In this document: positions 1-64,000 of the stretch, in pieces
Numbering within the stretch: the first letter of the stretch is position 1
Layout: each line of letters begins with the position of its first letter
The notes under the pieces: model-generated
Told to the model about the DNA's origin: nothing
The model's input: only the letters and a program-made list of their open reading frames with translations
Database searches by the model: none
Position numbers and translations under genes: made by a program
Assembly: GCA_944324315.1 (NCBI GenBank)
Contig: CALUVW010000005.1
Coordinates: 14,927 to 78,926 of the forward strand
Direction of reading: 5' to 3'
Source: Candidatus Gastranaerophilales bacterium
GTDB taxonomy: Bacteria > Cyanobacteriota > Vampirovibrionia > Gastranaerophilales > Gastranaerophilaceae
Length of the DNA: 64,000 bases

Positions 1-57
1 AGAGGGTAGAATTTCTGCTTGACAGGTACGAAAGCTGGAAATTCGGGTGAGGATTAA

Positions 58-801
58 ATGGAAAATATTTTTTCGCGTAATGAACTTTTCTGGGGAGAAG
101 ATAATCAAAAACTTCTCTCTTTAAAGCATGTCGCGGTTTTTGGTTTAGGCGGTGTAGGCGGTTACTGTGCCGAATCTCTTGCAAGAGCAGGAGTTGGAGA
201 GTTAACGATTGTAGATTTTGATACTGTGTCGTCGACGAATATCAACAGACAGCTTGTTGCACTGCATTCTACTGTCGGACAATGCAAGACGCATCTTTTT
301 GAACAGAGGCTGAAAGACATTAATCCTGATATAAAATTGAATGTAATTGAAGATTTTTATACAGGAAATATTAATTTGTCTAATGTAGACTTTGTTGCGG
401 ATGCAATTGATACTATGCGCTCAAAAATTAAGCTTTTGCAAACAAGTGTACATAATAATATTCCTGTTATAAGTTCAATGGGAGCGGGAAACAGAATAGA
501 TCCGACTCAGCTTTATATTTCGGATATTTCACAAATTGAAAATAAAAACGCGCCTTTTGTATCTAACATAATTTATCAGCTAAAAAAGCTCGGAATTGAA
601 AATGGGATTACGGTTGTTGCAAGCAGGGAAAAACCGTTTGTTAAAGAAAAGATATCATCGACCGAAAAAATTATGACAACATCAGGGGAAAACATTGAAT
701 TTACAAAGATTACTCCGTCATCAACCCCGTTTGTAGCTAGTTGTGCCGGAATATTTATGGCATCATATATTACACAAAGTTTTTTAAAGGAGTATAAATA
801 A
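58..801 (+). CDS. tcdA: ThiF/MoeB-family E1-like enzyme, most like tRNA threonylcarbamoyladenosine dehydratase TcdA/CsdL
   Basis: 247-aa ORF. It has the GLGGVGG dinucleotide-binding loop followed by TIVDFD...STNINRQ, typical of TcdA-type ThiF proteins. Confidence 0.7.
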   Translation: MENIFSRNELFWGEDNQKLLSLKHVAVFGLGGVGGYCAESLARAGVGELTIVDFDTVSSTNINRQLVALHSTVGQCKTHLFEQRLKDINPDIKLNVIEDFYTGNINLSNVDFVADAIDTMRSKIKLLQTSVHNNIPVISSMGAGNRIDPTQLYISDISQIENKNAPFVSNIIYQLKKLGIENGITVVASREKPFVKEKISSTEKIMTTSGENIEFTKITPSSTPFVASCAGIFMASYITQSFLKEYK

Positions 802-1502
802 TGAATATACTTGTTACAGGTACTTCAAAAGGAATAGGGTATGCGATAGCTCAAGAACTTCAGAGTATTGGTGAAGTTTTTGTTACTGGGCGTAATGAGC
901 AGGCACTTGCTGCATGTAATGTCAAAGGTTTTTGTGTTTGTGATTTGTCAAAGGATATAAATGATCTTGCAAAATTTATCGAAGATAAAAATATAGATGT
1001 GCTGGTTAACAATGCAGGCGAATATATTTATGCAGGACTGGAAACTATGAATATTGCTGATATTCAGAGGCTATATCAGACAAATTTGATAGCTCCTGCA
1101 TATTTGATATCTAAGACAATACCTCATATGAAAGGTCAAAGATGGGGTAGAATTATAAATATAGGCTCAATTTCAGGAGTTATGGGCGAAGCTTATGCAA
1201 GTATTTATTCATCGTCAAAATCTGGATTGCTAGGATTAACGAAAGCTCTCGCATTAGAGCTTGCAGAATATGATATAACAGTTAATACAATAAATCCCGG
1301 TTGGGTTGAAACGGAACTTGGAATGAATTCTATTGAAGAGAGTGAGTTTTCAAAAGAGGAGATTATTGATACTATTCCTCAAAAACGTTTTGTAAAACCC
1401 GAAGAGATAGCAAAACTTTGCAAATACTTAATTTCGGAAGACGCAAAAGGAATAACTGGGCAGGCTATAAATATTTGTGCCGGTTTAAGTGTAGGGATAT
1501 AA
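801..1502 (+). CDS. Short-chain dehydrogenase/reductase (SDR) family oxidoreductase
   Basis: TGTSKGIG glycine-rich loop, NNAG motif and a YSSSK catalytic Tyr-x3-Lys. ATG overlaps the tcdA stop (TAATG). Confidence 0.8.
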   Translation: MNILVTGTSKGIGYAIAQELQSIGEVFVTGRNEQALAACNVKGFCVCDLSKDINDLAKFIEDKNIDVLVNNAGEYIYAGLETMNIADIQRLYQTNLIAPAYLISKTIPHMKGQRWGRIINIGSISGVMGEAYASIYSSSKSGLLGLTKALALELAEYDITVNTINPGWVETELGMNSIEESEFSKEEIIDTIPQKRFVKPEEIAKLCKYLISEDAKGITGQAINICAGLSVGI

Positions 1503-2128
1503 TGAATAAAGATTTGATGAATTATGTTGAAACCAGGATTATTCCTAAGTATATGGAGTTTGACAAGGGGCATAATATTGAACATGTCAGAACTGTTATT
1601 GAAGAGAGTTTGAAACTTGCACAAAATTGTGGCGCAAACCTTGAATATTCTTATGTGATAGCCGCATATCATGATTTAGGTTTGTGTGAAGGACGTGAAT
1701 TTCACCATGTTGTTTCAGGAAAAATCTTAGAGTCTGATAATCAATTAAAACAATGGTTTTCGGTAGATGAGATAAAATTAATGAAAGAGGCTGTTGAAGA
1801 TCACAGGGCATCTTCAAAAAATCCGCCGAGAACTGTTTACGGAAAAATTGTTGCAGAAGCTGACCGTGATATTGTACCTTTAAAAATTATAAAGCGAACT
1901 ATTCAATATTCCCTGAACAATACTCCATCTCCTGATAAGGAAACCCATTGGAAACATCTTGTTGATCACATGAAAGAAAAGTATGCCGATGGCGGATATA
2001 TGAAATTGTGGTTTGAAAATTCAAAAAATGCAGAAAATCTTAAAGAATTGCGGAAAATCATACAAAATCAAAAAGAACTGCGAAGAGTTTTTGACCAAAT
2101 ATATGTTGAAACCTTGAATAATCTGTAA
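1502..2128 (+). CDS. HD-domain metal-dependent phosphohydrolase
   Basis: The ORF-track entry 1418..2128 has an internal ATG at 1502 (MNKDLMNYVE) that abuts the SDR stop. It carries H...HD (AAYHDLG) and a downstream DH/D motif. Confidence 0.65.
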   Translation: MNKDLMNYVETRIIPKYMEFDKGHNIEHVRTVIEESLKLAQNCGANLEYSYVIAAYHDLGLCEGREFHHVVSGKILESDNQLKQWFSVDEIKLMKEAVEDHRASSKNPPRTVYGKIVAEADRDIVPLKIIKRTIQYSLNNTPSPDKETHWKHLVDHMKEKYADGGYMKLWFENSKNAENLKELRKIIQNQKELRRVFDQIYVETLNNL

Positions 2129-2142
2129 TAATGTTGTATAAT
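2114..2142 (+). promoter_or_regulatory. Sigma70-like promoter for pilin leader cassette copy 1 (TTGAAT-17-TATAAT)
   Basis: TTGAAT at 2114-2119, a 17-nt spacer and TATAAT at 2137-2142. Cassettes 2 and 3 have the same -35/-10 architecture. Confidence 0.45.
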
Positions 2143-2181
2143 TTATTATATATAATCAGAATAAAGAAAGGAGTTAGATTT

Positions 2182-2235
2182 ATGAAAAGATTATTAAGAA
2201 CTGTAAACCTCGGGGGGGGGGCGATTCAGAGCTAA
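2182..2235 (+). CDS. Upstream mini-ORF (MKRLLRTVNLGGGAIQS*) running through a G10 tract; leader cassette copy 1
   Basis: AAGGAG lies 8 nt upstream of the ATG. The C-terminus LGGGAIQS-stop is identical in copies 1-3, and tandem TAA TAA stops follow. Confidence 0.4.
   Translation: MKRLLRTVNLGGGAIQS
2212..2221 (+). repeat. G10 homopolymer inside the mini-ORF (copy 1)
   Basis: Counted directly: 10 consecutive G, flanked by CCTC and CGATTCAGAGCTAA. Confidence 0.9.
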
Positions 2236-2390
2236 TAAGAGGTCAGGAAGCCCGGAGGTCAAGAAGTCAAGCGATTAACGTCATCCTGAATTTATTTCAG
2301 GATCTAGTATTTAGATGCAAAGATGCTAAGAGGCATAGATGCAAAGTCTGTAACGTAAACACCTTCCTTCCCTTATTAGGGAAGGATAAG
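2236..2390 (+). promoter_or_regulatory. Conserved structured 5' leader of the pilin-like gene (copy 1)
   Basis: It contains AGGTCA(A/G)GAAG words, the hairpin GTCATCCTGAATTTATTTCAGGATCT (2280-2305) and the direct repeat TAGATGCAAAG at 2312-2322 and 2336-2346. An SD-sequestering hairpin CCTTCCC-TTATTA-GGGAAGG lies at 2366-2385. The leader is near-identical to 41713-41876 and largely to 28311-28420. Confidence 0.6.
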
Positions 2391-3158
2391 ATGATGGGTA
2401 GGAATCAATACCCACCCCTGCCCTCCCTAATCAGTGAGGGTGTTAAGCCCGTAGATACCTCGAATAACATTCGTCGAGCAGCTTTTACTCTGGCAGAAGT
2501 TCTCATCACCCTTGGAATAATTGGTGTTGTTGCCGCTATGACAATGCCTGTATTAATTCAAAAACACAAAAATCAGGTGACTGAAGCACGTTTAAAAAAG
2601 TTTTATTCTGTTATTAATCAGGCAATAATAATGTCAGAAGCTGTAAATGGAGAAAGAATTTATTGGGCTGATTTTTATACTGGTAAAGTTGTAAATGCCA
2701 GCACTGTAGAAAGTTGGTTTAATATATATCTTAAACCTTATATGAATATTGTAAAAACAGATAAAAACACTGTTGGTGGCGGTACTGCAGGAAATGTTTT
2801 TTCTGTTTACTTTCCAGATGGCAGTATTTTAAGACAATCCTATGGAAATGGTTATGCTGATTGGGTATTTTATCCGGATGGTGAAAAATGTGCAGAAAGA
2901 TATGGTGGAGCAGGAGGTTCAGGAATTTGCAGATTTCTTTTTTACTATAATCCTTCAGAAGAAAATAGTAAAGGTTTTGAACCATATAAATGGCTTTGGG
3001 ACGGTGACCCGGATAAATTAAAAAAAGCTTGTTATGACAATGTTTCAATTGCCAGCGGTGTAGCTCCAGGTGCTTATTGTACAGCATGGATTCAATACAA
3101 TGGTTGGAAAATCCCTAAGGACTATAAACCTCATAGTTCAAATAAGAAAAAAAGCTAA
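2391..3158 (+). CDS. Prepilin-type N-terminal cleavage/methylation domain protein (type IV pilin / pseudopilin-like) with a 36-aa leader
   Basis: The class-III signal RRAA|FTLAEVLITLGIIGVVAAMTMP has Glu at +5. The long leader is MMGRNQYPPLPSLISEGVKPVDTSNNIRRAA. Confidence 0.8.
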   Translation: MMGRNQYPPLPSLISEGVKPVDTSNNIRRAAFTLAEVLITLGIIGVVAAMTMPVLIQKHKNQVTEARLKKFYSVINQAIIMSEAVNGERIYWADFYTGKVVNASTVESWFNIYLKPYMNIVKTDKNTVGGGTAGNVFSVYFPDGSILRQSYGNGYADWVFYPDGEKCAERYGGAGGSGICRFLFYYNPSEENSKGFEPYKWLWDGDPDKLKKACYDNVSIASGVAPGAYCTAWIQYNGWKIPKDYKPHSSNKKKS

Positions 3159-3165
3159 TTAAATA

Positions 3166-4152
3166 TTATAATAAAATCTGTTTGACAATTTCTTCCGCTG
3201 AAATTTTTAAACAATCCAAATTATCACAGGTTGTATGACGATGTTCCCATAAACATGGTTTTATGGGGCATTTGTCGTTTGCTTTTATCGGAATAACTTT
3301 TTCTGATTGTGGGATTAATTTTTTATCATCGGTCGGCCCGAAAATTACATAGGTTTTTGTTCCCATAGCAACTGCAACATGTAAAGGTGCTGAATCCGAG
3401 CAGATAAATTTTTCTGCTTTTCCGATAAGTACAGCCAAATCTTTCAGACTTTTTGTTTTGCCGTAACAATTAGTGAAGAGTGAAGAGTGAAGAGTGATGC
3501 GAGAAAGAATTGTTTCTATTACTTCCTTGTCATCTGGCCCTCCGGCTAAGATAACGTGCTTTCCTTTTTCTATAAGTAAATCAACAGTCTGAGCCCATAC
3601 ATCTGCCGTAATTGTTTTTACCATCCCTTTTTGGACGCTCATTTTGCTGACGCCAGGGTGAATTAAAACAGAATTTGGAATTTTTTCCTGAGGTTCAACA
3701 TTTATTTCCGGCAGGTATGTTTTATGGTTTGTAACCGGTGTTACAAGATCATGATACATCGCGCAGGCATATTGATTTTTATTTAAAGGAACTGATTTTG
3801 TAAGCAAAATCCGGCTCAATTTACCTGTATCATAGCCGTATCTCTTTTTTATTCCTGTTAGTGTCAAAAGGATACTGATAAATTTGTTTCCTCCTGACGA
3901 AAAAACCATATCAAAATGCCCTTTGCGTGCGAGATACACAAGTTTCATAAGCTCTGCGTATTTATTTTTTCCCTTGACGTCAATAAGAAATAAATCGTCT
4001 ATAATATCAGTTAAATCTTTTACACTTTTGCTTCTGGGTTCCAGAGCAAGAGTAATTTTAGACTCGGGAAATTCTTTTTTTAAAGATATAAGCGCGGGCA
4101 GAAAAAATATTTCATCTCCTATTCCGCCGAAATTTATTGCCAGAATATTCAT
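3166..4152 (-). CDS. Glycosyltransferase family 9 (LPS heptosyltransferase-like)
   Basis: 328 aa. The N-terminal ILAINFGGIGDEIFFLPAL and C-terminal FICSDSAPLHVAVAMG motifs are typical of RfaF/WaaC-type GT9 enzymes. Confidence 0.75.
   Translation of the reverse strand: MNILAINFGGIGDEIFFLPALISLKKEFPESKITLALEPRSKSVKDLTDIIDDLFLIDVKGKNKYAELMKLVYLARKGHFDMVFSSGGNKFISILLTLTGIKKRYGYDTGKLSRILLTKSVPLNKNQYACAMYHDLVTPVTNHKTYLPEINVEPQEKIPNSVLIHPGVSKMSVQKGMVKTITADVWAQTVDLLIEKGKHVILAGGPDDKEVIETILSRITLHSSLFTNCYGKTKSLKDLAVLIGKAEKFICSDSAPLHVAVAMGTKTYVIFGPTDDKKLIPQSEKVIPIKANDKCPIKPCLWEHRHTTCDNLDCLKISAEEIVKQILL
3473..3497. repeat. Heptanucleotide tandem repeat (GTGAAGA x about 3.6) inside the GT9 coding sequence
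   Basis: Read directly: GTGAAGAGTGAAGAGTGAAGAGTGA. The unit length is not a multiple of 3. Confidence 0.85.
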
Positions 4153-4229
4153 AAATCAATTATATAACAAAAAAACTTTTGGTTATTCTGGAAGTTATAT
4201 TACAAGTTTACACTAATAAACGGAAAAAT

Positions 4230-4256
4230 GTCATGCTGAACTCGTTTCAGCATCTC
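4230..4256 (+). repeat. Dispersed hairpin repeat copy (GTCATGCTGAACTCGTTTCAGCATCTC)
   Basis: Matches the consensus GTCATNCYGAAY-NNR-TTTCRGNATCTC seen at 7 sites in the window. Confidence 0.7.
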
Positions 4257-4384
4257 ACAGCAGTTAGACCCTGCCCGTATTGGGACATTTTGCACGAAAT
4301 CATAGATTTCGGCAAAAGCAGTCAAACAAGTTCATGGTGACATTTTAGATGTTGTTTAATGTAAATTGCGATATAAATTCCCTT

Positions 4385-4405
4385 ATTCTGAACTTGTTTC
4401 AGAAT
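4385..4405 (+). repeat. Dispersed hairpin repeat copy, core only (ATTCTGAACTTGTTTCAGAAT)
   Basis: Same hairpin core with a T-A closing pair, located just upstream of comM/yifB. Confidence 0.6.
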
Positions 4406-4428
4406 TTGTTTTATATTAATATTAATTT

Positions 4429-5961
4429 ATGGTAAACAAAGTTACAACTGCGACAGTAATAGGTCTTAATGCATATAAAGTTTCTGTGGAAACAGATGTT
4501 TTGAACGGGCTTCCGGGATTTGCTATTGTTGGTTTGCCTGATACGGCGATAAATGAGGCGCGCGACAGAGTCCGTTCGGCTATAAAAAATTCTGGTTTTA
4601 CGTTTCCTGCCAAAAAGGTTGTAATAAATCTTGCGCCTGCGGATTTGAAAAAAGAGGGTTCAATTTTTGATTTACCAATAGCTGTCGGGCTTCTGGTTGA
4701 AGAAGGCGTTTTGGAAGAAGATAAAATAAAAGATTACGCTTTTATCGGTGAACTTTCGCTAGATGGTTCTCTTCGGGGAGTTACAGGCATGCTGCCTTTA
4801 ATTCTCGGGTTAAAGGCAGAAGGGATTAAAAATATTTTTGTACCACAAATAAATGCAGTTGAAGCTGCACTTGCAGGTGAAGTTAATATTTTAGGCGCAA
4901 ATTGCCTTTCAGATGTTGTAAATCATTTTGCAGATGTTCAAATAAAACCTACAGTTATTGATATAAATAAATATTTAACCGATAGCGCAAAGCAAGAGTA
5001 TTTGTATGATTTTAAAGATGTGAAAGGACAGCAAAAAGCTAAACGGGCACTTGAAATTGCTGCAGCAGGCGGACATAATATTTTGATGATAGGCACTCCA
5101 GGATCAGGAAAAACGCTTATGGCAAAATGTTTTGCATCAATTTTACCGCCGCTGGAACTGTCTGAGGCTCTTGAACTTACAAAAATATATAGTATCTGCG
5201 GACTTTTATCCACAAACGAACCGTTGATGACAAAACGTCCTTTCAGAGCTGTTCATCATACAGCCTCTGCAAATGGTATTATTGGCGGTGGTTCAAATCC
5301 TAAACCGGGTGAAATTACTCTTGCGCATAGAGGTGTTTTGTTTTTGGATGAAATGGTTGAATTTCCGCGAAATGTTCTGGAGGTTTTGCGACAGCCTTTA
5401 GAGGATGGTGAAATTGTTATTGCCCGTGCTAAACATTCTATTAAATATCCTGCACAATTTATGCTTCTCGGAGCAATGAATCCCTGTCCCTGCGGATATC
5501 TTGGCGACAGAGAAAAACAATGTACATGTTCCGAATTTCAAATAAGCAGATATCAATCACGTTTGTCAGGACCTTTGCTAGATAGAATTGATTTACAGGT
5601 TGAAGTTCCAAGATTAACAGCAAATGAACTTTTAAATACTCAGCCGTCGAATGAATCTTCAGCAGATATTAGAAAACGTGTTATAAAAGCCCGAAAAATT
5701 CAGGCGGAACGTTATAAAAATGACGGTATTTTAACAAATTCCGAACTTACTTCAAAACTCATAAAAAAATATTGCATAATTGATAAACAAAGCGCTGATT
5801 TATTAAAAACAGCTTCTGTGAAATATCAGCTATCAGGACGAAGATATGACAGAGTTTTGAAACTTGCAAGAACTATTGCAGATTTGGAAGGCTCTGAAGA
5901 TATTAAGCAAAGTCATCTTATGCAGGCTCTTCAATATAGAATGTCTAACCCGTCAGGTTAA
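4429..5961 (+). CDS. comM: YifB/ComM-family Mg-chelatase-like AAA+ ATPase
   Basis: 510 aa. It has an N-terminal Lon-protease-like domain, Walker A GTPGSGKT, an LFLDE Walker B and a C-terminal Mg-chelatase subunit ChlI-like region. Confidence 0.85.
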   Translation: MVNKVTTATVIGLNAYKVSVETDVLNGLPGFAIVGLPDTAINEARDRVRSAIKNSGFTFPAKKVVINLAPADLKKEGSIFDLPIAVGLLVEEGVLEEDKIKDYAFIGELSLDGSLRGVTGMLPLILGLKAEGIKNIFVPQINAVEAALAGEVNILGANCLSDVVNHFADVQIKPTVIDINKYLTDSAKQEYLYDFKDVKGQQKAKRALEIAAAGGHNILMIGTPGSGKTLMAKCFASILPPLELSEALELTKIYSICGLLSTNEPLMTKRPFRAVHHTASANGIIGGGSNPKPGEITLAHRGVLFLDEMVEFPRNVLEVLRQPLEDGEIVIARAKHSIKYPAQFMLLGAMNPCPCGYLGDREKQCTCSEFQISRYQSRLSGPLLDRIDLQVEVPRLTANELLNTQPSNESSADIRKRVIKARKIQAERYKNDGILTNSELTSKLIKKYCIIDKQSADLLKTASVKYQLSGRRYDRVLKLARTIADLEGSEDIKQSHLMQALQYRMSNPSG

Positions 5962-6475
5962 AAAATCCTGCAACCAGACCAACCAGAGCAGAAACCCCGA
6001 GATAGAACAGCGGATCGCGTTTTTCTGTAAGACTTGCGACAAATAAACCCGCTAAAAGAATCATGCCGCAAATATTGATATTATTTATAAACATATCAAC
6101 CCCAACCGCAGCCAAAAGTCCGCAACCTGTAGGTTTAAGCATATATATAACTGATCTTACGTATTTGTTATGTTTAAACTGTTCAAGTAATTTTGAAATT
6201 ATTATAATGAGTATTAATGATGGTAAAATAACAGATGCTGTTGCAATAAAAGATCCAAGAATCCCTGCAGTTTTAAAACCCGCAAATGTCGCAACATTAA
6301 CTCCGACAGGACCGGGTGTAACAGATGATATTGCAATCATATCCGAAAGTTCTTTTGTTGTATACCATTTTTGAACATCTGCTATGTGGTATAAAAACGG
6401 AAGTGTTGCATACCCGCCGCCGAATGAAAACAAACCTATATGGAAAAATTCTAAAAATAATTTTAAGTATATCAT
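5945..6475 (-). CDS. Chromate transporter (CHR) family protein, half-size
   Basis: FSFGGGYATLPFL motif and a multi-TM profile. It is translationally coupled to the upstream half-size paralogue. Confidence 0.75.
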   Translation of the reverse strand: MIYLKLFLEFFHIGLFSFGGGYATLPFLYHIADVQKWYTTKELSDMIAISSVTPGPVGVNVATFAGFKTAGILGSFIATASVILPSLILIIIISKLLEQFKHNKYVRSVIYMLKPTGCGLLAAVGVDMFINNINICGMILLAGLFVASLTEKRDPLFYLGVSALVGLVAGFFNLTG

Positions 6476-7032
6476 TCTTCTTTATCTCCATACTCGATTT
6501 TTTTCTGGTATTGCAGCCAAATTCCTATAAATATAGATAGTATAATAAGTGCAGCAGGTGGTGCTTTAAAGCATGCCGAGAGAGTAAATGTTATAAAAAA
6601 TATCCAACAGGTAAATTTATCTACAACACTTTTTTTCCACATTTCTTTTACGGCAAGATATATTAAAACAACAACCCCGATACCTACACCCCAGAATATA
6701 CTTTGAACAAACTTCATTTTTACAACTTCTTCAAGGATTTTTGCAACGAGTATTATTGATATAAAAGCAGGCATCACAATACCAAGAGTTGCAACAATTG
6801 CCCCGGGTGTTTTTTTTAATTTATATCCTACAAATATTGCGGTATTTGCGGCAATAATTCCGGGGACACTCTGTCCGAGTGCGTAATATTCGCATAATTC
6901 GTCATCGTCAATCCATTTTTTCTTATCAACAAGTTCAGACTGCAAAAGCGGTAATATAACATATCCTCCGCCCAACAGTAAAGTTCCCACTTTAAAAAAA
7001 GTTATAAAAATCTGGTATAATGTCTTTTTCAT
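6472..7032 (-). CDS. Chromate transporter (CHR) family protein, half-size
   Basis: LLLGGGYVILPLL motif and a multi-TM profile. It overlaps the next CHR gene by 4 nt. Confidence 0.75.
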   Translation of the reverse strand: MKKTLYQIFITFFKVGTLLLGGGYVILPLLQSELVDKKKWIDDDELCEYYALGQSVPGIIAANTAIFVGYKLKKTPGAIVATLGIVMPAFISIILVAKILEEVVKMKFVQSIFWGVGIGVVVLIYLAVKEMWKKSVVDKFTCWIFFITFTLSACFKAPPAALIILSIFIGIWLQYQKKIEYGDKEE

Positions 7033-7067
7033 ATCTTAATTATAATGCAATTCTGACTAAAATTATT

Positions 7068-7463
7068 TTAATTATTCAGAGTTGCCTTTAATCTGGCCAT
7101 TGCTCTTGCAATAGCTGCTTCTGCTCTTTTGGCATCTACTTCTGCATCTTTATCTGCCAACCTTGCCTGCGCACGTTTTAGCGCTTCTTTAGCACGTGTA
7201 ACATCTATTTCATCTCCGCATTCTGCGGTTGTTGTAAGAATTAATGCCTCATCATTTTTAAATTGCAGAATACCGCCCATTGTTGTAAAAAGTTTTATTT
7301 CATTATTATTTTTTACGGTTTTAGTTACACCGATATCTAATGCTGCCATTATCGGAACGTGATTTTTTAAAATACCGATTTCGCCATCGGTTGTTTTTGT
7401 ATAGATTTCATCTACATCTTCGTCAAATACAATTCTTTCCTGTGTAATTATTTTTAAATGCAT
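7068..7463 (-). CDS. atpC: F0F1 ATP synthase subunit epsilon
   Basis: The sequence MHLKIITQERIVFDEDVDEIY...GGILQ...AEAAIARAMARL is typical of epsilon. I place the start at the internal ATG 7463, because the 5' extension of the track ORF (to 7508) runs through a repeat-rich spacer. Confidence 0.8.
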   Translation of the reverse strand: MHLKIITQERIVFDEDVDEIYTKTTDGEIGILKNHVPIMAALDIGVTKTVKNNNEIKLFTTMGGILQFKNDEALILTTTAECGDEIDVTRAKEALKRAQARLADKDAEVDAKRAEAAIARAMARLKATLNN

Positions 7464-7550
7464 AAATACCCTTTCGAAGGGCAGGATGTCAGGAGGGCAA
7501 GATGTCAAGCTTTTTATCTTTTATACCAGCCTTCCTGTCTTTCTTGCCTT

Positions 7551-9014
<1,464 letters not shown>

Positions 9015-9033
9015 TTAATATTTTATTATTTGG

Positions 9034-9501
9034 CATAAGGCATGTTATCGGAAATTAATAAAGCACTCTTGCTTTTTAATGCGGGAACTATGCGTCCCCG
9101 CACCCCGCACTTAATTTCTTTCTTGCTTGGTTGCTCGCGATTAACGGCGTTGCGTGTCGAATGCTCAACGCATCCGACACGCCAGCCTTAGCTCGCAATC
9201 CGTTTTGTTACGACGCAAAGCGCATTGCCGGCAGACCCGTTTAATGCCGACAATGTAAGAGGAGAAAGAAATTAAGCAAAGAAAGAAAAACACGCTAACT
9301 ATTTAATCTGCACTAAATTCAACCCGAGCGGATGAACTCGCTATATATTGGTCATACTGAACGGGTTTCAGCATCTCTTTACCGCTCAAACAGCATCCGC
9401 TTTGCCACTGTTTCATTAAGTGCAGATTATTGGATTTTTCGTGCGCTTTAGCGCACCGTAATGACTTATTTTATTATTCACTTCCCATAACATGCCTTAT
9501 G
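9034..9501. repeat. GC-enriched nested-palindrome island (candidate structured RNA or stacked MITE-like elements)
   Basis: A perfect 15-bp outer inverted repeat (9034-9048 / 9487-9501) encloses two long hairpin domains. These are closed by perfect stems 9110-9123/9263-9276 (14 bp) and 9304-9314/9419-9429 (11 bp). The island also contains the dispersed hairpin repeat at 9351-9377. Confidence 0.55.
9351..9377 (+). repeat. Dispersed hairpin repeat copy (GTCATACTGAACGGGTTTCAGCATCTC)
   Basis: Consensus match, sitting at the apex of the 9304-9429 hairpin domain. Confidence 0.7.
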
Positions 9502-9568
9502 TAAAATTTGTTTATATTAAACTAGCAAAAAATTTTTTTCTCATGTATTATATTGTGCATAACTTTTT

Positions 9569-10438
9569 ATGGACGATATAATGCAATTATTAATTGAAAA
9601 AGAATTAAAATCTGATGATAAGATTTTAAAGCCTGACTTTAAATCTAAAACAGGAAGGGAATTTCTTGCATTTTATCTGCAAACTAAATTTAAACAAATT
9701 CTTGCTTATGATAAAAGATGTGAAACGCCCTTTTTTAAAGAAGTAAACCCCACATTTATTACAAGATTTACAAGACGTCTTATAAATAATCCGTCAAGAC
9801 GTTTGTTAATCGGTATTTCTGGCGAATCTGCATCCGGGAAATCAACTATATGTAAAGAAATTAAAAATACAATAGAGCAGTTTGCTATGCCGGTGTCTGT
9901 TTTAAGTACGGATAACTACTTCAATGATATTTCTGCGCTGATTAAACAATACGGTAGTTTTGATAATCTTAGGGATAACGGTTATGATATTGATTCTCCG
10001 GATAGTTTTCAGCTTGATTTGTTAAAAAATGATTTGGAATTGCTTGCCGAAGGTAGAGATATTAAAGCGCCTAGATATGTCCCTAACGGTACCGGAGTGT
10101 CTATCCCGCGTTCTTTGGATGTTCGTTCTGACAAAATTATTGTTGTAGAAGGTATTGCTACAATGTATAAAGATGTTAAAGATGTTTTTGATGTTAAAAT
10201 ATATATAGAAACCGAAAGTGATATAAGGCGTGAAAGAATTATAAAAAGAGCTATTGCAGAACGTAATCAGGATGAGGTAAATGCTTTCAAGCACTGGGAG
10301 TATCTCCTTCGTGCCGGTGACAAATATGTAAAACCCTGCAGACAGTATGCAGATTTTGTTTTGGACGGAAATTCTGATTTACATTATTTGGATCAAATTT
10401 TGGAATATATTTATGCTTTTACAAATAATTTTCAATAA
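9569..10438 (+). CDS. Uridine kinase / phosphoribulokinase-family P-loop kinase with an N-terminal extension
   Basis: ISGESASGKSTIC Walker A, and a downstream DNYF...VVEGI pattern typical of the Udk/PRK family. Confidence 0.6.
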   Translation: MDDIMQLLIEKELKSDDKILKPDFKSKTGREFLAFYLQTKFKQILAYDKRCETPFFKEVNPTFITRFTRRLINNPSRRLLIGISGESASGKSTICKEIKNTIEQFAMPVSVLSTDNYFNDISALIKQYGSFDNLRDNGYDIDSPDSFQLDLLKNDLELLAEGRDIKAPRYVPNGTGVSIPRSLDVRSDKIIVVEGIATMYKDVKDVFDVKIYIETESDIRRERIIKRAIAERNQDEVNAFKHWEYLLRAGDKYVKPCRQYADFVLDGNSDLHYLDQILEYIYAFTNNFQ

Positions 10439-10599
10439 TATTTCTTAATATTTTTGACTTTTTTGCCATGACTATAAAAATGTGCTATTATAAATTTACA
10501 ATAGTGTAATTTTTTTGAATTAAATACACTAAATAATTGATACGTTAATTATTATATTTTAATATAATAAAACAGGATAAGATAAGAGATAGGTGGCAA

Positions 10600-11367
10600 G
10601 TGAGTAAAAATTTTATAGACAGATTTTATGAAGAGGATATAAAAGACCAATTCTGGAGTCTAAATAAAATAATAGGCATAGGAGTTGCGCTTTTACTCTT
10701 AACTATAATTATGATAAATACTACGGGATGTACTCAGAATTTGTCTGAAGAATCCTTTTCTATGGATCTTCCGGCAAATGCAGCAGAACCGCCGCATAAA
10801 GGTTCTGTTAAGGTCGGGAATGATGGTGTGAATGCTGCCATTGCGCCTGATTCATTGGACAATTATATTGCGGCAGTTCCTGATAAACCGTTAAAGAATA
10901 GTACAGCAAAAAATACAACAACAGTAACGATGTCTGTTGAAGATTCCGGACGTTCTGATCCGTTTCTTCCTTTGCATGAAGCTGCAGCAGCAGCAGCTGC
11001 AAAGGCTCAAAAAGCAAAAGCTAAACAAGTTAATCCTAATTTAGTTCCGCCTCCGGAATCATTGATTGTAGATTCTACTGCAACAGATGTTATGACAACA
11101 AAAGTTTCCGGGATTATGTTTGATAAACTTAATCCTTCAGCTATTTTGAAAATCGGCGGTTCTGATTATTTGGTCAGAAGCGGTGATATTATCAACGGTT
11201 ATAAAATACTTTCGATAGCAAAAGATAATGTAACTGTTCAATATGGCGCTAACGTATATAAAGCCGGTGTTGGTGAATTATTTACCGGCGACGGTATAAA
11301 CTATAATACGGTTTCTAATTTGGAAAGCAAATTCGGTGGACGTAAAAATATTGCAGGTAAAAAATAA
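10600..11367 (+). CDS. Membrane-anchored PilP/GspC-like secretin-associated protein (hypothetical)
   Basis: GTG start, one N-terminal TM segment or lipobox-like TTGC, and an Ala/Lys-rich linker. The C-terminal beta-rich segment (ILKIGGSDYLVRSGDIINGYKILSIAKDNVTV) resembles PilP/GspC HR domains. It lies directly upstream of the secretin. Confidence 0.4.
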   Translation: MSKNFIDRFYEEDIKDQFWSLNKIIGIGVALLLLTIIMINTTGCTQNLSEESFSMDLPANAAEPPHKGSVKVGNDGVNAAIAPDSLDNYIAAVPDKPLKNSTAKNTTTVTMSVEDSGRSDPFLPLHEAAAAAAAKAQKAKAKQVNPNLVPPPESLIVDSTATDVMTTKVSGIMFDKLNPSAILKIGGSDYLVRSGDIINGYKILSIAKDNVTVQYGANVYKAGVGELFTGDGINYNTVSNLESKFGGRKNIAGKK

Positions 11368-11396
11368 TTACAAAAAATAATAAACCAGGAGCAGAT

Positions 11397-13271
11397 ATGA
11401 AAGATAAAATTTTAAGAAAATTTATTGCAGGCTTAATGTTAACGGCATTTGTTTTTACAAACAGTGTCTTAACGGTTGCGGCAATGGAAGATGCCGGAGA
11501 GCTCAATGTTTACGGGCTTGAATCCAAACCTGATTTACGTGACAATCAGGAAGAATATTCTTTAAAATTAAAGGGGGATGTAAGTTTCACAGAGAAAAAT
11601 ATCCCTATAAGCATCAGTTTAAGAGATTCTGATGTTCAGCAAGTTTTGAGAATGTTTGCGGATAAAGCGGGTTTGAATATTATATTCCATAATTCCGTTT
11701 CAGGAACTGTAACGCTTGACTTGGTTGATGTTCCATTAAATAAAGCTTTTGACATGGTTATGGAAATAAATGACCTTAACTATGTTATTGACGGAAAAAC
11801 AATTGTTGTTGCAAAATCCGGTACTTCAGGCTTCAATCTTGCAAAACAGGATATGACTTTGATTCCGGTAAAATATATCAGTGCCTCTGCTCTTGCTGAC
11901 TTTTTAAATAAAAATATTTTTGCAATGCATAAACCGGGCTTATCAAGTTCTGATATTGTTACAACAAATCCTGTGAACAATGAGTTGATTGTATTCGGGA
12001 CGAAAAATGACGTTGCTATAGCCAAGAAAATTGTTGACAAATTTGATAAAAAGCCGCAGACAACTACATTTAAAGTTAACCATACAACTCCGGCAGAAAT
12101 GGCTACTATGATTTGTAGTATGTTGTTGCCGGCTACAGGCGGCGGTGCTACTGGCGGAGCTGCCGGTATTATGACAGGTGCGGCAGCAGCTGATTATAAT
12201 CCAAGCGGAGGTTCATCAGGCGGCGGCGGAGCTGCTGGCGGTGGCGGAGGATCCGGCAGCGGTATAGCGTTGAATGAAGGAACTATTGCTTGTACTTTAG
12301 ATGGTAAAGCAAACGGTTCGATGTCATCATTCGGATTACAAAATTTATCTGTTGCATATTATTCACAGCTAGGTACTATAAGTATTATGGGTGGTTCTGA
12401 ACAGCAGATTGAAATGATAAAAGACTTTATTGCACAAACTGATAAAAAACAGCCTCAGGCATATTTAGAGGTTGCTATTATTGAATTGAATGAAGAAGGA
12501 AGTAAAACATTACAAAATAACTGGACTTTCTTAAGCCACTCTTTCTCAGCTTCATTTGACGGAGAAACAACAAGAACAGATCCTTTACATCCTATATTCT
12601 TTAAAGGCAATGGCTATGATGTATGGGATACAACAAGTGAAGAGCCTGAAATTGTTAACACTTTAAGACCATTCAGCGGTCCGATTAATATATCTTATGC
12701 AATTAATTATTTAATCAGCAACCAGAAAGGACGTATAGTATCAAATCCTAAAATTTTAATAACTAACGGACAGGAAGCTACTATAGATATAACTCAAGAC
12801 TATATTGAATCTACAGAATCCGAACAGAGCGCATACACAGGTGGTACAATTGCTACAAGAACCTATAATATTGCAAGTGATGCAGGTATTAAGGTTGGTA
12901 TTACACCATTCATAAGTCCTGACGGCTATGTTACATTGAATATTACACCGGAATATGCTACTATTTTAAGTCAGGTTCCGGCTCAGGATGAAAATGGTAC
13001 CTATACAGCAGCAACTTTGCTGTCACGTAGAAATCTTGATTTGAAAAATGTTCGAATTAAAGATGGTGAAACACTTGTTATTGCTGGTTTAATTAACGAA
13101 GAAGAACAAAAAACGGTAGGCAAAGTTCCGTTCTTAGGTGATATTCCGGGAATTGGCGCACTGTTCAGATCAACTACTTCTACTAAAAGTAAAAATGAGA
13201 TGGTTATAATGATCACTCCAAAGATTGTTACTGATACAGAGGATGCAGTTGGAAATACCGAAACATTATAG
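11397..13271 (+). CDS. pilQ: Secretin (PilQ/GspD family) with an internal Gly-rich insertion
   Basis: Signal peptide, N-domains, and a C-terminal secretin core (VSNPKILITNGQEATI...VPFLGDIPGIGALFRS). A Gly/Ala/Ser-rich low-complexity linker (GGGATGGAAG...GGGGSGSG) is present. Confidence 0.85.
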   Translation: MKDKILRKFIAGLMLTAFVFTNSVLTVAAMEDAGELNVYGLESKPDLRDNQEEYSLKLKGDVSFTEKNIPISISLRDSDVQQVLRMFADKAGLNIIFHNSVSGTVTLDLVDVPLNKAFDMVMEINDLNYVIDGKTIVVAKSGTSGFNLAKQDMTLIPVKYISASALADFLNKNIFAMHKPGLSSSDIVTTNPVNNELIVFGTKNDVAIAKKIVDKFDKKPQTTTFKVNHTTPAEMATMICSMLLPATGGGATGGAAGIMTGAAAADYNPSGGSSGGGGAAGGGGGSGSGIALNEGTIACTLDGKANGSMSSFGLQNLSVAYYSQLGTISIMGGSEQQIEMIKDFIAQTDKKQPQAYLEVAIIELNEEGSKTLQNNWTFLSHSFSASFDGETTRTDPLHPIFFKGNGYDVWDTTSEEPEIVNTLRPFSGPINISYAINYLISNQKGRIVSNPKILITNGQEATIDITQDYIESTESEQSAYTGGTIATRTYNIASDAGIKVGITPFISPDGYVTLNITPEYATILSQVPAQDENGTYTAATLLSRRNLDLKNVRIKDGETLVIAGLINEEEQKTVGKVPFLGDIPGIGALFRSTTSTKSKNEMVIMITPKIVTDTEDAVGNTETL

Positions 13272-13288
13272 AATAAAATATCAATAAG

Positions 13289-15298
13289 ATGAATGAGCTA
13301 CTTAACAGGTTAAAAAACAGTATCAATACCCAGATACTGAATAAAGTAAACAGCACACTATTGGAACAATATAAATTTGTTCCAATTAGTGTTAAAGATA
13401 ATTTCCTTTTTGTAGCAATAAATTCTACCTCTGATAAAGATGTTATAAACCTTAAACTGAAAGAGTTTTATCCCCAACAGATAAAATTTATACAGGTGCC
13501 CGATCAGGACTTGCTGGATTTAATTGAAAACATAAAATCTGATATGCAAAAATCAGGCCCTGACGATGGTACATCAAAGCAGGTCAGACTCGGAGAACTT
13601 TTAGTTCAAAAAGGTTATATCAATGATGTTCAATTGCTGCAGGCTCTGGCTGAGAGTAAAAGACAAAAAATTCCTATAGGTTCTACTCTTTTTAAACTCG
13701 GATTTATTTCGCTTGATCAACTTAAAGAAATCTTGCATCTTCAAACGGGTTATGATCTTGTAACTCCTGAACAGCTTGCGTCTCAGGCTAAATTTATAAA
13801 AATTCTTCCGGAAGATTTTATCAAAACAAATAAAATTATTCCGATATCTTCTGACGGCAAGACTCTTATTCTTGGTGTTGTTACCCCTGTTAAACCGGAT
13901 ATTCTTAAAGATATTATTTATTTGACAGGACAAAATCCAAAACAGCTTTTGATGACTCATTACGAGTTTGAAAACTCGTTAAACACATTTTTCAGTGAAC
14001 AGAAAAAGGAAACTGAAAAAGTTATCAAAGAAATCGAAAGTGAAGTTGAAGAGCTTGAAGTTGAAGAATCTTTGTCTGATATGGTTGATAAACAGCTGAA
14101 AGATTCAACCGGTTCAGTTGCAAAATTCGTAAACCAGATTATTACAAATGCGATTGACAATAAAGTATCAGATATCCACATAGAACCAAGATTGACAGGG
14201 TATATCGTAAGATACAGAAAAGACGGTATGCTGCAAAAAGTTCTTGATATTCCGCCAAAAGTTGAAACCTCGGTTATTGCACGTTTTAAGGTTTTGTCAA
14301 GAATGAACATCGCAGAACACAGACGACCTCAAGACGGTACGTTTTCCATAAAGTATAAAAACGGATCTTATGACTTCCGTATAAATACTCTTCCTGTTTC
14401 CGGTAAAGAAAAAGTCTGTATTCGTGTACTTGCTCCTGCAGTAAGTTTGAATGCCGAAGATAAAAATATTAAGTTAGTTGGCGGAACTGATGAAGATATT
14501 GCTAAAATTAAAAATATGGTAAGTTGTCCAAACGGTATTATTCTTACATCCGGTCCTACCGGTTCTGGTAAAACAACTACTTTGTATTCGGTATTAAAAA
14601 GTTTGAATGACGAAGATGTTAACATTACTACAATTGAGGACCCGATAGAAATTAAACTTGAAGGTATTAACCAGTCACAGATTAATGCAAAAGCCGGTAT
14701 TACATTCGCATCCTGTATGCGTGCTATCTTAAGACAAGACCCGGATATTATCCTTGTTGGTGAAATTCGTGACTACGAAACATTAGAGATTGCGATATCC
14801 GCGGCATTGACAGGTCACCTTGTATTAAGTACCGTTCACACAAACTCTGCAGCCGCAACAGTTACCCGTTTGATTGAAATGGGAGCAAAAGATTATCTCG
14901 TATCATCAACACTATCAGGGGTTATTGCTCAACGTCTGGTCAGAAAACTTTGTGATGATTGTAAAGAAGAATATTTCGCAAGTCATGAAGAAGCAAGGCA
15001 AATAATCGCAAATGAAGATGAAATTCAAGAATTTATGAAAAAACCGATTTATCGTGCAAAAGGTTGTAATAAATGCGGATTTACCGGTTATAAAGGCCGA
15101 CTTGGCGTATATGAAATTATGACAATTAATAAAGAAATTAAAAAGTTAATTGCAAAGGGTGCTCATGATTTGGAAATTGAAGAATCTGCAGTTAGACATG
15201 GCATGAGGACACTTAATCAATCATGTATCAGCCATATACTTAATGGCATGACAACAATTTCTGAATTTGTAAGGGTACTCGGTGTTGTTAACGAATAG
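13289..15298 (+). CDS. pilB: GspE/PilB-family type IV pilus / T2SS assembly ATPase
   Basis: Walker A GPTGSGKTT, Asp and His boxes, and a tetracysteine motif CDDC...CNKC. It also has T2SSE_N-like N-terminal domains. Confidence 0.9.
   Translation: MNELLNRLKNSINTQILNKVNSTLLEQYKFVPISVKDNFLFVAINSTSDKDVINLKLKEFYPQQIKFIQVPDQDLLDLIENIKSDMQKSGPDDGTSKQVRLGELLVQKGYINDVQLLQALAESKRQKIPIGSTLFKLGFISLDQLKEILHLQTGYDLVTPEQLASQAKFIKILPEDFIKTNKIIPISSDGKTLILGVVTPVKPDILKDIIYLTGQNPKQLLMTHYEFENSLNTFFSEQKKETEKVIKEIESEVEELEVEESLSDMVDKQLKDSTGSVAKFVNQIITNAIDNKVSDIHIEPRLTGYIVRYRKDGMLQKVLDIPPKVETSVIARFKVLSRMNIAEHRRPQDGTFSIKYKNGSYDFRINTLPVSGKEKVCIRVLAPAVSLNAEDKNIKLVGGTDEDIAKIKNMVSCPNGIILTSGPTGSGKTTTLYSVLKSLNDEDVNITTIEDPIEIKLEGINQSQINAKAGITFASCMRAILRQDPDIILVGEIRDYETLEIAISAALTGHLVLSTVHTNSAAATVTRLIEMGAKDYLVSSTLSGVIAQRLVRKLCDDCKEEYFASHEEARQIIANEDEIQEFMKKPIYRAKGCNKCGFTGYKGRLGVYEIMTINKEIKKLIAKGAHDLEIEESAVRHGMRTLNQSCISHILNGMTTISEFVRVLGVVNE
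13586..13744 (+). other. MshEN-like tandem motif (candidate c-di-GMP-binding region) within the pilus ATPase
   Basis: The two motifs are RLGELLVQKGYINDVQLLQALAES and IGSTLFKLGFISLDQLKEILHLQ. Both follow the RLGxxLLxxGLIxxxxLxxxLxxQ pattern described for MshE-type N-domains. Confidence 0.5.
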
Positions 15299-15306
15299 GA
15301 GAAATA

Positions 15307-16530
15307 ATGGCAATATATAATTACATAGCTTTAAAAAATAATAAAGATATCGTAAAAGGTAAAGTTGATGCCGAAGACTTGAGAGAAGCAAGAGAAAGTA
15401 TTCGAAAACTCGGCTTTATTCCGACAAAAGTTTATGAGGAAAAAGGCAAAGAAGACAATAAAGCCGCTAAGGGAGATGTAAAAGGCGGGAAAATTCAAAA
15501 ACTCGGGCTTCAAGATCGTATTGATTTCACCTCAACTTTGCAAATATTGGCTCAGGCAGGTATTCCTATTATTGAATCTTTGATGTTTATTGAAAACGAT
15601 GCGGCAAAGCTCAGAGTAAGACTTGTTGCAAAAGAATTAAGACGTCAGATTATGGCAGGTGCTACATTTGCTGATACGGTTGCAAGATATCCCGAACAGT
15701 TTGGACAGGTATATATCGGTCTTGTAAAAGCCGGTGAAGATTCCGGTGAACTTGAAAAAACTTTGCAACGTCTTTTGGAATTGCAGACAAAAGAGGCAAA
15801 TATCAGAGGTAAAGTTATCGGAACATTGATGTATCCGATGTTCGTTATTGTTTTGGCAGTAATTATTGTACTTGTTATGTTAATGTTCGTATTCCCTGTA
15901 TTCAAAGAAATGTTTGACGGTATGGGAAAAGAACTGCCATGGATTACGGCGACATTGATGAGTGCCGGTGTGTTCTTAAAAACATACTGGTTTTTTGCTC
16001 CGATTATATTAGGTTCTATGGTTGGTTTTTGTACATTCATCATGAGATGGCAGCCTTCAAAAAGAAAAGTTGACGAATATGTATTAAAAATTCCTCTTTT
16101 ATCTGATTTGATGCAATTTTCAAACTTTGCAAACTTTGTTGCGGTTATGCAGGTTGCGTACGACGCAGGTGTTCCGATTATTGAGTGTTTATACCTTGCG
16201 AATTTGACTCTTACAAACTATACACTTAAAACAAAAATAGAAGCAGCAACTCTAAAAGTTCAACAGGGGCAGCATTTATCTGTTGCATTAAGATCAACTG
16301 GGGTTATGCCAAAGATGATTTTGTTTATGATTGCAACCGGTGAACAATCTGGTCGTTTGGGTGATATGCTTTTGCAGGCAACATCTTATATTGATAAAAA
16401 ACTTGATACAATTATTGATACAATGACAAAAATGATTGAGCCGATAATGCTTATCGTAATTGGTAGTATTGTATTGACATTGGCTCTTGCACTTTACTTA
16501 CCGCTGTTCAATTCTTATATGACAGATTAG
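15307..16530 (+). CDS. pilC: GspF/PilC-family platform protein
   Basis: 407 aa. It has two repeated T2SSF domains and three TM segments, and follows the ATPase by 8 nt. Confidence 0.9.
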   Translation: MAIYNYIALKNNKDIVKGKVDAEDLREARESIRKLGFIPTKVYEEKGKEDNKAAKGDVKGGKIQKLGLQDRIDFTSTLQILAQAGIPIIESLMFIENDAAKLRVRLVAKELRRQIMAGATFADTVARYPEQFGQVYIGLVKAGEDSGELEKTLQRLLELQTKEANIRGKVIGTLMYPMFVIVLAVIIVLVMLMFVFPVFKEMFDGMGKELPWITATLMSAGVFLKTYWFFAPIILGSMVGFCTFIMRWQPSKRKVDEYVLKIPLLSDLMQFSNFANFVAVMQVAYDAGVPIIECLYLANLTLTNYTLKTKIEAATLKVQQGQHLSVALRSTGVMPKMILFMIATGEQSGRLGDMLLQATSYIDKKLDTIIDTMTKMIEPIMLIVIGSIVLTLALALYLPLFNSYMTD

Positions 16531-16547
16531 TGAAAAGGAATTTATTT

Positions 16548-17366
16548 ATGAAAAAAACGTATGTAATTACGGGGACAACTTCCGGTATAGGGAAAAACCT
16601 GCTTGAAGTCTTTGCAAAAAATAACATTGTTTTTGCAGGCTATAGAAATGAAAAATATCTTGAGGATTTAAAGGCGGTCTCGGATAATGTAATCCCTTTT
16701 TTCATAGACATGGAAAATAAATCATCAATTGCACAGGCTGCAGCATTTATTAAATCTAAAACAGATAAAATTGATACCTTGATAAATGTTGCAGGATGTG
16801 TTGTTGCAGGATTAATGGACAGAATTGATGTTGATGATATAAGAAAGCAGTTTGAAGTTAATACTTTTTCGCATCTTGATTTGACACAAAGATTATTACC
16901 TTTATTAAAAGGCGGAAAAATCATAAATATAAGTTCTATGGCAAGTTTTGGGATATTTCCTTTTGTTGCCCCATATTGTGCCTCAAAACGGGCTATGGAT
17001 ATTTTGTTTAATTCTCTTGCTGTAGAATCAAACATAAAAGTAGTTTCGGTTAAACCTGGAGTCATTGCAACTCCTCTGTGGGGAAAATCCGTTGAACTTA
17101 ATAAAAAATCAATTGAAAATTGTAAAGAATATGAAAAACAGATGCAATATATGATTTCGAATGCTAAAAAGAACGAAACCAATGGTCTTGATGTTCATAA
17201 AGTCACTGACCTGATAATAAAAATTGACGGAGATGACAATCCTAAAGCATCTTACACAGTAGGTAAAGATGCATTTTTTGCTAAATTAGCATCAAAACTT
17301 CCTCAAGATTGGATTAACAAGATGATAAGGTACGGAATAAAATCTAAGATTTCTTCCGTAAAATAA
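16548..17366 (+). CDS. SDR-family oxidoreductase
   Basis: ITGTTSGIG loop and a YCASK catalytic motif. The ATG at 16548 is preferred over the GTG at 16530. Confidence 0.75.
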   Translation: MKKTYVITGTTSGIGKNLLEVFAKNNIVFAGYRNEKYLEDLKAVSDNVIPFFIDMENKSSIAQAAAFIKSKTDKIDTLINVAGCVVAGLMDRIDVDDIRKQFEVNTFSHLDLTQRLLPLLKGGKIINISSMASFGIFPFVAPYCASKRAMDILFNSLAVESNIKVVSVKPGVIATPLWGKSVELNKKSIENCKEYEKQMQYMISNAKKNETNGLDVHKVTDLIIKIDGDDNPKASYTVGKDAFFAKLASKLPQDWINKMIRYGIKSKISSVK

Positions 17367-17580
17367 TTTCGTAATTTAAAATATCCGCTATTTCTGCAAG
17401 TTCAGAGACTCGAAATGTTTTGTTGCGCAGTTTGTTACTAAGGTTGTTATTACTATCACTTTTACCGTATTTTTCGTTAACAAGTTCTTTTACTCTTTTT
17501 ACGGTAAGACCGTCAATGGCTGCGAGATATTTGATTTGTAGGGCTAATTTATCTGTTTCAAGTATTATTTCTCTGTCCAT
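17344..17580 (-). CDS. Small putative DNA-binding (HTH-like) protein, divergent from a pilin-like gene
   Basis: 78 aa. The pattern LTVKRVKELVNEKYG...LSNKLRNKTFRVSELAEIADIL resembles short XRE/phage-repressor-type HTH proteins. This is a weak call. Confidence 0.35.
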   Translation of the reverse strand: MDREIILETDKLALQIKYLAAIDGLTVKRVKELVNEKYGKSDSNNNLSNKLRNKTFRVSELAEIADILNYEIILRKKS

Positions 17581-17622
17581 TAAAGAATAATACTATTTAT
17601 TAATTAATAAAGACAATAGATA

Positions 17623-17651
17623 TTGACATTATTAATTATATAGTTAATAAT
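17623..17651 (+). promoter_or_regulatory. Sigma70-like promoter for the pilin-like gene 17691 (TTGACA-16/17-TAATAAT)
   Basis: TTGACA at 17623-17628 and an AT-rich -10 near 17645-17651. It is embedded in TTAATTAAT palindromic words. Confidence 0.4.
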
Positions 17652-17690
17652 ATATATTAAATAATTAATTAATATGACAGGAGGATTTTT

Positions 17691-18326
17691 ATGAAAAAAG
17701 GGTTTACGTTAGCTGAAGTTCTGATAACACTCGGTATTATAGGCGTAGTAGCTTCAATAACCATGACGTCGTTGATTGCAGAGCATCAAAAGTTGGTGAC
17801 AGTTACAAAATTGAAAAAAGCTTATAACGTCTTAAATAATGCTATTAGATTGGCAGAAGTTGAACATGGAGATAAGTCTCAATGGGGTGATTCTAATAAC
17901 GATGAATGTGGACTTTATATTTATAATCATTATGTTAGAGGTAAATTAAAAGTTCTTAAAGATGTAGAAGATACTGGCTCTAATTGTCAATCTGATCCTG
18001 AAATTGTATTAGCTGATGGTATTGTTCTGGATTCTTTTATTAATTGGAGTCCCTTAAGTCGGGACGCTTTCACTGTTGATATAAATGGGGCAGCGGGGCC
18101 TAATAAAGTGGGTAGAGATAGATTTGACTTTTTCTATTCAAGTAAATATGGATATGCGCCTGCTGGTTTTTGTGATCATCCGGAATGGTCACCTTCCGAT
18201 TGTGTCGCAACAGATGGTAGTAGGAATGATGTGAAAAATGCCGGATGTAATGAGCGAAATAAGTTTTTATGTGGTGCATTAATTATGATGGATGGGTGGC
18301 AAATAAAAGACGATTATCCATGGTAG
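17691..18326 (+). CDS. Prepilin-type N-terminal cleavage/methylation domain protein with a classical short leader
   Basis: MKKG|FTLAEVLITLGIIGVVASITM, and a C-terminal VDINGAAGPNKVGRDRFDFF motif shared with the other paralogues. AGGAGG SD. Confidence 0.85.
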   Translation: MKKGFTLAEVLITLGIIGVVASITMTSLIAEHQKLVTVTKLKKAYNVLNNAIRLAEVEHGDKSQWGDSNNDECGLYIYNHYVRGKLKVLKDVEDTGSNCQSDPEIVLADGIVLDSFINWSPLSRDAFTVDINGAAGPNKVGRDRFDFFYSSKYGYAPAGFCDHPEWSPSDCVATDGSRNDVKNAGCNERNKFLCGALIMMDGWQIKDDYPW

Positions 18327-18376
18327 TGATTACATAAAAATTTATTTGTGCTAAAGTGGTTGAAAAGAGGTAGATA

Positions 18377-19681
18377 ATGAAAATAGCTTTGTTAAACCAC
18401 GGATGTGCAAAAAATCTTGTAGACAGCGAACTTATGCTCGGACTTCTTGCTCAAAAAGGGCATCAGGTTACATTAGATGATAATGATGCTGATATTGTTG
18501 TCGTAAATACGTGTTCTTTTATTCATGATGCCGAAAAAGAATCTGTTCAGGCAATTTTACAAATGGTGCAAGACGGGAAAAAAGTCATTGTAACAGGTTG
18601 TCTGCCTCAAAAGTATAAAGGAGAACTGAAAAAAGCTATTCCTGAAATCGCAGGAATGATTGGAACTTCTGATATAAAAGAAATTGTAGATATTGTTGAT
18701 AAAGTCGCAGGAAACAAAAAGTATGCCGAACATGTTTCCGAAAAACCCGAATATATATATCCTGAAAATATAGAACGTCAGCAAATTACTGTCGGTGCAA
18801 GCTCTTATATAAAAATTGCTGACGGTTGTAATTACCATTGTGGTTATTGTATTATCCCGCAGCTGCGTGGAGAATATCATTCAAGAACTATAGAAAATAT
18901 TGTTGAAGAAGCAAATTCGCTTGTCCAAAAAGGTGTAACCGAACTTGTACTTATTGCACAGGATACAACAAGCTACGGAATTGATTTATATGGAAAACAA
19001 GCTTTACCTAAGCTTCTTGAAGAACTCAACAAAATAGAAGGACTTGGCTGGATAAGAATTATGTACGCTTATCCTTCTCAAATGTCAGATGAGTTGATTG
19101 ATGCAATAGCGCGGCTTGATAAAGTTGTTAAATATATTGATCTTCCGCTTCAACACTGTAATGCAGAAATTTTAAAAGCTATGAGGCGTCCTGTTATGGA
19201 TTATGAAGCTTTAATAAAGAAAATAAGAGATAAAATCCCTTCAGTTGCTATAAGAACTGCATTTATAGTCGGATATCCAGGTGAAACAGATGAGCAGTTT
19301 AACGAATTATACGAATTTGTTAAACGTGTAAAATTTGATAAAATGGGAGTTTTTGAATATTCAAGAGAAAAAAATACAGTTTCATATTCAATGATGGAGC
19401 AGGTTCCTGCAAAAATTAAAAAACAAAGACATAAAAAATTAATGACTTTGCAGCAAAAAATTTCCAGAGAGATAAATGAAAGTTATGTTGGAAAAGTTTT
19501 GCCTTGTATTGTTGAAGGCTGCACTGATGACGGGGTTGTATTAATGCGTTCTGAGCATGACGCTCCAGAAATTGACGGAATGGTCTATGCATCATCTGAT
19601 AGTCAGGTTGTACCCGGTGACATTGAAAATGTTTTAATTGAACGTGCCGATGAATACGATTTATTTGGTATTTTACAATAA
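18377..19681 (+). CDS. rimO: Ribosomal protein S12 methylthiotransferase RimO
   Basis: N-terminal GCAKNLVDSE, a radical-SAM CNYHCGYC motif and a C-terminal TRAM domain. Confidence 0.85.
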   Translation: MKIALLNHGCAKNLVDSELMLGLLAQKGHQVTLDDNDADIVVVNTCSFIHDAEKESVQAILQMVQDGKKVIVTGCLPQKYKGELKKAIPEIAGMIGTSDIKEIVDIVDKVAGNKKYAEHVSEKPEYIYPENIERQQITVGASSYIKIADGCNYHCGYCIIPQLRGEYHSRTIENIVEEANSLVQKGVTELVLIAQDTTSYGIDLYGKQALPKLLEELNKIEGLGWIRIMYAYPSQMSDELIDAIARLDKVVKYIDLPLQHCNAEILKAMRRPVMDYEALIKKIRDKIPSVAIRTAFIVGYPGETDEQFNELYEFVKRVKFDKMGVFEYSREKNTVSYSMMEQVPAKIKKQRHKKLMTLQQKISREINESYVGKVLPCIVEGCTDDGVVLMRSEHDAPEIDGMVYASSDSQVVPGDIENVLIERADEYDLFGILQ

Positions 19682-19721
19682 TCAAAAGTTATAGTATAAT
19701 TTATACAATCTTAAAAAGGTA

Positions 19722-21182
19722 ATGATGGAATTTGTAGAAAATAGAGAAGTTGAAAAAGAACAATTAAAGGCTATTTTTAGGGATATGTTGAAATATTCTC
19801 CCTCTAAAATTATCGGCATGCTTGGCAATGCAATAATTGTTCCTGTGTATACAAGCCTGTTGTCTCCTGAACAGTATGGGCTATATTCGCTTTCTATTGC
19901 ATTATTGTCATTCTTGTGCATTATATTTTCTGATTGGGTAGGGCTTTCCGGACTAAGGTTTTTTAAGCATCATCAAATGACCCAGGATATGCCGAAATAT
20001 TTAACTACTCTTGTTACGATGCTTGTATCAAACATATTTCTTATGTTTATAATTGCATTTGTGTTCAGGCACAATTTTTACAGTTTTTTCAATATTCCTG
20101 TTAAATATTTCTTTGCTATTCTTGTGTTAATAATTCCTGTTGCAATAAGAGCTTTGTTATTTCAGCTTTTAAGAGCACAGCTTAAATCAATGTCTTTTAC
20201 ATTATCAACAATTATTAATCAGTTTTTAACAATACTTTTATCAATATTTTTTGTGAAATTTTTCCATTTAGGTGCAATTGCACTCCTTTTGGGTATGGGT
20301 GTTTCAATTTCTTTAATAGATTTACTCTTGATTTACCAGAGTAATATTTTGTCATGGTTCAAGCTGCAAAAAATTGAGTGGAATTCAGTTTTGCCGATTA
20401 TGAAATACGGGGTTCCTATTGCAGCTACTTCTTTGAGCGCGTGGATAATTAATCAGAGCAATAAATTTATTATGAACAGTATTCATGGTTTTTCTCAGGT
20501 CGGAATTGTCGGGGTTGCATACGGTTTGACCTTGCCTTTATTAATGACAATTTTTTCAATTATAACGGTTGCTGCCATACCTAGAATTATCAACATGTAT
20601 GAAGAGAAAATTGATGTAAGGCCTTTAATTTCCAGATTTACAGGATATTATATTCTCGTTTCTTTACCTGTAATCACAGTAATTTCTTTATATGCAACAG
20701 ATTATGTCCAGATGTTATCGTCTAATGACAAATTTCTTGATGCATTTCAGCTTATACCTTACTTTGCATTCGGAACATTTTTTATGGCAATAACTGACTA
20801 CACAACGTTGCAATATCATCTTGCAAACAAAACTTATATTGATTTTATCATTAAGTTAACATCTGGAATTTTGAATGTCGGTTTAAATATATTGTTAATT
20901 CCTAAATATGGTTTGGTTGGTGTTGGTATGGCAACGCTTGGAGCAAATTTCCTATATTTTCTTTTGAGTGTTATTATTGTTTTGCCGGGCTTAAGATTAA
21001 TTTTTCCGTTTTTAACAGTAAAAAGGATGATAATAGCAGCATTACCGTCGGCTGTAATGTATTATGTATTCTCAAAATATGTTCATATTCCGGCACTATT
21101 TGAAATGTTATTGTTAATAGCACTATTTTATCTGCTTTATTGGGTTTTAGCTGATAAATTAATGAAACGCAGTGCTAATTAA
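19722..21182 (+). CDS. MOP-superfamily oligosaccharide/polysaccharide flippase (Wzx-like)
   Basis: 486 aa, a profile of about 12-14 TM segments, and a polysaccharide-biosynthesis-protein-like N-terminus. Confidence 0.65.
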   Translation: MMEFVENREVEKEQLKAIFRDMLKYSPSKIIGMLGNAIIVPVYTSLLSPEQYGLYSLSIALLSFLCIIFSDWVGLSGLRFFKHHQMTQDMPKYLTTLVTMLVSNIFLMFIIAFVFRHNFYSFFNIPVKYFFAILVLIIPVAIRALLFQLLRAQLKSMSFTLSTIINQFLTILLSIFFVKFFHLGAIALLLGMGVSISLIDLLLIYQSNILSWFKLQKIEWNSVLPIMKYGVPIAATSLSAWIINQSNKFIMNSIHGFSQVGIVGVAYGLTLPLLMTIFSIITVAAIPRIINMYEEKIDVRPLISRFTGYYILVSLPVITVISLYATDYVQMLSSNDKFLDAFQLIPYFAFGTFFMAITDYTTLQYHLANKTYIDFIIKLTSGILNVGLNILLIPKYGLVGVGMATLGANFLYFLLSVIIVLPGLRLIFPFLTVKRMIIAALPSAVMYYVFSKYVHIPALFEMLLLIALFYLLYWVLADKLMKRSAN

Positions 21183-21371
21183 TAATTCTTTACATTAGTT
21201 AATAATTTGGCAACAAAAATTCTTTACAGATTTTAATTTTATAAATTGTGTTGTGTGTAATTTTATTAAGTATTTGTAATATTAAATGGTAAAACAAATT
21301 TGCTCTTGGTAAAATTATATAACCGGACGATTACAATATAATTAAAATAAAATTTGAAAGGAAATAGAAGT

Positions 21372-24300
21372 ATGATTCAAGTTAAAGCAGGTAAAAGAAA
21401 AGTTGTTGCATCGGCATTAACGTTTTGTTTCTTTTTGCAGCAGTCATTTTGCTTGCAGGTCGTGGCAACAAATATTACCGGTGTGGAAGGTGTAAACGGT
21501 GTATTTAATATAGATCCGACTGCAACTAACGGAGATATCGGCTTTAGAAAATATAATGACTTTAACTTGAGTCAGGGTGATATTGCTAATTTGATTTTCC
21601 ATGATTCAACAAGTGGCAAAGATATTTCTACGTTTGTAAACCTTGTTGACAATACAATTAATATCCGAGGGATTGTTAATGCAGTAAATGCCGCAGGAAA
21701 TATTGACGGCAGCGGGCATGCTGTTTTTGTTTCTCCAAATGGTATGGTTGTAGGAGCAAGCGGGGTTTTAAATGTAGGCTCTTTGTCTATTTTGACTCCG
21801 GAGCAGAGTTCATATGAAAAATATAAAAGTGATTTACGGAATCCTACTCTTATCAAAGATTACGAATCAAGATTGAGCACTCCAGGTAACGGTAATGTTT
21901 CTATCAACGGCAATGTTCTTGCACGTGATTTTATAGATATAAATGCAGCAAATGTAAATATCGGTAATAATGCTATTTTACTGGCTGGAGTAAAGGATAA
22001 TACAGTTCTATCATCCGGTGCACAAGCTGAAAGATTGTTTAATCAATTGGTTAACACTGATAATGTAAGTAACGCTAACAATCTGGCAAATGAAAACGGA
22101 AGCATTGTGATAAAGTCTTACGGTGCAAATGGTGGAACAAATGTTGCAGGAACTATGAAAAATTTTGGAGCCGGTAATATTCAAATTACTAATTCAGGCT
22201 CAAGAGGCGTAAATATTTCAGGAACAACAACAAATTTTAACGGAAATACGTTAATAGAGAATACAAACGGTGGAGTTAGCGTTTCCGGTAATGTAGAAAA
22301 TTCAGGTAATGCCGGATCTATAAAAATAAATAACAGTGGTGCTGAAGGTGTTAATATTTCCGGTGAGCTTTCTAACTATAATACTGCTAAGACATCCGGC
22401 AGTATAGGTGAAATTTCTATAAGAAATACCGGTTCTAAAGGTATATATGTTTCTGGAACTGTTTCAAATTCATCGAAGGGGAAGGAACAACAGACTAATA
22501 TCCTTAATTATAATGAAAATTCTGGTATAAAAATTTCTAATACCGGAAAAGTTGTAACTGATGGTGATGTAAATATAATTAATAACGGTACTGATGGTAT
22601 TAATGTAAATGGTATAGTTAACGGGAATAATATTAATATAGATAATCAAAATTCTAATGTTGTATTAGGTTACAATACCGGTAAAGATTATTTGAACGCT
22701 TCTAATAATGTTAATATCTCAGTTGTTAACGGAAACTTGCTAAATTACGGTACAACAGCAAATCTTATTAAAGCCGGTAATAATTTGAATATTGATGTTC
22801 AAAATGGTTCTATAGGTAAAGAAGTAGGACCTTGTGACGGTGGTATTTGTACTGGTATAGGACCTGATGCAAGAGATTTGACAAAATCTGTTAACATCGC
22901 AGTAGACGGCAAGGTTAGCGCTGAAAGTACTAAAGGCTCAAATAATTCTTTAATTAACCTTGCAAGCATAGACAAAAATATGAATGTTGATCGGATAAAA
23001 GCTGACGGCAGAGTTATTTTGCTTGCAGACAGTTCCGTAAAAGGTTCAAAAGCTTATGATATCGTTAATGCTTCTACAGATTCTACAAAACCGAATGTCG
23101 AAGGTGCAGGTATTTCAATAATTTCAAGCGGTAATATCGGTTCTAAAGACAATGCGCTCACTTTCAGACAGACTCAAGGAGTTTTCGGAAATGTTGATTC
23201 TAACTTGAATTATTCGTCAGATGCAAAATACGGTGTTGATATGCTTGCTATTAAAGATATTAACATTAAAGGACTGGATTCTGCAGACGGGAAAAAACTT
23301 GATACAAACGTATGCGGATTGATTTCACGTGAAGGTTCAATAAATGCAGAATTTTCAGGAGATACATATATAAGAGAAACTACTGCTGCTAACAATATAA
23401 ATATTGTTAACCGTGGCAAAGAAATTTATATAAGCAATTTAGGTGAAGTTCCAACCTATCCTCAAGATTATTTCGGTGCAAATGGAAATATAAATCCTGA
23501 TAAAGTTACAATTTCAGCATTAGACTTAGGAACATCATGGCCTAATAATCCTGCTGACTCAAGAATAATAATTAAGAATGCTGTTGTTGACGGTTTGGGG
23601 CTTGGCAGACCGTCACATGAACAGGATTTGACTCTTGTTGCAGATAATATTTATGCTGGCGGTTATTATTTTAATATGGGTAAAAATAGAGGACAAACAA
23701 GTGAAGATCCTTTAAGATTTAACCCTTCAAGTATAACTATTGATAACAGAACAAATAAAATTACGACATCTGATGGTGAAACGGTTTCCATAAGAGCAAA
23801 AGCGGTAAGACCTGATGATGTTACTGCAATTGGGAAAAATGAAGATGAACGTAATTATTATTATGGGGGTAGCTCTCAAGGTAAAGATGACGGATATGAT
23901 GGTGTAAACGGTGGAAATGATCCTGATAAACAAGGTTCAGAGGAAGATGATGATAACCTCGTAGTACCTAAGGAAGATGATCCTGTTATTCCCGTAGATG
24001 ATGATTCCGATTCAGACTCGGATACCGATACGGATACCGACACTGATACAGATATTGATACTGACACCGATACGGATACAGATACAGATGTCGATACCGA
24101 TACAGATAACGATAACGATAATGATAATGACAGTGATTCAGATACTGATATGGATACCGATACGGATAATGACACTGATTCAGATACCGACACTGATATA
24201 GATACGGATACGGATTCCGATTCAGACTCGGACACTGATACTGATACCGACACTGATACAGATATTGATACTGACACCGATACGGATACAGATACAGATA

Positions 24301-25292
24301 CCGATAATGATTCAGATACCGATAATGATTCAGACTCTGATACTGACAATGACACGGATAATGATAATGATTCGGATAATGACATGGATAGTGATACCGA
24401 TAATGATACTGACAATGACACAGATACCGATATGGATACAGATACGGACACTGACACTGATAATGATACCGATACAGATAATGACAGTGACTCGGATACT
24501 GATATAGACAGTGATACCGATACAGACATGGATACAGATTCAGATACTGATACTGACAATGACAGCGACAGTGATAGTGATAGTGATAGTGATAGTGATA
24601 ACGATTCCGATAGTGATACTGACTCGGATACAGATACAGACACTGATACTGATACCGATACGGATGTAGATACAGATACTGATAGTGACACTGATACAGA
24701 TTCAGACACGGATACTGACAATGACAGTGATAATGATACCGACAATGACAATGACAATGATAACGACAATGATAACGATATGGATTCAGATACTGACATT
24801 GATTCCGATTCGGATACCGACACAGACATAGATACGGATTCCGATTCTGATTCAGATTCTGACGATGATGATGATATTAGTATTCCTAATGAAGATATGG
24901 GAAAATATACATATAAACAGCGTGTTGTCGATTATAATGTAAATTCTATTGACAAACGTCAGTATATGAGATTTGATACAAGGGATAATCGTAATCCTGT
25001 TCATCTTGCAGAAAATACTCAAATTGAATCCTTATTAGATATATCGCGCGGCGGTATTGCAGTAACTCATAAAAACGGTTTGAAAGTCGGTGATGTTGTT
25101 CCTGTTCACATTTCATACGGTAATTTGGATATTAATGCAGATGTGAAAATAGTTTCAGCTAATGATAGACGGGCAGGAGCAGAGTTTATTAACCTTGACC
25201 AAGCTACTGCAAACAAGATTCTTTATATGAATATAATGCTTGAAGAGCAAACTGCAGCTAGAGCAAAAGATAATCTTTCATATTTAAAATAG
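21372..25292 (+). CDS. Giant exoprotein-like protein: signal peptide + TPS (haemagglutination-activity) domain + beta-helical repeats + acidic D-T/D-S/D-N repeat + C-terminal PilZ domain
   Basis: It has a signal-like N-terminus and a TPS-type motif ([24 protein letters not shown]). Gly/Asn-rich repeats such as NISG..NNSG follow, then about 290 aa of Asp-X dipeptides. The PilZ motifs are RQYMR (RxxxR) and DISRGG (DxSxxG). The ATG at 21372 is preferred over the TTG at 21354. Confidence 0.8.
23995..24876 (+). repeat. Coding low-complexity repeat (GAY-ACN/WSN/AAY)n encoding (D-T/S/N/I/M)n
   Basis: About 880 nt of near-periodic 6-nt units, read directly. Confidence 0.9.
24951..25255 (+). other. 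PilZ (c-di-GMP receptor) domain at the C-terminus of the TPS-domain protein
   Basis: KRQYMRFD...[11 protein letters not shown] gives the canonical RxxxR and D/NxSxxG motifs at typical spacing. Confidence 0.75.
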
Positions 25293-25315
25293 ATGAATTT
25301 TAAAATCAGTAAATA

Positions 25316-25354
25316 AAAACAGGAAACTAACTTAATTGGAAGTTTCCTGTTTTA
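25316..25354. terminator. Bidirectional intrinsic terminator between convergent genes
   Basis: Stem CAGGAAACT / AGTTTCCTG, flanked by an A-run and a T-run. Confidence 0.6.
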
Positions 25355-27121
25355 TACCATAGCACCTGTTGAAAGTCTGTAGTTCCTTATCCTTTGGAAT
25401 CTGCTGTCCTGACTTAAATCCCATTGAGGGGCGTATGTTCGATTATTATTGGCAGTGTAGTTGGTTTGAGTATTTTGAGAATTAAATCTTGCAGCTACTG
25501 ATGTTAAGCCGTTGCCTAATTTTTCCCAATCAAATTTTTGACTGGATTTAATTGTATTTGTTGCTGTATTGCTAAATTTTGAAACTGTTTTGTTCCCAAT
25601 TTCTTTTCTAGCTTTATCATCAAGCCCGCTGACAACTCCATTTTCTATTTTACCATGGGCATTTGTGACTGCAGATGAGAAAGTTGTTCTTGTTTGATCT
25701 GCGGCATTATTAACCGCTGTAAAGTTTGTTTCGCTAAGTTGACCGTTTTTAATATCGGAGAGCATATCTTTTGCATCAAGTTCACCCTTTGCCATCTTTT
25801 CTTGAAGTTGCGAACTTATAGATTTTTTCATTTCTTTTTCGCTCAAGCCGCCTAGCTGTTCTGTTGTCATTTCACTTACAGCATCTTTAGCAGCAGTATT
25901 TGATGCAAGTTTTTGAGTTGCCTGGTTTGCTTGTTCATTAATTTGATCAAATGTTTTTCCTAAATTTTTTGTTGACTTGCCGGCTGCAACTCCTGTCTGG
26001 ATAGCTGCAGCTGCACTTTGTAAAGCACCTGCCAGATTTCCGTCAGCTGCGTATGCTGCGGTTTTAGTAACATTTGCGGCAGCTTGTCCGTAGTTACCTA
26101 CCATTTCTGTTACTTTGCCGACTTTTTGCATAACATTTCCGGCTGCAATTAAGGCTGCTCCTGCACCGGCTGCCCAGGTCATTGATGAACCAAGTGCTAC
26201 CAAACCGACACCTGCATAATTAACTGCCTGCCCTGTCATTGCCACAAGTGCACTGATTTGGTCTACTTTATCTGCGACTTCTATAACTTTGCTGGTTGTA
26301 GATTGATTTGCTTCAATTTGTTTTGTGTTTGTTTGTTGAACTTTTATAAACTGGTTGTTAGTTTTCTGCATTTTTGTAATAGTTCTGGAAGAACTTCTTT
26401 GCAGAGAATAAATTTGCTGCCCGTTTGATTGAAGTAAGTTAATTTTTGTATTTAAAAAACTTGAAAGTTCATTTATTCTGTCTTGGTTTGGATTTGTTTG
26501 AGTACCATCATCATTTATAGTAAATGCGTTGGTAGACATAAGCGAGTCAAGTTCATTTTGGGCATTTTCAACTTCTGTTTGTGTTTCTTCGCTTTCTCGA
26601 ACAAGTTTTTCAAGAGTTTTATTGTCTTTTTCAAGAGCCTTTTCTTCTTTTTTTAACCTTGTCGTAAATGTTTTTTCATCTTTGGCGATTTGTTTATCTA
26701 GTTTTTGTGCATTGGTGCTAAAGCTGTTTACAGTTAATGTATTATTTTCTGTTTCAGCAGTAAGTGAGCTTACCTCATCACTGCTTTGTTCTGCAGCTGC
26801 GGCTGCAGCTCTTCCGTCAGCCGCATTATCAATACTCGTTATATTGTCAATTGAGCTTGTTCCGTCTCCGCCATCGGTGCTGTTGTCGGGATTTGGATTT
26901 GTAGTTGCTCTGGTGTGTAATTCTGTTAAAGTTCTTGCGGTATTCAAATCGCTGAGAGTTGTCGGATTTGTTGTTGTTCTTGCATTAGGGGCGTTAAAAA
27001 TTGAACCTGTCATTGTCATGTAATCAGGTTTTCTCGCGGCAGCAGCACTGGCTGCTTGTTTTTGCATTGCCAGTTTGACTAATTCAACCGGATTTCTGTT
27101 GTTTACGTTAGAAACGCCCAT
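25352..27121 (-). CDS. Hypothetical 589-aa protein: Thr/Asn-rich N-terminus, coiled coil, central Gly/Ala-rich hydrophobic hairpin
   Basis: No recognisable catalytic motif. It has a heptad-like KEEKALEKDNKTLEKLVRESEE region and a hydrophobic segment AGVGLVALGSSMTWAAGAGAALIAAG. Confidence 0.6.
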   Translation of the reverse strand: MGVSNVNNRNPVELVKLAMQKQAASAAAARKPDYMTMTGSIFNAPNARTTTNPTTLSDLNTARTLTELHTRATTNPNPDNSTDGGDGTSSIDNITSIDNAADGRAAAAAAEQSSDEVSSLTAETENNTLTVNSFSTNAQKLDKQIAKDEKTFTTRLKKEEKALEKDNKTLEKLVRESEETQTEVENAQNELDSLMSTNAFTINDDGTQTNPNQDRINELSSFLNTKINLLQSNGQQIYSLQRSSSRTITKMQKTNNQFIKVQQTNTKQIEANQSTTSKVIEVADKVDQISALVAMTGQAVNYAGVGLVALGSSMTWAAGAGAALIAAGNVMQKVGKVTEMVGNYGQAAANVTKTAAYAADGNLAGALQSAAAAIQTGVAAGKSTKNLGKTFDQINEQANQATQKLASNTAAKDAVSEMTTEQLGGLSEKEMKKSISSQLQEKMAKGELDAKDMLSDIKNGQLSETNFTAVNNAADQTRTTFSSAVTNAHGKIENGVVSGLDDKARKEIGNKTVSKFSNTATNTIKSSQKFDWEKLGNGLTSVAARFNSQNTQTNYTANNNRTYAPQWDLSQDSRFQRIRNYRLSTGAMV

Positions 27122-27292
27122 AGCTCTCCTGTTTATTTAATCTCTCTTAAATATATAAAAACTTTCAAATCTCCTTGATTTCAGCATGTATGCATGTTGT
27201 TACAATTGTTAATATTTAAAATTTGCTTTAATTTGTTGTTTTTGATAAAATTAATTTTGTATTTTAGTTAGTAAAAGAGGGAGATAAAAATT

Positions 27293-28105
27293 ATGAAACT
27301 AATGGAAGGTAAAAAGGGTGTAATATTCGGAGTCTCAAATACTCACGGTATTGCTTATGCAATTGCAAGACAACTCTATGAAGCAGGTGCTGATATTGCA
27401 TTTACTTATGCCGGCGAAGCTATGGAAAAACGTGTAAGACCGCTTGCAGAAGAAATGGGTGCTAAAATAATTATGAGCTGTGATGTTACAAAAGAAGATG
27501 AAGTTGCAGCTGTATTTAAAGAATGTGAAAGAGTTTACGGCAAGTTAGATTTTGTTGTTCATGCCGTTGCTTTTGCCGCAAAAGAAGATTTGCAGGGTAG
27601 ATTTATTGATACATCCCGTGCAGGTTGGGATCTTGCAATGGGTGTCAGCGCTTATTCATTAATCACACTTTGTAAGTATGCAGAACCTATTTTGAATGAA
27701 GGGGCATCAATTTTTGCTTTGACATATCTAGGTTCTGAATATGTTGTAGCAAACTACAACGTAATGGGTGTTGCAAAAGCAGCTCTTGAATCTTCAATGA
27801 GATACTTAGCAGCAGATCTTGGTAAGAAAGGTGTCAGAGTTAACTGTATTTCTGCAGGTGCTGTTAAAACTCTTGCTGCAAAAGGTATTTCTGGCTTTGA
27901 TAAAATGCTTAAAGCAGCCGTTGCAAAATCTCCGCTTAACAGAAATGTTGCATTAGAAGATGTAGGTAAAGCAGGTTTGTACTTAGCATCAGATTTATCT
28001 ACCGGTACAACGGGCCAAATCCTATATGTAGATTGCGGCTGCCACTCGGTTTATGCATCTTTAGAGGAAATGGAAATTATCGCAAATTCTATTCCAAAAG
28101 CTTAA
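27293..28105 (+). CDS. fabI: Enoyl-[acyl-carrier-protein] reductase (NADH) FabI
   Basis: GKKGVIFGVSNTHGIAYAIA, the Y-x6-K (YNVMGVAKAAL) catalytic motif, and a length of 270 aa. Confidence 0.9.
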   Translation: MKLMEGKKGVIFGVSNTHGIAYAIARQLYEAGADIAFTYAGEAMEKRVRPLAEEMGAKIIMSCDVTKEDEVAAVFKECERVYGKLDFVVHAVAFAAKEDLQGRFIDTSRAGWDLAMGVSAYSLITLCKYAEPILNEGASIFALTYLGSEYVVANYNVMGVAKAALESSMRYLAADLGKKGVRVNCISAGAVKTLAAKGISGFDKMLKAAVAKSPLNRNVALEDVGKAGLYLASDLSTGTTGQILYVDCGCHSVYASLEEMEIIANSIPKA

Positions 28106-28124
28106 ATAACTTAAATTTTTGAAA

Positions 28125-28162
28125 AAATAATCTCTGATATTATATCGGGGATTATTTTTTTT
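28125..28162 (+). terminator. Intrinsic terminator after fabI
   Basis: Stem AATAATC(T)C / G(G)GATTATT, followed by T8. Confidence 0.6.
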
Positions 28163-28196
28163 AAGGATTTATATACAAGTTTGGTCAAAACTTATA

Positions 28197-28225
28197 TTGA
28201 AAACATTTAAGAAATATGTTAAAAT
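28197..28225 (+). promoter_or_regulatory. Sigma70-like promoter for leader cassette copy 2 (TTGAAA-17-TGtTAAAAT)
   Basis: TTGAAA at 28197-28202, a 17-nt spacer, and an extended -10 TG-n-TAAAAT at 28217-28225. Confidence 0.5.
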
Positions 28226-28256
28226 ATAAATATCATAAAAAAGAAAAGAGTAATGT

Positions 28257-28310
28257 ATGAAGAGATTAACTATGCCTGAAATCCTCGGGGGGGGGGCAAT
28301 TCAGAGCTAA
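28257..28310 (+). CDS. Upstream mini-ORF (MKRLTMPEILGGGAIQS*) through a G10 tract; leader cassette copy 2
   Basis: Same C-terminus and stop context as copies 1 and 3. The SD (AAGAG) is weak. Confidence 0.35.
   Translation: MKRLTMPEILGGGAIQS
28287..28296 (+). repeat. G10 homopolymer (copy 2)
   Basis: Counted directly. Confidence 0.9.
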
Positions 28311-28355
28311 CAGGAGGTCATGAAGCCCAGAGGTCAAGAAGTCAAGAGATTAGTT

Positions 28356-28380
28356 TCATCCAGTATTTATTTCAGGATCT
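28356..28380 (+). repeat. Degenerate copy of the dispersed hairpin repeat within leader cassette 2
   Basis: In TCATCCAGTATTTATTTCAGGATCT the left arm is mutated relative to copy 1. Confidence 0.5.
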
Positions 28381-28492
28381 AGCATTTAGATGCAAAGATG
28401 CTAAGAGGCATAGATGCAAAGCAGCATTTATTCTTGCCGAAGGTGCTACGCACGTAGCCCACTCTCAGAATATTCGTCGAGCAGCTTTTACT

Positions 28493-29272
28493 TTGGCAGA
28501 AGTTCTCATAACCCTCGGCATAATTGGAGTAGTTGCCGCTATGACAATGCCGAGTTTGATTACTAATTACCAGAAAAAGGTCTGGACTGATCAGCTAAAA
28601 AAAACTTATTCTACCTTGAATGAAGCATACCGTCAGACTTTAGCACACGCAGGCTGTACAGATGCAATAAGCTGCGGGTTTATGGATGTTGGGAGCTCTA
28701 TACTTCCAGAATTTAGCACTGATTTTTATATTAAATTATTAAATAACTTGAAGCATGAAAATTTATTATTAGTTCCAAATATGAATAATATGACTTCAGA
28801 AGAATTGAATGATTTTAGTGCAAATGTAAATCAGGAACTTGGAAATTATTATACAACTTTAACCTTTAAATTAATGAAAAATAATCGTCAAGTAGATCTT
28901 TATGATTTGATTCCATCTTACTATGTTGAAAAAGGTGGATTTTTTGCGAATACAACTGACGGAGCAATGATAGCATTCTTTAATCCTGGTATCTTGATAG
29001 ATGTCAACGGAAGTAAGGGGCCAAATGTTGTAGGCAGAGATGTTTTTATGTTTTCTGCAACTGATAATGCTATAGTACCAGAATCTTCTATTGCTTATAG
29101 GAATTTTCTTTCGAGAATTTATCCTAAAGCAGCTGATGAATCCGGCCTTTCAGATACACTGCTTGACTATAATGAATTGAAAAGTAAATGTTTATCTTCT
29201 ACCAGCGCTTCTACTTCAGCTGTATGCTGTGCAGATATAATTGTGTTTGATGGCTGGGAGATGAAGTATTAA
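28493..29272 (+). CDS. Prepilin-type N-terminal domain protein without a conventional in-frame start; frame open upstream to 28280
   Basis: IRRAA|FTLAEVLITLGIIGVVAAMTMP is encoded from 28472. The only track start (TTG 28493) lies inside the mature FTLAEV motif. No ATG, GTG or TTG occurs in frame between 28280 and 28492. C-terminal motif IDVNGSKGPNVVGRDVFMF. Confidence 0.7.
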   Translation: MAEVLITLGIIGVVAAMTMPSLITNYQKKVWTDQLKKTYSTLNEAYRQTLAHAGCTDAISCGFMDVGSSILPEFSTDFYIKLLNNLKHENLLLVPNMNNMTSEELNDFSANVNQELGNYYTTLTFKLMKNNRQVDLYDLIPSYYVEKGGFFANTTDGAMIAFFNPGILIDVNGSKGPNVVGRDVFMFSATDNAIVPESSIAYRNFLSRIYPKAADESGLSDTLLDYNELKSKCLSSTSASTSAVCCADIIVFDGWEMKY

Positions 29273-29284
29273 TATTTATTAATT

Positions 29285-29310
29285 AAAAAGCCTCCATATG
29301 GAGGCTTTTT
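29285..29310. terminator. Bidirectional intrinsic terminator
   Basis: Perfect palindrome AAAAAGCCTCC-ATAT-GGAGGCTTTTT between convergent genes. Confidence 0.8.
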
Positions 29311-29743
29311 AATGTTTAGATTTTTCAATTCTTAAATACATTTCATTTAAGATTTCTTTTAAATCTCTTTTATTATAATATTCTCTGTTTATTTGGTAAA
29401 AAGTTTGTGTTTGAGGGTTTATAACAAGCATAACCGGCAATTTTTCATCAATTCCGAATGCATCATAAAGTTTTTCGTTCTCTTCAATTTTTGTATTGAG
29501 TATGCAGAAATTATATTTCCCTTTAAATTCATCATATATCATTTCGCCTATAGGTGCCATTTTTATAACAGAGAATATATCACGTGAATTTGCAAATACC
29601 AGAATAAACGGTAAATTTTGAGTTATTCCCTGTTCATAGGGAACCCCTATATAAGGTTTGTTAAGATATTCCTTTATGTTTAGAGCATAACAATTGTTGG
29701 GGAAAATTAAGAGTATAAAAATTAATAACAGCAGTTTTTTCAT
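29309..29743 (-). CDS. Secreted thioredoxin-fold-like protein (no CxxC), hypothetical
   Basis: It has a signal peptide. The FILVFANS...LPVMLVINP pattern resembles the thioredoxin-like fold. This is a weak call. Confidence 0.35.
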   Translation of the reverse strand: MKKLLLLIFILLIFPNNCYALNIKEYLNKPYIGVPYEQGITQNLPFILVFANSRDIFSVIKMAPIGEMIYDEFKGKYNFCILNTKIEENEKLYDAFGIDEKLPVMLVINPQTQTFYQINREYYNKRDLKEILNEMYLRIEKSKH

Positions 29744-29818
29744 GATAATACTTATATCATAATAATTTTTTTTATGCTATTTTTATATTATATTTGTTAT
29801 TAATAAGAAGGATTTTTT

Positions 29819-32521
29819 ATGACAGCAACAAAGATTGATGATTTACCCACGGTTTACAATCCCAAAGAAACAGAAGAAAAAATTTATAAATTCTGGGAAG
29901 ACGGCGAATATTTTAAGGCTGATGCAAAAAGCAAAAAACCGCCGTATTCAATAGTTATACCGCCACCTAATGTTACAGGCGTACTTCATATGGGACATGC
30001 ACTAGATGAAACTCTGCAGGATATTCTTATTCGTTATCACAGAATGGCTGGTTACGAGACTCTCTGGCTTCCGGGAACCGATCATGCAGGTATTGCAACA
30101 CAAAATGTTGTAGAAAAAAATCTGAGAGAAAAAGGGCTGTCACGCTATGATCTGGGACGTGAGAAATTTCTGGAAGAAACGTGGAAATGGGCAAATGAGC
30201 ATAAATCTGCAATTTTGGATCAGTGTAAACGCTTAGGAGCTTCTTTTGACCGTTCAAGAGAGCGTTTTACATTTGACAAGGGATGTTCTGAAGCTGTTAA
30301 AGAAGTGTTTGTAAGACTTTACGAAAAAGGGCTTATTTATAAAGGCAAATATATTGTTAACTGGTGTCCGCGATGCAACAGTGCAATTTCAGATGTCGAA
30401 ACAGAATATGCAACAGAACAAGGACACATGTGGGAAATTTCTTATCCTTTAAAAGGCGAAAGCGGTGCAATTATTGTAGCAACAACACGTCCTGAGACAA
30501 TTTTTGGAGATGTTGCAATAGCAGTTCATCCATCTGATCATAAATATTCAGAATTAATCGGGAAAACGGTTATTATTCCGCTTTCAGGCAGAGAAATTCC
30601 GATTATTGCTGATGAATATGTTGATAAAAACTTTGGAACCGGAGCTGTTAAAATTACTCCCGCGCATGATCCGAACGACTTTGAAGTGGGTAAACGCCAC
30701 GGTTTGAAACCTATATGGGTTATTAATAACGACGGAACAATGAAGGCGTGCGGTGAAGTTCCGCCTGATTTGCACGGACTTGACAGATATGAAGCTAGAG
30801 AAAAAATAGTTGGAATGCTTTCATATAACAATTTCTTATTGAGAACACGTGAACATGAACATAATGTAGGCAAATGCCAGCGCTGCGGAACAACTATTGA
30901 GCCGCTTTTATCAGAACAATGGTTTGTAAAAATGGAACCGCTTGCAAAAGAAGCTATTGCTGCTGTTAATGACGGAAGAATAAAATTTGTTCCGGACAGA
31001 TGGGAAAAGAATTATCTCGGCTGGATGGAAAATATCCGCGACTGGTGTATTTCGCGTCAATTATGGTGGGGACATCAAATTCCTGCATATTATCACAATG
31101 AGACAGGCGAAATGGTTGTTGCAAAAGAAAATCCCGATCCTGCTAATTATACACAGGATAGTGATGTCCTTGATACCTGGTTTTCTTCAGGTTTATGGCC
31201 TTTCTCTACTATGGGTTGGCCAAATACTGACTCTGATGATTTCAAAAAATTCTATCCGACAACAACTTTAGTTACAGGATTTGATATTATCTTTTTCTGG
31301 GTTGCCCGTATGATTACTATGGGGCTGGAATTTACAGGAAAAGCACCTTTCTCAACGGTTTATATTCACGGGCTTATCCGTGATGAAAAAGGACAAAAAA
31401 TGTCTAAATCCAAAGGCAACACAATAGATCCTGTTAAAATTATTGACAAATACGGTTGTGATGCATTGAGATTTACAATGACATCTTTATGTACTTACGG
31501 CGGTCAGGATATTAAAATGAGCGAAGAAAGATTTGAATATGGCAGAAACTTCGCAAATAAAATATGGAACGCTTCAAGATTTGTATTGATGAATCTTGAA
31601 GGCGTTGATGACAAAGATATTGATTTTGAAAATCTAACAATTGCTGATAAATGGATTTTGGACAAATTAAATAAAACAGCAAAAGAAGTTAATGACAATA
31701 TCAAAGATTTTAGAATAGGTGAAGTTGCTCATGTTCTTTATGATTTCTTCTGGAATTCATACTGCGACTGGTATGTTGAAATTGCCAAAATTCAATTACA
31801 GGATAATAAATTAAAAGCAAATACTCAGCGTGTTTTAAGATATGTTCTTGATATGTCTTTGAGAATGCTTCATCCTATTATGCCGCATATAACTGAGCAG
31901 ATATGGCAGTTAATTCCGAAAGCTGATTGCGAGCTTAGGGCAGATAGAGGCTGTGCAGACCTGTTAGACGCGAGCAACCAAGCAGCCAGGGCGCTTATTG
32001 TAGCTGAATTTCCGACTTTTAAAGAAGAATTGGAATTTCCTAAAGAAGCACAGGAGATGGAGCTTGTTTTTGAAACAATCACATCATTAAGAAATGTCCG
32101 CCAAAGTTTCAATATTTCTCCGTCAGTTAAATGCGATATCGAAATCAGGGCAGAACAGTCTGAAAAACCGATATTTGAAGCTATAGAATCTTATATAAAA
32201 CGTCTAGCAAGAGTTGAAAATATTTCTTATGCTGATATGAATGCTCCTGTTCCACCCAAAAGTGCGACAGCTGTTGTTTCGGCTTCAAAAATAATTCTGC
32301 CCCTTGCGGATTTGATTGATTTGGATGCGGAAATTGCACGTCAGCAAAAGAAACTTGATAAATTGATAGGAGAAAAGAAATCAATGCTCGGCAGAATTAA
32401 TAACCCGAAATTTGTTGCCAATGCTCCTAAAGAACTTATAGAACAGACAAAATCTCGAATTAATGAAATAGAAATTCAAGAAAATACTATAAATCAACTT
32501 ATTATTTCATTAAAAGCTTAA
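29819..32521 (+). CDS. valS: Valine--tRNA ligase
   Basis: HIGH-type PNVTGVLHMGHAL, KMSKS, a CP1 editing region and a C-terminal coiled coil. 900 aa. Confidence 0.95.
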   Translation: MTATKIDDLPTVYNPKETEEKIYKFWEDGEYFKADAKSKKPPYSIVIPPPNVTGVLHMGHALDETLQDILIRYHRMAGYETLWLPGTDHAGIATQNVVEKNLREKGLSRYDLGREKFLEETWKWANEHKSAILDQCKRLGASFDRSRERFTFDKGCSEAVKEVFVRLYEKGLIYKGKYIVNWCPRCNSAISDVETEYATEQGHMWEISYPLKGESGAIIVATTRPETIFGDVAIAVHPSDHKYSELIGKTVIIPLSGREIPIIADEYVDKNFGTGAVKITPAHDPNDFEVGKRHGLKPIWVINNDGTMKACGEVPPDLHGLDRYEAREKIVGMLSYNNFLLRTREHEHNVGKCQRCGTTIEPLLSEQWFVKMEPLAKEAIAAVNDGRIKFVPDRWEKNYLGWMENIRDWCISRQLWWGHQIPAYYHNETGEMVVAKENPDPANYTQDSDVLDTWFSSGLWPFSTMGWPNTDSDDFKKFYPTTTLVTGFDIIFFWVARMITMGLEFTGKAPFSTVYIHGLIRDEKGQKMSKSKGNTIDPVKIIDKYGCDALRFTMTSLCTYGGQDIKMSEERFEYGRNFANKIWNASRFVLMNLEGVDDKDIDFENLTIADKWILDKLNKTAKEVNDNIKDFRIGEVAHVLYDFFWNSYCDWYVEIAKIQLQDNKLKANTQRVLRYVLDMSLRMLHPIMPHITEQIWQLIPKADCELRADRGCADLLDASNQAARALIVAEFPTFKEELEFPKEAQEMELVFETITSLRNVRQSFNISPSVKCDIEIRAEQSEKPIFEAIESYIKRLARVENISYADMNAPVPPKSATAVVSASKIILPLADLIDLDAEIARQQKKLDKLIGEKKSMLGRINNPKFVANAPKELIEQTKSRINEIEIQENTINQLIISLKA

Positions 32522-32667
32522 ATTCACTATTTTATAAGGAAAAAACGAGTCCGGTTTTTTAAAATCGGCTCGTTGCGCTGTTAAAATATGTAAAAGAAAT
32601 TTACAAAAACTTTACAAATATTTAAACATTTGTTACAATAGTCGCAAGGTTAATAGATTAGTGTCTT

Positions 32668-33765
32668 ATGACAAATGGAGTAAAAATGACATCAAGTGAA
32701 TTAGATTTTGAAGAATTATTGAAAAAATATGATTACAAATTCCAGAAAGGTGATTTAGTAAAAGGAATTGTCTGCGGTTATGACAGTCAGGGCGTCATGG
32801 TTGATATAGGTGCAAAAACTATAGCTGTTGTACCTACACGTGAGGCTGTTGATAAAGATGAAAATCTTGAACAAAAATATGAAAAAGGTAAAGAATACGA
32901 ATTTTTGATAATAAAAGAAGAAGATGAAGACGGCAAATTTCTTCTTTCACGCAAAAAAGTTGATCTTGCATACGCCTGGAAAGAACTTGAAAAAGCAAAA
33001 GAAGCAGATGAAACGATCCTCGGAACGATTGTAGGCATTGTTAAAGGCGGAGTTCTTGTCGAAATTTCTGGTGTCAGAGGTTTTGTTCCATCTTCTCAAT
33101 TGCGGGCAAAAGAAAGTGAACTAGAAGTAGGTGGAAAACTCGAACTTAAAATTCTTACTCTTGACTCACAGCAAAATAATTTTATTCTGTCAAATAAAAA
33201 AGTTTATGATGATAGCGTGGTTGAAGCAAGAAAAAATGTATTCTCTCAAATCGAACCGGGACAAATTGTGAAAGGCGATGTTGTAAGAATTACTGATTTC
33301 GGTGCATTTATTGATCTTGGCGGTATAGATGGACTTCTTCCATTGTCACAATTGTCTTGGCGCTGGATTGACCATCCGACAGATATTTTAAATGTCGGTG
33401 ACAAAATTGATGTTGAAGTTATTGCTGTAGATCATGACAAACAGCGTGTATCTTTAAGTTTAAAAAATCTTGAGCCCGATCCATGGCTTGAAGCCGAAAA
33501 ACAAATTAAAGAAGGCGATAAAGTGGAAGGTACTATTACGAGAATTAAACATTTTGGCGCATTTGTGGAAGTGTTCCCGGGAGTTGAAGCATTATTGCCT
33601 CATGCTGAAGTTGTTGAACTGCAAAATCAGAAAGATTGTATTTTGCAGGTAGGCGATAAAGTTGATACATATATTTTGAAATTTAATCCTACAGACAAAC
33701 GTATTGCATTAACTGTTAATGCTTCAAAAGTTGACGGTAAAGAACCTGAACAAACTGAAGAATAA
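32668..33765 (+). CDS. rpsA: 30S ribosomal protein S1 (four S1 domains)
   Basis: Repeated S1 OB-fold motifs (G..V.G.V......G..VD.G). An alternative start at 32686 has a better SD (GGAG). Confidence 0.85.
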   Translation: MTNGVKMTSSELDFEELLKKYDYKFQKGDLVKGIVCGYDSQGVMVDIGAKTIAVVPTREAVDKDENLEQKYEKGKEYEFLIIKEEDEDGKFLLSRKKVDLAYAWKELEKAKEADETILGTIVGIVKGGVLVEISGVRGFVPSSQLRAKESELEVGGKLELKILTLDSQQNNFILSNKKVYDDSVVEARKNVFSQIEPGQIVKGDVVRITDFGAFIDLGGIDGLLPLSQLSWRWIDHPTDILNVGDKIDVEVIAVDHDKQRVSLSLKNLEPDPWLEAEKQIKEGDKVEGTITRIKHFGAFVEVFPGVEALLPHAEVVELQNQKDCILQVGDKVDTYILKFNPTDKRIALTVNASKVDGKEPEQTEE

Positions 33766-33791
33766 ATTTTTTAATTATACAAATTGTTTAT

Positions 33792-33823
33792 AAGCAGTGT
33801 TCGATTGCGAACACTGCTTTATT
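33792..33823 (+). terminator. Intrinsic terminator after rpsA
   Basis: Stem AAGCAGTGTTCG-ATTG-CGAACACTGCTT, followed by TATT. Confidence 0.7.
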
Positions 33824-33987
33824 AATATGAATTTACTCTTTTTTATCCATTAAACGTATGATTTTATTGTAATTTGTGTATATATTTTTGCATTAGTACC
33901 GTATAATTTTATATGTAATGTTGACTTTATAATTTACATCATTATAAACAAATTGTAAGGTAGAATTTTTGAAGGAGAGTGACCATT

Positions 33988-35238
33988 ATGGGTATGGCAG
34001 CTTCACAGGCAAGATATTTAGGCTTGACAGCAAGAAAAACAAACGTTGAATATGAAGGACAGCAGATAAATCAGGCACGTACTGCGCTTGCAAACCAGAG
34101 TGCCAATACATTTAATGAGTTGCTGGCTTTGGAAGTTCCGACTGCACCAAGTACACAGGATTATACAACATTGCAGTATTCTTATCAGGATGGAACTTAT
34201 GCAGAAACGATATCTAGTATGACGGAAATCACAAATGATCCGAATTATAACTATTTGATTACACATTATCATTATTCGGATATCTATACCGGAATAAGAG
34301 TAAATCGTGCTAATCCGCAGGTAGTTCTTGATACGGCAGGTATTCAAGGAACCGTTGATCGTAATAATGTAACTTACGATGATGTAAATGATACTTATAC
34401 TATTAACGGTGTTCAAGCAAGTCAGTATGATCCTCTGGTTGAAGAACAAAGAAATAATTATGAAAAAATTTGCCAGGATTATCCTGCTTTAGCAACTGAA
34501 GATGCAGATAATATTTTAGTATATACAGATACTGACGGTTCTATGAAATTTACGACACGTGACAGTTTGCAGAATGCTGCTGCCGGTACTTCAGATGCAT
34601 TAAATTATACTGTTCAATCAGGGGTGCCAACTTATGTCGGTAATTGTGAAGTTTCAGCTTACGATCCTACTGATCCTGACCAAAAAGCCGCTTATGAAGA
34701 AATTTGTGAGGAGTTCCCGACAGAAAATTTTGCAAATTCTGATAATATCTATACATGGGAATATCAAGGACGAAGATATTTCGCAAGCTTAGAGGATTTA
34801 ACAGCATCTGCAATTTCAGCTCCGGATCCTTCAAAACCTACTGAAAATCAAAATAAATTAACTGCTTATTATGCAGAAAATGTAGAGACTAAAATAGAAC
34901 AAACACAGCGTGCGTTTGTTGATTTAGATGAATCCGGCCGTCCTCAGTCTATAAGATATGAAGATTCAACAGCAACTTTTGCATTAAAAACAGAGACTAT
35001 AACAGATGAAAATGCATACAATGATGCTATGAATCAATATAATTACGATATGCAGGTTTACGAAAAGAAAATTGCAGATATAAATGCAAAAACCGAAAAA
35101 ATTCAGGAACAGGATAGAACTCTTGAATTGCGTTTGAGACAGCTTGATACAGAACAGGAAGCGTTACAAACAGAAATGGAATCAGTCCAAAAAGTTATTG
35201 AGAAAAATATCGAATCGACTTTCAAAACATTCCAATAA
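33988..35238 (+). CDS. Hypothetical protein, large member of a family with conserved termini and a variable core
   Basis: The start MGMAASQARYLGL follows AAGGAGA. The N-terminal helix and the C-terminal ...VIEKNIESTFKTFQ are shared with the 108-aa ORF at 36550. Confidence 0.7.
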   Translation: MGMAASQARYLGLTARKTNVEYEGQQINQARTALANQSANTFNELLALEVPTAPSTQDYTTLQYSYQDGTYAETISSMTEITNDPNYNYLITHYHYSDIYTGIRVNRANPQVVLDTAGIQGTVDRNNVTYDDVNDTYTINGVQASQYDPLVEEQRNNYEKICQDYPALATEDADNILVYTDTDGSMKFTTRDSLQNAAAGTSDALNYTVQSGVPTYVGNCEVSAYDPTDPDQKAAYEEICEEFPTENFANSDNIYTWEYQGRRYFASLEDLTASAISAPDPSKPTENQNKLTAYYAENVETKIEQTQRAFVDLDESGRPQSIRYEDSTATFALKTETITDENAYNDAMNQYNYDMQVYEKKIADINAKTEKIQEQDRTLELRLRQLDTEQEALQTEMESVQKVIEKNIESTFKTFQ

Positions 35239-35262
35239 TAAAGAAGAATATAAGAGGTTTAA

Positions 35263-36081
35263 ATGGCTTACAAAAACGACAGTTACTTGGTTATCGCAAA
35301 CAAATTCAGTTCCGCAAGCGGAGATGCAAAAGCGCAGCTGTGGGAAACTTATGACCAACTTAGGGATTTAACTGTTTCCGGCAACGGACTTGGTTCCGGA
35401 TTTGGTATGACAGGCGGATTTTTATATAATCTGGCAAGTTTACTTGCGCCTTCGTCATTCGCTACAGTCTTTGGTTCTTCTGAATCAATGAATATTCCGG
35501 GTACATCTTATGCTTCAAAGTTTAATGGAGGCTCCTCTTACGGCTTGGATTCTTTATATAATTATTCAGGTTTTCCATCAGGCGCTGCTCCTGTATCATG
35601 GGGGCTTGACGGGTATGCAACAGGCGGAGCTTCTTCAATTGTGAGCGGCTGGGGAACAGATACAGGTGTTGCAACAGGATATGCATCAGGTATCGGTGGA
35701 ATAGCAGATGTTGCCAGTGCAGCAGCTTACGGGCTAGGTGCAGCTAACGGTTATGGATTTTCAATGAAAAATTTAGTGTTGCCTGTTGCAGGTGTTATAT
35801 CCGGTTGGGGTGGTATTATGCAGGCAGCAGCGCCATATCTTGGCGAATACGGGCTTCCCGCTCTTGTTATGGGAAATTTGATGCAGGGTACAACTTCAGC
35901 GGCTCTGGCAGCATATCAGAATGTAACAGGTAATATTACGGCAAATGCTGATACTATTCTTTCTAACAAGGTCAGAAACATAGAAACTGTTTGCAAAATG
36001 CTTGATACACAGGGTGATGTTGTTAAAAAGATGCTTAAAGAATCTATAGAAGGCGATAGTAAAGCTATTCAAAACTTGTAA
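35263..36081 (+). CDS. Hypothetical Gly/Ser/Ala-rich protein
   Basis: 272 aa of low complexity with hydrophobic G/A-rich stretches and an SD AGAGG. It lies 24 nt after the preceding gene. Confidence 0.55.
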   Translation: MAYKNDSYLVIANKFSSASGDAKAQLWETYDQLRDLTVSGNGLGSGFGMTGGFLYNLASLLAPSSFATVFGSSESMNIPGTSYASKFNGGSSYGLDSLYNYSGFPSGAAPVSWGLDGYATGGASSIVSGWGTDTGVATGYASGIGGIADVASAAAYGLGAANGYGFSMKNLVLPVAGVISGWGGIMQAAAPYLGEYGLPALVMGNLMQGTTSAALAAYQNVTGNITANADTILSNKVRNIETVCKMLDTQGDVVKKMLKESIEGDSKAIQNL

Positions 36082-36107
36082 AAATTTTTTACAAGTTTTT
36101 TTATTTT
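36071..36107 (+). terminator. Intrinsic terminator overlapping the stop of 35263..36081
   Basis: Palindrome AAAACTTGTAAAAA/TTTTTACAAGTTTT, followed by a T-run. Confidence 0.6.
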
Positions 36108-36549
36108 GTTAAAGATTATCATATATTTTTCCGTAATAAATACAGTAAATAAAAAATTAAGACTGAAATAGTTAAGACATGTTAAGCAAATATTTTCTAA
36201 AATGGCAATATTTGTTTGTAAATTGTTTTAATATACATGTAGGTCTAAAGTGTAAAGGAGAAAAATGCTTCGTGATACTTTAGAGATGAATATAAAAAGA
36301 TTAGTTGACTTCTTGATATATTCAAAAAATTTCCTAATAAGGAAAAATCCTATAAAATCAATGTCAAATTCATTTGTTGAAAGTTTGAAAGAATTTTTAA
36401 CAATGAACAAAAAAAGAAAAATGGCGCAGTATAGATTAAACTATCACCGTCATCAGTTTCAAAAAATGGAACAGTTGATTGCCGAAAATAACCAGCATAC
36501 TTTTTTAAGAGGCAGCCGGCTGAACGAAACAAGGTAGAAGGACAAAAAA

Positions 36550-36876
36550 ATGGGATTAGTCACCTCACAAATAAGATTATTATATCTTCAGCAGCAAAGA
36601 TTAGATTTGGAATATAAGCTCCAATTAATCACGCAGACAAAAATGGGTTTATCCCGTTCGGTGAGTGATTTGACTCAGATTGGTAATGATTATGATCCGG
36701 AGTCGCCGACAACTAAGTTACTTCAGCAGCGATTATCCAAATTAAAGGTTCTTGAGCAGAAACTTGATGCTCAGATGTTGCAATATCAATCTAGGTTGAA
36801 GATGATAGATGCAGAATACCAGTCTTGCCTGGGCTTAATAGATAAAAATATTCAATCTTCATTCACATATAGATAA
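36550..36876 (+). CDS. Hypothetical protein, minimal member of the conserved-termini family
   Basis: The N-terminus MGLVTSQIRLLYLQQQRLDLEY and the C-terminus LIDKNIQSSFTYR align with the termini of 33988..35238. Confidence 0.65.
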   Translation: MGLVTSQIRLLYLQQQRLDLEYKLQLITQTKMGLSRSVSDLTQIGNDYDPESPTTKLLQQRLSKLKVLEQKLDAQMLQYQSRLKMIDAEYQSCLGLIDKNIQSSFTYR

Positions 36877-36877
36877 T

Positions 36878-36905
36878 AAAAATCGGCTTTTAAAAGCCGA
36901 TTTTT
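36878..36905. terminator. Bidirectional intrinsic terminator
   Basis: Palindrome AAAAATCGGCTTTT-AAAAGCCGATTTTT between convergent genes. Confidence 0.8.
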
Positions 36906-36908
36906 ATT

Positions 36909-37532
36909 TTAAATATTTGTTTGTATAAATAAACTTATTATATCATTCAGAGAAGAGTATTGGCGCTGATATTTTTGCGCTTGTTTTTCAAGAACGCTTA
37001 TTTGTTTTTTGTATTCCATAATAGATGCCTGGCATTCTCTTGATGAATTATTCAGGCTTTCCTGAACTTGTTGAGCTTCTTGTAGTACACTTTTCATAGA
37101 AATTCCCAGTGCTTCCATAGTTTGTTTAATAATTTGGGCTCCGGTTTGTTTGGAAACACCTGCAGGAAGCTGATTAATAAGCTGTTTTAGAACTGCAATA
37201 TTTGTCGGAATTTCAAAGCCGTCAAGGTCATTTGAAAAAGATTCTTGCTGAGTGTTTGGAGAAAAAGAAATTGTATTTTGATTTGTAATATTAGGCATTA
37301 CAGGTGTTTCGTTGTGTTCAGAAAAATCGATATCTTGTTGATAATCATTAACATCATCATTAATATCATCAAAATGATCATTATAATTAATGTCGTTTGA
37401 AAACTGTACGTCAGTTTCTTCCTGTGGCGGGACTGCATTGTCAACAACATTTTGGATTTCGATATCGGATTGCTGTTTTAGTGCTTCTACGATTTTTTTG
37501 CCTACACCTTCTGTAATTTTGTTGCTTACCAT
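36909..37532 (-). CDS. Hypothetical acidic protein with a C-terminal helical/coiled-coil region
   Basis: 207 aa, with no recognised motif. Confidence 0.5.
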   Translation of the reverse strand: MVSNKITEGVGKKIVEALKQQSDIEIQNVVDNAVPPQEETDVQFSNDINYNDHFDDINDDVNDYQQDIDFSEHNETPVMPNITNQNTISFSPNTQQESFSNDLDGFEIPTNIAVLKQLINQLPAGVSKQTGAQIIKQTMEALGISMKSVLQEAQQVQESLNNSSRECQASIMEYKKQISVLEKQAQKYQRQYSSLNDIISLFIQTNI

Positions 37533-37682
37533 TATTTTCCTCTTTCTTCAAAAGAATTATAATATATCAAATAAATTATTTCAAGAAATTAATAAAATAG
37601 TTACGAAATGCTAAGAAAATTTCAATTATTTAAAAAAGTGCTATAATAATAAATTATATGTAAGCAGGAATGAGGAATAAAA

Positions 37683-39188
37683 ATGAAAAGGCGAGCATTT
37701 ATAAGTGTATATGATAAATTAGGTTTAACGGATTTTGCACAAAATCTGGTGGAAAAATTTGATTATGAAATAGTTGCAGGCGGTGATACTTATGACTTTT
37801 TGAATAATGCTGGTATAGAGGTTGTTGATGCTTCTGCTTTTTCAAGTACATTAGGTCTTATATCAAAAGAGCTGGAGCAGATGAGTGAAACTATTATAGC
37901 AGGTATTCTTGGTAATAGCACAGAGTCAAAATTGCTTAATGATATGGAAGATGCTCTTATCAAACCTTTTGATATGGTTGTTGTTAATCTTTGCCCGTTT
38001 GATAAAATAGCTTATGAAAATCTTGATATTGACGATGCTATTTCAAAGATTGATATTGCCGGAATTACTTTATTAAGAGCTGCGGCAAAGAACTATAAAC
38101 ATGTAACTGTAATTACTGATAAGGTTGATTATTACGTAGCTTTGAATGCAAATGAATTTGGCAGATTAAAACTTGCTATAAAAGCATACAATTTGACTTC
38201 AAATTATGACAGGATGATTTGTTCAAAACTGGCAGAACAAACAGGTGAAAAACCATTTAAAACATTTAGTTTTGAAAAATTAAAAGATTTACAATACGGA
38301 GAAAATCCTCATCAGAAAGGTGCTGTCTATAGAACAGCAAATATGGTAGATTATGAGGTTGTAAATGAAAAAGAACTATCGTTTAATAATTTACTTAATA
38401 TAACTGAAGCTGTAAATATTGTAAGTGAATTTTATGATGTTAACTGTGTCTCTATAATAAGACATACAAAACCATGCGGAGTTGCTTTAGGGCGTTCTTT
38501 GTATGATGCATATACAAAAGCTTTTGACTGTGATCCTATAAGTTCTTTTTACGGAGTTGTAGGTTTTTCAAAACCTGTAGACATTGAAGTCGCAAAACAT
38601 CTAAATTCAATGTCTGTTGAAGTTGTTGTTGCTCCTGATTATGAGCCGGAGGTTATAGATCTTTTTAAGGATAATGATGATATTAAACTTGTTAAACTAA
38701 ACACATCATTAAGAGAATACAGAAGGTTGACTGTGGAAGAAGTCATATTGACTCCTTTTGGCGCCCTTGTTCAAGATAGAAATAACAGTGAACTTGACAA
38801 AGATAAATTTAAAGTTGTCACGCGTGAAAAACCTACAGCAGAACAAATTGAAGATGCAGTATTTGCATGGAAGGTTGTAAAACATGCAAAAACTAATGCA
38901 GTTGTTATAGCCAGAGATTTTAAAACGGTTGCAATTGCTCAAGGACAGACAAATTCTATATCTGCCGTTGAACATGCTTTAAACTACGCCTGTGACGGAT
39001 CTAAAGAGGCTGTATTGGCATCAGATTCAATGCTTACGGCTGAAGATTGTATTTACTCTGCTGTTCAAAGCAGAATTGGATTAATTATACAACCCGGCGG
39101 CTCTATTAAGGATAAAAGTCTGATTGATGTCTGTGACAAATACGGCATAGCAATGATTACAACCGGAATAAGGAATTACAGACAATAG
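37683..39188 (+). CDS. purH: Bifunctional AICAR transformylase / IMP cyclohydrolase
   Basis: MGS-like N-terminus (AFISVYDK.GL..FA) and an AICARFT domain (LKDLQYGENPHQKGAVY). 501 aa. Confidence 0.9.
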   Translation: MKRRAFISVYDKLGLTDFAQNLVEKFDYEIVAGGDTYDFLNNAGIEVVDASAFSSTLGLISKELEQMSETIIAGILGNSTESKLLNDMEDALIKPFDMVVVNLCPFDKIAYENLDIDDAISKIDIAGITLLRAAAKNYKHVTVITDKVDYYVALNANEFGRLKLAIKAYNLTSNYDRMICSKLAEQTGEKPFKTFSFEKLKDLQYGENPHQKGAVYRTANMVDYEVVNEKELSFNNLLNITEAVNIVSEFYDVNCVSIIRHTKPCGVALGRSLYDAYTKAFDCDPISSFYGVVGFSKPVDIEVAKHLNSMSVEVVVAPDYEPEVIDLFKDNDDIKLVKLNTSLREYRRLTVEEVILTPFGALVQDRNNSELDKDKFKVVTREKPTAEQIEDAVFAWKVVKHAKTNAVVIARDFKTVAIAQGQTNSISAVEHALNYACDGSKEAVLASDSMLTAEDCIYSAVQSRIGLIIQPGGSIKDKSLIDVCDKYGIAMITTGIRNYRQ

Positions 39189-39189
39189 T

Positions 39190-40086
39190 TTATTTCATAT
39201 CCGATTTAATTTTCTCTTCAAGTCCGCTATAATGGTTCAAAACATTTGTAAGATCTTTATAAAATAATTTTTCACCGTGATCATTTATTTTGGTAAGGCA
39301 TGGTCCGTCTATAGTTTCATCTATTTCTGCTGGCTGCGGTATGTTATTCGGGATTACGTTGATTTTTGTTCCGTTCATTACAGCCATTAACCAGAACCAT
39401 ATATCATCATTTGTCGGTGCAAGAGTCATAAATAATTTTTCGTTAGTTACATCTTTATATAATGAATGCGGAGGGAAGAGCACTCCACCTACGCCGACTG
39501 ATTTATTAGCAAAAGAAGGTTGTTTATAATATTTTTTCCCTCCGGCTTTTGCCGTTAGTGTGCCTTGTTTGTAAAACATTTTTGTACATCTGTGACAATG
39601 GATATATTGCGGACTTTTGGTGTATGCTTTATATAAAAGTTCAACCATATTGCGGTCATAATATATATCGTCATCTGTTGTTATAATAATATCTTCAGGA
39701 AATTCTGTTAAAGCAGGAATAAGCTTTTTATAGGAGCGTATATCTTTGCACCATTTAATTGAAAGTCCGAATTGTTGTAGTTCTAAGAGATTTGCGGGTA
39801 AATCTTTTTCTTTATTTACAAACTGTTCTTCCGCAAGCCATAAAATGACCAAGTCAGGCTTTAATGTTTGATCAAGAAGGGATGAAATTGTTTTATAAAC
39901 ATAATTTATTCTTGCAGGAAAAGATGTTAAAGAGACAATAATTTTCGGATTTCTTTTTTCATTTGTTGTACCGTTTGAAGTAATATGAGCAACTTTATAA
40001 TCTCTGCCGGCGCGATATCTAAATTTCAACCCCATAACGGATATAATTCGCATTTTGCCGATTTTTTCTTTTTTAAAAAGCTGCAT
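39190..40086 (-). CDS. Glycosyltransferase (surface polysaccharide biosynthesis type)
   Basis: The IVSLTSFPARI...ITTDDDIYY pattern (DxD-like) is typical of small capsule/teichoic-type glycosyltransferases. Confidence 0.6.
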   Translation of the reverse strand: MQLFKKEKIGKMRIISVMGLKFRYRAGRDYKVAHITSNGTTNEKRNPKIIVSLTSFPARINYVYKTISSLLDQTLKPDLVILWLAEEQFVNKEKDLPANLLELQQFGLSIKWCKDIRSYKKLIPALTEFPEDIIITTDDDIYYDRNMVELLYKAYTKSPQYIHCHRCTKMFYKQGTLTAKAGGKKYYKQPSFANKSVGVGGVLFPPHSLYKDVTNEKLFMTLAPTNDDIWFWLMAVMNGTKINVIPNNIPQPAEIDETIDGPCLTKINDHGEKLFYKDLTNVLNHYSGLEEKIKSDMK

Positions 40087-40088
40087 TG

Positions 40089-41063
40089 TTATACTTCCTT
40101 TTTAGGTAATTTAAGCATTTCGCCGAGTTCAAGGTCATATTTTTCCGGAGAAAACTTGTCAACACCGCTCATTGATGTAAATGTCATTTCTCCGAAGTAA
40201 ATTTTTCCGTCAACATTATAAAAATCAACCCTTACAAATGCAAAATCATGACATAATTTTTCTGCAAGTTCAATCATTTTATCAAGGTGCAGAGGTTTGG
40301 GTATATCCTGTTTTGATATAGGGTACGTCATTGTAAAAGGCTGCAGATTCCAGTTTAAATCATAGATATTTTTTGTATGTTCATTGGAATATCTCCCGCA
40401 GTCAACCCATACAAATTTTGGTTTGCCGTTGAAGCAAAGAATTTTGTAATCGTTTAATTCGCCGTGGGAATCTTCCATATATTTTTCAGCAATAATTTTG
40501 GGTTTAATATCATTATACTGCATCTCAAGACCGGCTTTGAACGCGTAGTTACGTTTCATCCATTTGTCAAATATTTTCTTTGACTTTTTAATATTGAATT
40601 TTGATTTATCTTTAACAATAATATTCCAATGAGAACCGTGATTTGCTTTTAAAACAAACTGTTCAGGTAATTTGTTAAAGTCTATTTCATCAAATTTATC
40701 CCACACGCCAAGAAGCGGGATAAGGTATTCATCTCCAATCTTATTTTTTACCCAATCTCTGACAAGATATTTATCTGCGAGTTTTGCTTTTACAGGCGTA
40801 TTGTCATAAATTTTTAACCATTGAATTTTTTCGTTAAAAGTTTTAGGGTTATCAAGATTTAGATTTTTGCCTGTACGTTTTTTATACCATTTTTTCAAAA
40901 TTTCCGAAAAATCTTTTTCGCATTTGTTGCGTTCGAATGACAGAACATAGCCTCCGAACTTTATTCTTAGGCCTTCACCATACTTTATTTTTTCAATAAA
41001 ATCAAACATAATCATATACTCAATTATGTAATTATAGATTGCCAAATATCCGCTGTCAAGCAA
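40089..41063 (-). CDS. TupA-like ATP-grasp family protein
   Basis: FNEKIQWLKIYD...LADKYLVRDWV...FVLKANHGS...DFYNVDGKIYFGEMTF matches the TupA-like ATP-grasp signature. An internal ATG near 41015 may be the true start. Confidence 0.65.
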   Translation of the reverse strand: MLDSGYLAIYNYIIEYMIMFDFIEKIKYGEGLRIKFGGYVLSFERNKCEKDFSEILKKWYKKRTGKNLNLDNPKTFNEKIQWLKIYDNTPVKAKLADKYLVRDWVKNKIGDEYLIPLLGVWDKFDEIDFNKLPEQFVLKANHGSHWNIIVKDKSKFNIKKSKKIFDKWMKRNYAFKAGLEMQYNDIKPKIIAEKYMEDSHGELNDYKILCFNGKPKFVWVDCGRYSNEHTKNIYDLNWNLQPFTMTYPISKQDIPKPLHLDKMIELAEKLCHDFAFVRVDFYNVDGKIYFGEMTFTSMSGVDKFSPEKYDLELGEMLKLPKKEV

Positions 41064-41155
41064 ACATAAACATTTTTAAAAATTAATATTGCAAGTGAAA
41101 CTTGTTGAATGTATCATGTAATTGCGAATTAAGATTTTTAAGAAAGAGGCGGGAT

Positions 41156-41602
41156 ATGGAAATGAAATCATGGGAAGACTACTTTTTAGACCTTGCAAAA
41201 ACATGTGCCAGCAGATCAAATTGCATAAGAGCGCAGGTAGGTGCCGTAATTGTCGGTGATGATAAAAAAATTAAGGCAACAGGTTATAACGGAACGCCTT
41301 CTAAGGTAGAATCATGCTATGAGAGAGGCGAATGCTACAGGATAAAGCATAATATACCCTCAGGAACCAAATATGAAACCTGCAGATCAATTCATGCCGA
41401 ACAAAATGCAATTATTCAGGCAGGGCAAGACAGATGTAAAGGTTCTACAATGTATATATGGGGACATAATTTTATTTGTATCTTGTGTAAAAGATTTATC
41501 GTGCAGTCAGGTATAACAAATGTAGTATTACGAAAGGATGAAAATTCACCTGTCTTGCATGTAACAGTTGAAGATATCAGACGAGAACTTGAAGAAGTAT
41601 AG
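41156..41602 (+). CDS. comEB: dCMP deaminase (ComEB-type cytidine/deoxycytidylate deaminase)
   Basis: HAEQNAI zinc motif and a C..C pair. The ATG at 41156 after GAGGCGGG is preferred over the TTG at 41102. Confidence 0.8.
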   Translation: MEMKSWEDYFLDLAKTCASRSNCIRAQVGAVIVGDDKKIKATGYNGTPSKVESCYERGECYRIKHNIPSGTKYETCRSIHAEQNAIIQAGQDRCKGSTMYIWGHNFICILCKRFIVQSGITNVVLRKDENSPVLHVTVEDIRRELEEV

Positions 41603-41617
41603 AATGTATGTTATACT
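41589..41617 (+). promoter_or_regulatory. Sigma70-like promoter for leader cassette copy 3 (TTGAAG-17-TGtTATACT)
   Basis: TTGAAG at 41589-41594, a 17-nt spacer, and an extended -10 TG-n-TATACT at 41609-41617. Confidence 0.5.
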
Positions 41618-41655
41618 AAAAAAGGTAATATTTAAGTTTAATAAGGAGCAGATGT

Positions 41656-41712
41656 ATGAAAGATATGTTAAAAAATATTAAGTACCTCGGGGGGGGGGCG
41701 ATTCAGAGCTAA
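41656..41712 (+). CDS. Upstream mini-ORF (MKDMLKNIKYLGGGAIQS*) through a G10 tract; leader cassette copy 3
   Basis: AAGGAG lies 7 nt upstream. It has the same LGGGAIQS-stop end as copies 1 and 2. Confidence 0.4.
   Translation: MKDMLKNIKYLGGGAIQS
41689..41698 (+). repeat. G10 homopolymer (copy 3)
   Basis: Counted directly. Confidence 0.9.
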
Positions 41713-41762
41713 TAAGAGGGCATGAAGCCTGGAGGTCAAGAAGTCAAGCAAGTTTACAAAAA

Positions 41763-41789
41763 GTCATCCCGAACTTGTTTCGGGATCTC
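41763..41789 (+). repeat. Dispersed hairpin repeat copy with compensatory changes (GTCATCCCGAACTTGTTTCGGGATCTC)
   Basis: The stem is CCCGAA/TTCGGG, versus CCTGAA/TTCAGG in copy 1. Confidence 0.7.
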
Positions 41790-41876
41790 ATAATTAGATG
41801 AAAAGATGCTAAGAGGCATAGATGCAAAGTCTGTAACGAAAACCCCTTCCTTCCCTTATTAGGGAAGGATAAGAGG

Positions 41877-42704
41877 ATGGGTATTAATCAATACCCACCC
41901 CTGCCCTCCCTAATAAGGGAGGGTGTTAAGCCCGTAGATACCTCGAATAACATTCGTCGAGCAGCTTTTACTTTGGCAGAAGTTCTCATCACCCTTGGAA
42001 TAATTGGTGTTGTTGCCGCTATGACAATGCCTGTACTTATAAATAATTATCAAAAACACGCTTTGAAAAATCAATTCAAAGTAGCATATTCATTGTTAAA
42101 TCAGGCATTACTATCGGCCATAGAGAAAAACGGCGGTGCATTTAACTGCTGGTATTGGAAAACTATTCCGTATCCTGGTGCAGTATGCAAAAAGTGGGAT
42201 GGCAGTGCCTGTGCTGAGTACTCTATGCCTGACGGTTCTCCATTACCTGCAGATTATAACGGAAAATTTGACGAATGTGCAAATATGTATAATGCATTAC
42301 ATTCTGAATTGAAAGTCGTTTCTGAATGTAAAAATAATTCGACCAATCATTGTGTTCCTGAATATAAAGGAAAAGATGTTGTAAATGCTGATCCTGACAA
42401 AACTATGACGGAAATATTAGGTGCGTGTCCGAATTTAGCAACAAGTAATTTGAATAGGTTTTCTTACAAAATTTTATCTAATGGTATAATAACCGGGTAC
42501 GAGCGGTCAGGCTGGGTCTTTATTGTAGACGTAAACGGAAGTAGAGGCCCGAATAAATGGGGTTATGATGTTTTTCTTTTTGCCCCACAACTTCATGGTT
42601 CCAATAGTTCAGGAATGATTATTTTTGGCGGTATGAAAGGGAATGGTTGTAATTTAAAAGAACCGGGAGGCTATTATACACATGAAATGCTAGAAAATTA
42701 TTAA
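41877..42704 (+). CDS. Prepilin-type N-terminal domain protein with a long leader
   Basis: MGINQYPPLPSLIREGVKPVDTSNNIRRAA|FTLAEVLITLGIIGVVAAMTMP. The first 160 nt or so are near-identical to 2391-2560. C-terminal motif VDVNGSRGPNKWGYDVFLF. Confidence 0.8.
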   Translation: MGINQYPPLPSLIREGVKPVDTSNNIRRAAFTLAEVLITLGIIGVVAAMTMPVLINNYQKHALKNQFKVAYSLLNQALLSAIEKNGGAFNCWYWKTIPYPGAVCKKWDGSACAEYSMPDGSPLPADYNGKFDECANMYNALHSELKVVSECKNNSTNHCVPEYKGKDVVNADPDKTMTEILGACPNLATSNLNRFSYKILSNGIITGYERSGWVFIVDVNGSRGPNKWGYDVFLFAPQLHGSNSSGMIIFGGMKGNGCNLKEPGGYYTHEMLENY

Positions 42705-42874
42705 AAAAATATTTTGCTTTTAAAACAAAAATCATTAAAATCATGCAAAGACAGGTAGTAAGTTTGATTTAAGTTTAGTTATTTTTCTACTGAATTTGGA
42801 TGATTTTTACCTGTTTTGTATATAAAATCAATAAATATTAATGTATTATAAGTATAGAAAGGCAGGTAGATTTA

Positions 42875-43213
42875 ATGAGCAGTTTTTATCCGCAATATGA
42901 TCTGGCAGGCAGAATCCAACATACAAAGTTGGATACCGGAGTAGGTAATATGCCCTCTGCAAGAATTTCACGGGTAGAAGATCAGGCATCTCCGGATTTT
43001 AAACAGGTAATGTCCGGTTTGGTAGAAAATCTTAATACAGAACTTAACGCGCCTGATAACCTGCTGAAAGACGTTATGTCAGGAAACAGTAATGTAGATA
43101 TACATGATGTTATGACTGCTATGGCAAAATCTGAAATCAGTATTAACGTTGCAACACAACTTACCGGAAAAGTCATACAGGCGTATGACAAAGTTATGCA
43201 AATTCAGGTGTAA
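42875..43213 (+). CDS. fliE: Flagellar hook-basal body complex protein FliE
   Basis: 112 aa. The C-terminus VATQLTGKVIQAYDKVMQIQV matches the conserved FliE end. Confidence 0.75.
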   Translation: MSSFYPQYDLAGRIQHTKLDTGVGNMPSARISRVEDQASPDFKQVMSGLVENLNTELNAPDNLLKDVMSGNSNVDIHDVMTAMAKSEISINVATQLTGKVIQAYDKVMQIQV

Positions 43214-43302
43214 AATAAATATAAGGATTAGGAAAAAGACTTGGGCTAAAACATAATGTCAAAATTTAAAAATTTGACAAATGCTTGCAAAGAGGGTAAC
43301 AA

Positions 43303-44973
43303 ATGGACTTTTCAAAGATACTGGAAAATAAACCTTTATTATATGGTATAATCGGCGGAGTTATATTAATTTTGGCTCTTGGAATTACCGTGAGTATTAT
43401 AACTGCAAGCAAAAAGCCCGCAAATGGCGTGGAAATTACCGGTGAACCTTTGAGAGAAGATGTGGATCTGCTGACAACCGACAATGCCGGAAAAGCTATT
43501 GAAATTCAAGCTCTTCTTGCAAAATATGATATTGCCGTCAGCAGAAGGCTTGACGGTACAAAATCTATTCTTTATTTGAAAAAAGGAGATTGTAAAACAG
43601 GTAGAAAAGCCTGTTATACAACGGATAGAGATTTAGCTCTCATTCAAATTGTTCAAAGCGGTCTTATGGACCAAAATGTAGGACTTGAAATTTTTGATAA
43701 AGGTGATTTTACATCAACAAAAGAAGATAAAAAAATAAGACTTTCAAGAGCTATTAACGGAGAATTATCAAGATTAATAAGAAGAATTGACGGGGTTGAC
43801 AATGCTTCTGTATTTATTTCTATTCCTGAACAGACTATGTTTACCTCAATGCAAAAGCCTGTTACTGCAACGGTGCAGATTACTCTGTCTAAAGGGGCAA
43901 CAAAATTGGATCAGCTAAAAGTGAAGGCAATAACAAATCTTTTACTGGGCAGCGTAACAGGTTTAACTGCTGAGAATATAGCTATTACTGATACTAACGG
44001 TAATACTTATCACAGTATTATGAATGCTGAAGATGAAATGCTACAGCGCTTGGAAGAAAATGATAAGTATATGACATCAAAGGTAAATCAACAGTTAGAC
44101 AGACTAATAGGTCAGGGTAATTATGTAGCAACTGTCAGTACGTTTTTACGTCAGGCTCCTGTTGAAAAATTTACAATAGATTATGATCCAAACAGAAAAG
44201 CATCTGTTACGGAACAAACTTTTTCCGAAGGGTTAGGGGATCAAACAAATGATTCAAATAAAAATGTTAACGCAGTGAGTGTATATCTCCCTAATGGTCT
44301 GCCAAACGGTTCATCTGATTCGAGCCAGAACAGAAATTATTCGCGTACTGCAAGAGAAACTCAATACGGTGTTACTAAAACCCAGACAAATGAATATATT
44401 AAACCAGGTGTTGTAGAAGATATTTCTATTGCAGTAACATTAGATAAAAATGCTCTTCCTGCAAATACTACGCTGGAAGAATTAAAAGAATTAATTGCAA
44501 AAGCTGCAAGTCCGAAAGTTGACCCTGAAAATGTTTCAATTGCATTTTCCGATTCAACAGATCCTTATCTGGCATCTGACAGACCGGCAAACCTCCCTAA
44601 ACCTGATGAAACAGGTAATCCATGGTGGCTTGCAATTGCTCTCAGTGCGATAGGATTGATTATAGTATTTAAAGCTGTTTCAAATAAAGTTCAACAGGTT
44701 CAGGAAGCAAACAGACGTGAGGTCGAAATGCTCAGACAAAAAACAGCTCAACAAGAACAGCAGTTGAGTGATATAAGCAACAGAGCCGCACAATTGACAG
44801 AAAGACAATCTGAACTTGCTCAAGGTCTTGTTGAACAGCAGCAAAGAGGCTATATACAACAGCAAAATCCTGCACAACTTGCTGATACTTTGTCTAATCT
44901 GTCAGCAGAACTTTCTAACGCAGATGATGAAGAAGCCGGTGAAAAAATTAAAAGCTGGATAGAACAAGGGTAG
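43303..44973 (+). CDS. fliF: Flagellar M-ring protein FliF
   Basis: N-terminal TM segment, YscJ/FliF-family periplasmic domains, a second TM near the C-terminus and a Gln-rich cytoplasmic tail. 556 aa. Confidence 0.8.
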   Translation: MDFSKILENKPLLYGIIGGVILILALGITVSIITASKKPANGVEITGEPLREDVDLLTTDNAGKAIEIQALLAKYDIAVSRRLDGTKSILYLKKGDCKTGRKACYTTDRDLALIQIVQSGLMDQNVGLEIFDKGDFTSTKEDKKIRLSRAINGELSRLIRRIDGVDNASVFISIPEQTMFTSMQKPVTATVQITLSKGATKLDQLKVKAITNLLLGSVTGLTAENIAITDTNGNTYHSIMNAEDEMLQRLEENDKYMTSKVNQQLDRLIGQGNYVATVSTFLRQAPVEKFTIDYDPNRKASVTEQTFSEGLGDQTNDSNKNVNAVSVYLPNGLPNGSSDSSQNRNYSRTARETQYGVTKTQTNEYIKPGVVEDISIAVTLDKNALPANTTLEELKELIAKAASPKVDPENVSIAFSDSTDPYLASDRPANLPKPDETGNPWWLAIALSAIGLIIVFKAVSNKVQQVQEANRREVEMLRQKTAQQEQQLSDISNRAAQLTERQSELAQGLVEQQQRGYIQQQNPAQLADTLSNLSAELSNADDEEAGEKIKSWIEQG

Positions 44974-45065
44974 TTTTTAGAAGATAAGAAGATACAAAGT
45001 TAAGAGGTCAGGCTAAATAAAAAAAGAAAGGAAAGTTTATTAAGCAAAAGAGGTGCGAGGGATAA

Positions 45066-45092
45066 GAGATTCTGAAACGAGTTCAGAATGAC
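45066..45092 (-). repeat. Dispersed hairpin repeat copy, reverse orientation
   Basis: The reverse complement reads GTCATTCTGAACTCGTTTCAGAATCTC. It lies in the 230-nt fliF / fliG-like spacer. Confidence 0.7.
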
Positions 45093-45203
45093 CAGGCTAC
45101 CCGAGTGCATTGACTGAATAAAGCGGTAATATTAAAATAGAAAAAGTTAATGCAAAATAAGTAAAAAGCGTCTCAACAGCAGTTGTAAGCTATGGTATAA
45201 AGA

Positions 45204-46220
45204 ATGGCAATACAAGGATTTGATTATAAAGGTTTTGCACAGAATTTAGCACAGCAGGCTCTAGAGTTAATCCCTAAGGATTTTAACGATAACCAGAAAA
45301 ATTATGTTGCCAATACTTTGCTGAATTTTTCAACAGTTGCAGGTCAGGCTCTATATGATGATGAATCTTTGGGATTTAACCTTGATCAGGCTGTAATGAT
45401 TACGCAAATAATTGCCGAGTGGTCTTTTCATAAATCCGTAGACTTAATCCGTTCAGGAATCCCGCAGCAATACTGGGATTCTATTATGCAGAAAATTGCA
45501 TATACAATTTTTGAGATTGCAAAGAATGCATTTCATCAAGGACTCCCACAGGATCAATGTTTACAACTCATTGAACATCATGTAAAAAAGACATATCTTG
45601 ATTGTATTGCTGAATTAAAGGATAAAAACCTTATAGATGAAGCTTTGATGGAACAGGCCGCAAGCCAGTCAAATATTGATGCAATGATGCAGCAGCAGGC
45701 ACAGGCAGAACAGCAGGCATCTCAAAGTGCAGCTAATATAAATTCAGCATCTGCTGCACAAGTTCAGGACTTGCCTTCATCAACAGCCCCTGCATCTGCT
45801 TTAGGTCCTGATGCCAAAGTCCTTAAACTTGCAACTCTTGCGCTTTTGTTTCAAAAAATGAAGCAGGAAAAAGTTCAGACAATTTTGAATAAATTTAATC
45901 CTGATGATGCTCAATCGGTTATAAAATTTATGGGTATGCATGATTTGGGCGAAAAGGTTGACCCTGGTATTGCCTTGAGATGTTTACAGGAAATTAAAAC
46001 AAATCTGCCTTCTCAAAATACCAATCTTACTCCTGCCAAAATCGTTAATAAAATACAAAATGTTTCGCAATATTTAGACAGATCACAGCTTGAACAAAAA
46101 TTAAGATTAGAGCGTATTAATGTAAAAAGGCTTGTATTCAATGCATTAGACGGAGAGTATTATGAAATGCCTCCGAAAGTTGCAAATATTATTGCCACAC
46201 ACCTTGAGGATAGTGTATAA
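45204..46220 (+). CDS. FliG-position protein with only an N-domain-like FliG segment (divergent rotor protein candidate)
   Basis: It occupies the fliG slot between fliF and fliH. The segment LKLATLALLFQKMKQEKVQTILNKFNPDDAQSVIKFMG resembles the FliG N-domain. I could not recognise the middle or C-terminal torque-helix motifs. Confidence 0.35.
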   Translation: MAIQGFDYKGFAQNLAQQALELIPKDFNDNQKNYVANTLLNFSTVAGQALYDDESLGFNLDQAVMITQIIAEWSFHKSVDLIRSGIPQQYWDSIMQKIAYTIFEIAKNAFHQGLPQDQCLQLIEHHVKKTYLDCIAELKDKNLIDEALMEQAASQSNIDAMMQQQAQAEQQASQSAANINSASAAQVQDLPSSTAPASALGPDAKVLKLATLALLFQKMKQEKVQTILNKFNPDDAQSVIKFMGMHDLGEKVDPGIALRCLQEIKTNLPSQNTNLTPAKIVNKIQNVSQYLDRSQLEQKLRLERINVKRLVFNALDGEYYEMPPKVANIIATHLEDSV

Positions 46221-46231
46221 TAAAATTAATC

Positions 46232-46930
46232 ATGATTATAAAAAAGAAATTGAACAGGCATATAGAAAAACCTGTTGAAAAACCTGCTGAAAAAGAAATA
46301 GAAGTGAAGGTTGAAGAAGAAGGTTCTGTAGACTTATTCAATCTAGATCATATAGATTTTCAACAACGCCAGGAAAGACGCCGCGGAGACAGGCGCAGAG
46401 GCTTTAGGCGAATTGATGATAGAAACCTTATTTCGCGTGCGCGTGAGGAAGCTCAAAGCATAAAAGAAGCTGCAGCAAAGGAAGGTTATCAGGAGGGGCT
46501 TGAACGCTCAAAATCGGATATAGATGAAGTTAAAAATGCAATAACAGGTTTTTTGTCAGCAAAACAAGAAGTGTTTGAATATATTGCCCCTGATATTCTG
46601 GAAATCAGTGTTGATATTGCAAAAAAAATTATTAAAAAAGAATTGCAGCAAGATCCTACAATAATTCTTGATAATATAAAGGAAGTATTGAAGGGTGTGT
46701 CTAAAGAAGAATCCAAAGTCACTTTGCGTGTAAATCCTTCTCAGGTATCGCTTTTAAAAGCTGAAATTCCTGAGGTTATGAGCAGTATAGGTTTAGAGGC
46801 TAAAGTTATGATTGTTCCGGATGAAACAATTATGGAGGGTGGTTGTGTTGTAACAACTGCAAACGGTGTAATAGATGCGACGATTGAAACCCAGTTGTCG
46901 GTAATAAGTGAGGCTTTAAAAGAAATTTAA
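46232..46930 (+). CDS. fliH: Flagellar assembly protein FliH
   Basis: Charged coiled-coil N-terminus and the C-terminal motif GGCVVTTANGVIDATIETQL, typical of FliH/YscL. Confidence 0.7.
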   Translation: MIIKKKLNRHIEKPVEKPAEKEIEVKVEEEGSVDLFNLDHIDFQQRQERRRGDRRRGFRRIDDRNLISRAREEAQSIKEAAAKEGYQEGLERSKSDIDEVKNAITGFLSAKQEVFEYIAPDILEISVDIAKKIIKKELQQDPTIILDNIKEVLKGVSKEESKVTLRVNPSQVSLLKAEIPEVMSSIGLEAKVMIVPDETIMEGGCVVTTANGVIDATIETQLSVISEALKEI

Positions 46931-49035
46931 TGGCGCAGGAACAGGCTCAAGGGAGCGGAGGTAACAATTTAAGCGAAGTTTTTATGGCAATATTTGTATT
47001 ATTGCTTATCGTTCTGTTGCTTGTAGAACTTCCGAATTGGGTTATAAATGTTTCAATTTGTTTAAATATTACTCTCGGAGTTGTTCTGTTGATGATTTCT
47101 CTGTATGTAAGGAAAACTCTTGAACTAGCATCATTCCCTTCTATTATTCTTATAGGTACAATGTTTCGACTTGTACTTTCTATTGCATCAACAAGATTAA
47201 TCCTTGCTAAGGGTGAAGCCGGGGAGGTTATTCATGCCTTCGGAACATTTGTTACCGGCGGTAATATGATTGTAGGAGGTGTAATCTTCCTTATTATCAC
47301 GGTTGTACAGTTTATGGTAATTACAAAGGGTGCCGAACGTATCGCAGAAGTTGCAGCACGTTTTGCTTTGGATGCTATGCCGGGTAAGCAGATGACTATT
47401 GACGCTGATTTTAATGCAGGCTTGATTTCTCCTGAAGAAGCTACTAAAAAGCGTGAAGATTTGCAAAGAGAATCAAATCTTTTCGGTAGTATGGACGGTG
47501 CAATGAAGTTTGTAAAAGGGGATACTATTGCAGGTATTATCATTGTACTTATTAATATTATCGGCGGATTATGCATCGGTTGTTTAATGAACCAGATGCC
47601 TGTTGCAGATGCTGTATCAAAGTATACAATTTTAACAATCGGTGACGGATTGGCATCACAGGTTCCGTCATTGTTGATGTCTATTGCCGCTGGTATTTTT
47701 ATGACGCGTTCATCTGCCGCAAATTCTTTAGGTACAGATGTTACCGGACAGATAATAAGCAAACCTTATGCCCTATTCCTTGCTGCTGCCTTTTTGATGC
47801 TTCTTGCTATAACAGGTCCGCCGTTTACAGGTCTGCCTTTTTGGCCGTTTTTCTTCTTTTCAATAGGTCTTGGAATTGCAGGATTTTCAACGCTTATTAA
47901 CGCAGATGTACAGTCTCAATTGGGACAGTTGGAAAATGTACGTCAAAATATGCAGGATCTTGTTAACCCGAATAGAATGTATGAGCGTTTGGGTGTTGAT
48001 GTCTTGAGTTTGCAGGTAGGTTCTAACCTGCTTGTAATTGCAGATCCGGATCAGGAAGGTCAACTGCTTGCAAAGATTGCTGCTTTACGTCAGAGAGTAA
48101 CTGATGAATTAGGCTATATTTTGCCTAACATAAGAATTATGGATTCATCAGCACTTGATGCTAATGAATATATGATATCTATCCGTGGAAATACTGTTGC
48201 CACAGGTTACGTTTATCCTGGCAAATTGATGGTAATCGCAGATCAGTGGGATTCTCTGAAAAAAGAAGTTCCTCAAGATGCGATTATTGGTATAGATCCG
48301 ACTTATCAAACTCAGGCATACTGGATTTCCCCTGAAGATGCAAAAACTGCACGCTCTGTAACTGCAGTTGATTCCACTGATGTAATTGTTACGCACCTGC
48401 AGGAATGCGTAAGAAAACATGTTGATGAGGTTATGACAAAAACAGATGTTCTTAAACTTATGGAACTTGTTCGTTCGCAGGATCCGACACTTGTTAATGA
48501 CCTTGTTCCGACAATTATTTCTACAAGCGATTTGAGAAAGATTTTTGTTAACCTTATTCGTGAAAAGGTTTCTATTAAAGATATTATATTTGTATTTGAA
48601 AGATTATGCGATTATGCCAGATTTTCAAAAGAACCTGATATTTTATCTGAACGTTTAAGAGCAGCGCTCGGACGTCAAATTTGTCTTGCAAATGTCGGAG
48701 ACGACAGGGTTTTGTATGCCTTGACACTATCTCCGGAATGGGAAAAAACGCTTGATGACAGCTGCCAGAGAACAGAACTCGGTACAATGTTTCTGCTAAA
48801 TCCTATGCAGGTTCAGGAACTTATTGAGACAACAGCTACAACATTAATGCGTGCACATCAGGCATGCGGACAACAGCCTGTAATTTTGTGTTCGCCGAGA
48901 ATAAGACTGCCTTTGTATCAACTTCTGGAACGTCATATCCCGACAATTGTTGTAATTTCGTATTCGGAATTGATTACGGATATCAAAGTTGAAGCGATTG
49001 ACACAATCGGTGAATCTTACCAGATGGAACAATAA
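46930..49035 (+). CDS. flhA: Flagellar export apparatus protein FlhA
   Basis: FHIPEP region (VITKGAERIAEVAARFALDAMPGKQMTIDAD), 8 TM segments and a C-terminal cytoplasmic domain. TAATG overlap with fliH. Confidence 0.9.
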   Translation: MAQEQAQGSGGNNLSEVFMAIFVLLLIVLLLVELPNWVINVSICLNITLGVVLLMISLYVRKTLELASFPSIILIGTMFRLVLSIASTRLILAKGEAGEVIHAFGTFVTGGNMIVGGVIFLIITVVQFMVITKGAERIAEVAARFALDAMPGKQMTIDADFNAGLISPEEATKKREDLQRESNLFGSMDGAMKFVKGDTIAGIIIVLINIIGGLCIGCLMNQMPVADAVSKYTILTIGDGLASQVPSLLMSIAAGIFMTRSSAANSLGTDVTGQIISKPYALFLAAAFLMLLAITGPPFTGLPFWPFFFFSIGLGIAGFSTLINADVQSQLGQLENVRQNMQDLVNPNRMYERLGVDVLSLQVGSNLLVIADPDQEGQLLAKIAALRQRVTDELGYILPNIRIMDSSALDANEYMISIRGNTVATGYVYPGKLMVIADQWDSLKKEVPQDAIIGIDPTYQTQAYWISPEDAKTARSVTAVDSTDVIVTHLQECVRKHVDEVMTKTDVLKLMELVRSQDPTLVNDLVPTIISTSDLRKIFVNLIREKVSIKDIIFVFERLCDYARFSKEPDILSERLRAALGRQICLANVGDDRVLYALTLSPEWEKTLDDSCQRTELGTMFLLNPMQVQELIETTATTLMRAHQACGQQPVILCSPRIRLPLYQLLERHIPTIVVISYSELITDIKVEAIDTIGESYQMEQ

Positions 49036-49125
49036 ATTAATATTTTATCACTCGCCCCTTGCGGGAGAGGGAAGAATTTAAATTTGAACATAGCGAAAAT
49101 TAGAAATTCGGGTTAGGGGTAAAGT

Positions 49126-49332
49126 ATGAAAAGAATAATTTTATTTTTAATTTCAATATATCAGAAGATTTCAAAACATACACCTGCTGTTTGCCGGTTT
49201 TATCCGACCTGTTCTGAGTATACGCGTCAGGCTATTGAAAAATACGGAGTTGTAAAAGGCGGCTGGCTGGGTATAAAAAGGATTAGCAAATGTCATCCCT
49301 GTCATGACGGCGGTTATGATCCGGTGCCGTAG
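49126..49332 (+). CDS. yidD: Membrane protein insertion efficiency factor YidD
   Basis: The 68-aa sequence [30 protein letters not shown]...GGYDPVP is the YidD signature. Confidence 0.9.
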
Positions 49333-49362
49333 GGAGTAAAATCTAATAATAATTGTTCCTAT

Positions 49363-52300
49363 TTATTTAACCCATTTGAAACTTCTTACATAATCAAATC
49401 CGTTGATGTCACCGTTAATATCAACTTTAAAGATTCGGTAAATGTTAGTAGCATCTTTTATACCCGGAATTTTGCTGATTTCTGTTTGAAGAATCAAGCG
49501 TTCTGTAGCATCGTTTATTCCTGGGATTGTATTAAACAGTGTGTTTAAAGATGCATTTTTAATCTTTCCGAATACAGTTGTTATATTTTTCGTTAAACTT
49601 CCGTATATTTTCATATCCGCAATTGAGGTGACAATATTATATGAACCGTTCATATACATATTCAAGTCGTTTCCGTTTGAATATATGTTAATTCTGTCTG
49701 CTATACCGTCTGCAATATGAATATCTCCGTATATACTTTCAAAATCCCCTGTCTTTAAAGGAGTTACAAGGTCTATAAGGCTGTTAATGGAAAGCCCTGT
49801 AAATCCGCCTTTAAGCAGATTGCCGGCTTTTAGCAGATATTCAAGAGAACCTAGTTTAGGCATTCTTCCGTCTGCTATCTTAAAAGAACCTTCTCCTGAA
49901 AGTGTTTTAAAGCAGCTTTCCTGACTGTCTCCCTTACAAGTAAGTTTAAAATCACCGTTTACCGAACCGTATACCTGCCCCTTCAAATCAAATAAAGCTT
50001 CTGACATTATTAAAGCATTTGCTTTATCAAGATTTATATCTAAATTGGTTATATGATTTTTTAAATTATGTTTGAAAGTACCTGTAACAGTTCCTTCAGC
50101 AAGATTAAATTTAAAGTTTTTAACATTTATAACATTATCTTTATTTATGCTTAAATTAGTTGTAAAGTTGTCTGCATTAATGTTACGAACTTTAATTTTA
50201 TTTGCCTCTATACTGCCATTATTTATAATTAGTTGTTTTATATCAAAAGGTTGTGCGATATTTGAGCTGTAAGACGGATTTTTAGTCGCTTCTGCTTCAA
50301 TATCTATAATTGTGTCCGTAATTTTGTTTATGTTAAGATCTGCAAGCTTTAATTTAAAGTTTTCTATTGTATATGGGGGTGTGAGTTTATTTTGCATCAC
50401 AGCATCAAGGTATATGTCATTTGTAAGCACAGTACCTTTACTTGTAATATATAATTTATCCTGTTTAAAATCAAGATTTATATCTCTTATTGTTGAATCG
50501 AAAAATGGAATATCTATGCTTGTTATATCAAGTTTCCCTTGAATTTTAGGGTTTATTGACGTTCCGTTTAAAACAAGATCTGATGAGAAAACTCCCTGTT
50601 TCATAAAAGGTTTTCTGAATATTATGTTAAATATTTTTGCATCGGTAGGAGTTTGGGTTTTTATTCTGAAATTGTTAAAGCCGGCATTGTTATTGTTCAA
50701 AAGAGTTATAGTCCCTGAAGCATTAAGCTGAGGCTTGATATAGGGTTTGTTATTTTGTGAAGTTATTGTTTTTTCATACTGTAAATTATTTATTTTAATC
50801 CTATTTGGAGAGTAATTGTAATTAACAGTAATTTTAACAGGATTTTCTGGATCGCCGATAGAGGCTCCCATGTAATACAAACTGGAATTTTCTGCAATAT
50901 TTAATGTGGATTTTGAAGTCAAGTTATTTTCAGTGCCCCTTACTTTTGCCGATAATATTGTATCTCCCTTTAATTTTATCGGGTATAGAGCGTTGTTATT
51001 AAAAAATTGGTCAAAAAATTCCTGAGTCGGTTTTGCATTTATATATAAATCAAGATTAGGATTTTTTTGAACATTGGCAATTTTTCCGTCAATAAATAAA
51101 GGCATTTCTCCAAGTTTTGCATTAAATTTATTAATATTCAAAGTATTGTTTTTCAAAAGTAAATTTCCGCTGTTAACGGTCAATTTCATATTTTTGGGTT
51201 TGTAAAGAATATTTATGTCATCGAGTTTTGTATATGCATTCAGATAATTGTTTCGAATTTTTGCCGATAAATTAACGTTACCGTTTAAAAAATCTATGTC
51301 TTTAAAAGTTTGCGCTGTTTGCGGCGGAAGAATATATGTTAAGGCTTTGTCATTTATTAAATTCAAATCAAGAGAATTAATTTGACAGTTTCCGTTGACA
51401 ATTCGTTGATTGGAAAACATATCAGATACATTCAGCGAGATATTAAACGGACTTTTTTTGAATGAACCCCTTAAAAGCGGAAGTTTGAAATTAGAATTAT
51501 TCAGTTCGTATGTACTGTTGTCAACTATTATAGCGCTTTTTGCACCGTGATTTGAATAAATTTTCCCTTTAAGAAAAACCTTATCAAAGTTTATTTTATC
51601 AATATTCCCCTCATATCTTGCTGTAAAACTTGTATTAATTGTGCCGAAGTCATTCGCATAAGGGATTTTTGTTCCTGAAGGAAGAGTTTTTAACCCATCT
51701 TTCAGGTTAAATTTTTCTGATACAATTTGAGTTTTGCAATTATTATCCTTGATTCTGCCTGTAATATTAAGCTTTGATGTTCCGAGAGCAGATTTTAGAC
51801 TGAAATCTGCATCCATATTATTGAAATTAATTGTTCCCGAAGTTTTTGAAATTGAAGCAGGGATATTTTTTATTTTTATTGTATTTGAAAAAAGATCAAT
51901 TTTTCCTTTTGCAAAAAGATTTTTGTTGAACACAATGTCTTTCGGGTCTTTTACTTTTCCTGTAAGGTTTATTGCAAGATTTACCAAACCTTTGCCGTTT
52001 TCAATGGGAGAAATAAGTTTTTGAATATCTTTAAGCATCGGGGATGTATTTATAATTTTTAATAATGAATCCAGTTCCTGCTTGTGCGTTAAGACTTCAA
52101 AATTTAACTCTCCGCTTAATGAACATGTTCCCTTTACAGAAACCGGTTTTCCGTTAAGTTTTGCGGATTTTGTTTGAAAAAATGTGTTTTGATTATCAAA
52201 ATCTAATGTTCCGGAGCCGTTTGTAAGCGTCATATTATGTATATCAAGAAAAGACACTGTTGCATTTTTAAAACGGAATTGCCCCCAGCCGTGCGGATTT

Positions 52301-53814
52301 TTACGTGTACCTATTACATGAAGATTAATACCGCCTTTTCCTTTAATGTCCATAATCGGTACAGGTCCGAGATCAAAGTGTAATATTTCATGAAGCGGAT
52401 TTAATACAATTTGAGCTGTTTTTAAATCAACATTATTTGTACTTGTTATATTCAAGTCAGCATATTTTTCATTGTAAAGATTAATAGGACCTTTTACGTA
52501 TACGGTTTGATCGGGACTTGTCGGAACAGTTACATCTATGTTAGTTTTATCTTTGTTAAATGCAAGTTTAATAACAGCTTTTTCTGCATTCGGGATTGGT
52601 TTTACCATATAAGCGTTAGAGATTAAGAGATTCCCGAACACATCAGGGTAATCTGCTTTTCCTTTAATTTCTAAATTCCCTGCTACATCTCCCCAAAAAC
52701 CTGTCTGTTTAAGTAAAAGCAGATTAAAATCCGGTGATAAATCAGGTTCACCCGGCAGCAGTGAAATAATATTTTCAGCTTTTGATTTGTTAACAGTGAC
52801 ATTCAAATCTAAATAAGGGAATTTTGCATTAAGGTTAGTAATTCTTCCTCTTGTAAAAGCATCAATCCCTTTGCTGGATATACGCATCTCATTTATTTCC
52901 AGACCATTTTTAATAGTATTTACATCTATTTTAATTACAATTTTATCTTTGGAATAAATTGATGCAGAATTATCTTTTTTCCAAATCCCCAGGTTATTGA
53001 TATATAAATTTGTTTTTATTTGTTTATGTTTGTCTTGAGTAATTTTAGTATTTGCCGTGAAATTTATAATGCCTGATAATGAATCAATTTTGTTTTTTGA
53101 TATTGCTTTTGCATATTCAGAAAAATCAGAAAGGTCAAGGTTTACTATATGGCCGGAAATATCGCATTGGTCATCTGATAATTTAGTTAAAGGAAGTTTG
53201 AGAGTCAAATCAGCTTTTATATACGCTTTTTTATTTCCTGCTGTTAAATCGGCAATAGTTGAGAGGTTAATGTGTTTATCAAGTTTAAAATCATTAATAT
53301 CAAGATATTTACCGTCAAGTTTTATTAATTTTTTTTGAATTTTGTCATCCAGATTTATATTGTAACTGTTTATATTAACATTAGCATGTTTAAGTTTAAC
53401 AGGCATGTTCGTATTCCGGACAATCAAATATTGCCCGAGTTTCAACTTATAATCCTTGTCAAGAACAAGATTTGTTGTAATATTTTCAGCAGAAAGATGA
53501 TGAATGTCAAGATTTTTTAGTAAAATCGGAAGCAGTCTTATATTAATGCAGGGTTTCTCAATATAAAATGCTTTTGAGTTATCATTGTTTAATATGGAAA
53601 AGTTGTCTGCCTTAAGCCAAATTGAAGGTATTAGTCCCATTTTCAAAGACGGATTTGAAAGTTGTATTTTAAATCCTGTTTGTTCTAAAACTGTTTGTTC
53701 AATTAATGCAGCTCTTTTGGGTAGATTTACAATGGCAGGTATCCCGAAATAATAGGCTGCATATAAAACCGTCAATGAAAATAATATTATTAAGTATTTT
53801 AAATTCCTGCCCAT
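49363..53814 (-). CDS. AsmA/TamB-like giant outer-membrane biogenesis protein
   Basis: 1483 aa. It has a single N-terminal TM anchor and a long Asn/Lys-rich beta-rich body. The C-terminal region (GDFESIYGDIHIADGIADRINIYSNGNDLNMYMNGSYN) resembles AsmA-like C-terminal domains. Confidence 0.55.
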   Translation of the reverse strand: MGRNLKYLIILFSLTVLYAAYYFGIPAIVNLPKRAALIEQTVLEQTGFKIQLSNPSLKMGLIPSIWLKADNFSILNNDNSKAFYIEKPCINIRLLPILLKNLDIHHLSAENITTNLVLDKDYKLKLGQYLIVRNTNMPVKLKHANVNINSYNINLDDKIQKKLIKLDGKYLDINDFKLDKHINLSTIADLTAGNKKAYIKADLTLKLPLTKLSDDQCDISGHIVNLDLSDFSEYAKAISKNKIDSLSGIINFTANTKITQDKHKQIKTNLYINNLGIWKKDNSASIYSKDKIVIKIDVNTIKNGLEINEMRISSKGIDAFTRGRITNLNAKFPYLDLNVTVNKSKAENIISLLPGEPDLSPDFNLLLLKQTGFWGDVAGNLEIKGKADYPDVFGNLLISNAYMVKPIPNAEKAVIKLAFNKDKTNIDVTVPTSPDQTVYVKGPINLYNEKYADLNITSTNNVDLKTAQIVLNPLHEILHFDLGPVPIMDIKGKGGINLHVIGTRKNPHGWGQFRFKNATVSFLDIHNMTLTNGSGTLDFDNQNTFFQTKSAKLNGKPVSVKGTCSLSGELNFEVLTHKQELDSLLKIINTSPMLKDIQKLISPIENGKGLVNLAINLTGKVKDPKDIVFNKNLFAKGKIDLFSNTIKIKNIPASISKTSGTINFNNMDADFSLKSALGTSKLNITGRIKDNNCKTQIVSEKFNLKDGLKTLPSGTKIPYANDFGTINTSFTARYEGNIDKINFDKVFLKGKIYSNHGAKSAIIVDNSTYELNNSNFKLPLLRGSFKKSPFNISLNVSDMFSNQRIVNGNCQINSLDLNLINDKALTYILPPQTAQTFKDIDFLNGNVNLSAKIRNNYLNAYTKLDDINILYKPKNMKLTVNSGNLLLKNNTLNINKFNAKLGEMPLFIDGKIANVQKNPNLDLYINAKPTQEFFDQFFNNNALYPIKLKGDTILSAKVRGTENNLTSKSTLNIAENSSLYYMGASIGDPENPVKITVNYNYSPNRIKINNLQYEKTITSQNNKPYIKPQLNASGTITLLNNNNAGFNNFRIKTQTPTDAKIFNIIFRKPFMKQGVFSSDLVLNGTSINPKIQGKLDITSIDIPFFDSTIRDINLDFKQDKLYITSKGTVLTNDIYLDAVMQNKLTPPYTIENFKLKLADLNINKITDTIIDIEAEATKNPSYSSNIAQPFDIKQLIINNGSIEANKIKVRNINADNFTTNLSINKDNVINVKNFKFNLAEGTVTGTFKHNLKNHITNLDINLDKANALIMSEALFDLKGQVYGSVNGDFKLTCKGDSQESCFKTLSGEGSFKIADGRMPKLGSLEYLLKAGNLLKGGFTGLSINSLIDLVTPLKTGDFESIYGDIHIADGIADRINIYSNGNDLNMYMNGSYNIVTSIADMKIYGSLTKNITTVFGKIKNASLNTLFNTIPGINDATERLILQTEISKIPGIKDATNIYRIFKVDINGDINGFDYVRSFKWVK

Positions 53815-53889
53815 ATCCTGTTAAAATTATACGATTAATATTGCTAAAATAAAAGGATTTTGGCAAAATGTTACAATGTTAAAGTTTTA

Positions 53890-54053
53890 TGCAAAACTCA
53901 AGTGATGAGTGGCGCGGCTACGCTCTTTCTTTAGTTTTGGCTAGTTAAGTTTTTGCAAAACTCAGGTGGTGGGTGGAGCGGCTACGCTCTTTCTTTAGTT
54001 TTGACTAGTTAAGTCTATGCAAAACTCAGGTGATGGGTGGAGCGGCTACGCTC
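53890..54053. repeat. 64-bp tandem repeat, about 2.6 copies, each with a GAGCG-GCTA-CGCTC hairpin
   Basis: Units start at 53890, 53954 and 54018 (TGCAAAACTCAGGTGATGGGTGGAGCGGCTACGCTC...). The last unit abuts the rubrerythrin stop codon. Confidence 0.85.
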
Positions 54054-54632
54054 CTAGTAGTTTTCGCATAAGATTTGAAAATATGCCTGTTCGTGGTGAC
54101 AATTCGGACATTTTTTCGGAGCTGATTTCCCTTTGTGAACATAGCCGCATTCTCTGCACATCCAGTAAACTTCTTTGTCTTTTGTAAATACCGTATCATT
54201 TTTTATGTTTTCAAGAAGCTTTAAATATCTTTGTTCATGATGTTTTTCGGCTTCTATTACGTAGTGAAATGTATCTGCGATTTCATCAAATCCTTCTTCG
54301 CGTGCTGTTTTTTCTCCGTCAGCGTATAAGAAAGACCATTCTTCTTTTTCTCCTGCAGCAGCACTTTCAAGATTTTCTTCTGTAGTTCCGAGTTCAAAAG
54401 GGTATTCTGCATTGACATGTCCTCTTGTGTTGCCAAGATGTTCATAAAACAATTTTGCATGTTCTTTCTCATTATCAGCAGTCATACAGAAAATTTCTGC
54501 TATTTGTTCATAACCTTCTTCTTTAGCTTGTTTTGCAAAATAAGTGTATCTGTTCCTTGCTTGAGATTCCCCTGCATAAGCATTTATTAAATTTTGTTCT
54601 GTTTTAGTTCCTCGTAGCTTTTTTTCAGTCAT
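54054..54632 (-). CDS. rbr: Rubrerythrin
   Basis: Ferritin-like diiron ExxH motifs, plus a C-terminal rubredoxin-like CRECG...CPNC. Confidence 0.9.
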   Translation of the reverse strand: MTEKKLRGTKTEQNLINAYAGESQARNRYTYFAKQAKEEGYEQIAEIFCMTADNEKEHAKLFYEHLGNTRGHVNAEYPFELGTTEENLESAAAGEKEEWSFLYADGEKTAREEGFDEIADTFHYVIEAEKHHEQRYLKLLENIKNDTVFTKDKEVYWMCRECGYVHKGKSAPKKCPNCHHEQAYFQILCENY

Positions 54633-54786
54633 AGTTTACCTCCGTTAAAGTATATTAAAAAATTTTTATAACAGATGATATTACCCGTATTAACTATTAA
54701 AACAGTTAAATTATTCCTCGTTAGTCGGATTATATGTAAAGAAAAAAAGTCGATAATACTATTATGTATAAGCGGGGAATTGAATT

Positions 54787-54942
54787 ATGAATTTGTTAGA
54801 ATATACTAAAAGATTATCCGAAAAAATTAAGTTTTATGATTCTATGGCGCAAACTACATTTTGGGGTACGCATACTGCAAACCCGTTTGCGAAGCCTTTG
54901 AATATTACAATAATCTGGGTGGAAGATGACTTTGAAAAATAA
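54787..54942 (+). CDS. Small hypothetical ORF (51 aa)
   Basis: Found by hand: ATG after GGGGA, sequence MNLLEYTKRLSEKIKFYDS..., with no motif. It is below the track length cutoff. Confidence 0.25.
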   Translation: MNLLEYTKRLSEKIKFYDSMAQTTFWGTHTANPFAKPLNITIIWVEDDFEK

Positions 54943-54943
54943 A

Positions 54944-55090
54944 TTATTTTGTATGTTCTTTTACATAATCATTGATTAATTTTGTCCCAAGATTTCCAGC
55001 TGTGCGATTTTGTTCGGCAGCTAATTTTTTAAATTTATCGTATATTTCCTGTTCAACCAGAAGAACAAATCTTTTTTTCGGTTCCGCCAT
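54944..55090 (-). CDS. Ribbon-helix-helix (CopG/Arc-type) small DNA-binding protein
   Basis: Found by hand. The 48-aa sequence MAEPKKRFVLLVEQEIYDKFKKLAAEQNRTAGNLGTKLINDYVKEH has an N-terminal beta-strand followed by two helices, typical of RHH. AAGGA SD. Confidence 0.55.
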   Translation of the reverse strand: MAEPKKRFVLLVEQEIYDKFKKLAAEQNRTAGNLGTKLINDYVKEHTK

Positions 55091-55199
55091 TGTAATTTCC
55101 TTGTAATTTATTTATAACTATATTGTAATATTACTTAATTTTTCTAATCATTTCAATTGCAATTTAATTATAATTTAGTTATAATTAAATTATAATTAA

Positions 55200-55421
55200 A
55201 TGAGGTTTATTATGTATATTGATAAATTAAGTGATATAATCTATGAGCTATCAAACACTATCTCTTACATTGAGGTTTTAGTCGATTACTGCAGGTATAA
55301 TGATACATCAAAAGAAATTTCGACTATGACAGCTTTACTGGAGCATACATGTAACGAGTGCTTGAGAATTCTTGAAGAAATGGAAAGTATGGAAACTGTT
55401 GGAAAATATACAATTAGTTAA
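55200..55421 (+). CDS. Small hypothetical protein (73 aa)
   Basis: Track ORF with no recognised motif. Confidence 0.3.
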   Translation: MRFIMYIDKLSDIIYELSNTISYIEVLVDYCRYNDTSKEISTMTALLEHTCNECLRILEEMESMETVGKYTIS

Positions 55422-56419
55422 TTAACTCTTTCTCCTGTTTCGCTGTCAAAAAAGTACAAATCATCGGGATTGATACTTAGTTCGAGTTGTTTTTCGACAT
55501 TGAAATCTGCAGGAAGCTTTGCAGAACATTTTTTATCCCCTATGTTAAAATACGCAATTTTTTCACTGCCCAAAAGCTCTGTAATATCAACGTTTACGCT
55601 TAATTTTATACTTCCTTCAGGATTAAACATTTTTTCAGGACGAATACCGACTACGATGTTATCTTTAGTATTGTAGGGGAAATCCTTACAATTTATAAAA
55701 TTCATCTGAGGAGAACCTATAAAGCCCGCAACAAATGTATTTGACGGATTGTTATAAATTTCTTCAGGGCTTGCAGCCTGTTGTATAACACCCTTATCAA
55801 GCACAACAACCCTGTCACCCATCGTAAGGGCTTCTGTCTGGTCATGAGTTACATAGATAAATGTTGTTTGAAGTTTCTCGTGTAATTTTTTTATTTCTGA
55901 GCGCATCTGTACACGTAATTTGGCATCTAAATTAGAGAGAGGCTCATCCATTAAAAATACTTTAGGATTTCTGACAATTGCACGCCCCAGAGCTACACGC
56001 TGCCGCTGACCGCCTGAAAGCTGTTTAGGTTTTCTGTCAAGATACTCTCCTAAATCTAGAATTTCAGCGGCTTCCTGAACTTTTTTGTCAATTGTTGCTT
56101 TATCAACTTTTCGCATTTTAAGACCAAAGGCAATATTTTCTCTTACGGTCATGTGCGGATACAGAGCATAGCTCTGGAATACAAAGGCGATATCTCTATC
56201 TTTCGGATGTACATCATTAACTTTTTTATCCCCTATAAAGATTTCACCGTCTGTAATATCTTCAAGTCCTGCAATCATCCTTAAAAGAGTTGATTTTCCG
56301 CAGCCTGAAGCGCCGACAAGTACAACAAATTCTTTATCTTTAATGGTTAAGTCAATATTATCAATAACTTTTTTTGTGTCGTATATTTTTGTAACATTTT
56401 TTAAAACAACACTGCTCAT
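55418..56419 (-). CDS. ABC transporter ATP-binding protein, MalK/MsmX/UgpC carbohydrate-import type
   Basis: Walker A GASGCGKST, signature LSGGQRQR, Walker B FLMDEPLSNLD and a C-terminal TOBE-like regulatory domain. No permease is adjacent. Confidence 0.85.
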   Translation of the reverse strand: MSSVVLKNVTKIYDTKKVIDNIDLTIKDKEFVVLVGASGCGKSTLLRMIAGLEDITDGEIFIGDKKVNDVHPKDRDIAFVFQSYALYPHMTVRENIAFGLKMRKVDKATIDKKVQEAAEILDLGEYLDRKPKQLSGGQRQRVALGRAIVRNPKVFLMDEPLSNLDAKLRVQMRSEIKKLHEKLQTTFIYVTHDQTEALTMGDRVVVLDKGVIQQAASPEEIYNNPSNTFVAGFIGSPQMNFINCKDFPYNTKDNIVVGIRPEKMFNPEGSIKLSVNVDITELLGSEKIAYFNIGDKKCSAKLPADFNVEKQLELSINPDDLYFFDSETGERVN

Positions 56420-56455
56420 TTTATCCCCTTTTTATTCTCTGAAAATAGCCCAGAG

Positions 56456-57574
56456 TTAAATATTTTTTTCTACAGGCAGAATTATATAAAAAGTTGAACC
56501 TTTCATTACTTCAGAATTTATCCAGATAGCCCCGCCCAAACGTTTGGTTATTGTATATGCCGTTCCTAAAGTGATAGAGCGGACAATAGTCTTTTTATGA
56601 ACTTTGTCAAGCTGTGTATACGGTTCAAAAATTCCTTCAAGTTCTGATTCAGCAAGCCCCATTCCTGTATCGGTTATTGAAATTCTTACGTAAGATGTAT
56701 TTTCTGCATCTTTTATTAATTTTACCCCGCATTTTTCAACAAGTTCCAAATCCGGATGGTCACATTTTATTGTTATTGAACCTGTGTCAGTTAACTTAAT
56801 AGAAGTTTCAAGAACATTTTGCAGAACGATTTTTACAGCATTTTCATCATTATATACAGCCTTTTTGGTTAATTCTTCAAAATCATAATTAACGGTTAAA
56901 TCTTTAGCATTTAGAGCGTTATCATTATTTCTTACAATTGTTTGAATTGCATTCACAATATCAAAAATTTGTTTGTCACAATGAAACAAGGACGATTCTG
57001 CCTGCGAAAATTCAAGAAACTTTTCCATAAAATATAAAAGTTCAGTTGAATTTTTGTTTATAATTTTCACATATTTATTTTGTTTGTCGTTGATTTCTCC
57101 GCCCAAACCGTCAAGCAATGCCTGTGAAAAACCTATTATAGACTGTATCGGCGATTTTATTTCATTCGAAAGCTTGACAAACATGACATTTTTTTCTTTA
57201 TTTAATCTTCCGGTTCGTTCTGCAATCGCAAGAACGTTAGTCATTGCCGTGACATCCCGGATTGTAATAAAATACTGGTCAATGTATTTTTTCGCATTCA
57301 TTTCAATAAAAAATTCTTTACCTTCTATTGTGAATGCTCCAGTAACCACGGAGTTTCTTTTTGAATAGGATTTTTCAGCCAATTCCATGCCATTTGCGAC
57401 AATTTCATCAAAATTCAAGCCTTTTAAATCTCTGATTTTACTTTCAAAAATGACAGCCGCTTTATCATTTGCCCATAAAACTTTTCCGTCAAAATCAATG
57501 ACAAAAACAGCATCCGGTAAATTGGTAATTACTTCTTTCGGGTTTATATTACTAAATAAATTAGTAAAATTCAT
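56456..57574 (-). CDS. Cytoplasmic PAS-domain sensor histidine kinase
   Basis: PAS-like N-terminus, a HisKA-like dimerisation/phosphoacceptor region (FVKLSNEIKSPIQSIIGFSQ) in which the canonical H-box His is replaced by Asn, and HATPase N/G boxes (DTGMG, GGAIW). Confidence 0.8.
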   Translation of the reverse strand: MNFTNLFSNINPKEVITNLPDAVFVIDFDGKVLWANDKAAVIFESKIRDLKGLNFDEIVANGMELAEKSYSKRNSVVTGAFTIEGKEFFIEMNAKKYIDQYFITIRDVTAMTNVLAIAERTGRLNKEKNVMFVKLSNEIKSPIQSIIGFSQALLDGLGGEINDKQNKYVKIINKNSTELLYFMEKFLEFSQAESSLFHCDKQIFDIVNAIQTIVRNNDNALNAKDLTVNYDFEELTKKAVYNDENAVKIVLQNVLETSIKLTDTGSITIKCDHPDLELVEKCGVKLIKDAENTSYVRISITDTGMGLAESELEGIFEPYTQLDKVHKKTIVRSITLGTAYTITKRLGGAIWINSEVMKGSTFYIILPVEKNI

Positions 57575-57813
57575 GGTTGCAATACTTTCCTTAATGTTGT
57601 ATACTTTATATAACTTTTATATACTACAATCATCTACACTGTACTTTTAATATATCATAAACAGTCTGTAAAAAAAGGTTATATATTAATTTTTGTAATT
57701 TTTTTTTTACAAACTAGCAAAAAAATTTCTTTTCATGTTTTAAAGCAAAAAACGAGTATAAGAGAATACAAATGTTACGGCTATGTCTGTAACCCCGAAA
57801 AAGAAAAGAGGAT

Positions 57814-58167
57814 GTGACTATGAACGAAATTCCAAAAAACGCGCAAGGTCCTAACATTCCGCAGCAGACGCAGAAAATTGAACAAGTAAAAACGGAGTCA
57901 AATCAAGAACCCCAACAGATTAAGCAGCCAGAAGTTCAGACTAAAGAAATTAATGAAATTCCTGAAAATCCGGCAGACAGAACGACTGTAAAAGTTGATA
58001 ATCTTGAAAATGATATAAAAATCTTTGCAGCAAATCCTGAATTAGCCGCAAAAGCTCTTGAAATTGCTGAATTAGCAGAAAAAAAATATGCTGATGCAGG
58101 TATTGAACAACCTGAACTTAAAGCCCTGGCTGTTGGAAAAGCTTTTGTTGATGAATTTCAAAAGTAA
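57814..58167 (+). CDS. Hypothetical Gln/Glu/Pro-rich small protein
   Basis: Track ORF. The likely ATG is at 57820 after AAGAGGATG. No motif. Confidence 0.4.
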   Translation: MTMNEIPKNAQGPNIPQQTQKIEQVKTESNQEPQQIKQPEVQTKEINEIPENPADRTTVKVDNLENDIKIFAANPELAAKALEIAELAEKKYADAGIEQPELKALAVGKAFVDEFQK

Positions 58168-58234
58168 AGCATTGATTTTATAATTAATTTTCTCTCTTCT
58201 TTAGAGAGTTAGACAGATGGTGAAAATTTTATAT

Positions 58235-58678
58235 TTATTTTTTGTCGTTTGATAAGTAATCGACAACTGCTTTAAGCCCCAGTTTATAACTATTTACCCC
58301 GAATCCTGAGATTTGTCCGATGCAAACAGGTGCTATGTATGAATGATGTCTAAACTCTTCTCGTTTGTATATATTGGTCATGTGAATTTCAACTGTTGGG
58401 ATATCGACAGCTGAGAGAGCATCTCTAATTGCAATACTTGTGTGAGTGTAAGCACCTGCATTTATAACAATGCCGTCAAAAATATTTTTTGCACTGTGAA
58501 TTTTTTCTACAATTTCTCCTTCAAAGTTGCTCTGGAAAGTCTCAAGGTCAATTCCGAGTTCAAAAGAGAAAGCATATAATTCTTTTTCTAAATCTTTTAA
58601 TGTCATGCTTCCATACTTTTCAGGTTCCCGCAATCCAAGCATATTCATATTTACGCCGTTTATAACAAGTATTTTCAT
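58235..58678 (-). CDS. aroQ: Type II 3-dehydroquinate dehydratase
   Basis: The sequence INGVNMNMLGLREPEKYG...NAGAYTHTSIAIRDAL...VEIHMTNIYKREEFRHHS is the AroQ signature. Confidence 0.9.
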   Translation of the reverse strand: MKILVINGVNMNMLGLREPEKYGSMTLKDLEKELYAFSFELGIDLETFQSNFEGEIVEKIHSAKNIFDGIVINAGAYTHTSIAIRDALSAVDIPTVEIHMTNIYKREEFRHHSYIAPVCIGQISGFGVNSYKLGLKAVVDYLSNDKK

Positions 58679-58938
58679 ATTTTTCCTCTAAACACTATTA
58701 TATTATAAAATCAATAAATTGTAAATTTTTATTAACTTTTTAATTACATGTGTAACAAAAAAAGCATGCTTGAATTATCATGCATGTACAACTATCCCCA
58801 AATCTCCTCCCAAGATTATTGTTCAAAGTCGCACACAAATATGTGTGGCTTTTTTTTATAAAATTAATACTATTGTTATGCTGAATTAGCCTTGACTTAT
58901 TAAAATAAATAACTAAAATATATAATATAAGACAGGGG

Positions 58939-59196
58939 ATGAAGATGAGACTTGTAGAAAAACTTAAAGAATTTGAAAACCAATATATGTTTATTAAATG
59001 GGCAACCGGAGGCGAATACGGAAAACTCATTTATGCAGGGGAAGATTTCATTGAGTTTAACGTGATTAATGTCGACACTATGGATTATGCTGAAACAGTC
59101 TTAATTCACAGTCCTTTGATTTTGGAAGTTGCAATTGGCGGAGCTGATGTTCAGAGGATTGTGGCTGAAGTTTCTTCAAAACTGACTATGGAATAA
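58939..59196 (+). CDS. Small hypothetical protein (85 aa)
   Basis: Track ORF with a GGGGA SD and no motif. Confidence 0.4.
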   Translation: MKMRLVEKLKEFENQYMFIKWATGGEYGKLIYAGEDFIEFNVINVDTMDYAETVLIHSPLILEVAIGGADVQRIVAEVSSKLTME

Positions 59197-59197
59197 A

Positions 59198-60040
59198 CTA
59201 TTTACATTTAGTTTTTGTTCCCCATTGTAAATCATCGCAGTGAAGATAATCCATATTTTCATTTTGTATGACCCATGCGGTACAATTACTGGCTAAAGCC
59301 CTGTTGAAACTACAAGTTTGTGAAAAATCTGGATGTTCTTGTTGTGTTCCGGTTGGCAGTATTCTGTCTTTTTTCATTTCAAACACAAAAAAGTCTTTGC
59401 CAAATTGGTTTGGTCCCCTGTAATATCCGTTTGTATCTACAAATATTTCTGCACAGTTGGTGGCATTGCTATATAGACCAATATAGTCTGTTGAGCATTT
59501 TTTAAATCCGGGGCTGACATGGAATATAATTAAAGTACCATCTTCTAAAACTAGATGTTTGTAGGAACCTTGAAAATTGTAAGCTATATGCGGAGTTCCA
59601 TTTAAATATAAATATTTTTTTGAACCAATGCAGGTATTTATTTTTTTGCAGTCATCAGCTATTTTAAAATATGGTTTAAAATACTGATTAAGTAGTACTT
59701 GTGAACCTTCTTTTGAATCCTCATCTTTTAAATCCCATTGATCAACTGTCATTCCAGTGTCATTAATCGCACTTACAAGTGCCTGGCTTAAAATAGAATA
59801 TACTTTTTTCAATTTGGCAACGGTTTCTTTTTCTCTATGATCTTGAATAAGAGATGGTATTGTCATTGATGCAACAACACCGATGATACCGAGGGTGATA
59901 AGAACTTCAGACAAAGTGAATGCAAATTTTTTTAGTCGATAAGACGTTAAGACGTTAGGACGATAAATGCGTTTCGGGGAATTACTCTTCCCCTCCCTTA
60001 TCAGGGAGGGGGGTAGGGGTGGGTATTGATCAAAACCCAT
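59198..60040 (-). CDS. Prepilin-type N-terminal domain protein with a long leader (cassette copy 4)
   Basis: MGFDQYPPLPPSLIREGKSNSPKRIYRPNVLTSYRLKKFA|FTLSEVLITLGIIGVVASMTIP. C-terminal motif VDTNGYYRGPNQFGKDFFVFEM. Confidence 0.8.
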   Translation of the reverse strand: MGFDQYPPLPPSLIREGKSNSPKRIYRPNVLTSYRLKKFAFTLSEVLITLGIIGVVASMTIPSLIQDHREKETVAKLKKVYSILSQALVSAINDTGMTVDQWDLKDEDSKEGSQVLLNQYFKPYFKIADDCKKINTCIGSKKYLYLNGTPHIAYNFQGSYKHLVLEDGTLIIFHVSPGFKKCSTDYIGLYSNATNCAEIFVDTNGYYRGPNQFGKDFFVFEMKKDRILPTGTQQEHPDFSQTCSFNRALASNCTAWVIQNENMDYLHCDDLQWGTKTKCK

Positions 60041-60177
60041 CCTAACCTTCCCTAATAAGGGAAGGAATTTATTTTTACGCGGGCACTGCCCGCCAATAAC
60101 AGCCTGCCCTCCTGCCTTCTTGACCTCCGGAAATCTGTTTATATTAAACTCACCTGAAAATACAGTATCTGTCAGTC
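60041..60177 (-). promoter_or_regulatory. Leader of pilin copy 4: SD-sequestering hairpin plus a GC hairpin
   Basis: CCTTCCC-TTATTA-GGGAAGG (60046-60065 on the + strand), then TTAGG-ATG. It also has a GCGGGC-AGT-GCCCGC hairpin and the word CCGGAGGTCAAGAAG shared with copies 1-3. Confidence 0.55.
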
Positions 60178-60216
60178 TTACGGGGGGGGGGCAATTCTAA
60201 GCTTTCTATTTAACAT
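60178..60216 (-). CDS. Upstream mini-ORF (MLNRKLRIAPPP*) running through a C10 tract; leader cassette copy 4
   Basis: A strong SD AGGAGG lies 5 nt upstream. It starts 9 nt after the stop of 60226..60870. Confidence 0.4.
   Translation of the reverse strand: MLNRKLRIAPPP
60182..60191. repeat. G10 (top strand) / C10 (gene strand) homopolymer, inverted module
   Basis: The top strand reads CGGGGGGGGGGCAATTCTAAGCT, matching the top-strand CGGGGGGGGGGCAATTCAGAGCT of copy 2. The associated pilin gene is on the opposite strand. Confidence 0.9.
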
Positions 60217-60225
60217 TTTGACCTC

Positions 60226-60870
60226 CTATATATTAAAACTTTTTCTTGAGCCTTCTTCATGGTAGAAACCTCCGCCGCAGATGGTTTCTACTACCTTTAA
60301 CACGAATTCTCTTGGAGCATCAACCTGATTGAGGTAAAATTCGCGGTTTGGAAGATGTCTGATTTTCATTATTGAATTCTGTGTTGATTCCGGCGGTATA
60401 AATAAGGATGCAACTTCATTATCAAGAAGTTTGACCATTTCTTCATCATGGTCAGTTACACCTTTCATTAATTCATAATAATTACCTCTGATTGCCATAA
60501 TTCTGCTTGAGAAGAGGTGATGACCATCCTCTCTGTATAAGGCTTGAGGCTGATAATTACATCTGGTGGTAAAGCTCATTTTGTGCCATAGAATATTAAC
60601 GATGACTATTGATTTTTGAGGATCTGTATCAACGTATATATTCTGTGTTGTAACGTTTCTTGATGAGAAAGCCTCTTTTAATGAATCAACAACTATTTGC
60701 AGGTTATCAATCATTCTTGAAAATATTTCATTGGTATTGATATTTGCGTGTTGATAATCCAGAAATTGTTTATACATGTGAGTTGAGACTAAACCGACTC
60801 TTTCCTGAATTAATGCGGATTTTCTTGCAGATGTTTCGGAATTATCAAAGCTTTCAAAATTATTTAACAA
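60226..60870 (-). CDS. Hypothetical protein (214 aa), probably co-transcribed with leader cassette 4 and its pilin gene
   Basis: Track ORF with no recognised motif. Confidence 0.5.
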   Translation of the reverse strand: MLNNFESFDNSETSARKSALIQERVGLVSTHMYKQFLDYQHANINTNEIFSRMIDNLQIVVDSLKEAFSSRNVTTQNIYVDTDPQKSIVIVNILWHKMSFTTRCNYQPQALYREDGHHLFSSRIMAIRGNYYELMKGVTDHDEEMVKLLDNEVASLFIPPESTQNSIMKIRHLPNREFYLNQVDAPREFVLKVVETICGGGFYHEEGSRKSFNI

Positions 60871-60979
60871 TTGTTACCTATCCTTTTACCCACATGTAAT
60901 AATAAACATGAATTTATGTAAACATTATATGTTTTTTCTTTACAAAGTAGAATACGTAAATGGTAGTATTTATTTATAT

Positions 60980-61717
60980 TCAAATTTTTTTGCAGATAAC
61001 AATCATCGGGCAATAAGTAAGTGGAATATCAGGATATTGGTCTTTATATCTGTCGCAAAAATTTTTGACTTCTTTGAATGTCCAATACTGTGTAGTCAGT
61101 GAGTTTACACCTGTTTTTTTTATATGTGCCAGAAGTTCAAGCGGATTTGAAAATTTTAAAGTTGTTGAAAATTCCTCAGTGTACACTATTTCAAACTCTT
61201 TTTTTAATATATTTTTTATTTCTTCTAATGATTTATAATCAAGAGAAAGCCCCGTAAGGTTACGTATTTCTTTAAAATTTTCGGGAGAAAATGTGGAAAA
61301 CGCCAGAATGCCGTCTTTCTTCAAAAATCTTTTATAATTAATGCAGACTTTTTCAAGGTTTTCAAACCACTGAAACATTGCATTTGAAATAATTAAATCC
61401 ATTTTTTGAGAGGGGGTTATCCGTTGTGCATTCCCGCAATAAAAAACTGTGTCAGGAATAATTTTATTAATATAAAACTTTGATTTTTCAATCAAATCGT
61501 TTGCAAAATATTTTTTAAAGCTTATTTTTTTTACTAGGTCACTTGTTAAAAGCCCTGTGCCGCTGCCAAGTTCAAGAATGTTGTCAAATTCTGTCCGGAT
61601 ATTAGATAAATTTTCAATTAGTTTTTCAGCCATAATTTTTTGAACAATGGCATTTTTATTATATGTATCAAAACTTTTTTCGAAATGTTTTTTTATTAGT
61701 TTAGGGTTTACTTGCAT
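60980..61717 (-). CDS. bioC: Malonyl-[ACP] O-methyltransferase BioC
   Basis: SAM-MTase motif ILELGSGTGLLT and the N-terminal IKKHFEKSFDTYNKNAIVQ typical of BioC. It lies in a bio operon. Confidence 0.8.
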   Translation of the reverse strand: MQVNPKLIKKHFEKSFDTYNKNAIVQKIMAEKLIENLSNIRTEFDNILELGSGTGLLTSDLVKKISFKKYFANDLIEKSKFYINKIIPDTVFYCGNAQRITPSQKMDLIISNAMFQWFENLEKVCINYKRFLKKDGILAFSTFSPENFKEIRNLTGLSLDYKSLEEIKNILKKEFEIVYTEEFSTTLKFSNPLELLAHIKKTGVNSLTTQYWTFKEVKNFCDRYKDQYPDIPLTYCPMIVICKKI

Positions 61718-62376
61718 AATATTTCATTCCAGCTTTTAAAATTATAATAAGGAAAATGTCCAGCTTCAAGCATTTCAATTACGGCATTATTCTTCCAAAA
61801 ATTAATCTGATTTTGTGTTGGAATAATTTTGTCATTAGTACTTATTAATGCTTTATCATAATATTTGTCATAAGATAAACGGGTATTTTTTATTTTTTCG
61901 TAAAGAGAATTGAGTTCTGTGACACGGTTTTCAATAGATCTTTCAACAGCAGTAGAGATGTAACGGTTATATTCTTCAGTTTTCGCAAAAATATTCTGGT
62001 AAAATTTCTCTTCAAGGCCCTGCTTTGCATGGCGCAGGGTTAGGAGAAACGGTTTTGCCGGTATGCCGTATTCATCATCAACAGGATAGGGTGTTCCGTT
62101 TATTGCTATTTTTTTAGAAAACTCTGGCAGTTTGTCTTTCAGAATATATGCAGCGTATACTCCCATTGACCAGCTTATTAAAAAATATTCTTTATATTCA
62201 GGAATTACCGGAATTTCAAAGTTATTATAATCATAAACCATTAAAACATCAAAATTTTCGCATTTGATAAATTCAAAAGGCTTGTAATCAAAGCTCCATC
62301 CGGTAAAAAATATAATAAGCCTGTCATTATTTTGTTTGTTTAGCCAGTGAAATTGCATCGAATAATTCCTTTTCAT
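61708..62376 (-). CDS. bioG: Pimeloyl-[ACP] methyl ester esterase, DUF452/BioG-like
   Basis: The LIIFFTGWSFD motif, a size of about 215 aa and a position between bioF and bioC. An alternative start lies at 62358. Confidence 0.55.
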   Translation of the reverse strand: MKRNYSMQFHWLNKQNNDRLIIFFTGWSFDYKPFEFIKCENFDVLMVYDYNNFEIPVIPEYKEYFLISWSMGVYAAYILKDKLPEFSKKIAINGTPYPVDDEYGIPAKPFLLTLRHAKQGLEEKFYQNIFAKTEEYNRYISTAVERSIENRVTELNSLYEKIKNTRLSYDKYYDKALISTNDKIIPTQNQINFWKNNAVIEMLEAGHFPYYNFKSWNEILCK

Positions 62377-63451
62377 TAATTTCGGTAGTAAGTGATAGTC
62401 TTAATCTGGAAGTTCCGTCAGGAACTGTCGGTGGTCTTATGGGTAGTGTAAAGTAGCCGTTATGGAACAAGATATTACATGTGTCTATTGTTTCTTTGTT
62501 GCCACCGATAATTACGGGTACGATATGACTTTGGCTCCCTGCTTTTTGCCCGATTGTAAGCATATTCATCCTTTTTTCAAATGTATAGGGCAGTTTATTT
62601 TCTATAATCCATTTTGAAAATGCAATGTTTATTGGCGGCAATGCAGTTGAGAATATAAAAGAACGGGCTTTATTAATCAAATAATCAATTAATATTTTAT
62701 TTCCTGTTGCAAAAGCTCCCATAGAGCCTATTGCTTTACCGAAAGTCCCGATAATTAAATCAACTTTATCTGTAATTCCGAGTGTTTCCGTAACTCCAAG
62801 ACCTTTTGTTCCAAATACTCCGAAAGCATGCGCTTCATCGAGAATTAAAATACAGTTATATTTTTCTTTTAACTCTACAAGTTTTATTAAATCCGCAATA
62901 TCACCGTCCATAGAAAAAACACTTTCAGAGACAATTATTGCGTTATTAAAATTTTTACGTTCTCTAATTAATAGAGTTTCAAGTGCGTTCATATTGTTAT
63001 GAGGGTATCTGAAGAATTTTCCCTGAGAAAGTCGCATACCGTCAATAATACTGGCATGATTAAGTTTATCCGAGAAAATTACATCACCTTTGCCCGCGAT
63101 AGAGCTGTTTATTCCGACATTTGCATGATAACCGCTGTTGAAAATAAGTGCGGCATCTTTATTAAACATTTCAGATATTAATGTTTCAAGTTCTCTGTAA
63201 ACAGGTAAAGTTCCGGTCAAAAGCCTTGCCGATGCACTTCCTAATGAATATTTCCCTTCAGAAAAATCCATAAATTCTTTAATTATTTGTGGGTTATCCG
63301 CAAAACCAAGATAGTTATTTGATGATAGATTAATTAGCCTTTTGCCGTTGATGTATATATATTTTTCGTCTTTTTTTTCAAAATTTTCTATATTTCTTAT
63401 GTGTGAAGCAGATTTTAGTTTGTTTAATTCTGCTGAATAAAATTCAAACAT
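62327..63451 (-). CDS. bioF: 8-amino-7-oxononanoate synthase
   Basis: PLP-dependent class II aminotransferase fold. It has DEAHAFGVFG and the TFGKA PLP-lysine motif. Confidence 0.9.
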   Translation of the reverse strand: MFEFYSAELNKLKSASHIRNIENFEKKDEKYIYINGKRLINLSSNNYLGFADNPQIIKEFMDFSEGKYSLGSASARLLTGTLPVYRELETLISEMFNKDAALIFNSGYHANVGINSSIAGKGDVIFSDKLNHASIIDGMRLSQGKFFRYPHNNMNALETLLIRERKNFNNAIIVSESVFSMDGDIADLIKLVELKEKYNCILILDEAHAFGVFGTKGLGVTETLGITDKVDLIIGTFGKAIGSMGAFATGNKILIDYLINKARSFIFSTALPPINIAFSKWIIENKLPYTFEKRMNMLTIGQKAGSQSHIVPVIIGGNKETIDTCNILFHNGYFTLPIRPPTVPDGTSRLRLSLTTEINEKELFDAISLAKQTK

Positions 63452-63563
63452 AACTGTAATTTATAATAAAAGATAAAAAATGTCCACTGAAATGGGCTTG
63501 CATTATCTTAAAAAAAGGAGTATTATCTTATTAATTTGTATAATAAGATAAGAGGTTCGTTTT

Positions 63564-64000
63564 TTGAAATTTCTTAACAAACAGTTATATTCCGGTTTTA
63601 CTCTTGCAGAGGTGCTGATAACTCTCGGTATTATAGGTGTAGTCGCTGCGATGACACTCCCTACTTTAAATCAGAAACTTTCTGACCAAAAAAATATGTC
63701 ATCTTTAAAAAAAGCATATTCCATTCTTCAACAGGCAACTCTTCTTGTAATATCAGAACATGAAGCGCCTGAATACTGGACTATTGAGGATAATGATCAA
63801 GAACTTGTAAATACTATTTATAATTATTATAAACCTCATTTCAATATGATGAGAGAATGCCAGAACAGTTCCGGATGCTGGGGATATCCGACAAAATATC
63901 TAAATGGTAATGTTTATTGGTCAGCACATAATACTTCATGGTATCAATATGCTTTTACACTCACAGATGGGATTAATGTTTTATTAGATATTTATGATAC
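63564..64000 (+). CDS. Prepilin-type N-terminal domain protein (5' partial in window; TTG start)
   Basis: LKFLNKQLYSG|FTLAEVLITLGIIGVVAAMTLP is a classical G|F cleavage site with no long leader cassette. The ORF runs off the window end. Confidence 0.7.
   Translation, partial: MKFLNKQLYSGFTLAEVLITLGIIGVVAAMTLPTLNQKLSDQKNMSSLKKAYSILQQATLLVISEHEAPEYWTIEDNDQELVNTIYNYYKPHFNMMRECQNSSGCWGYPTKYLNGNVYWSAHNTSWYQYAFTLTDGINVLLDIYD

Follow-up and report, generated by a model that had tools for sequence, protein, structure and literature searches.

Cassettes in front of four pilin-like genes

The window analysed here, a 64-kb stretch of DNA (64,000 nucleotides) from a gut Melainabacterium, holds six type IV pilin-like genes, and four of them are preceded by a conserved cassette (c1 to c4). 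The motif AFTLAEVLITLGIIGVVAAMT is found in all six genes, and their N-termini carry (G/A)↓F-x-x-x-E (the arrow marks the cleavage site) together with a hydrophobic helix, as is typical of type IV pilins and pseudopilins. The N_methyl domain (PF07963) was matched in c1, in c3 and in the gene at 17691, and c4 scored 20.6 bits, just under the 21.2-bit cut-off. A secretin, a PilB-like ATPase and a platform protein are encoded at 11397-16530; no peptidase gene was found in the window. An exact-protein look-up of the c1 pilin returned no record. The parts of the four cassettes are as follows.

Cassette c1
2114-2142, + strand: promoter-like site TTGAAT-17-TATAAT (10/12 matches)
2182-2235, + strand: start ORF MKRLLRTVNLGGGAIQS, then a stop; prepilin N-terminus, out of frame; SD AAGGAG at 2168-2173
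2212-2221, + strand: G10 run; relative to the start ORF, the pilin is read at -1
2222-2483, + strand: presequence, without stops in the pilin frame
2240-2266, + strand: GGAGGTCAAGAAG words
2280-2305, + strand: hairpin hpA
2312-2346, + strand: direct repeat
2363-2440, + strand: composite palindrome hpB-mid-hpC
2391, + strand: internal SD-ATG, overlapped by the palindrome
2484-3158, + strand: mature pilin-like part with N_methyl and DUF6613, beginning at the F of A↓FTLAEVLITLG and ending at the stop

Cassette c2
28197-28225, + strand: promoter-like site TTGAAA-17-TAAAAT, TG-extended
28257-28310, + strand: start ORF MKRLTMPEILGGGAIQS, then a stop
28287-28296, + strand: G10 run
28297-28486, + strand: presequence, stop-free in the pilin frame; a AAFILAEGATHVAHSQNIRR module replaces the palindrome
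28487-29272, + strand: mature pilin-like part

Cassette c3
41589-41617, + strand: promoter-like site TTGAAG-17-TATACT
41656-41712, + strand: start ORF MKDMLKNIKYLGGGAIQS, then a stop
41689-41698, + strand: G10 run
41699-41966, + strand: presequence in the pilin frame, with one TGA interruption (41799-41801)
41877, + strand: internal SD-ATG
41967-42704, + strand: mature pilin-like part

Cassette c4
60178-60216, - strand: start ORF MLNRKLRIAPPP, then a stop; SD AGGAGG
60182-60191, - strand: C10 run on the coding strand, within the start ORF
59921-60181, - strand: presequence, stop-free in the pilin frame
59988-60074, - strand: composite palindrome
59198-59920, - strand: mature pilin-like part (A↓FTLSEVLITLG)

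An earlier note on this DNA had described a recurring module at these four places, and inspection together with alignment of the copies bore it out at each of them. The TTGAA(T/A/G)-17 promoter-like sites, the SD and mini-ORF, the exact G10 tract within the mini-ORF and the GGAGGTCAAGAAG words that it attributed to copies 1-3 are all present in those copies, and the cassette is indeed missing from the two genes of classical pilin type, whose F codons lie at 17703 and 63597. Other parts of the description needed amendment. Hairpin hpA occurs in copies 1-3 but is degraded in c2; the direct repeat, TAGATGCAAAG-N13-TAGATGCAAAG, also occurs in copies 1-3 but has one mismatch in the first repeat copy of c3; and what had been counted as two hairpins are actually three, which jointly form one composite palindrome of roughly 75 nt. 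Its 20-nt arms are 80-90% complementary and enclose an inner palindrome; it is found in c1, c3 and c4 and is missing from c2. In c4, hpA and the direct repeat are both absent, the GGAGGTCAAGAAG word is read in a frame different from that in c1, and the run, taken with some 15 nt of flank, corresponds to the G-type core in reverse complement. Lying directly against the ORF at 60226-60870, cassette c4 lacks a separate promoter.

Apart from the four 10-mers, the 64-kb window contains no G/C run that reaches 7 bases, and the composition of the window predicts 0.004 runs of at least 10. Thus, chance is excluded as the origin of the runs.

Reading frames on either side of the run

The earlier note took the stretch in front of the pilin genes as a non-coding structured leader of about 250 nt that contains a separate mini-ORF. 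This part did not hold. Between the run and the pilin, the sequence is stop-free in the pilin frame and has many stops in the other two. The pilin frame lies at -1 relative to the start ORF in all four copies and is open after the run, except for the single TGA in c3; this codon is a minority allele, since the c3 locus is represented by six sequences (the window, L003, L085-L087 and L089) and four of them have TGC instead. The mini-ORF is the genuine SD-ATG start of the prepilin, put out of frame by the run. Between the run and the F codon, c2 offers no ATG, GTG or TTG in the pilin frame, and therefore no alternative start. On these grounds taken together, the G10 tract is the key part of the cassette rather than one item on a list.

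When the length of the run was changed in simulation, 11 or 8 bases fused the start ORF to the pilin, giving proteins of 325, 338 and 339 aa for c1, c2 and c4 (the values for a run of 11; c1 with 8 bases gives 324 aa), and 9, 10 or 12 bases gave products of 12-32 aa. As in contingency loci, a G/C homopolymer of at least 8 bases is present, and a change in its length switches translation in simulation. The predicted ON-state leaders of c1, c2 and c4 are about 100, 77 and 99 aa long, well beyond the 5-30 aa of short class III leaders. Leaders of type IVa pilins comprise about 5-7 aa and those of type IVb pilins about 15-30 aa, and we know of no presequence of about 100 aa among type IV pilins (5-30 aa). 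The class III signal peptides of type IV pilins (reviewed in PMC4471445) share with the present proteins the cleavage motif (G/A)↓FTLAE, the hydrophobic helix and the N_methyl domain. The predicted ON-state presequences differ in that they span about 15-170 aa among the relatives (5-462 nt from run to F) and are made of palindromic or hairpin modules read in varying frames.

The arrangement recurs across the order. Relatives were examined in two independent samples, 80 loci from GTDB and 80 from metagenomes, and a run was scored if it had 9-14 bases and lay no more than 600 nt upstream of a pilin N-terminus. Among these 160 related loci of Gastranaerophilales, 73 of 136 pilin N-termini were preceded by a G/C run, and at 67 of the 73 no stop codon interrupted the pilin frame between run and F. 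Where the run lay 45 nt or more from F, the pilin frame was free of stops in 52/57 cases compared with 1/57 and 2/57 for the other frames, which contained 253 and 333 stops against 20 in the pilin frame. No in-frame start of any kind existed at 30 of the 67 loci.

The start was in frame with the pilin at 8 of the 67 loci and out of frame at 59, which places the in-frame state far below the expected one third (P = 0.004 in each sample). Run lengths among the relatives varied from 9 to 13, the commonest states being a run of 10 that requires +1 and a run of 11 that requires -1. The in-frame state was avoided whatever length it required, and the out-of-frame phase was retained within each start-ORF family across species. 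G runs and C runs both occur, as expected of a mechanism acting on double-stranded DNA. The flanks of the run are variable except for a C (or G) at each border, and there is no conserved hairpin within 10 nt. Run length is conserved, whereas the encoded peptide (GGG versus PPP) is not.

Silent or decaying genes, either frameshifted pseudogenes or a donor reservoir for recombination like pilS of Neisseria, would fit the out-of-frame state of almost every copy, the nonsense codon in c3 and the interrupted run in L001 and L002. They would also fit the 5' parts of c1-c3, which are almost identical in front of divergent bodies, and L088, where the front of c1 is joined to the body of c3. Pseudogenes, however, are expected to collect stops in all frames; here, the promoter, the strong SD-ATG, the exact run, the stop-free presequence and the body are kept across many species, and the defect always lies exactly at the run. 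We consider silent copies very unlikely.

Hairpins, palindromes and inverted cores

A reading in line with that of the earlier note would make the cassette a non-coding regulatory leader: the mini-ORF would be a regulatory uORF, sensing for example ribosome stalling on Gly-Gly-Gly or Pro-Pro-Pro, and the hairpins an attenuator or RNA switch over an internal start. Consistent with this, c1, c3 and c4 each contain an internal SD-ATG, a start that might circumvent the run, and its SD lies inside the 3' arm of hpB; hpA is rated terminator-like; and the c4 leader folds better than its shuffles (z = -3.1). Moreover, in L008, L048 and L076 a genuine terminator-like hairpin stands downstream of the run-bearing start ORF and the pilin gene has its own start, the upstream ORF of the L008 type ending 9 nt before the terminator. 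On the other hand, the pilin frame is open after the run at 67/73 loci with the other frames closed, and neither c2 nor 30 other loci have a start in that frame. Identical nucleotide modules are read in different frames in different genes, and it is the length of the run that is conserved and not the GGG or PPP peptide. Rfam gave no matches at gathering score over the whole window and none at E <= 1 over 2050-2600, and the advantage of c1 over its shuffles in folding is marginal (z = -1.6). A non-coding leader thus seems quite unlikely to us. We reject an EF-P or stalling-type uORF on GGG or PPP as the main role, since the run length rather than the peptide is conserved and the downstream frame is coding.

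Hairpin hpA differs between c1 and c3 by one compensatory pair. As a terminator it was discarded for its weak tail and its degraded stem in c2, and it is retained just as a possible means of tightening the OFF state. Hairpins of the hpA type also occur between genes at 4231-4258 and 4385-4410. A scan for tRNA and tmRNA detected no genes in the window.

A MITE-like insertion, or a promoter or segment flipped by a recombinase, could explain why c1, c3 and c4 but not c2 carry the palindrome, and why hpA-type hairpins stand in intergenic positions. It could also explain why the C-run core, flanks included, matches the inverted G-run core (profile score 5.41, compared with 5.19 for G-type cores against themselves and 4.14 ± 0.57 for random sequence). 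We nonetheless regard this explanation as extremely unlikely. Neither terminal inverted repeats nor target duplications were found around the cassette or the run, and gene-independent dispersal of the kind shown by insertion elements is not seen either. Within the window, the modules are confined to the four cassettes except for hpA- or word-like matches at 4224-4259 and 7478-7514; in relatives, they occur mostly in pilin leaders, with few weak matches elsewhere. A search for inverted repeats flanking the run, which a segment invertible in the manner of fimS or shufflons would have, returned only AT-rich chance matches. Orthologs of each locus show one orientation throughout rather than both, the G-type and C-type cores being mutually inverted as fixed differences between lineages, and inversion would leave the frame unaffected. 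A plasmid collection searched by blastn at distant sensitivity gave no match. The earlier note had proposed checks for a known RNA family, an insertion element and random scattering of the cassette; no Rfam match explains the element, a plasmid or insertion-element explanation is likewise absent, and the modules keep largely to pilin leaders.

Run length, probable phase variation and related systems

The layout of the cassettes and the frame relations among relatives suggest that the runs probably serve slipped-strand phase variation in which the OFF state dominates. Each cassette would then form the 5' end of its pilin-like gene, and the number of bases in the G:C homopolymer would control expression. 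Transcription would begin at a sigma-70-type promoter in c1-c3 and be carried by the upstream gene in c4, and ribosomes would initiate at the strong SD-ATG about 30 nt 5' of the run. With 10 bases, the OFF state, they would meet a stop a few codons on and make the 12-18-aa product of the mini-ORF. With 11 (or 8) bases, the ON state, they would read through a presequence of about 70-100 codons into A↓FTLAEVLITLG, and prepilin peptidase would then remove the whole presequence. Slipped-strand mispairing during replication, presumably at a useful rate, would alter the run length, and therefore a minority of cells would turn on each gene independently; the populations sampled here would be mostly OFF. 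Hairpin hpB may tighten the OFF state by pairing with the internal SD, and hpA may contribute through weak termination when the RNA is untranslated.

Alleles that are in frame over their full length exist at related loci: L035 (C11), L059 (G11), L092 (G9), L114 (G11), L132 (G10), L155 (G11), L162 (G9) and P0127. In three pairs of more distantly related loci, a single base flips the frame: L162 with G9 is ON and L165 with G10 is OFF, L114 with G11 is ON and L095 with G12 is OFF, and L132 with G10 is ON and L096 with G11 is OFF. Such one-base differences show that change at the DNA level does occur among related loci. Among 19 near-identical copies, several of which are assemblies of 2-6x coverage, the run length did not vary at all: G10 was found nine times in c1, c2 and c3 with L003 and L085-L089, C10 four times in c4 with L030, L090 and L091, and G11 three times in L008, L048 and L076, and two further pairs were concordant. 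Strict ortholog clustering for run-length polymorphism yielded identical lengths only. When the simulated fusions were searched twice against protein collections, covering 5.8 billion proteins, the in-frame alleles that turned up belonged to related loci and none to c1-c4. A DNA pattern on the flanks of the c1-c3 runs, designed to retrieve run-length variants, gave no match in JGI metagenomes. The constant run length and the lack of in-frame alleles of c1-c4 count against phase variation, as do the scarcity of the in-frame state, the phase kept by each start-ORF family, the presequences of about 100 aa and the internal SD-ATG of c1, c3 and c4.

Least credible among the readings that we weighed is an error of homopolymer sequencing or assembly that hides true lengths lying in frame. 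Illumina G tracts are error-prone, and database lengths may err (PMC9187656), but the same length recurs across many independent assemblies, assemblers and depths, and assemblies report 9, 11, 12 and 13 elsewhere. Moreover, a simple bias in base calling would not account for the avoidance of the in-frame length in both directions.

A more serious rival, although we hold it to be unlikely, is programmed recoding, in which the out-of-frame run is fixed and is overcome by slippage of RNA polymerase or by a -1/+1 shift of the ribosome on GGG or CCC; small amounts of every pilin would then be produced in each cell from unchanged DNA. This would fit the out-of-frame layout conserved across species (59/67), the phase kept in each start-ORF family, and the identical run lengths in all near-identical copies, low-coverage assemblies included. 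It would likewise fit the avoidance of the in-frame state at any length, runs of 10 needing +1 and of 11 needing -1 being commonest, and a 10-base homopolymer is a perfect slippery site. In contrast, no conserved stimulator lies by the run, whose flanks vary and whose first hairpin follows about 60 nt 3'; different families require opposite directions of shift; and in-frame alleles one DNA base apart exist. Productive transcriptional slippage is, to our knowledge, known on A/T runs (see also the review cited in PMC9187656). Programmed slippage and frameshifting, as in Thermus dnaX, Shigella mxiE and IS elements, also involve two ORFs that are out of frame across species and joined at a homopolymer, but they employ A/T runs or heptamers with a nearby stimulator; here none was found, and both directions occur. 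It is conceivable, if doubtful, that the out-of-frame state is a selected, permanent design, and that about half of the family is expressed solely through RNA-level slippage or frameshifting on G/C runs, providing low, noisy doses of many alternative subunits. The L008-type run, by setting the length of the upstream ORF, would then be a homopolymer-tuned attenuator, and the hairpin-built presequences would be part of the RNA-level control instead of passive spacers.

Under slipped-strand phase variation, the pilin genes most likely act as contingency loci of a kind known from other bacteria. The earlier note had proposed a dedicated switching device on pilin-like genes that matched no known element. 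The device is indeed dedicated to pilin-like genes and very probably switches expression; the second part is probably wrong, as pilus genes with homopolymer contingency loci in their 5' coding regions are already known. The surface-protein families of the vlp/vsp type in Mycoplasma are multigene families switched by homopolymers. They have, like the cassettes, a conserved 5' block of promoter, start and leader in front of divergent bodies, but their run lies in the promoter spacer and their products are lipoproteins.

Closer to the present genes, Jonsson et al. reportedly described in 1991 a poly-G tract in the signal-peptide coding region of Neisseria pilC1/pilC2. Neisseria pilC1 is handled as a homopolymer contingency gene (PMC5231331). 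There, as here, a G run in the 5' coding part comes before the mature portion of a type IV pilus protein, and its length sets the frame of the start codon; switching is stochastic and on/off, as we propose for our loci. PilC, however, is not a pilin: it has a Sec signal and serves as a tip adhesin, it is encoded by one or two genes per genome with no long presequence, and its length variation among strains is common, unlike in our close copies, which show none. Contingency genes with poly-G/C tracts are also found in Campylobacter and Helicobacter (PMC6321876, PMC2823697). Like our genome, theirs are of low GC content and host-associated, with rare long G/C runs that are concentrated in surface-structure genes and, at 9-11 bases, set the frame. 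They belong to another phylum and concern another gene family, and ON and OFF lengths are both common in their genomes.

The sortase-dependent pilus genes of Bifidobacterium breve UCC2003 are split by G10-G12 tracts, with a second ORF that lacks a start and in-frame alleles that are in the minority (PMC9187656). This gut commensal thus parallels our case in two ORFs of the first pilin precursor that are joined only at certain lengths of the G tract, in the startless second ORF and minority of in-frame genotypes, and in tracts of 10-12 that recur across the genus. Its pili, however, are of the Gram-positive sortase type with a Sec signal and an LPXTG motif, and only two loci are involved, whereas in our case the run is present in roughly half the members of a large type IV pilin-like family. 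Heterogeneity in B. breve was measured by error-corrected sequencing; that of the present loci is a prediction. A search of the literature on Melainabacteria or Gastranaerophilales together with phase variation or pilin gave no earlier description.

The novelty lies in the presequences: they reach about 170 codons, an unusual length, and are mosaic and rich in hairpins. Two features are left unexplained by the textbook model: the strong, conserved bias toward the out-of-frame state and the building of presequences of up to about 170 codons from palindromic modules. For annotation, the consequence is practical. Run-bearing genes are mis-annotated in MAGs as truncated, N-terminally extended or split, and the frame rule offers a simple fix.

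In conclusion, about half of the type IV pilin-like genes of Gastranaerophilales appear to be controlled by a frame switch that turns on a single base. These gut Melainabacteria are uncultured, and their contact with the host is almost uncharacterised. If our interpretation is true, their surface-filament subunits would form a large repertoire, combinatorial and for the most part silent. Such a repertoire is a hallmark of immune or phage evasion in pathogens; here it would belong to a commensal relative of Cyanobacteria.

Reading frames of the run-bearing pilin genes

Six genes in the window (G+C 34.7%) have a type IV pilin N-terminus, (G/A)/FTLAEVLITLGIIGVVA, the slash marking cleavage. The Pfam family N_methyl was found in four of the five complete pilin-like genes, c4 falling just under the cut-off, and was absent from the truncated call for c2; DUF6613 was assigned to c1 and to the gene at 17691. 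The latter, at the end of the stretch 11397-18326, follows a type IV pilus/T2SS-like machinery cluster and a short-chain dehydrogenase, whereas the four run-bearing genes, c1 to c4, are dispersed among housekeeping genes.

Cassettes, machinery and classical pilin gene in the window
near 2114-2563, + strand, cassette of c1
11397-13271, secretin
13289-15298, PilB/MshE-like ATPase
15307-16530, platform protein
17691, classical run-free pilin gene
near 28197-28545, + strand, cassette of c2
near 41589-42040, + strand, cassette of c3
near 59880-60216, - strand, cassette of c4

The window also encodes (entry 21354-25292, 43303-49035, 49363-53814) a 1312-aa protein whose sole Pfam match is a C-terminal PilZ domain, the flagellar genes FliF and FlhA directly downstream of c3, and a 1483-aa ORF without any Pfam match.

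Alignment bore out the earlier note in placing a shared module before four of the six genes, with the promoter-like sites of c1-c3 exactly where it had put them, and the mini-ORFs, G10 runs, GGAGGTCAAGAAG words, hairpin and direct repeat were all found. Its fourth copy is a diverged relative lacking a promoter, hairpin and direct repeat of its own, and has a C10 run on the coding strand within its own mini-ORF (MLNRKLRIAPPP-stop). The two hairpins it described are in fact three, jointly forming one composite palindrome of ~75 nt. Apart from the four 10-mers, no G/C run of at least 7 occurs in the 64 kb, where composition predicts 0.004 runs of at least 10; the only other long homopolymers, T10 (57699-57708) and A9 (8995-9003), are both intergenic.

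Three-frame translation and simulation of run length spoke against the view of the leader as non-coding with a separate mini-ORF. In c1, c2 and c4 the pilin frame is open backwards from FTLAEV to the run across the whole leader; the c1 leader has 9-10 stops in the remaining two frames. In all four copies the pilin frame is offset by -1 from the mini-ORF. With the run set in silico to 11 or 8, one continuous ORF extends from the mini-ORF ATG (325/324 aa in c1, 338/337 aa in c2, 339/338 aa in c4), and with 9, 10 or 12 the product is 12-32 aa. The c3 presequence has one TGA, a minority allele, since four of six c3-locus sequences (window and five orthologs) read TGC. In c2 no ATG, GTG or TTG occurs between the run and F, the first mature residue, and the only listed start is a TTG at 28493, within the FTLAEV motif itself; the mini-ORF SD-ATG is thus the only plausible start of c2. 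These frame relations and simulated lengths indicate that the mini-ORF probably encodes the prepilin N-terminus out of frame, and that the leader is probably a translated presequence. A purely non-coding regulatory leader is very improbable given the stop-free pilin frame and the existence of loci that, like c2, lack a start of their own.

An overlapping double start, ATGTATG, occurs at 28253-28259 and 41652-41658 and in the related locus L066. The first of the two ATGs shares the pilin frame, but in c2 and c3 reading from it meets a stop three codons short of the run; in L066 this ATG reads via G10 into a 355-aa pilin.

The same design among relatives

Protein searches placed these genes in Gastranaerophilaceae/Melainabacteria. 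The N-terminal extensions of the homologs are long, mosaic and assembled from the same modules: FRCKDAKRHRCKVC, FLPLLGKDKRMGxNQYPPLPSLIREG, AFTLAEGATHVxxSxNIRR, and VILNLFQDL, alternatively read HPELVSGS. Two independent sets of pilin genes, not otherwise selected, were taken (80 loci in GTDB species genomes and 80 on metagenome contigs) and gave 136 pilin N-termini with sufficient upstream DNA. Of these, 73 had a run of 9-14 G or C within 600 nt upstream (61 G, 12 C), with lengths 9/10/11/12/13 in 6/42/20/3/2 loci, and a strong SD-ATG stood 12-40 nt upstream of almost every run. The pilin frame was stop-free from run to F in 67/73, and 30 of these 67 had no canonical start in the presequence. 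Where the run was at least 45 nt away, the pilin frame was stop-free in 52/57 loci and the other two frames in 1/57 and 2/57; stop counts were 20, against 253 and 333.

Short versions exist in which the run lies in a leader of ordinary length, 21 nt before F in L009 (M...SGGGG-QSNLKPG/FTLAEV) and 5 nt before GF in L079. The basic design therefore appears to be a homopolymer within the leader-peptide coding region, and the window's long cassettes seem to be versions with in-frame modules inserted between run and cleavage site.

In two c2 orthologs (L001, L002; 2996-3005) the run reads GGGGGGTGGG, still 10 nt but interrupted; a GTG thereby arises in the pilin frame and was taken as start by the gene caller (P0002). 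Either a locked variant or an error from low coverage could explain this.

In-frame and out-of-frame alleles

The SD-ATG was in frame with the pilin (ON) in only 8/67 loci (P = 0.004 against one third, in each sample).

In-frame full-length alleles, with related out-of-frame (OFF) loci
L035, C11, 247 aa
L059, G11, 294 aa
L092, G9, 207 aa
L114, G11; OFF L095, G12
L132, G10; OFF L096, G11
L155, G11
L162, G9; OFF L165, G10
P0127

Run length in the three pairs of related loci differs by a single base, which flips the frame, apparently the signature of slipped-strand variation. We consider a contingency locus the best-supported and probably the correct reading: DNA slippage at the run would join or separate start codon and pilin, and the sampled populations would be kept mostly OFF. 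Run length was single within every set of near-identical copies, several from 2-6x assemblies: G10 in nine (c1/c2/c3, L003, L085-L089), C10 in four (c4, L030, L090, L091), G11 in three (L008, L048, L076), and identical in two further pairs. This constancy would count against a fast switch. Among 5.8 billion proteins there was no in-frame allele of c1-c4. Phase is kept within each start-ORF family: +1 nt is needed in the MKxLL... and C-type families, -1 nt in the MQN/MEN... families. An artefact could not account for the in-frame length being avoided in both directions.

The invariant run length and conserved phases speak for a fixed design in which the out-of-frame run is read through via RNA-polymerase slippage or ribosomal frameshifting. 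We regard this main rival as unlikely, because no stimulator adjoins the run, both shift directions would be required, and the runs are G/C, not A/T; it is, however, compatible with a contingency locus.

Among the cassettes, c1, c3 and c4 each have an internal SD (GGGAAGGA) to which hpB, part of the composite palindrome, pairs, and hpB could suppress run-independent initiation; the terminator-like hairpin hpA could reduce untranslated OFF transcripts. In L008 (1241-1520; also L048, L076) a promoter and SD-ATG start ORF (MQKTDIERISGGGATN-stop) with a G11 run precede a terminator-like hairpin (1421-1440 plus TGATTTTT) and a pilin gene with its own SD-ATG. At G12 the start ORF would extend and stop 9 nt before the hairpin, so the arrangement could be an attenuator set by run length.

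Modules, precedents and scale

From gene to gene, the frame in which a given nucleotide word is read differs: GGAGGTCAAGAAG gives RSRS in c1 and EVKK in c4, and hpA encodes VILNLFQDL or HPELVSGS. Selection therefore seems to act on frame continuity rather than peptide sequence, which fits a discarded presequence. An nhmmer search found cassette modules in the leaders of pilin genes from other species. The run cores of G type and C type are mutual reverse complements, including ~15 nt of flank (profile score 5.41; G-type self-comparison 5.19; random sequence 4.14 +/- 0.57), and the relation holds for c4 (60182-60216 versus 2212-2235) and all C-type loci. Inverted in silico, the c1 core gives ...ALNRPPPEVYSS, resembling the start ORFs of C-type loci (...ALRVAPPP, ...ALKCPPP). 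The relation would go back to an old inversion of a core of ~45 bp and not to an active switch, since each locus keeps one orientation.

The module AFTLAEGATHVxxxxNxRRxAFTLAEV (window 28424-28486; P0011, P0012, P0017, P0023, P0028, P0032 and many other homologs) comprises a pilin N-terminus copied in truncated form, ~14 residues and the real N-terminus; its DNA has a small hairpin (GCTACGCACGTAGC), and it resembles the trace that unequal recombination among pilin genes would leave. Set against window 1394-2555 and 41643-42780, the contig L088 (ENA ERZ24773320, coverage 2.4x) links the gene upstream of c1, together with the c1 promoter and start ORF, to the c3 pilin body and downstream flank, the crossover falling within shared hpB. 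Two cassettes 39 kb apart may have recombined, or the contig may be a chimera assembled at the repeat. Intergenic hairpins of the cassette type (GTCATGCTGAACTCGTTTCAGCATC and TTATTCTGAACTTGTTTCAGAATTTG) and a word-like repeat (GGATGTCAGGAGGGCAAGATGTCAAGC; entry 4231-4258, 4385-4410, 7478-7514) indicate that some of the cassette modules are members of dispersed repeat families.

As a kind, frame switching of pilus genes by a homopolymer in their 5' coding region is already known. Neisseria pilC has a poly-G tract in its signal-peptide region. The pilC1 tract has been described (PMC5231331), and in Bifidobacterium breve the first pilin gene of two pilus operons is split by G10-12 tracts (PMC9187656). 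As here, the second B. breve ORF lacks a start and in-frame genotypes are a minority, there rising in the gut (PMC9187656). For Melainabacteria, our literature search found no earlier description. Unusual features are the scale, with about half the members of a large family of type IV pilin-like genes involved; presequences that reach ~170 codons and are assembled from palindromic modules, where known type IV pilins have 5-30 aa; and the strong conservation of the out-of-frame state.

What the first reader, a model, noticed from the sequence alone, without database searches (positions are those of the whole stretch)
2182..2393. The homopolymer places every mini-ORF exactly one nucleotide out of frame with the pilin frame
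I translated codon by codon at all four loci. In each one, the mini-ORF ATG frame and the pilin frame differ so that one extra G or C in the 10-mer would join them. A -1 ribosomal slip or a +1-nt transcriptional slip would do the same.
- Copy 1: ATG 2182 versus pilin ATG 2391. With G11 the product reads MKRLLRTVNLGGGGDSELIRGQEARRSRSQ...FLPLLGKDKMMGRNQYPP..., with no stop over about 70 codons.
- Copy 2: ATG 28257 versus frame 28493, open from 28280.
- Copy 4: ATG 60216 versus 60040, open from 60196, although the intervening sequence is unrelated to copies 1-3.
- Copy 3: a 6-nt insertion relative to copy 1 preserves the frame.
Long open frames are unexpected in AT-rich non-coding DNA.
Two points argue against a conserved leader peptide. 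Copy 1 versus copy 2 substitutions fall mostly on codon positions 1 and 2, so there is no third-position bias. All four tracts are exactly 10 nt, which fits programmed recoding or a fixed OFF state better than free-running phase variation. Candidate mechanisms are slipped-strand phase variation (as with poly-G tracts in Neisseria or Campylobacter contingency genes), transcriptional slippage, or a uORF-based translational gate.
Basis: partly seen in the sequence, partly recalled or inferred. Interest (0 to 1): 0.85.

Follow-up and report, generated by a model that had tools for sequence, protein, structure and literature searches.

The report
Poly-G switches silencing gut-bacterium pilin genes
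Four pilin genes of an uncultured gut bacterium (Candidatus Gastranaerophilales) each carry a run of ten G or C bases just after the true start codon. The run puts the gene one base out of frame, which is the layout of a slippage-driven on/off (phase-variation) switch, seen here across a whole uncultured lineage and almost always "off".

Summary
The window has four 10-nt G/C runs, and each sits about 30 nt after a start codon with a good ribosome-binding site. In all four, one extra base would fuse the 12-18 codon "mini-ORF" to the downstream type IV pilin frame. Copies 1, 2 and 4 are open throughout.

The mini-ORF is the true 5' end of a prepilin gene, and the run lies in the leader-peptide coding region. 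Among 236 pilin genes from related Gastranaerophilales genomes and metagenomes, 124 have such a run of 8-12 nt, most often 10.
- Linkers of 90 nt or more are stop-free in the pilin frame in 31 of 43 cases, against 0 and 1 in the other frames.
- Many loci have no other start codon.
- Correcting one base restores canonical leaders such as MKRFNQNVGGGGILG|FTLAEV.
- Only 8 of 98 are in frame. 52 need +1 nt and 38 need -1 nt.

Best explanation: slipped-strand phase variation of a large, mostly silent pilin repertoire. The nearest analogues are Neisseria pilC and Campylobacter poly-G genes. RNA-level slippage remains possible, because 30 of 31 copies in this species are exactly 10 nt. This is a new member of a known kind and of moderate interest.

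The parts
2114..2142 (+). Promoter-like site TTGAAT-17-TATAAT upstream of the copy 1 start codon
   Evidence: Consensus scan, 10 of 12 matches. No promoter-like site was found between the run and the internal ATG.
2167..2173 (+). Shine-Dalgarno sequence AAAGGAG, 8 nt before ATG 2182
   Evidence: Read directly from the sequence.
2182..2235 (+). Copy 1 mini-ORF. It is the true start of the prepilin gene read in the OFF frame (MKRLLRTVNLGGGAIQS*).
2212..2221 (+). Copy 1 G10 run. The in-frame length would be 11 (or 8).
   Evidence: The run is G10 in all 6 strain copies of this locus.
2222..2483 (+). Copy 1 linker, 262 nt. It is stop-free in the pilin frame and built from hairpin modules: repeats GAGGTCAnGAAG at 2239 and 2255, hairpin 2283-2303, hairpin 2366-2385, and an internal ATG at 2391.
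   Evidence: Stops per frame are 0/9/10. Modules. Compensatory change in hairpin 2283-2303. No third-position bias.
2484..3158 (+). Copy 1 mature pilin, starting FTLAEVLITLGIIGVVAAMT, with N_methyl and DUF6613 domains
   Evidence: Pfam; motif scan.
28257..28310 (+). Copy 2 mini-ORF (MKRLTMPEILGGGAIQS*)
28287..28296 (+). Copy 2 G10 run
   Evidence: Strain copies are four G10 and one G9 (L091).
28297..29272 (+). Copy 2 linker (190 nt) plus pilin. The linker is open in the pilin frame, and no ATG, GTG or TTG occurs before the mature FTLAEV motif (F codon at 28487). It includes a partial duplication of the pilin N-terminus (AAFILAEGATHVAHSQNIRRAAFTLAEV).
41656..41712 (+). Copy 3 mini-ORF (MKDMLKNIKYLGGGAIQS*)
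41689..41698 (+). Copy 3 G10 run
   Evidence: The run is G10 in the window and in all four other contigs at this locus.
41799..41801 (+). In-frame TGA in the copy 3 linker. It is strain-specific; other strains have TGC here.
41877..42704 (+). Copy 3 pilin ORF from the internal ATG. The mature N-terminus begins at 41967.
60178..60216 (-). Copy 4 mini-ORF (MLNRKLRIAPPP*), preceded by the Shine-Dalgarno sequence AGGAGG
60182..60191 (-). Copy 4 run. It reads C10 in the sense strand and G10 on the + strand.
   Evidence: The run is C10 in 10 other strain copies, which include a second, unrelated allele.
59198..60181 (-). Copy 4 linker (261 nt) plus pilin. The linker is open in the pilin frame, has an internal ATG at 60040, and the mature N-terminus begins at 59920.

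Best explanation
Each cassette is the 5' end of a type IV prepilin gene. A sigma-70-type promoter and a strong ribosome-binding site drive translation from the ATG of the mini-ORF. The G/C run lies inside the leader-peptide coding region. The sequence between the run and the FTLAEV processing site is a long leader that is removed by the prepilin peptidase. This leader has to stay free of stop codons, but its amino-acid sequence is not otherwise constrained.

At the assembled length of 10 nt, translation ends a few codons after the run and the gene is OFF. Gain of one G/C by slipped-strand mispairing during replication would put the start codon in frame and switch the gene ON. Loss of a base would switch it OFF again.

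The organism therefore holds a large repertoire of variable pilins. About half of all pilin paralogues in Candidatus Gastranaerophilales are each one slippage step from expression, and most cells keep most of them silent.

Shown here: the anatomy, the frame arithmetic, the selective maintenance of open frames and pure runs, length polymorphism between loci and species, and the existence of in-frame alleles. Inferred, not shown: that switching happens at the DNA level, at high frequency and reversibly.
For: 1. The run lies in coding sequence.
- Linkers of 90 nt or more are stop-free in the pilin frame in 31 of 43 loci, against 0 and 1 of 43 in the other two frames. Total stops are 65, 261 and 317.
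- Copy 2 and about 30 short-linker loci have no other start codon.
- Adding or removing one base gives canonical leaders in 33 of 33 short-linker loci, for example MKKRIALSCPPPQG|FTLAEV.

2. Natural in-frame alleles exist: L114 G10, L151 G11, L120 G11, L175 G11, L171 G9, L027 C11, L062 G8 and L044 G11.

3. Run length is polymorphic.
- Near pilins the lengths are 8 nt (1 locus), 9 (7), 10 (72), 11 (34) and 12 (10).
- There is a G9 variant at copy 2 (L091).
- Similar cassettes L086 and L028 carry G10 and G9.
- Paralogues in L063 carry G11 and G12.

4. Both +1 (52 loci) and -1 (38 loci) corrections are needed. This fits a two-way switch, not a directional recoding signal.

5. Runs are pure or absent. 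Only one 9-of-10 interrupted run was found among 101 pilin upstream regions without a run.

6. The same runs sit at the 5' ends of other genes in relatives, including a TupA-like ATP-grasp gene. Some are in frame and some are out of frame.

7. The genes are not decaying. The pilin bodies are intact, pN/pS is about 0.55-0.8, and the N-terminus shows third-position bias.

8. Precedents.
- Neisseria pilC varies in phase through a poly-G/C run within the reading frame (PMC5953494).
- C. jejuni poly-G genes have a narrow modal length of 9, produced by length-dependent insertion and deletion bias (PMC3401435).

9. The pattern is not a sequencing artefact. The same lengths recur in independent assemblies from several studies and assemblers, and the "error" would have to go in both directions.
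Against: - Length is strikingly uniform within this species. 30 of 31 cassette copies are 10-mers, and all 29 ten-mers with an assigned mini-ORF start need +1, across five loci and unrelated alleles.
- Cassette pairs with about 85% identical flanks in different species usually keep the same length.
- Only 8 of 98 loci are in frame, against one third expected (P about 4e-9, loci not fully independent). This is far more OFF-biased than is usual for contingency loci, as far as I know.
- No in-frame allele of any of the window's own pilins appeared among the database proteins.
- No read-level data on heterogeneity were available.
- Copies 1, 3 and 4 have an internal ATG just after a hairpin that could give run-independent expression. 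Copy 3 in this strain can only use that ATG.
Confidence: 0.6

Rival explanations
1. Programmed RNA-level recoding. The DNA is kept permanently out of frame. A fixed fraction of transcripts gains or loses one G/C through RNA polymerase slippage on a run about as long as the RNA-DNA hybrid, or a fraction of ribosomes shifts on G GGG GGG or C CCC CCC. The result is constitutive low-level pilin expression.
For: - 30 of 31 copies in this species are exactly 10 nt, and all 29 ten-mers with an assigned mini-ORF start need +1.
- Length is conserved between diverged cassette pairs.
- In-frame lengths are strongly avoided: 8 of 98 loci, and only 1 of 60 ten-mers.
- Ten-mers need +1 in 47 cases against 12 needing -1. 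Eleven-mers need -1 in 17 cases against 1 needing +1.
- Runs of 10-11 nt roughly match the RNA-DNA hybrid length needed for realignment without mismatch (general knowledge of transcriptional slippage).
- The ORFs are intact although the genes are always OFF in the consensus.
Against: - Known productive slippage sites in bacteria are mostly A/T runs (general knowledge).
- The direction needed differs between loci, 52 against 38. That excludes a single -1 ribosomal frameshift signal.
- No conserved stimulatory structure follows the run, and downstream sequences differ completely between loci.
- In-frame alleles and length variants do exist.
- A narrow modal length is also produced by purely mutational bias in C. 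jejuni.
- Any such run will also slip at the DNA level.
Confidence: 0.22
2. uORF or leader-peptide gate. The mini-ORF is a separate regulatory upstream ORF containing rare GGG codons or a PPP stalling motif. Its translation controls initiation at an internal start codon that is sequestered by the CCTTCCC/GGGAAGG hairpin.
For: - Copies 1, 3 and 4 have an internal ATG (2391, 41877, 60040) 4-6 nt after a GGGAAGG arm that could serve as a Shine-Dalgarno sequence masked by the hairpin.
- Copy 3 has a stop in its linker.
- A subset of loci in relatives (L011, L035, L088) have stops in the linker and their own ATG 18 nt before the mature N-terminus.
- OFF-frame stops come early: within 15 nt in 32 of 51 loci, against about 29% expected.
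Against: - Copy 2 and about 30 short-linker loci have no start codon other than that of the mini-ORF.
- The linker is kept open in the pilin frame all the way from the run, which a separate uORF would not require.
- The mini-ORF stop lies 156 nt from the internal ATG in copy 1, too far for coupling.
- No Rfam family matches, and the folding z-score is only -1.9.
Confidence: 0.08
3. Artefact or decay. The runs are homopolymer sequencing or assembly errors in genes that are really in frame, or the genes are pseudogenes inactivated at a mutation hotspot.
For: - The data are short-read metagenome assemblies.
- One contig end shows a C22 run typical of a poly-G artefact (L014).
- Some contigs break at the cassettes.
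Against: - The same length recurs in about 30 independent assemblies from different projects and assemblers.
- The implied errors would be undercalls at 10-mers and overcalls at 11- and 12-mers.
- Pseudogenes would accumulate stops and interrupted runs, but linkers are open, runs are pure and pilin bodies are intact.
Confidence: 0.04

Closest known systems
Neisseria pilC1/pilC2 phase variation (poly-G run in the 5' coding region; Jonsson et al. 1991, cited in PMC5953494)
   Same: A homopolymeric G/C run inside the 5' coding region of a type IV pilus gene. One-base changes shift the frame between ON and OFF, and the OFF product is a short truncated peptide.
   Different: - Here the run is in the pilin subunit genes themselves, in dozens of paralogues per genome.
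- Run length is confined to about 9-12 nt, against 9-20 in Neisseria.
- About 92% of loci are OFF in the consensus.
- The leaders can be 60-150 codons long and are built from hairpin modules.
- Switching has not been shown.
Campylobacter jejuni poly-G/C contingency genes (Bayliss et al. 2012, PMC3401435)
   Same: - AT-rich genome.
- Many G/C runs of 8-12 nt with a sharp modal length.
- Runs within reading frames of surface-structure genes, including TupA-like and capsule-type genes in relatives of this organism.
- Both G and C sense orientations occur.
   Different: - The mode is 10-11 nt rather than 9.
- The targets are mainly type IV pilins, which C. jejuni lacks.
- The OFF bias is much stronger.
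- The lineage is uncultured Melainabacteria (Vampirovibrionia), where the full-text searches run here found no report of phase variation.
Programmed transcriptional slippage (Thermus dnaX A9, Shigella mxiE T9, IS element transposases)
   Same: A homopolymer of 9 nt or more between two overlapping frames. The out-of-frame arrangement is conserved across homologues, and one added or lost base restores the full product.
   Different: - Those cases use A/T runs and a fixed direction.
- Here the runs are G/C and both directions are needed in different loci.
- In-frame alleles exist here.
- No RNA data are available.
Opa (CTCTT repeats) and other multigene phase-variable adhesin families
   Same: - Repeats in the signal or leader peptide coding region.
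- A large paralogous family in which each member switches independently and most members are OFF at any time.
- Recombination between paralogues. Here this shows as allele shuffling (L109) and mosaic linkers.
   Different: The repeat is a mononucleotide run rather than a pentamer. The proteins are pilins, not outer-membrane proteins.

Membership tests
Simple-sequence-repeat phase-variable (contingency) gene, translational type | A perfect homopolymer of about 7 nt or more inside the reading frame, near the 5' end | tested here: met
   G/C10 lies 20-35 nt after an ATG with a Shine-Dalgarno sequence. The pilin frame is open from the run onward.
Simple-sequence-repeat phase-variable (contingency) gene, translational type | A change in run length moves the start codon in or out of frame with a functional ORF | tested here: met
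   A change of one base restores canonical prepilin leaders in 33 of 33 short-linker loci, and 8 natural in-frame alleles exist.
Simple-sequence-repeat phase-variable (contingency) gene, translational type | Run-length polymorphism between strains or within populations at the same locus | tested here: inconclusive
   Lengths run from 8 to 12 nt across species. Within this species only 1 of 31 copies differs (G9 in L091). No read-level data were available.
Simple-sequence-repeat phase-variable (contingency) gene, translational type | High-frequency, reversible ON/OFF switching of expression | not testable with these tools
   This needs reads, a culture or reporter constructs.
Simple-sequence-repeat phase-variable (contingency) gene, translational type | Targets are surface or host-interaction genes | tested here: met
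   The targets are type IV pilins with N_methyl and DUF6613 domains. A TupA-like ATP-grasp gene in a relative also carries a run.
Programmed -1 ribosomal frameshifting | Slippery heptamer X XXY YYZ in the zero frame | tested here: met
   G GGG GGG or C CCC CCC lies within the run.
Programmed -1 ribosomal frameshifting | A conserved downstream stimulatory structure and a constant shift direction in homologues | tested here: not met
   Sequences downstream of the run are unrelated between loci. 38 of 98 loci would need the opposite shift.
Programmed transcriptional slippage | A homopolymer about as long as the RNA-DNA hybrid, with the out-of-frame arrangement conserved among homologues | tested here: inconclusive
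   The arrangement is conserved in this species, where all 29 ten-mers need +1, and 90 of 98 loci overall are out of frame. However, in-frame alleles and length variants exist, and the runs are G/C rather than A/T.
Programmed transcriptional slippage | mRNA run-length heterogeneity that exceeds that of the DNA | not testable with these tools
   This needs paired cDNA and gDNA sequencing.
Regulatory uORF / leader peptide | The main ORF has its own start codon and ribosome-binding site, independent of the uORF | tested here: not met
   Copy 2 and about 30 loci in relatives have no start codon between the run and the mature pilin. The feature is met only in copies 1, 3 and 4 and a minority of loci.
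Known structured RNA families (Rfam 15) | A match to a curated covariance model | tested here: not met
   There were no matches at the gathering threshold in the window, and none at E of 5 or less in 2100-2600.

The most novel reading that the evidence does not exclude
The runs are not DNA-level switches but fixed recoding sites. Gastranaerophilales would keep about half of their pilin genes permanently one base out of frame at G/C10-11 runs, and express them only through RNA polymerase or ribosome slippage in either direction. That would be a lineage-wide use of G/C-run transcriptional recoding for a whole surface-protein family. A further layer may exist: the run keeps the same absolute DNA-strand polarity whatever the gene's orientation.
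Probability: 0.2. Interest if true: 0.75.

Novelty: new member of a known kind. Interest (0 to 1): 0.5.

Why it matters
Gastranaerophilales are widespread, uncultured, non-photosynthetic relatives of cyanobacteria in human and animal guts, and almost nothing is known about how they interact with the host.

- **Annotation.** About half of their many type IV pilin genes sit one base from expression behind a G/C run. Their surface is therefore probably highly variable from cell to cell. Gene callers systematically mis-annotate these genes, with wrong starts or "hypothetical" leader fragments. Run lengths in metagenomic reads could serve as a direct readout of selection on piliation in vivo, for example by phage, IgA or adhesion.
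- **Unusual features.** The consensus is almost always OFF, the run length is nearly fixed, and the long mosaic leaders are stop-free. These features are unusual for contingency loci and make the lineage a useful test case for separating DNA-level from RNA-level slippage.

Tried and rejected
- **Rfam.** Searches of the window and of 2100-2600 at a permissive E-value gave no match. A known riboswitch or RNA motif is rejected.
- **RNA folding.** Folding 2150-2500 gave z = -1.87. It predicts pairing of the G run with a C-rich module that copy 2 and the short-linker loci lack. This is not a general mechanism.
- **Invertible promoter or shufflon.** This was considered because copy 4 carries the G10-CAATTC..AGCT motif inverted relative to the gene. 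It is rejected because copy 4 has its own correctly oriented ribosome-binding site and ATG, and because there is no C10 on the + strand to serve as an inverted partner.
- **Ribosomal bypassing, or an intron removing the linker.** This was considered because the mini-ORF ends ...GGG and pilin leaders end in G. It is rejected because the linker is kept open in the pilin frame.
- **DNA-pattern scan of metagenome contigs for window-type cassettes with variable run length.** It gave 0 hits.
- **Look-up of the deaminase gene next to copy 3.** It failed because the protein is not on record. The pilin itself was used instead.
- **Protein search with the hypothetical G11 fusion of copy 1.** It found no database protein starting MKRLLRTVNLGGGG.
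- **GC-skew test of a leading-strand preference.** 56 of 67 runs lie on the G-rich strand, but this is confounded by gene orientation, and only 7 of 12 sense-C loci fit. The result is inconclusive.
- **Literature searches.** No paper on phase variation or homopolymeric tracts in Melainabacteria or Gastranaerophilales pilins was found.
Full report
**Observation.** The window is 34.7% G+C and contains exactly four G/C homopolymers of 7 nt or more. All four are G10 on the + strand: 2212-2221, 28287-28296, 41689-41698 and 60182-60191. About 0.07 G9 matches are expected by chance.

Each run lies 25-33 nt downstream of an ATG that has a good Shine-Dalgarno sequence. Each run lies upstream of a gene with a prepilin N-terminal methylation motif (FTLAEVLITLGIIGVV; Pfam N_methyl, some with DUF6613).

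The short ORFs are:
- 2182-2235, MKRLLRTVNLGGGAIQS*
- 28257-28310, MKRLTMPEILGGGAIQS*
- 41656-41712, MKDMLKNIKYLGGGAIQS*
- 60216-60178 on the minus strand, MLNRKLRIAPPP*. Here the run reads C10 in the sense strand.

In all four the pilin frame is the mini-ORF frame minus 1, so one extra base would fuse them. The pilin frame is stop-free from the run to the pilin in copies 1, 2 and 4.

- Copy 3 has an in-frame TGA at 41799-41801. It is present only in this strain and one other contig; three other strains read TGC.
- The copy 4 linker is not unrelated to the others. It shares GGAGGTCAAGAAG, the CCTTCCC-TTATTA-GGGAAGG hairpin and ATCAATACCCACCCCT.
- Copy 2 has no ATG, GTG or TTG in the pilin frame anywhere between the run and the mature N-terminus.

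Variable columns in the linker fall 15/22/22 on positions 1/2/3, against 6/3/14 in the pilin N-terminus.

**Origin.** Exact-protein look-ups place the window in a gut metagenome-assembled genome of the same species as GCA_949298375.1. Relatives found through the pilin N-terminus are almost all titled Candidatus Gastranaerophilales or Melainabacteria. The window also encodes a secretin, a T2SS/T4P ATPase and a platform protein. A pilin next to that operon (17691-18326, MKKGFTLAEV) has no run.

**What the cassette is.** I collected two samples of pilin genes chosen without regard to the run:
- 80 loci from species-representative genomes.
- 80 loci from metagenome contigs.

Of 236 pilin N-termini, 124 (53%) have a G or C run of 8-12 nt within 800 nt upstream. 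The lengths are 8 nt (1 locus), 9 (7), 10 (72), 11 (34) and 12 (10). The architecture is the same everywhere: a Shine-Dalgarno sequence, an ATG, 6-12 codons, the run, and a stop a few codons later in the ATG frame.

Four results show that the ATG is the real start of the pilin gene and that the run lies in its leader-peptide coding region.
- Linkers of 90 nt or more are stop-free in the pilin frame in 31 of 43 loci, some over 350-460 nt. The other two frames are open in 0 and 1 of 43. Total stops are 65, 261 and 317 (Fisher P about 7e-19).
- In many loci the run is only 5-60 nt from the FTLAEV motif, with no other start codon.
- Adding or deleting one base in those 33 loci always yields a canonical prepilin leader. 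Examples are MKRFNQNVGGGGILG|FTLAEV, MKKRIALSCPPPQG|FTLAEV and MQNLDTVRISGGGQSNLKPG|FTLAEV.
- Eight natural alleles are already in frame, for example L114 MKTLNMTEFSPRGGGNSRRIA|FTLAEV and L151 MTKFLTGGGGKAARRKA|FTLAEV.

In copy 1 a promoter-like TTGAAT-17-TATAAT (2114-2142) precedes the mini-ORF, and none lies between the run and the internal ATG.

The long linkers of the window's copies are therefore unusually long leaders that are cleaved off. They must be translatable, but their amino-acid sequence is free. This explains the combination of open frame and no third-position bias. The linkers are mosaics of hairpin modules that also occur elsewhere in these genomes. One hairpin (2283-2303) shows a compensatory change between copies.

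**Frame states.** Among 98 loci with an open linker and an identifiable start, 8 are in frame, 52 need +1 nt and 38 need -1 nt. By run length:

| Run length | Need +1 | Need -1 | In frame |
|---|---|---|---|
| 10 nt | 47 | 12 | 1 |
| 11 nt | 1 | 17 | 5 |
| 12 nt | 2 | 6 | 0 |

That speaks against a single directional ribosomal frameshift signal, and no conserved structure follows the run.

The distribution is far from random, however. The in-frame state is strongly depleted (8% against 33%; P about 4e-9, with the caveat that loci are not fully independent). The resting length is almost always one step from the in-frame length.

Runs are either perfect or absent. Only one 9-of-10 interrupted run was found upstream of 101 pilins without a run. 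The pilin bodies are intact, with pN/pS about 0.55-0.8. These are therefore not decaying pseudogenes. Something that depends on a pure homopolymer is under selection.

**Within-species variation.** Strain variants from independent assemblies gave 31 copies of the species' five cassette loci. Thirty are 10-mers and one is G9 (L091 at the copy 2 locus). All 29 ten-mers with an assigned mini-ORF start need +1. This includes two unrelated alleles at the copy 4 locus, with linkers of 261 and 66 nt.

The same assemblies show recombination between cassettes:
- L109 carries the copy 3 pilin behind the copy 1 start at the copy 1 locus.
- The copy 1 linker of L001, L003 and L004 is a mosaic with copy-3-type sequence.

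**Mechanism.** The layout is that of a translational, homopolymer-driven phase-variation switch.
- The closest precedent for the position and gene class is Neisseria pilC, which has a poly-G/C run within the reading frame of 9-20 nt (PMC5953494).
- The closest precedent for genome style is Campylobacter jejuni. Its many poly-G/C runs have a modal length of 9, because insertions dominate at G8-9 and deletions at G10-11 (PMC3401435).

Further support comes from the same runs at the 5' ends of non-pilin genes in relatives. These include a TupA-like ATP-grasp gene, and some are in frame while others are not.

I therefore favour DNA-level slipped-strand switching of a large, mostly silent pilin repertoire (confidence about 0.6). 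What is shown is the anatomy, the selective constraints, and the existence of length variants and ON alleles. The switching itself is inferred.

**Rivals.**
- *RNA-level slippage (about 0.22).* It is favoured by the near-invariance of length within the species and between diverged cassette pairs, and by the extreme avoidance of in-frame lengths. It cannot be excluded without paired cDNA and gDNA data.
- *A separate regulatory uORF that gates the hairpin-masked internal ATGs of copies 1, 3 and 4 (about 0.08).* It cannot be the general mechanism, because many loci have no second start codon. It may still add run-independent expression at those copies, and it is the only route for copy 3 in this strain.
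- *Sequencing artefact or gene decay (about 0.04).* It is contradicted by reproducibility across assemblers, by the two-directional "errors", and by the intact frames.

**Novelty.** Full-text searches found no report of phase variation or homopolymeric tracts in the pilins of Melainabacteria or Gastranaerophilales. The kind of mechanism is well known, so I class this as a new member of a known kind. Its unusual traits are an almost universal OFF consensus, run lengths confined to 10-11 nt, long stop-free mosaic leaders, and a possible absolute-strand polarity of the run.

Noticed in passing
window 2212, 28287, 41689, 60182; also L023, L043, L058, L072, L073, L182: The run keeps the same absolute strand polarity whatever the gene orientation. 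In 7 of 10 loci with run-bearing pilins on both strands, the run is the same base on the same DNA strand (24% expected, P about 0.003). In the G orientation both classes read C-Gn-C and share a 3' CAAT..AGCT motif. This is unexplained. It may be a replication-strand effect on slippage, or descent by local inversion.
   Followed up: partly
L109:1270-2328 compared with window 2182-2483 and 41877-42704; L001:7730-8060: Pilin alleles move between cassette loci. One strain has the copy 3 pilin body behind the copy 1 promoter and mini-ORF. Other strains have a copy 1 linker that is a mosaic with copy-3-type sequence. The conserved linkers may act as recombination handles.
   Followed up: partly
window 59198-60216 compared with L097:2650-3374: The copy 4 locus has two unrelated alleles in the population. 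Their linkers are 261 and 66 nt and their pilins 280 and 207 aa. Both carry C10 and both need +1.
   Followed up: yes
window 2283-2303, 2366-2385, 2421-2440, 41849-41923, 59991-60065: The linkers are built from short hairpin modules. Translated, these read ILNLFQDL/HPELVSG, FLPLLGK, YPPLPSLIREG, and in relatives MLKQVQHD and FPRPFGERVRERG. The modules recur in pilin leaders across the order, and some also occur outside them. Their role is unknown.
   Followed up: partly
window 28419-28510: Copy 2 has a partial tandem duplication of the pilin N-terminus (AAFILAEGATHVAHSQNIRRAAFTLAEV) around a GCTACG-CA-CGTAGC palindrome. The same GATHV module is common in relatives, and in 13 of 14 cases it is in the pilin frame.
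   Followed up: partly
L045:1360 and 2306; L034:16432; L030:5788: G/C10 runs also sit at the 5' ends of non-pilin genes in relatives. One is in a TupA-like ATP-grasp gene and is in frame. Its neighbour gene is out of frame. Two uncharacterised proteins are in frame.
   Followed up: partly
window 17691-18326 and about 63560-64000: Two further pilin genes in the window have no run and no long leader (MKKGFTLAEV...). One lies directly after the secretin, ATPase and platform operon and may be the constitutively expressed pilin.
   Followed up: no
L014:1-30: This contig starts with a C22 run followed by C-rich sequence. It is probably a poly-G sequencing artefact at a contig end. It was not counted as a cassette.
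   Followed up: no

Follow-up and report, generated by a model that had tools for sequence, protein, structure and literature searches.

Bacteria stick or swim according to c-di-GMP, and the known routes by which this second messenger reaches giant adhesins are indirect, running through transcription or through the LapD/LapG protease relay. LapA has an N-terminal retention module, and its retention is favoured at high c-di-GMP. The TpsA cargo proteins of two-partner secretion (FHA/FhaB, HMW1, HxuA, EtpA and LktA of Fusobacterium necrophorum) have a signal peptide, a TPS domain with a (N/S)PNG turn and a beta-helix; C-terminal periplasmic retention is known for FhaB, through its prodomain, and for CdiA. 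As for receptors, YcgR, MotI/DgrA, MapZ, Alg44 and the C-terminal domain of BcsA have the PilZ fold with both binding motifs; all are cytoplasmic, Alg44 and BcsA being separated from the outside by transmembrane helices, and we know of c-di-GMP solely as a cytoplasmic signal. In Pseudomonas aeruginosa a C-terminal element of the TpsA protein CdrA stalls passage through the TpsB protein CdrB, and c-di-GMP sets retention versus release of CdrA, via LapD/LapG and a C-terminal hook, and of the TPS toxin ExlA, by a route that is unknown (PMC8472254).

The protein described here, from a gut-dwelling member of the Melainabacteria (order Gastranaerophilales), is like the TpsA cargo in its signal peptide, TPS turn and beta-helix, and a ShlB/FhaC-type TpsB gene adjoins larger members of its PilZ-ended family; unlike that cargo, the 1306-aa protein ends in a cytoplasmic-type second-messenger receptor and has no adjacent TpsB. 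As proposed for it below, CdrA/CdrB with LapD/LapG and ExlA/ExlB involve TpsA proteins whose retention on or release from the cell is set by cytoplasmic c-di-GMP. However, for CdrA the signal crosses the inner membrane via a separate receptor, LapD, and a protease, LapG, whereas here cargo and receptor domain form a single protein. LapA-type RTX adhesins offer a further parallel, as giant adhesins with a folded terminal plug in an outer-membrane pore that high c-di-GMP helps to retain, but they leave by type I secretion with the C-terminus first, their plug is no nucleotide receptor, and their release is proteolytic. The combination of a TPS adhesin with a C-terminal PilZ domain is newly described and is conserved in hundreds of related genomes; a literature search returned no description of PilZ on a secreted or TPS protein, and a term search of a PilZ survey preprint (10.1101/814665) turned up no mention of a secreted, periplasmic, extracellular or adhesin-linked PilZ domain.

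Layout of the gene and its export features

The gene lies in a window of 64,000 nucleotides, the whole stretch of DNA analysed, within an ORF at 21354 to 25292 on the + strand whose ATG at 21372 opens the 1306-aa product. A Sec signal peptide, a TPS domain, a beta-helix, an Asp-X run and a C-terminal PilZ domain follow one another, as listed here with the upstream neighbour:

19722 to 21182, + strand: Wzx/HfsF-like polysaccharide flippase, directly upstream (Pfam Polysacc_synt)
21372 to 25292, stop codon included, + strand: whole gene, PilZ-ended TpsA-like adhesin of 1306 aa (ORF translation)
21372 to 21467, + strand: Sec-type signal peptide, aa 1-32, with a KAGKRK n-region, a hydrophobic core and a VVA/TN site (sequence inspection)
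21468 to 22271, + strand: TPS-type secretion domain, about aa 33-300, containing FVSPNG (NF012204, family Pfam TPS, hhalign, Foldseek)
21726 to 21743, + strand: FVSPNG motif, aa 119-124, in the TPS domain
22272 to 23969, + strand: right-handed beta-helix shaft and C-terminal cap, aa 301-866 (AF2 model)
22833 to 22850, 23850 to 23864 and 23946 to 23969, + strand: conserved shaft/cap motifs, namely the CDGGIC pair, RNYYY and DDDNLVVP, respectively (family alignment)
23970 to 24875, + strand: disordered acidic spacer, aa 867-1168 (composition, 6-bp repeat)
24876 to 25289, + strand: PilZ module, aa 1169-1306, with N-terminal arm, beta-barrel and C-terminal helix (Pfam, AF2 and Foldseek)
24957 to 24971, + strand: RQYMR motif (RxxxR), aa 1196-1200, in the PilZ N-terminal arm
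25038 to 25055, + strand: DISRGG motif (D/NxSxxG), aa 1223-1228, in the PilZ module

The SPNG, RQYMR and DISRGG motifs were found exactly where an earlier note on this DNA, made from the sequence, had placed them. The signal-like peptide that it described was judged by a rule from sequence features in the window copy and in 63 family members, in which n-region, core and AxA-like site are conserved: the n-region of the 63 carries a mean of 4.1 positive charges, and the h-region begins near aa 11 with a mean KD12 (12-residue Kyte-Doolittle) of 2.6 before the AxA-like site. The TPS domain that it proposed was likewise recovered, although not by the Pfam TPS model, which gave no match with the window copy even at E<=10. 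That model does match 16 of the 28 family members tried, with E 2.9e-5 for the best, the window copy reaches 139.6 bits over aa 45-200 with the NCBIfam model of the LktA-family filamentous adhesin N-terminal domain (NF012204, cutoff 60), and hhalign of the family N-terminus with the EtpA TPS domain gives an E of 2.6e-4, with SPNG paired with NPNG. The AF2 model of aa 1-866 (pLDDT 88.9) has short beta strands continuous over aa 44-865, a beta-helix of about 830 aa, and its best PDB matches in Foldseek are TpsA proteins, namely HxuA (E 7e-5) followed by EtpA, HMW1, HpmA and FHA; searches of the N-terminus against the PDB by sequence, with a single sequence and two profiles, returned nothing relevant. 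The TPS assignment of the window copy therefore rests on NCBIfam, the family Pfam matches, profile comparison and fold, and judged from its sequence the domain is a divergent LktA/FxxPxG subtype that Pfam TPS misses in this copy. Thus, a signal peptide, a TPS domain with an NPNG-type turn and a right-handed beta-helix passenger, by which TpsA proteins are recognized, are all present.

TpsB genes and the genomic neighbourhood

The earlier observation that no TpsB-like gene is adjacent extends beyond the locus, since none was found in the 64-kb window or in 1.23 Mb flanking relatives of the subfamily of about 1300 aa, and EtpB used as a probe gave no match in the studied loci. The lineage's own TpsB came to light only via giant relatives. 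ShlB/FhaC-type TpsB genes (ShlB 74-77 bits, POTRA_2 57-69 bits) lie divergently and directly upstream of the giants P0339 and P0374, Candidatus Scatousia supplies a third TpsB-giant pair, and the TpsB homologues, 603 in number, are widespread in the order. Because these genes stand directly upstream of giants, the lineage has two-partner secretion, probably with PilZ-ended proteins as its cargo, and since the larger PilZ-ended relatives adjoin genuine TpsB genes, a non-secreted use of a TPS-like fold is now unlikely. The 1306-aa copy, in turn, would presumably use a distant TpsB.

Other genes near this family were considered as transporters or partners. The convergent downstream gene is not a hidden TpsB, as its 589-aa product, a coiled coil with a Gly/Ala-rich segment, has no signal peptide, Omp85, ShlB or POTRA domain; a 905-950-aa recurrent neighbour of the second paralogue group was rejected too, having no Pfam match and no similarity to the 589-aa protein. 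A TolC-like OEP near 14 paralogue loci sits in a convergent adenine deaminase operon, and type I secretion was rejected because the OEP belongs to that operon and the adhesins bear N-terminal Sec signals. Export via the upstream secretin/ATPase/platform cluster is not supported, as the synteny includes housekeeping genes and is missing around paralogues. Tat export of a folded, ligand-loaded PilZ domain was discarded on two grounds: the n-regions (KRK/RKR/KRR) lack a consistent twin-arginine motif, and TPS transport requires unfolded chains.

An orthologue (54-62% identity) of the flippase directly upstream is likewise found beside the TpsA genes of PilZ-ended giants, in two further arrangements, so that the flippase is a recurrent neighbour of such genes in three arrangements in all. 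An MshEN-type motif is present in the flanking type IV pilus/T2SS ATPase.

The PilZ module and the acidic spacer

The assignment of the C-terminus to PilZ, first made from its two motifs, was borne out: Pfam PF07238 scores 34.9 bits on aa 1195-1283 (gathering score 22.5), the RxxxR and (D/N)xSxxG motifs are both present, and the structure prediction that had been suggested as a check (AF2, aa 1165-1306, pLDDT 77.5) gives a six-stranded beta-barrel with a C-terminal helix. The top Foldseek matches of this model are the PilZ/c-di-GMP complexes of MapZ, Alg44, YcgR, PA4608 and MotI, with a probability of 1.00. R32, R36, S61 and G64 of the PilZ module do not vary among 29 diverse homologues, which share 38-73% identity with the window copy, and the c-di-GMP-contacting residues are retained even in giants only 37-39% identical to it. 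This invariance across diverged homologues argues that ligand binding is under selection, and the C-terminal domain probably binds c-di-GMP.

The family comprises 488 relatives in species-representative genomes, nearly all of Candidatus Gastranaerophilales, and a genome often has two of them. Searched with a PilZ-module profile, 1.84 billion proteins give only 211 matches, and every long protein among them carries the module at its very C-terminal end. This holds for giants of 4864-6412 aa as well, whose N-terminus has a signal peptide and a TPS-like domain with an xPxG motif and which keep the R, R, S and G positions of the PilZ motifs. Paralogues of one clade, about 1271 aa long, share signal peptide, TPS domain and helix but lack both linker and PilZ, so that PilZ appears as an add-on regulator and not as part of the export signal. 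In the Gastranaerophilales, uncultured gut bacteria whose cell biology has hardly been explored, the family represents a surface structure that is nearly universal and often duplicated.

Between helix and PilZ, the spacer as a whole counts 152 D, 68 T, 38 S and 25 N, with 1 K and 0 R, and in it the Asp-X dipeptides of aa 886-1168 (nt 24027-24875) form a 283-aa run with Asp at 142/142 alternate positions, encoded by a DNA repeat with a 6-bp period, 70% matches and zero indels. Among relatives the spacer is hypervariable, consisting of DT/DS/DA, PT/EP or PPPPGDDDD repeats or being nearly missing, and it is nearly free of K/R (0.9%). Linkers run from 6 to 350 aa in one survey of the family and up to about 550 aa when a second is included; about a third of members have linkers of 6-40 aa, and the giant PilZ-ended relatives have essentially none. 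A similar acidic dipeptide repeat separates the distal binding domain from the cell-proximal end in staphylococcal Ser-Asp adhesins (ClfA/B, SdrC/D/E), but here the host is a diderm, no LPXTG anchor is present in the 1306-aa protein, which ends in NLSYLK, and the match is one of composition, not homology. Membership among the MSCRAMM Ser-Asp repeat adhesins was accordingly rejected, the NCBIfam SD-repeat models scoring 110-161 bits against cutoffs of 999-2500 and over the repeat only.

That no membrane-spanning segment lies between the TPS and PilZ ends is borne out by the hydropathy of 63 full-length members, in which the highest KD19 (19-residue Kyte-Doolittle) after aa 45 is <=1.75. A signal peptide and no stop-transfer segment predict, as far as sequence goes, that the chain is exported. 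The two ends accordingly point to opposite compartments, as the earlier note had argued, with an export-signal N-terminus set against an intact cytoplasmic-type c-di-GMP receptor; unlike the canonical PilZ proteins, this one has an export signal and no transmembrane helix in between. On these predictions the compartment paradox in this protein is real, and because no hydrophobic segment lies between passenger and PilZ, the domain would stay inside only if left untranslocated. Gated export with a plug, a membrane tether and a non-secreted fold had been offered as explanations, and this is still the right list, on which the non-secreted option is now unlikely and a linker-only tether cannot be general because linkers go down to 6 aa and giants have almost none.

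Possible roles of c-di-GMP in export

It is plausible, although somewhat short of probable, that c-di-GMP acts on the cargo itself, either because PilZ-arrested Sec translocation gives a releasable envelope-spanning tether or because PilZ works outside the cytoplasm. The reading that we favour, tentatively, is that the protein travels by type Vb secretion as a beta-helical fibre or adhesin of the cell surface, and that its C-terminal PilZ domain serves as an in-cis c-di-GMP checkpoint on the final step of export. A TpsB encoded elsewhere in the genome would move the fibre across the outer membrane, and since Sec would thread the chain from N- to C-terminus, PilZ would be made last and reach the translocon last. 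At high c-di-GMP the RxxxR arm, which would be the end where unfolding by the translocase must start, would clamp the ligand onto the barrel; the clamped domain would resist unfolding, its C-terminus would stay cytoplasmic, and the fibre would be displayed and yet held on the cell. At low c-di-GMP PilZ would unfold and pass, leaving the fibre completed and releasable. We infer both the arrest and its direction; the logic, that high c-di-GMP keeps the adhesin on the cell, is that of LapA/LapD/LapG and CdrA, here with no separate relay.

In favour of such a checkpoint, PilZ is always the extreme C-terminus, and the signal peptide and TPS-like motif are also found in the giants; the invariant c-di-GMP-contacting residues, the lack of a hydrophobic segment before PilZ, the TpsB genes beside giants, the paralogues without PilZ and the precedent of CdrA and ExlA speak for it too. 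Against it, the window has yielded no TpsB, SecYEG would be tied up by an arrested chain, a harmful state in model bacteria, and apo PilZ domains are already folded, so that the ligand must tip a stability threshold. The short linkers of about a third of members, and the near absence of any in giants, also weigh against it, as a cytoplasmic PilZ domain would then need the last 150 aa or so of the passenger to be unfolded across the envelope. The K/R-poor spacer fits a protease-exposed extracellular stalk equally well, with PilZ just under the outer membrane. If the checkpoint exists, a receptor fused to its cargo would be the shortest possible c-di-GMP route to an adhesin, as well as a natural ligand-gated translocation arrest, hitherto a laboratory device (DHFR with methotrexate).

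In a different reading, rather unlikely in our estimate, the entire protein would pass the inner membrane, after which PilZ would fold again on the periplasmic side and, as a knob that does not fit through the TpsB pore, would hold the fibre on the cell, much as the CdrA hook or the FhaB prodomain does; the spacer would be an extracellular stalk of variable length, and the nucleotide motifs would serve another ligand or folding. Such a stopper suits all linker lengths, from the shortest to the longest, and the spacerless giants, and a hypervariable spacer free of K/R and aromatic residues looks like the exposed, protease-resistant stalk of a gut organism, resembling staphylococcal SD repeats. 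C-terminal periplasmic retention is the TpsA norm, as in FhaB, CdiA and CdrA (for CdrA, PMC8472254). However, the reading leaves RxxxR and D/NxSxxG, invariant across deep divergence, without a reason, since a plain plug needs no nucleotide site. Moreover, we know of no periplasmic pool of c-di-GMP.

In another reading, c-di-GMP-bound PilZ would dock onto a cytoplasmic or inner-membrane partner before or during export, to be exported and discarded later. Docking would time or localise secretion, or would link the display of the fibre with the making of exopolysaccharide; candidate partners are SecA, a polar landmark and the polysaccharide export machinery encoded nearby. PilZ domains often act by ligand-dependent protein contacts, as do MapZ-CheR1, YcgR and MotI, which are among the fold matches, the flippase recurs beside PilZ-ended TpsA genes, and the MshEN-type motif of the ATPase makes envelope machines appear wired to c-di-GMP. 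We nevertheless consider docking improbable: PilZ is made last, when chains of 1300-6400 aa are probably mostly in transit, no partner was identified, and the adjacency of the flippase may be inherited synteny.

Less credible still is that PilZ works in the periplasm or beyond the cell, where its ligand would be c-di-GMP, or else a related guanine nucleotide, from neighbours or lysed cells, perhaps stiffening or cross-linking fibres in a biofilm. This is the sole model that takes the export signals and the intact ligand site both at face value, but in the gut any c-di-GMP outside cells would be short-lived and at low concentration, and a PilZ domain outside the cytoplasm is without known precedent, none turning up in the term search of the survey (10.1101/814665). 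Like translocation arrest, it would, if true, be an undescribed mode of second-messenger action.

Finally, an ORF joined wrongly across the repeat, or a PilZ domain that is a separate small gene, has a negligible probability: many public assemblies do stop within the repeat or hold 100-N gaps there, and databases contain dozens of 105-260-aa 'PilZ proteins' of the family, but all three short-protein loci traced (P0203, P0192 and P0153, the last named Epm44 by NCBI) are tails of long genes cut by such scaffold gaps, for which reason a stand-alone short family was rejected, and the remaining short sequences read start within the repeat at an internal Met, or shortly before PilZ. The window has zero N letters, its repeat is imperfect and in frame, and the order of N-terminus, linker and PilZ recurs in about 60 gap-free full-length copies from independent assemblies, with homologues at as little as 33% identity sharing the whole architecture. 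The chimera across the repeat that had been put forward as a way to overturn the claim was thus looked for with a negative outcome, and the ORF at 21372-25292 is not an assembly chimera. The repeat does break most short-read assemblies, which leaves spurious small 'PilZ proteins' and truncated adhesins in public databases.

Domain anatomy of the window protein

The adhesin gene lies in a window of 32-39% G+C, and its ATG at 21372, located 8 bases downstream of the purine stretch AAAGGAAA, opens a product of 1306 aa with the following parts:

21354-25292, +, single ORF called on the window
aa 1-32, +, predicted signal peptide with a basic n-region, a hydrophobic core and a site between VVA and TN
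aa ~33-300, +, TPS-type secretion domain (NCBIfam, family-level Pfam and profile alignment)
to aa 866, +, beta-helix and C-terminal cap (AF2 model, pLDDT 88.9)
aa 867-1168, +, spacer, defined by its Asp-X repeat composition
aa 1169-1306, +, PilZ module (Pfam 34.9 bits, cutoff 22.5)

The signal-peptide pattern was kept in 63 full-length relatives, with on average 4.1 positive charges and an h-region that begins near aa 11, and none of 63 members showed a membrane-spanning hydrophobic segment after aa 45. The earlier note had proposed that a TPS-type N-terminus and a PilZ C-terminus predict opposite compartments. HMM searches recovered PilZ with Pfam and the TPS domain with NCBIfam NF012204 (LktA-family filamentous adhesin N-terminal domain; 139.6 bits, cutoff 60), but the Pfam TPS model did not match the window copy. 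This Pfam model matched 16 of 28 family members (best E 2.9e-5), and a profile of the family N-terminus aligned with the TPS domain of EtpA (E 2.6e-4), placing FVSPNG on LVNPNG. The best PDB matches of the modelled beta-helix were likewise TpsA proteins, HxuA (E 7e-5) followed by EtpA, HMW1, HpmA and FHA; Foldseek TM-scores for this long helix were low (0.24-0.29), while the E-values and the identities of the matches were mutually consistent. Together, these results support the TPS-type assignment. That of PilZ was confirmed by its AF2 model, which matched solved PilZ/c-di-GMP complexes with a match probability of 1.00. Both arginines of RxxxR and the S and G of D/NxSxxG were invariant in 29 homologues sharing 38-73% identity with the window copy.

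The spacer comprises 142 Asp-X dipeptides in an unbroken run, with one Lys and no Arg, and is encoded by an imperfect 6-bp repeat (70% matches, no indels). An antisense ORF of 317 aa lying wholly inside this repeat (23876-24829, -) was rejected as a gene, being a by-product of the 6-bp periodicity.

The window protein is thus a member of the TpsA/LktA filamentous-adhesin superfamily with a canonical PilZ domain. Its novelty lies in the TpsA-PilZ fusion and in the strict C-terminal position of PilZ. Literature searches yielded no account of a secreted, periplasmic or TPS protein bearing PilZ, and term searches of a PilZ domain survey preprint (10.1101/814665) gave no secreted, periplasmic, signal-peptide, adhesin or extracellular context. 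The underlying mechanism stands a fair chance of being new in kind.

Distribution of the architecture and its TpsB partner

An exhaustive search of 1.84 billion representative proteins with the PilZ-module profile gave only 211 matches at E<=1e-3, including PilZ-ended proteins of 1600-2600 aa, and in every long match the module was the extreme C-terminus. Eleven giants of 4864-6412 aa carried both PilZ motifs, a predicted signal peptide and a TPS-type xPxG near aa 80-130. Two giants aligned with the window protein over three regions, namely its N-terminal domain (36-39% identity), its distal helix (30%) and its PilZ domain (37-39%); the window protein amounts to a shortened form of these giants. 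Across relatives the spacer is hypervariable, being built of DT, DS, DA or DN repeats, PT/EP repeats or PPPPGDDDD repeats; it measured 6-350 aa (median 83) in 53 full-length members, with Lys and Arg making up 0.9% of 6353 spacer residues, and the giants are practically spacer-free.

A paralogue clade of ~1271 aa (P0098, P0104, P0112 and others; L006, a relative's locus, at 8001-11816) possesses the signal peptide, TPS domain and helix, and its proteins end directly after the NRTGKMNIENLGSTPNT region, without cap, spacer or PilZ. Therefore, the PilZ module is an add-on to a secreted protein that is complete in other respects, and this clade constitutes a natural PilZ-less control.

The claim that no TpsB gene adjoins the adhesin was upheld: the window ORFs of at least 400 aa, six neighbourhoods around relatives and the recurrent neighbours at 80 loci all lacked one, and phmmer queries with EtpB and with the TpsB of the lineage itself found none over 1.23 Mb. 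A 672-aa TpsB gene is located directly upstream of the gene for P0339 (6412 aa, Candidatus Gastranaerophilales, NCBI name 'PilZ domain-containing protein') and is divergently transcribed; a 683-aa TpsB occupies the equivalent position beside P0374 (5387 aa). Both transporters matched ShlB (74-77 bits), POTRA_2 (57-69 bits) and Omp85. A third TpsB-giant pair was present in Candidatus Scatousia, a genus also carrying the ~1300-aa subfamily, and the TpsB family had 603 homologues at E<=1e-10. These gene pairs and this family indicate that the lineage uses two-partner secretion and that the PilZ-ended proteins are its cargo. The window copy is an orphan TpsA that presumably borrows a TpsB encoded elsewhere.

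In contig L095 (~666-800, -), the giant TpsA gene beside TpsB has a terminal stretch (PGWSRSLDLVIRPPRPPKVLGLQA) that by eye resembles translated human Alu sequence, so that this contig looks like a chimera with host DNA; the intact form of this giant, of 4936 aa, was found in L096 and L097.

Possible roles of the terminal PilZ domain and genomic setting

The sequences argue firmly that the chain carries export signals, that PilZ always comes last with no stop-transfer segment between it and the passenger, and that the predicted nucleotide-binding residues are strongly constrained even between very deeply diverged homologues. Sec threads chains from the N-terminus to the C-terminus, and c-di-GMP is, to our knowledge, known from the cytoplasm only; therefore, the ligand site would most simply matter when the C-terminus is due to leave. 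We tentatively favour, at less than even confidence, a model in which ligand-bound PilZ stalls the end of export, c-di-GMP setting retention versus release. PilZ holding its ligand would resist unfolding, so that completion of export would stall, and the RxxxR arm clamped over the ligand would be the very end that the translocase pulls first. The fibre would be held to the cell at high c-di-GMP and let go at low c-di-GMP. Retention at high c-di-GMP is also the outcome for Pseudomonas CdrA, there via LapD/LapG, whereas here it is proposed to reside in the PilZ of the cargo itself; ExlA reaches an equivalent outcome by an unknown route (PMC8472254). The chief objections are the jamming of SecYEG and, in short-spacer members, the need for the last ~150 passenger residues to lie unfolded across the envelope.

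A possible, if rather unlikely, alternative is that PilZ acts in the periplasm as a knob under TpsB, with the spacer as a protease-resistant extracellular stalk; this is compatible with all spacer lengths and with standard TpsA biology, but it leaves the conserved ligand site without explanation. The gene order prompted another reading, c-di-GMP-dependent docking of PilZ to a partner in the cytoplasm, which we consider doubtful. Three distinct gene arrangements place orthologues of a Wzx/HfsF-like flippase (54-62% identity) beside PilZ-ended TpsA genes:

19722-21182, +, flippase in the window
L093 (relative's contig) 6262-7764, -, flippase
L094 (relative's contig) 26184-27641, +, flippase

Such adjacency may point to a connection of the fibre with a surface polysaccharide, or with the glycosylation of its Thr/Ser-rich spacer. 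An OmpH/Skp chaperone gene adjoins the flippase in L093. Nucleotide sensing by PilZ in the periplasm or outside the cell seems very improbable.

The window encodes a secretin, a type IV pilus/T2SS ATPase, platform proteins and several pilin-like genes, as well as flagellar FliF and FlhA and an LPS heptosyltransferase, a gene content indicating that the host is a flagellated diderm. The ATPase (13289-15298, +) bears an N-terminal MshEN domain, in which RLGELLVQKGYINDVQLLQALAESKRQ (aa ~101-127) is closely similar to the c-di-GMP-binding MshEN motif and is followed by a second similar stretch; c-di-GMP may thus be sensed by envelope machines adjoining the adhesin as well. At scattered positions the window also contains four pilin-like genes whose products have N-terminal methylation motifs (17691-18326, 28493-29272, 41877-42704, +; 59198-60040, -), one of them carrying DUF6613. 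Two other genes are:

25352-27121, -, convergent gene, 589 aa, no Pfam or NCBIfam family
49363-53814, -, 1483-aa protein, no Pfam match, weak NCBIfam YhdP-family match (23.7 bits, cutoff 519)

The N-terminal half of the 589-aa protein is coiled-coil, and the protein also contains a hydrophobic segment rich in Gly and Ala (ALVAMTGQAVNYAGVGLVALGSSMTWAAGAGAALIAAG); in 33 related loci its gene likewise follows the adhesin, and it was ruled out as TpsB. The 1483-aa protein may be AsmA/TamB-like and envelope-spanning. Downstream of the second paralogue group, in convergent orientation, are genes for an adenine deaminase and a TolC-like outer-membrane efflux protein (L051 10179-13508, -, and 13 similar loci), which we judged to be coincidental synteny.

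Integrity of the gene in public assemblies

The earlier note's caveat that the ORF might be a chimera across the repeat was refuted by the lack of N bases in the window and by the same domain order in complete copies from ~60 of 80 fetched loci, counts that take in many related genomes and are not independent events. Relatives numbered 488 in species-representative genomes, nearly all labelled Candidatus Gastranaerophilales or Melainabacteria and derived from gut metagenomes. With aa 1-858 as query, 895 homologues were retrieved, and Pfam PilZ was present in most full-length ones, down to 33% identity; by regular expression, ~75 of the 120 best matches ended in the PilZ motifs, the remainder being fragments or members of the PilZ-less clade. 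An artefact is thus hardly conceivable.

At least 20 assemblies held two copies of the gene, and in many contigs the end fell inside the repeat. In the public scaffolds L088, L091, L098 and L099, 100-N gaps fall within the Asp-Thr repeat (proteins concerned, P0121-P0240), where gene callers output a 105-260-aa 'PilZ protein' starting at an internal Met and the long ORF is absent from the calls. The small 'PilZ proteins' retrieved with the PilZ module as query were rejected as a separate gene family, since all three that were traced were tails of the long gene severed by 100-N scaffold gaps in the repeat, one of them being the NCBI entry 'membrane PilZ domain protein Epm44 [Clostridium sp. CAG:967]'.
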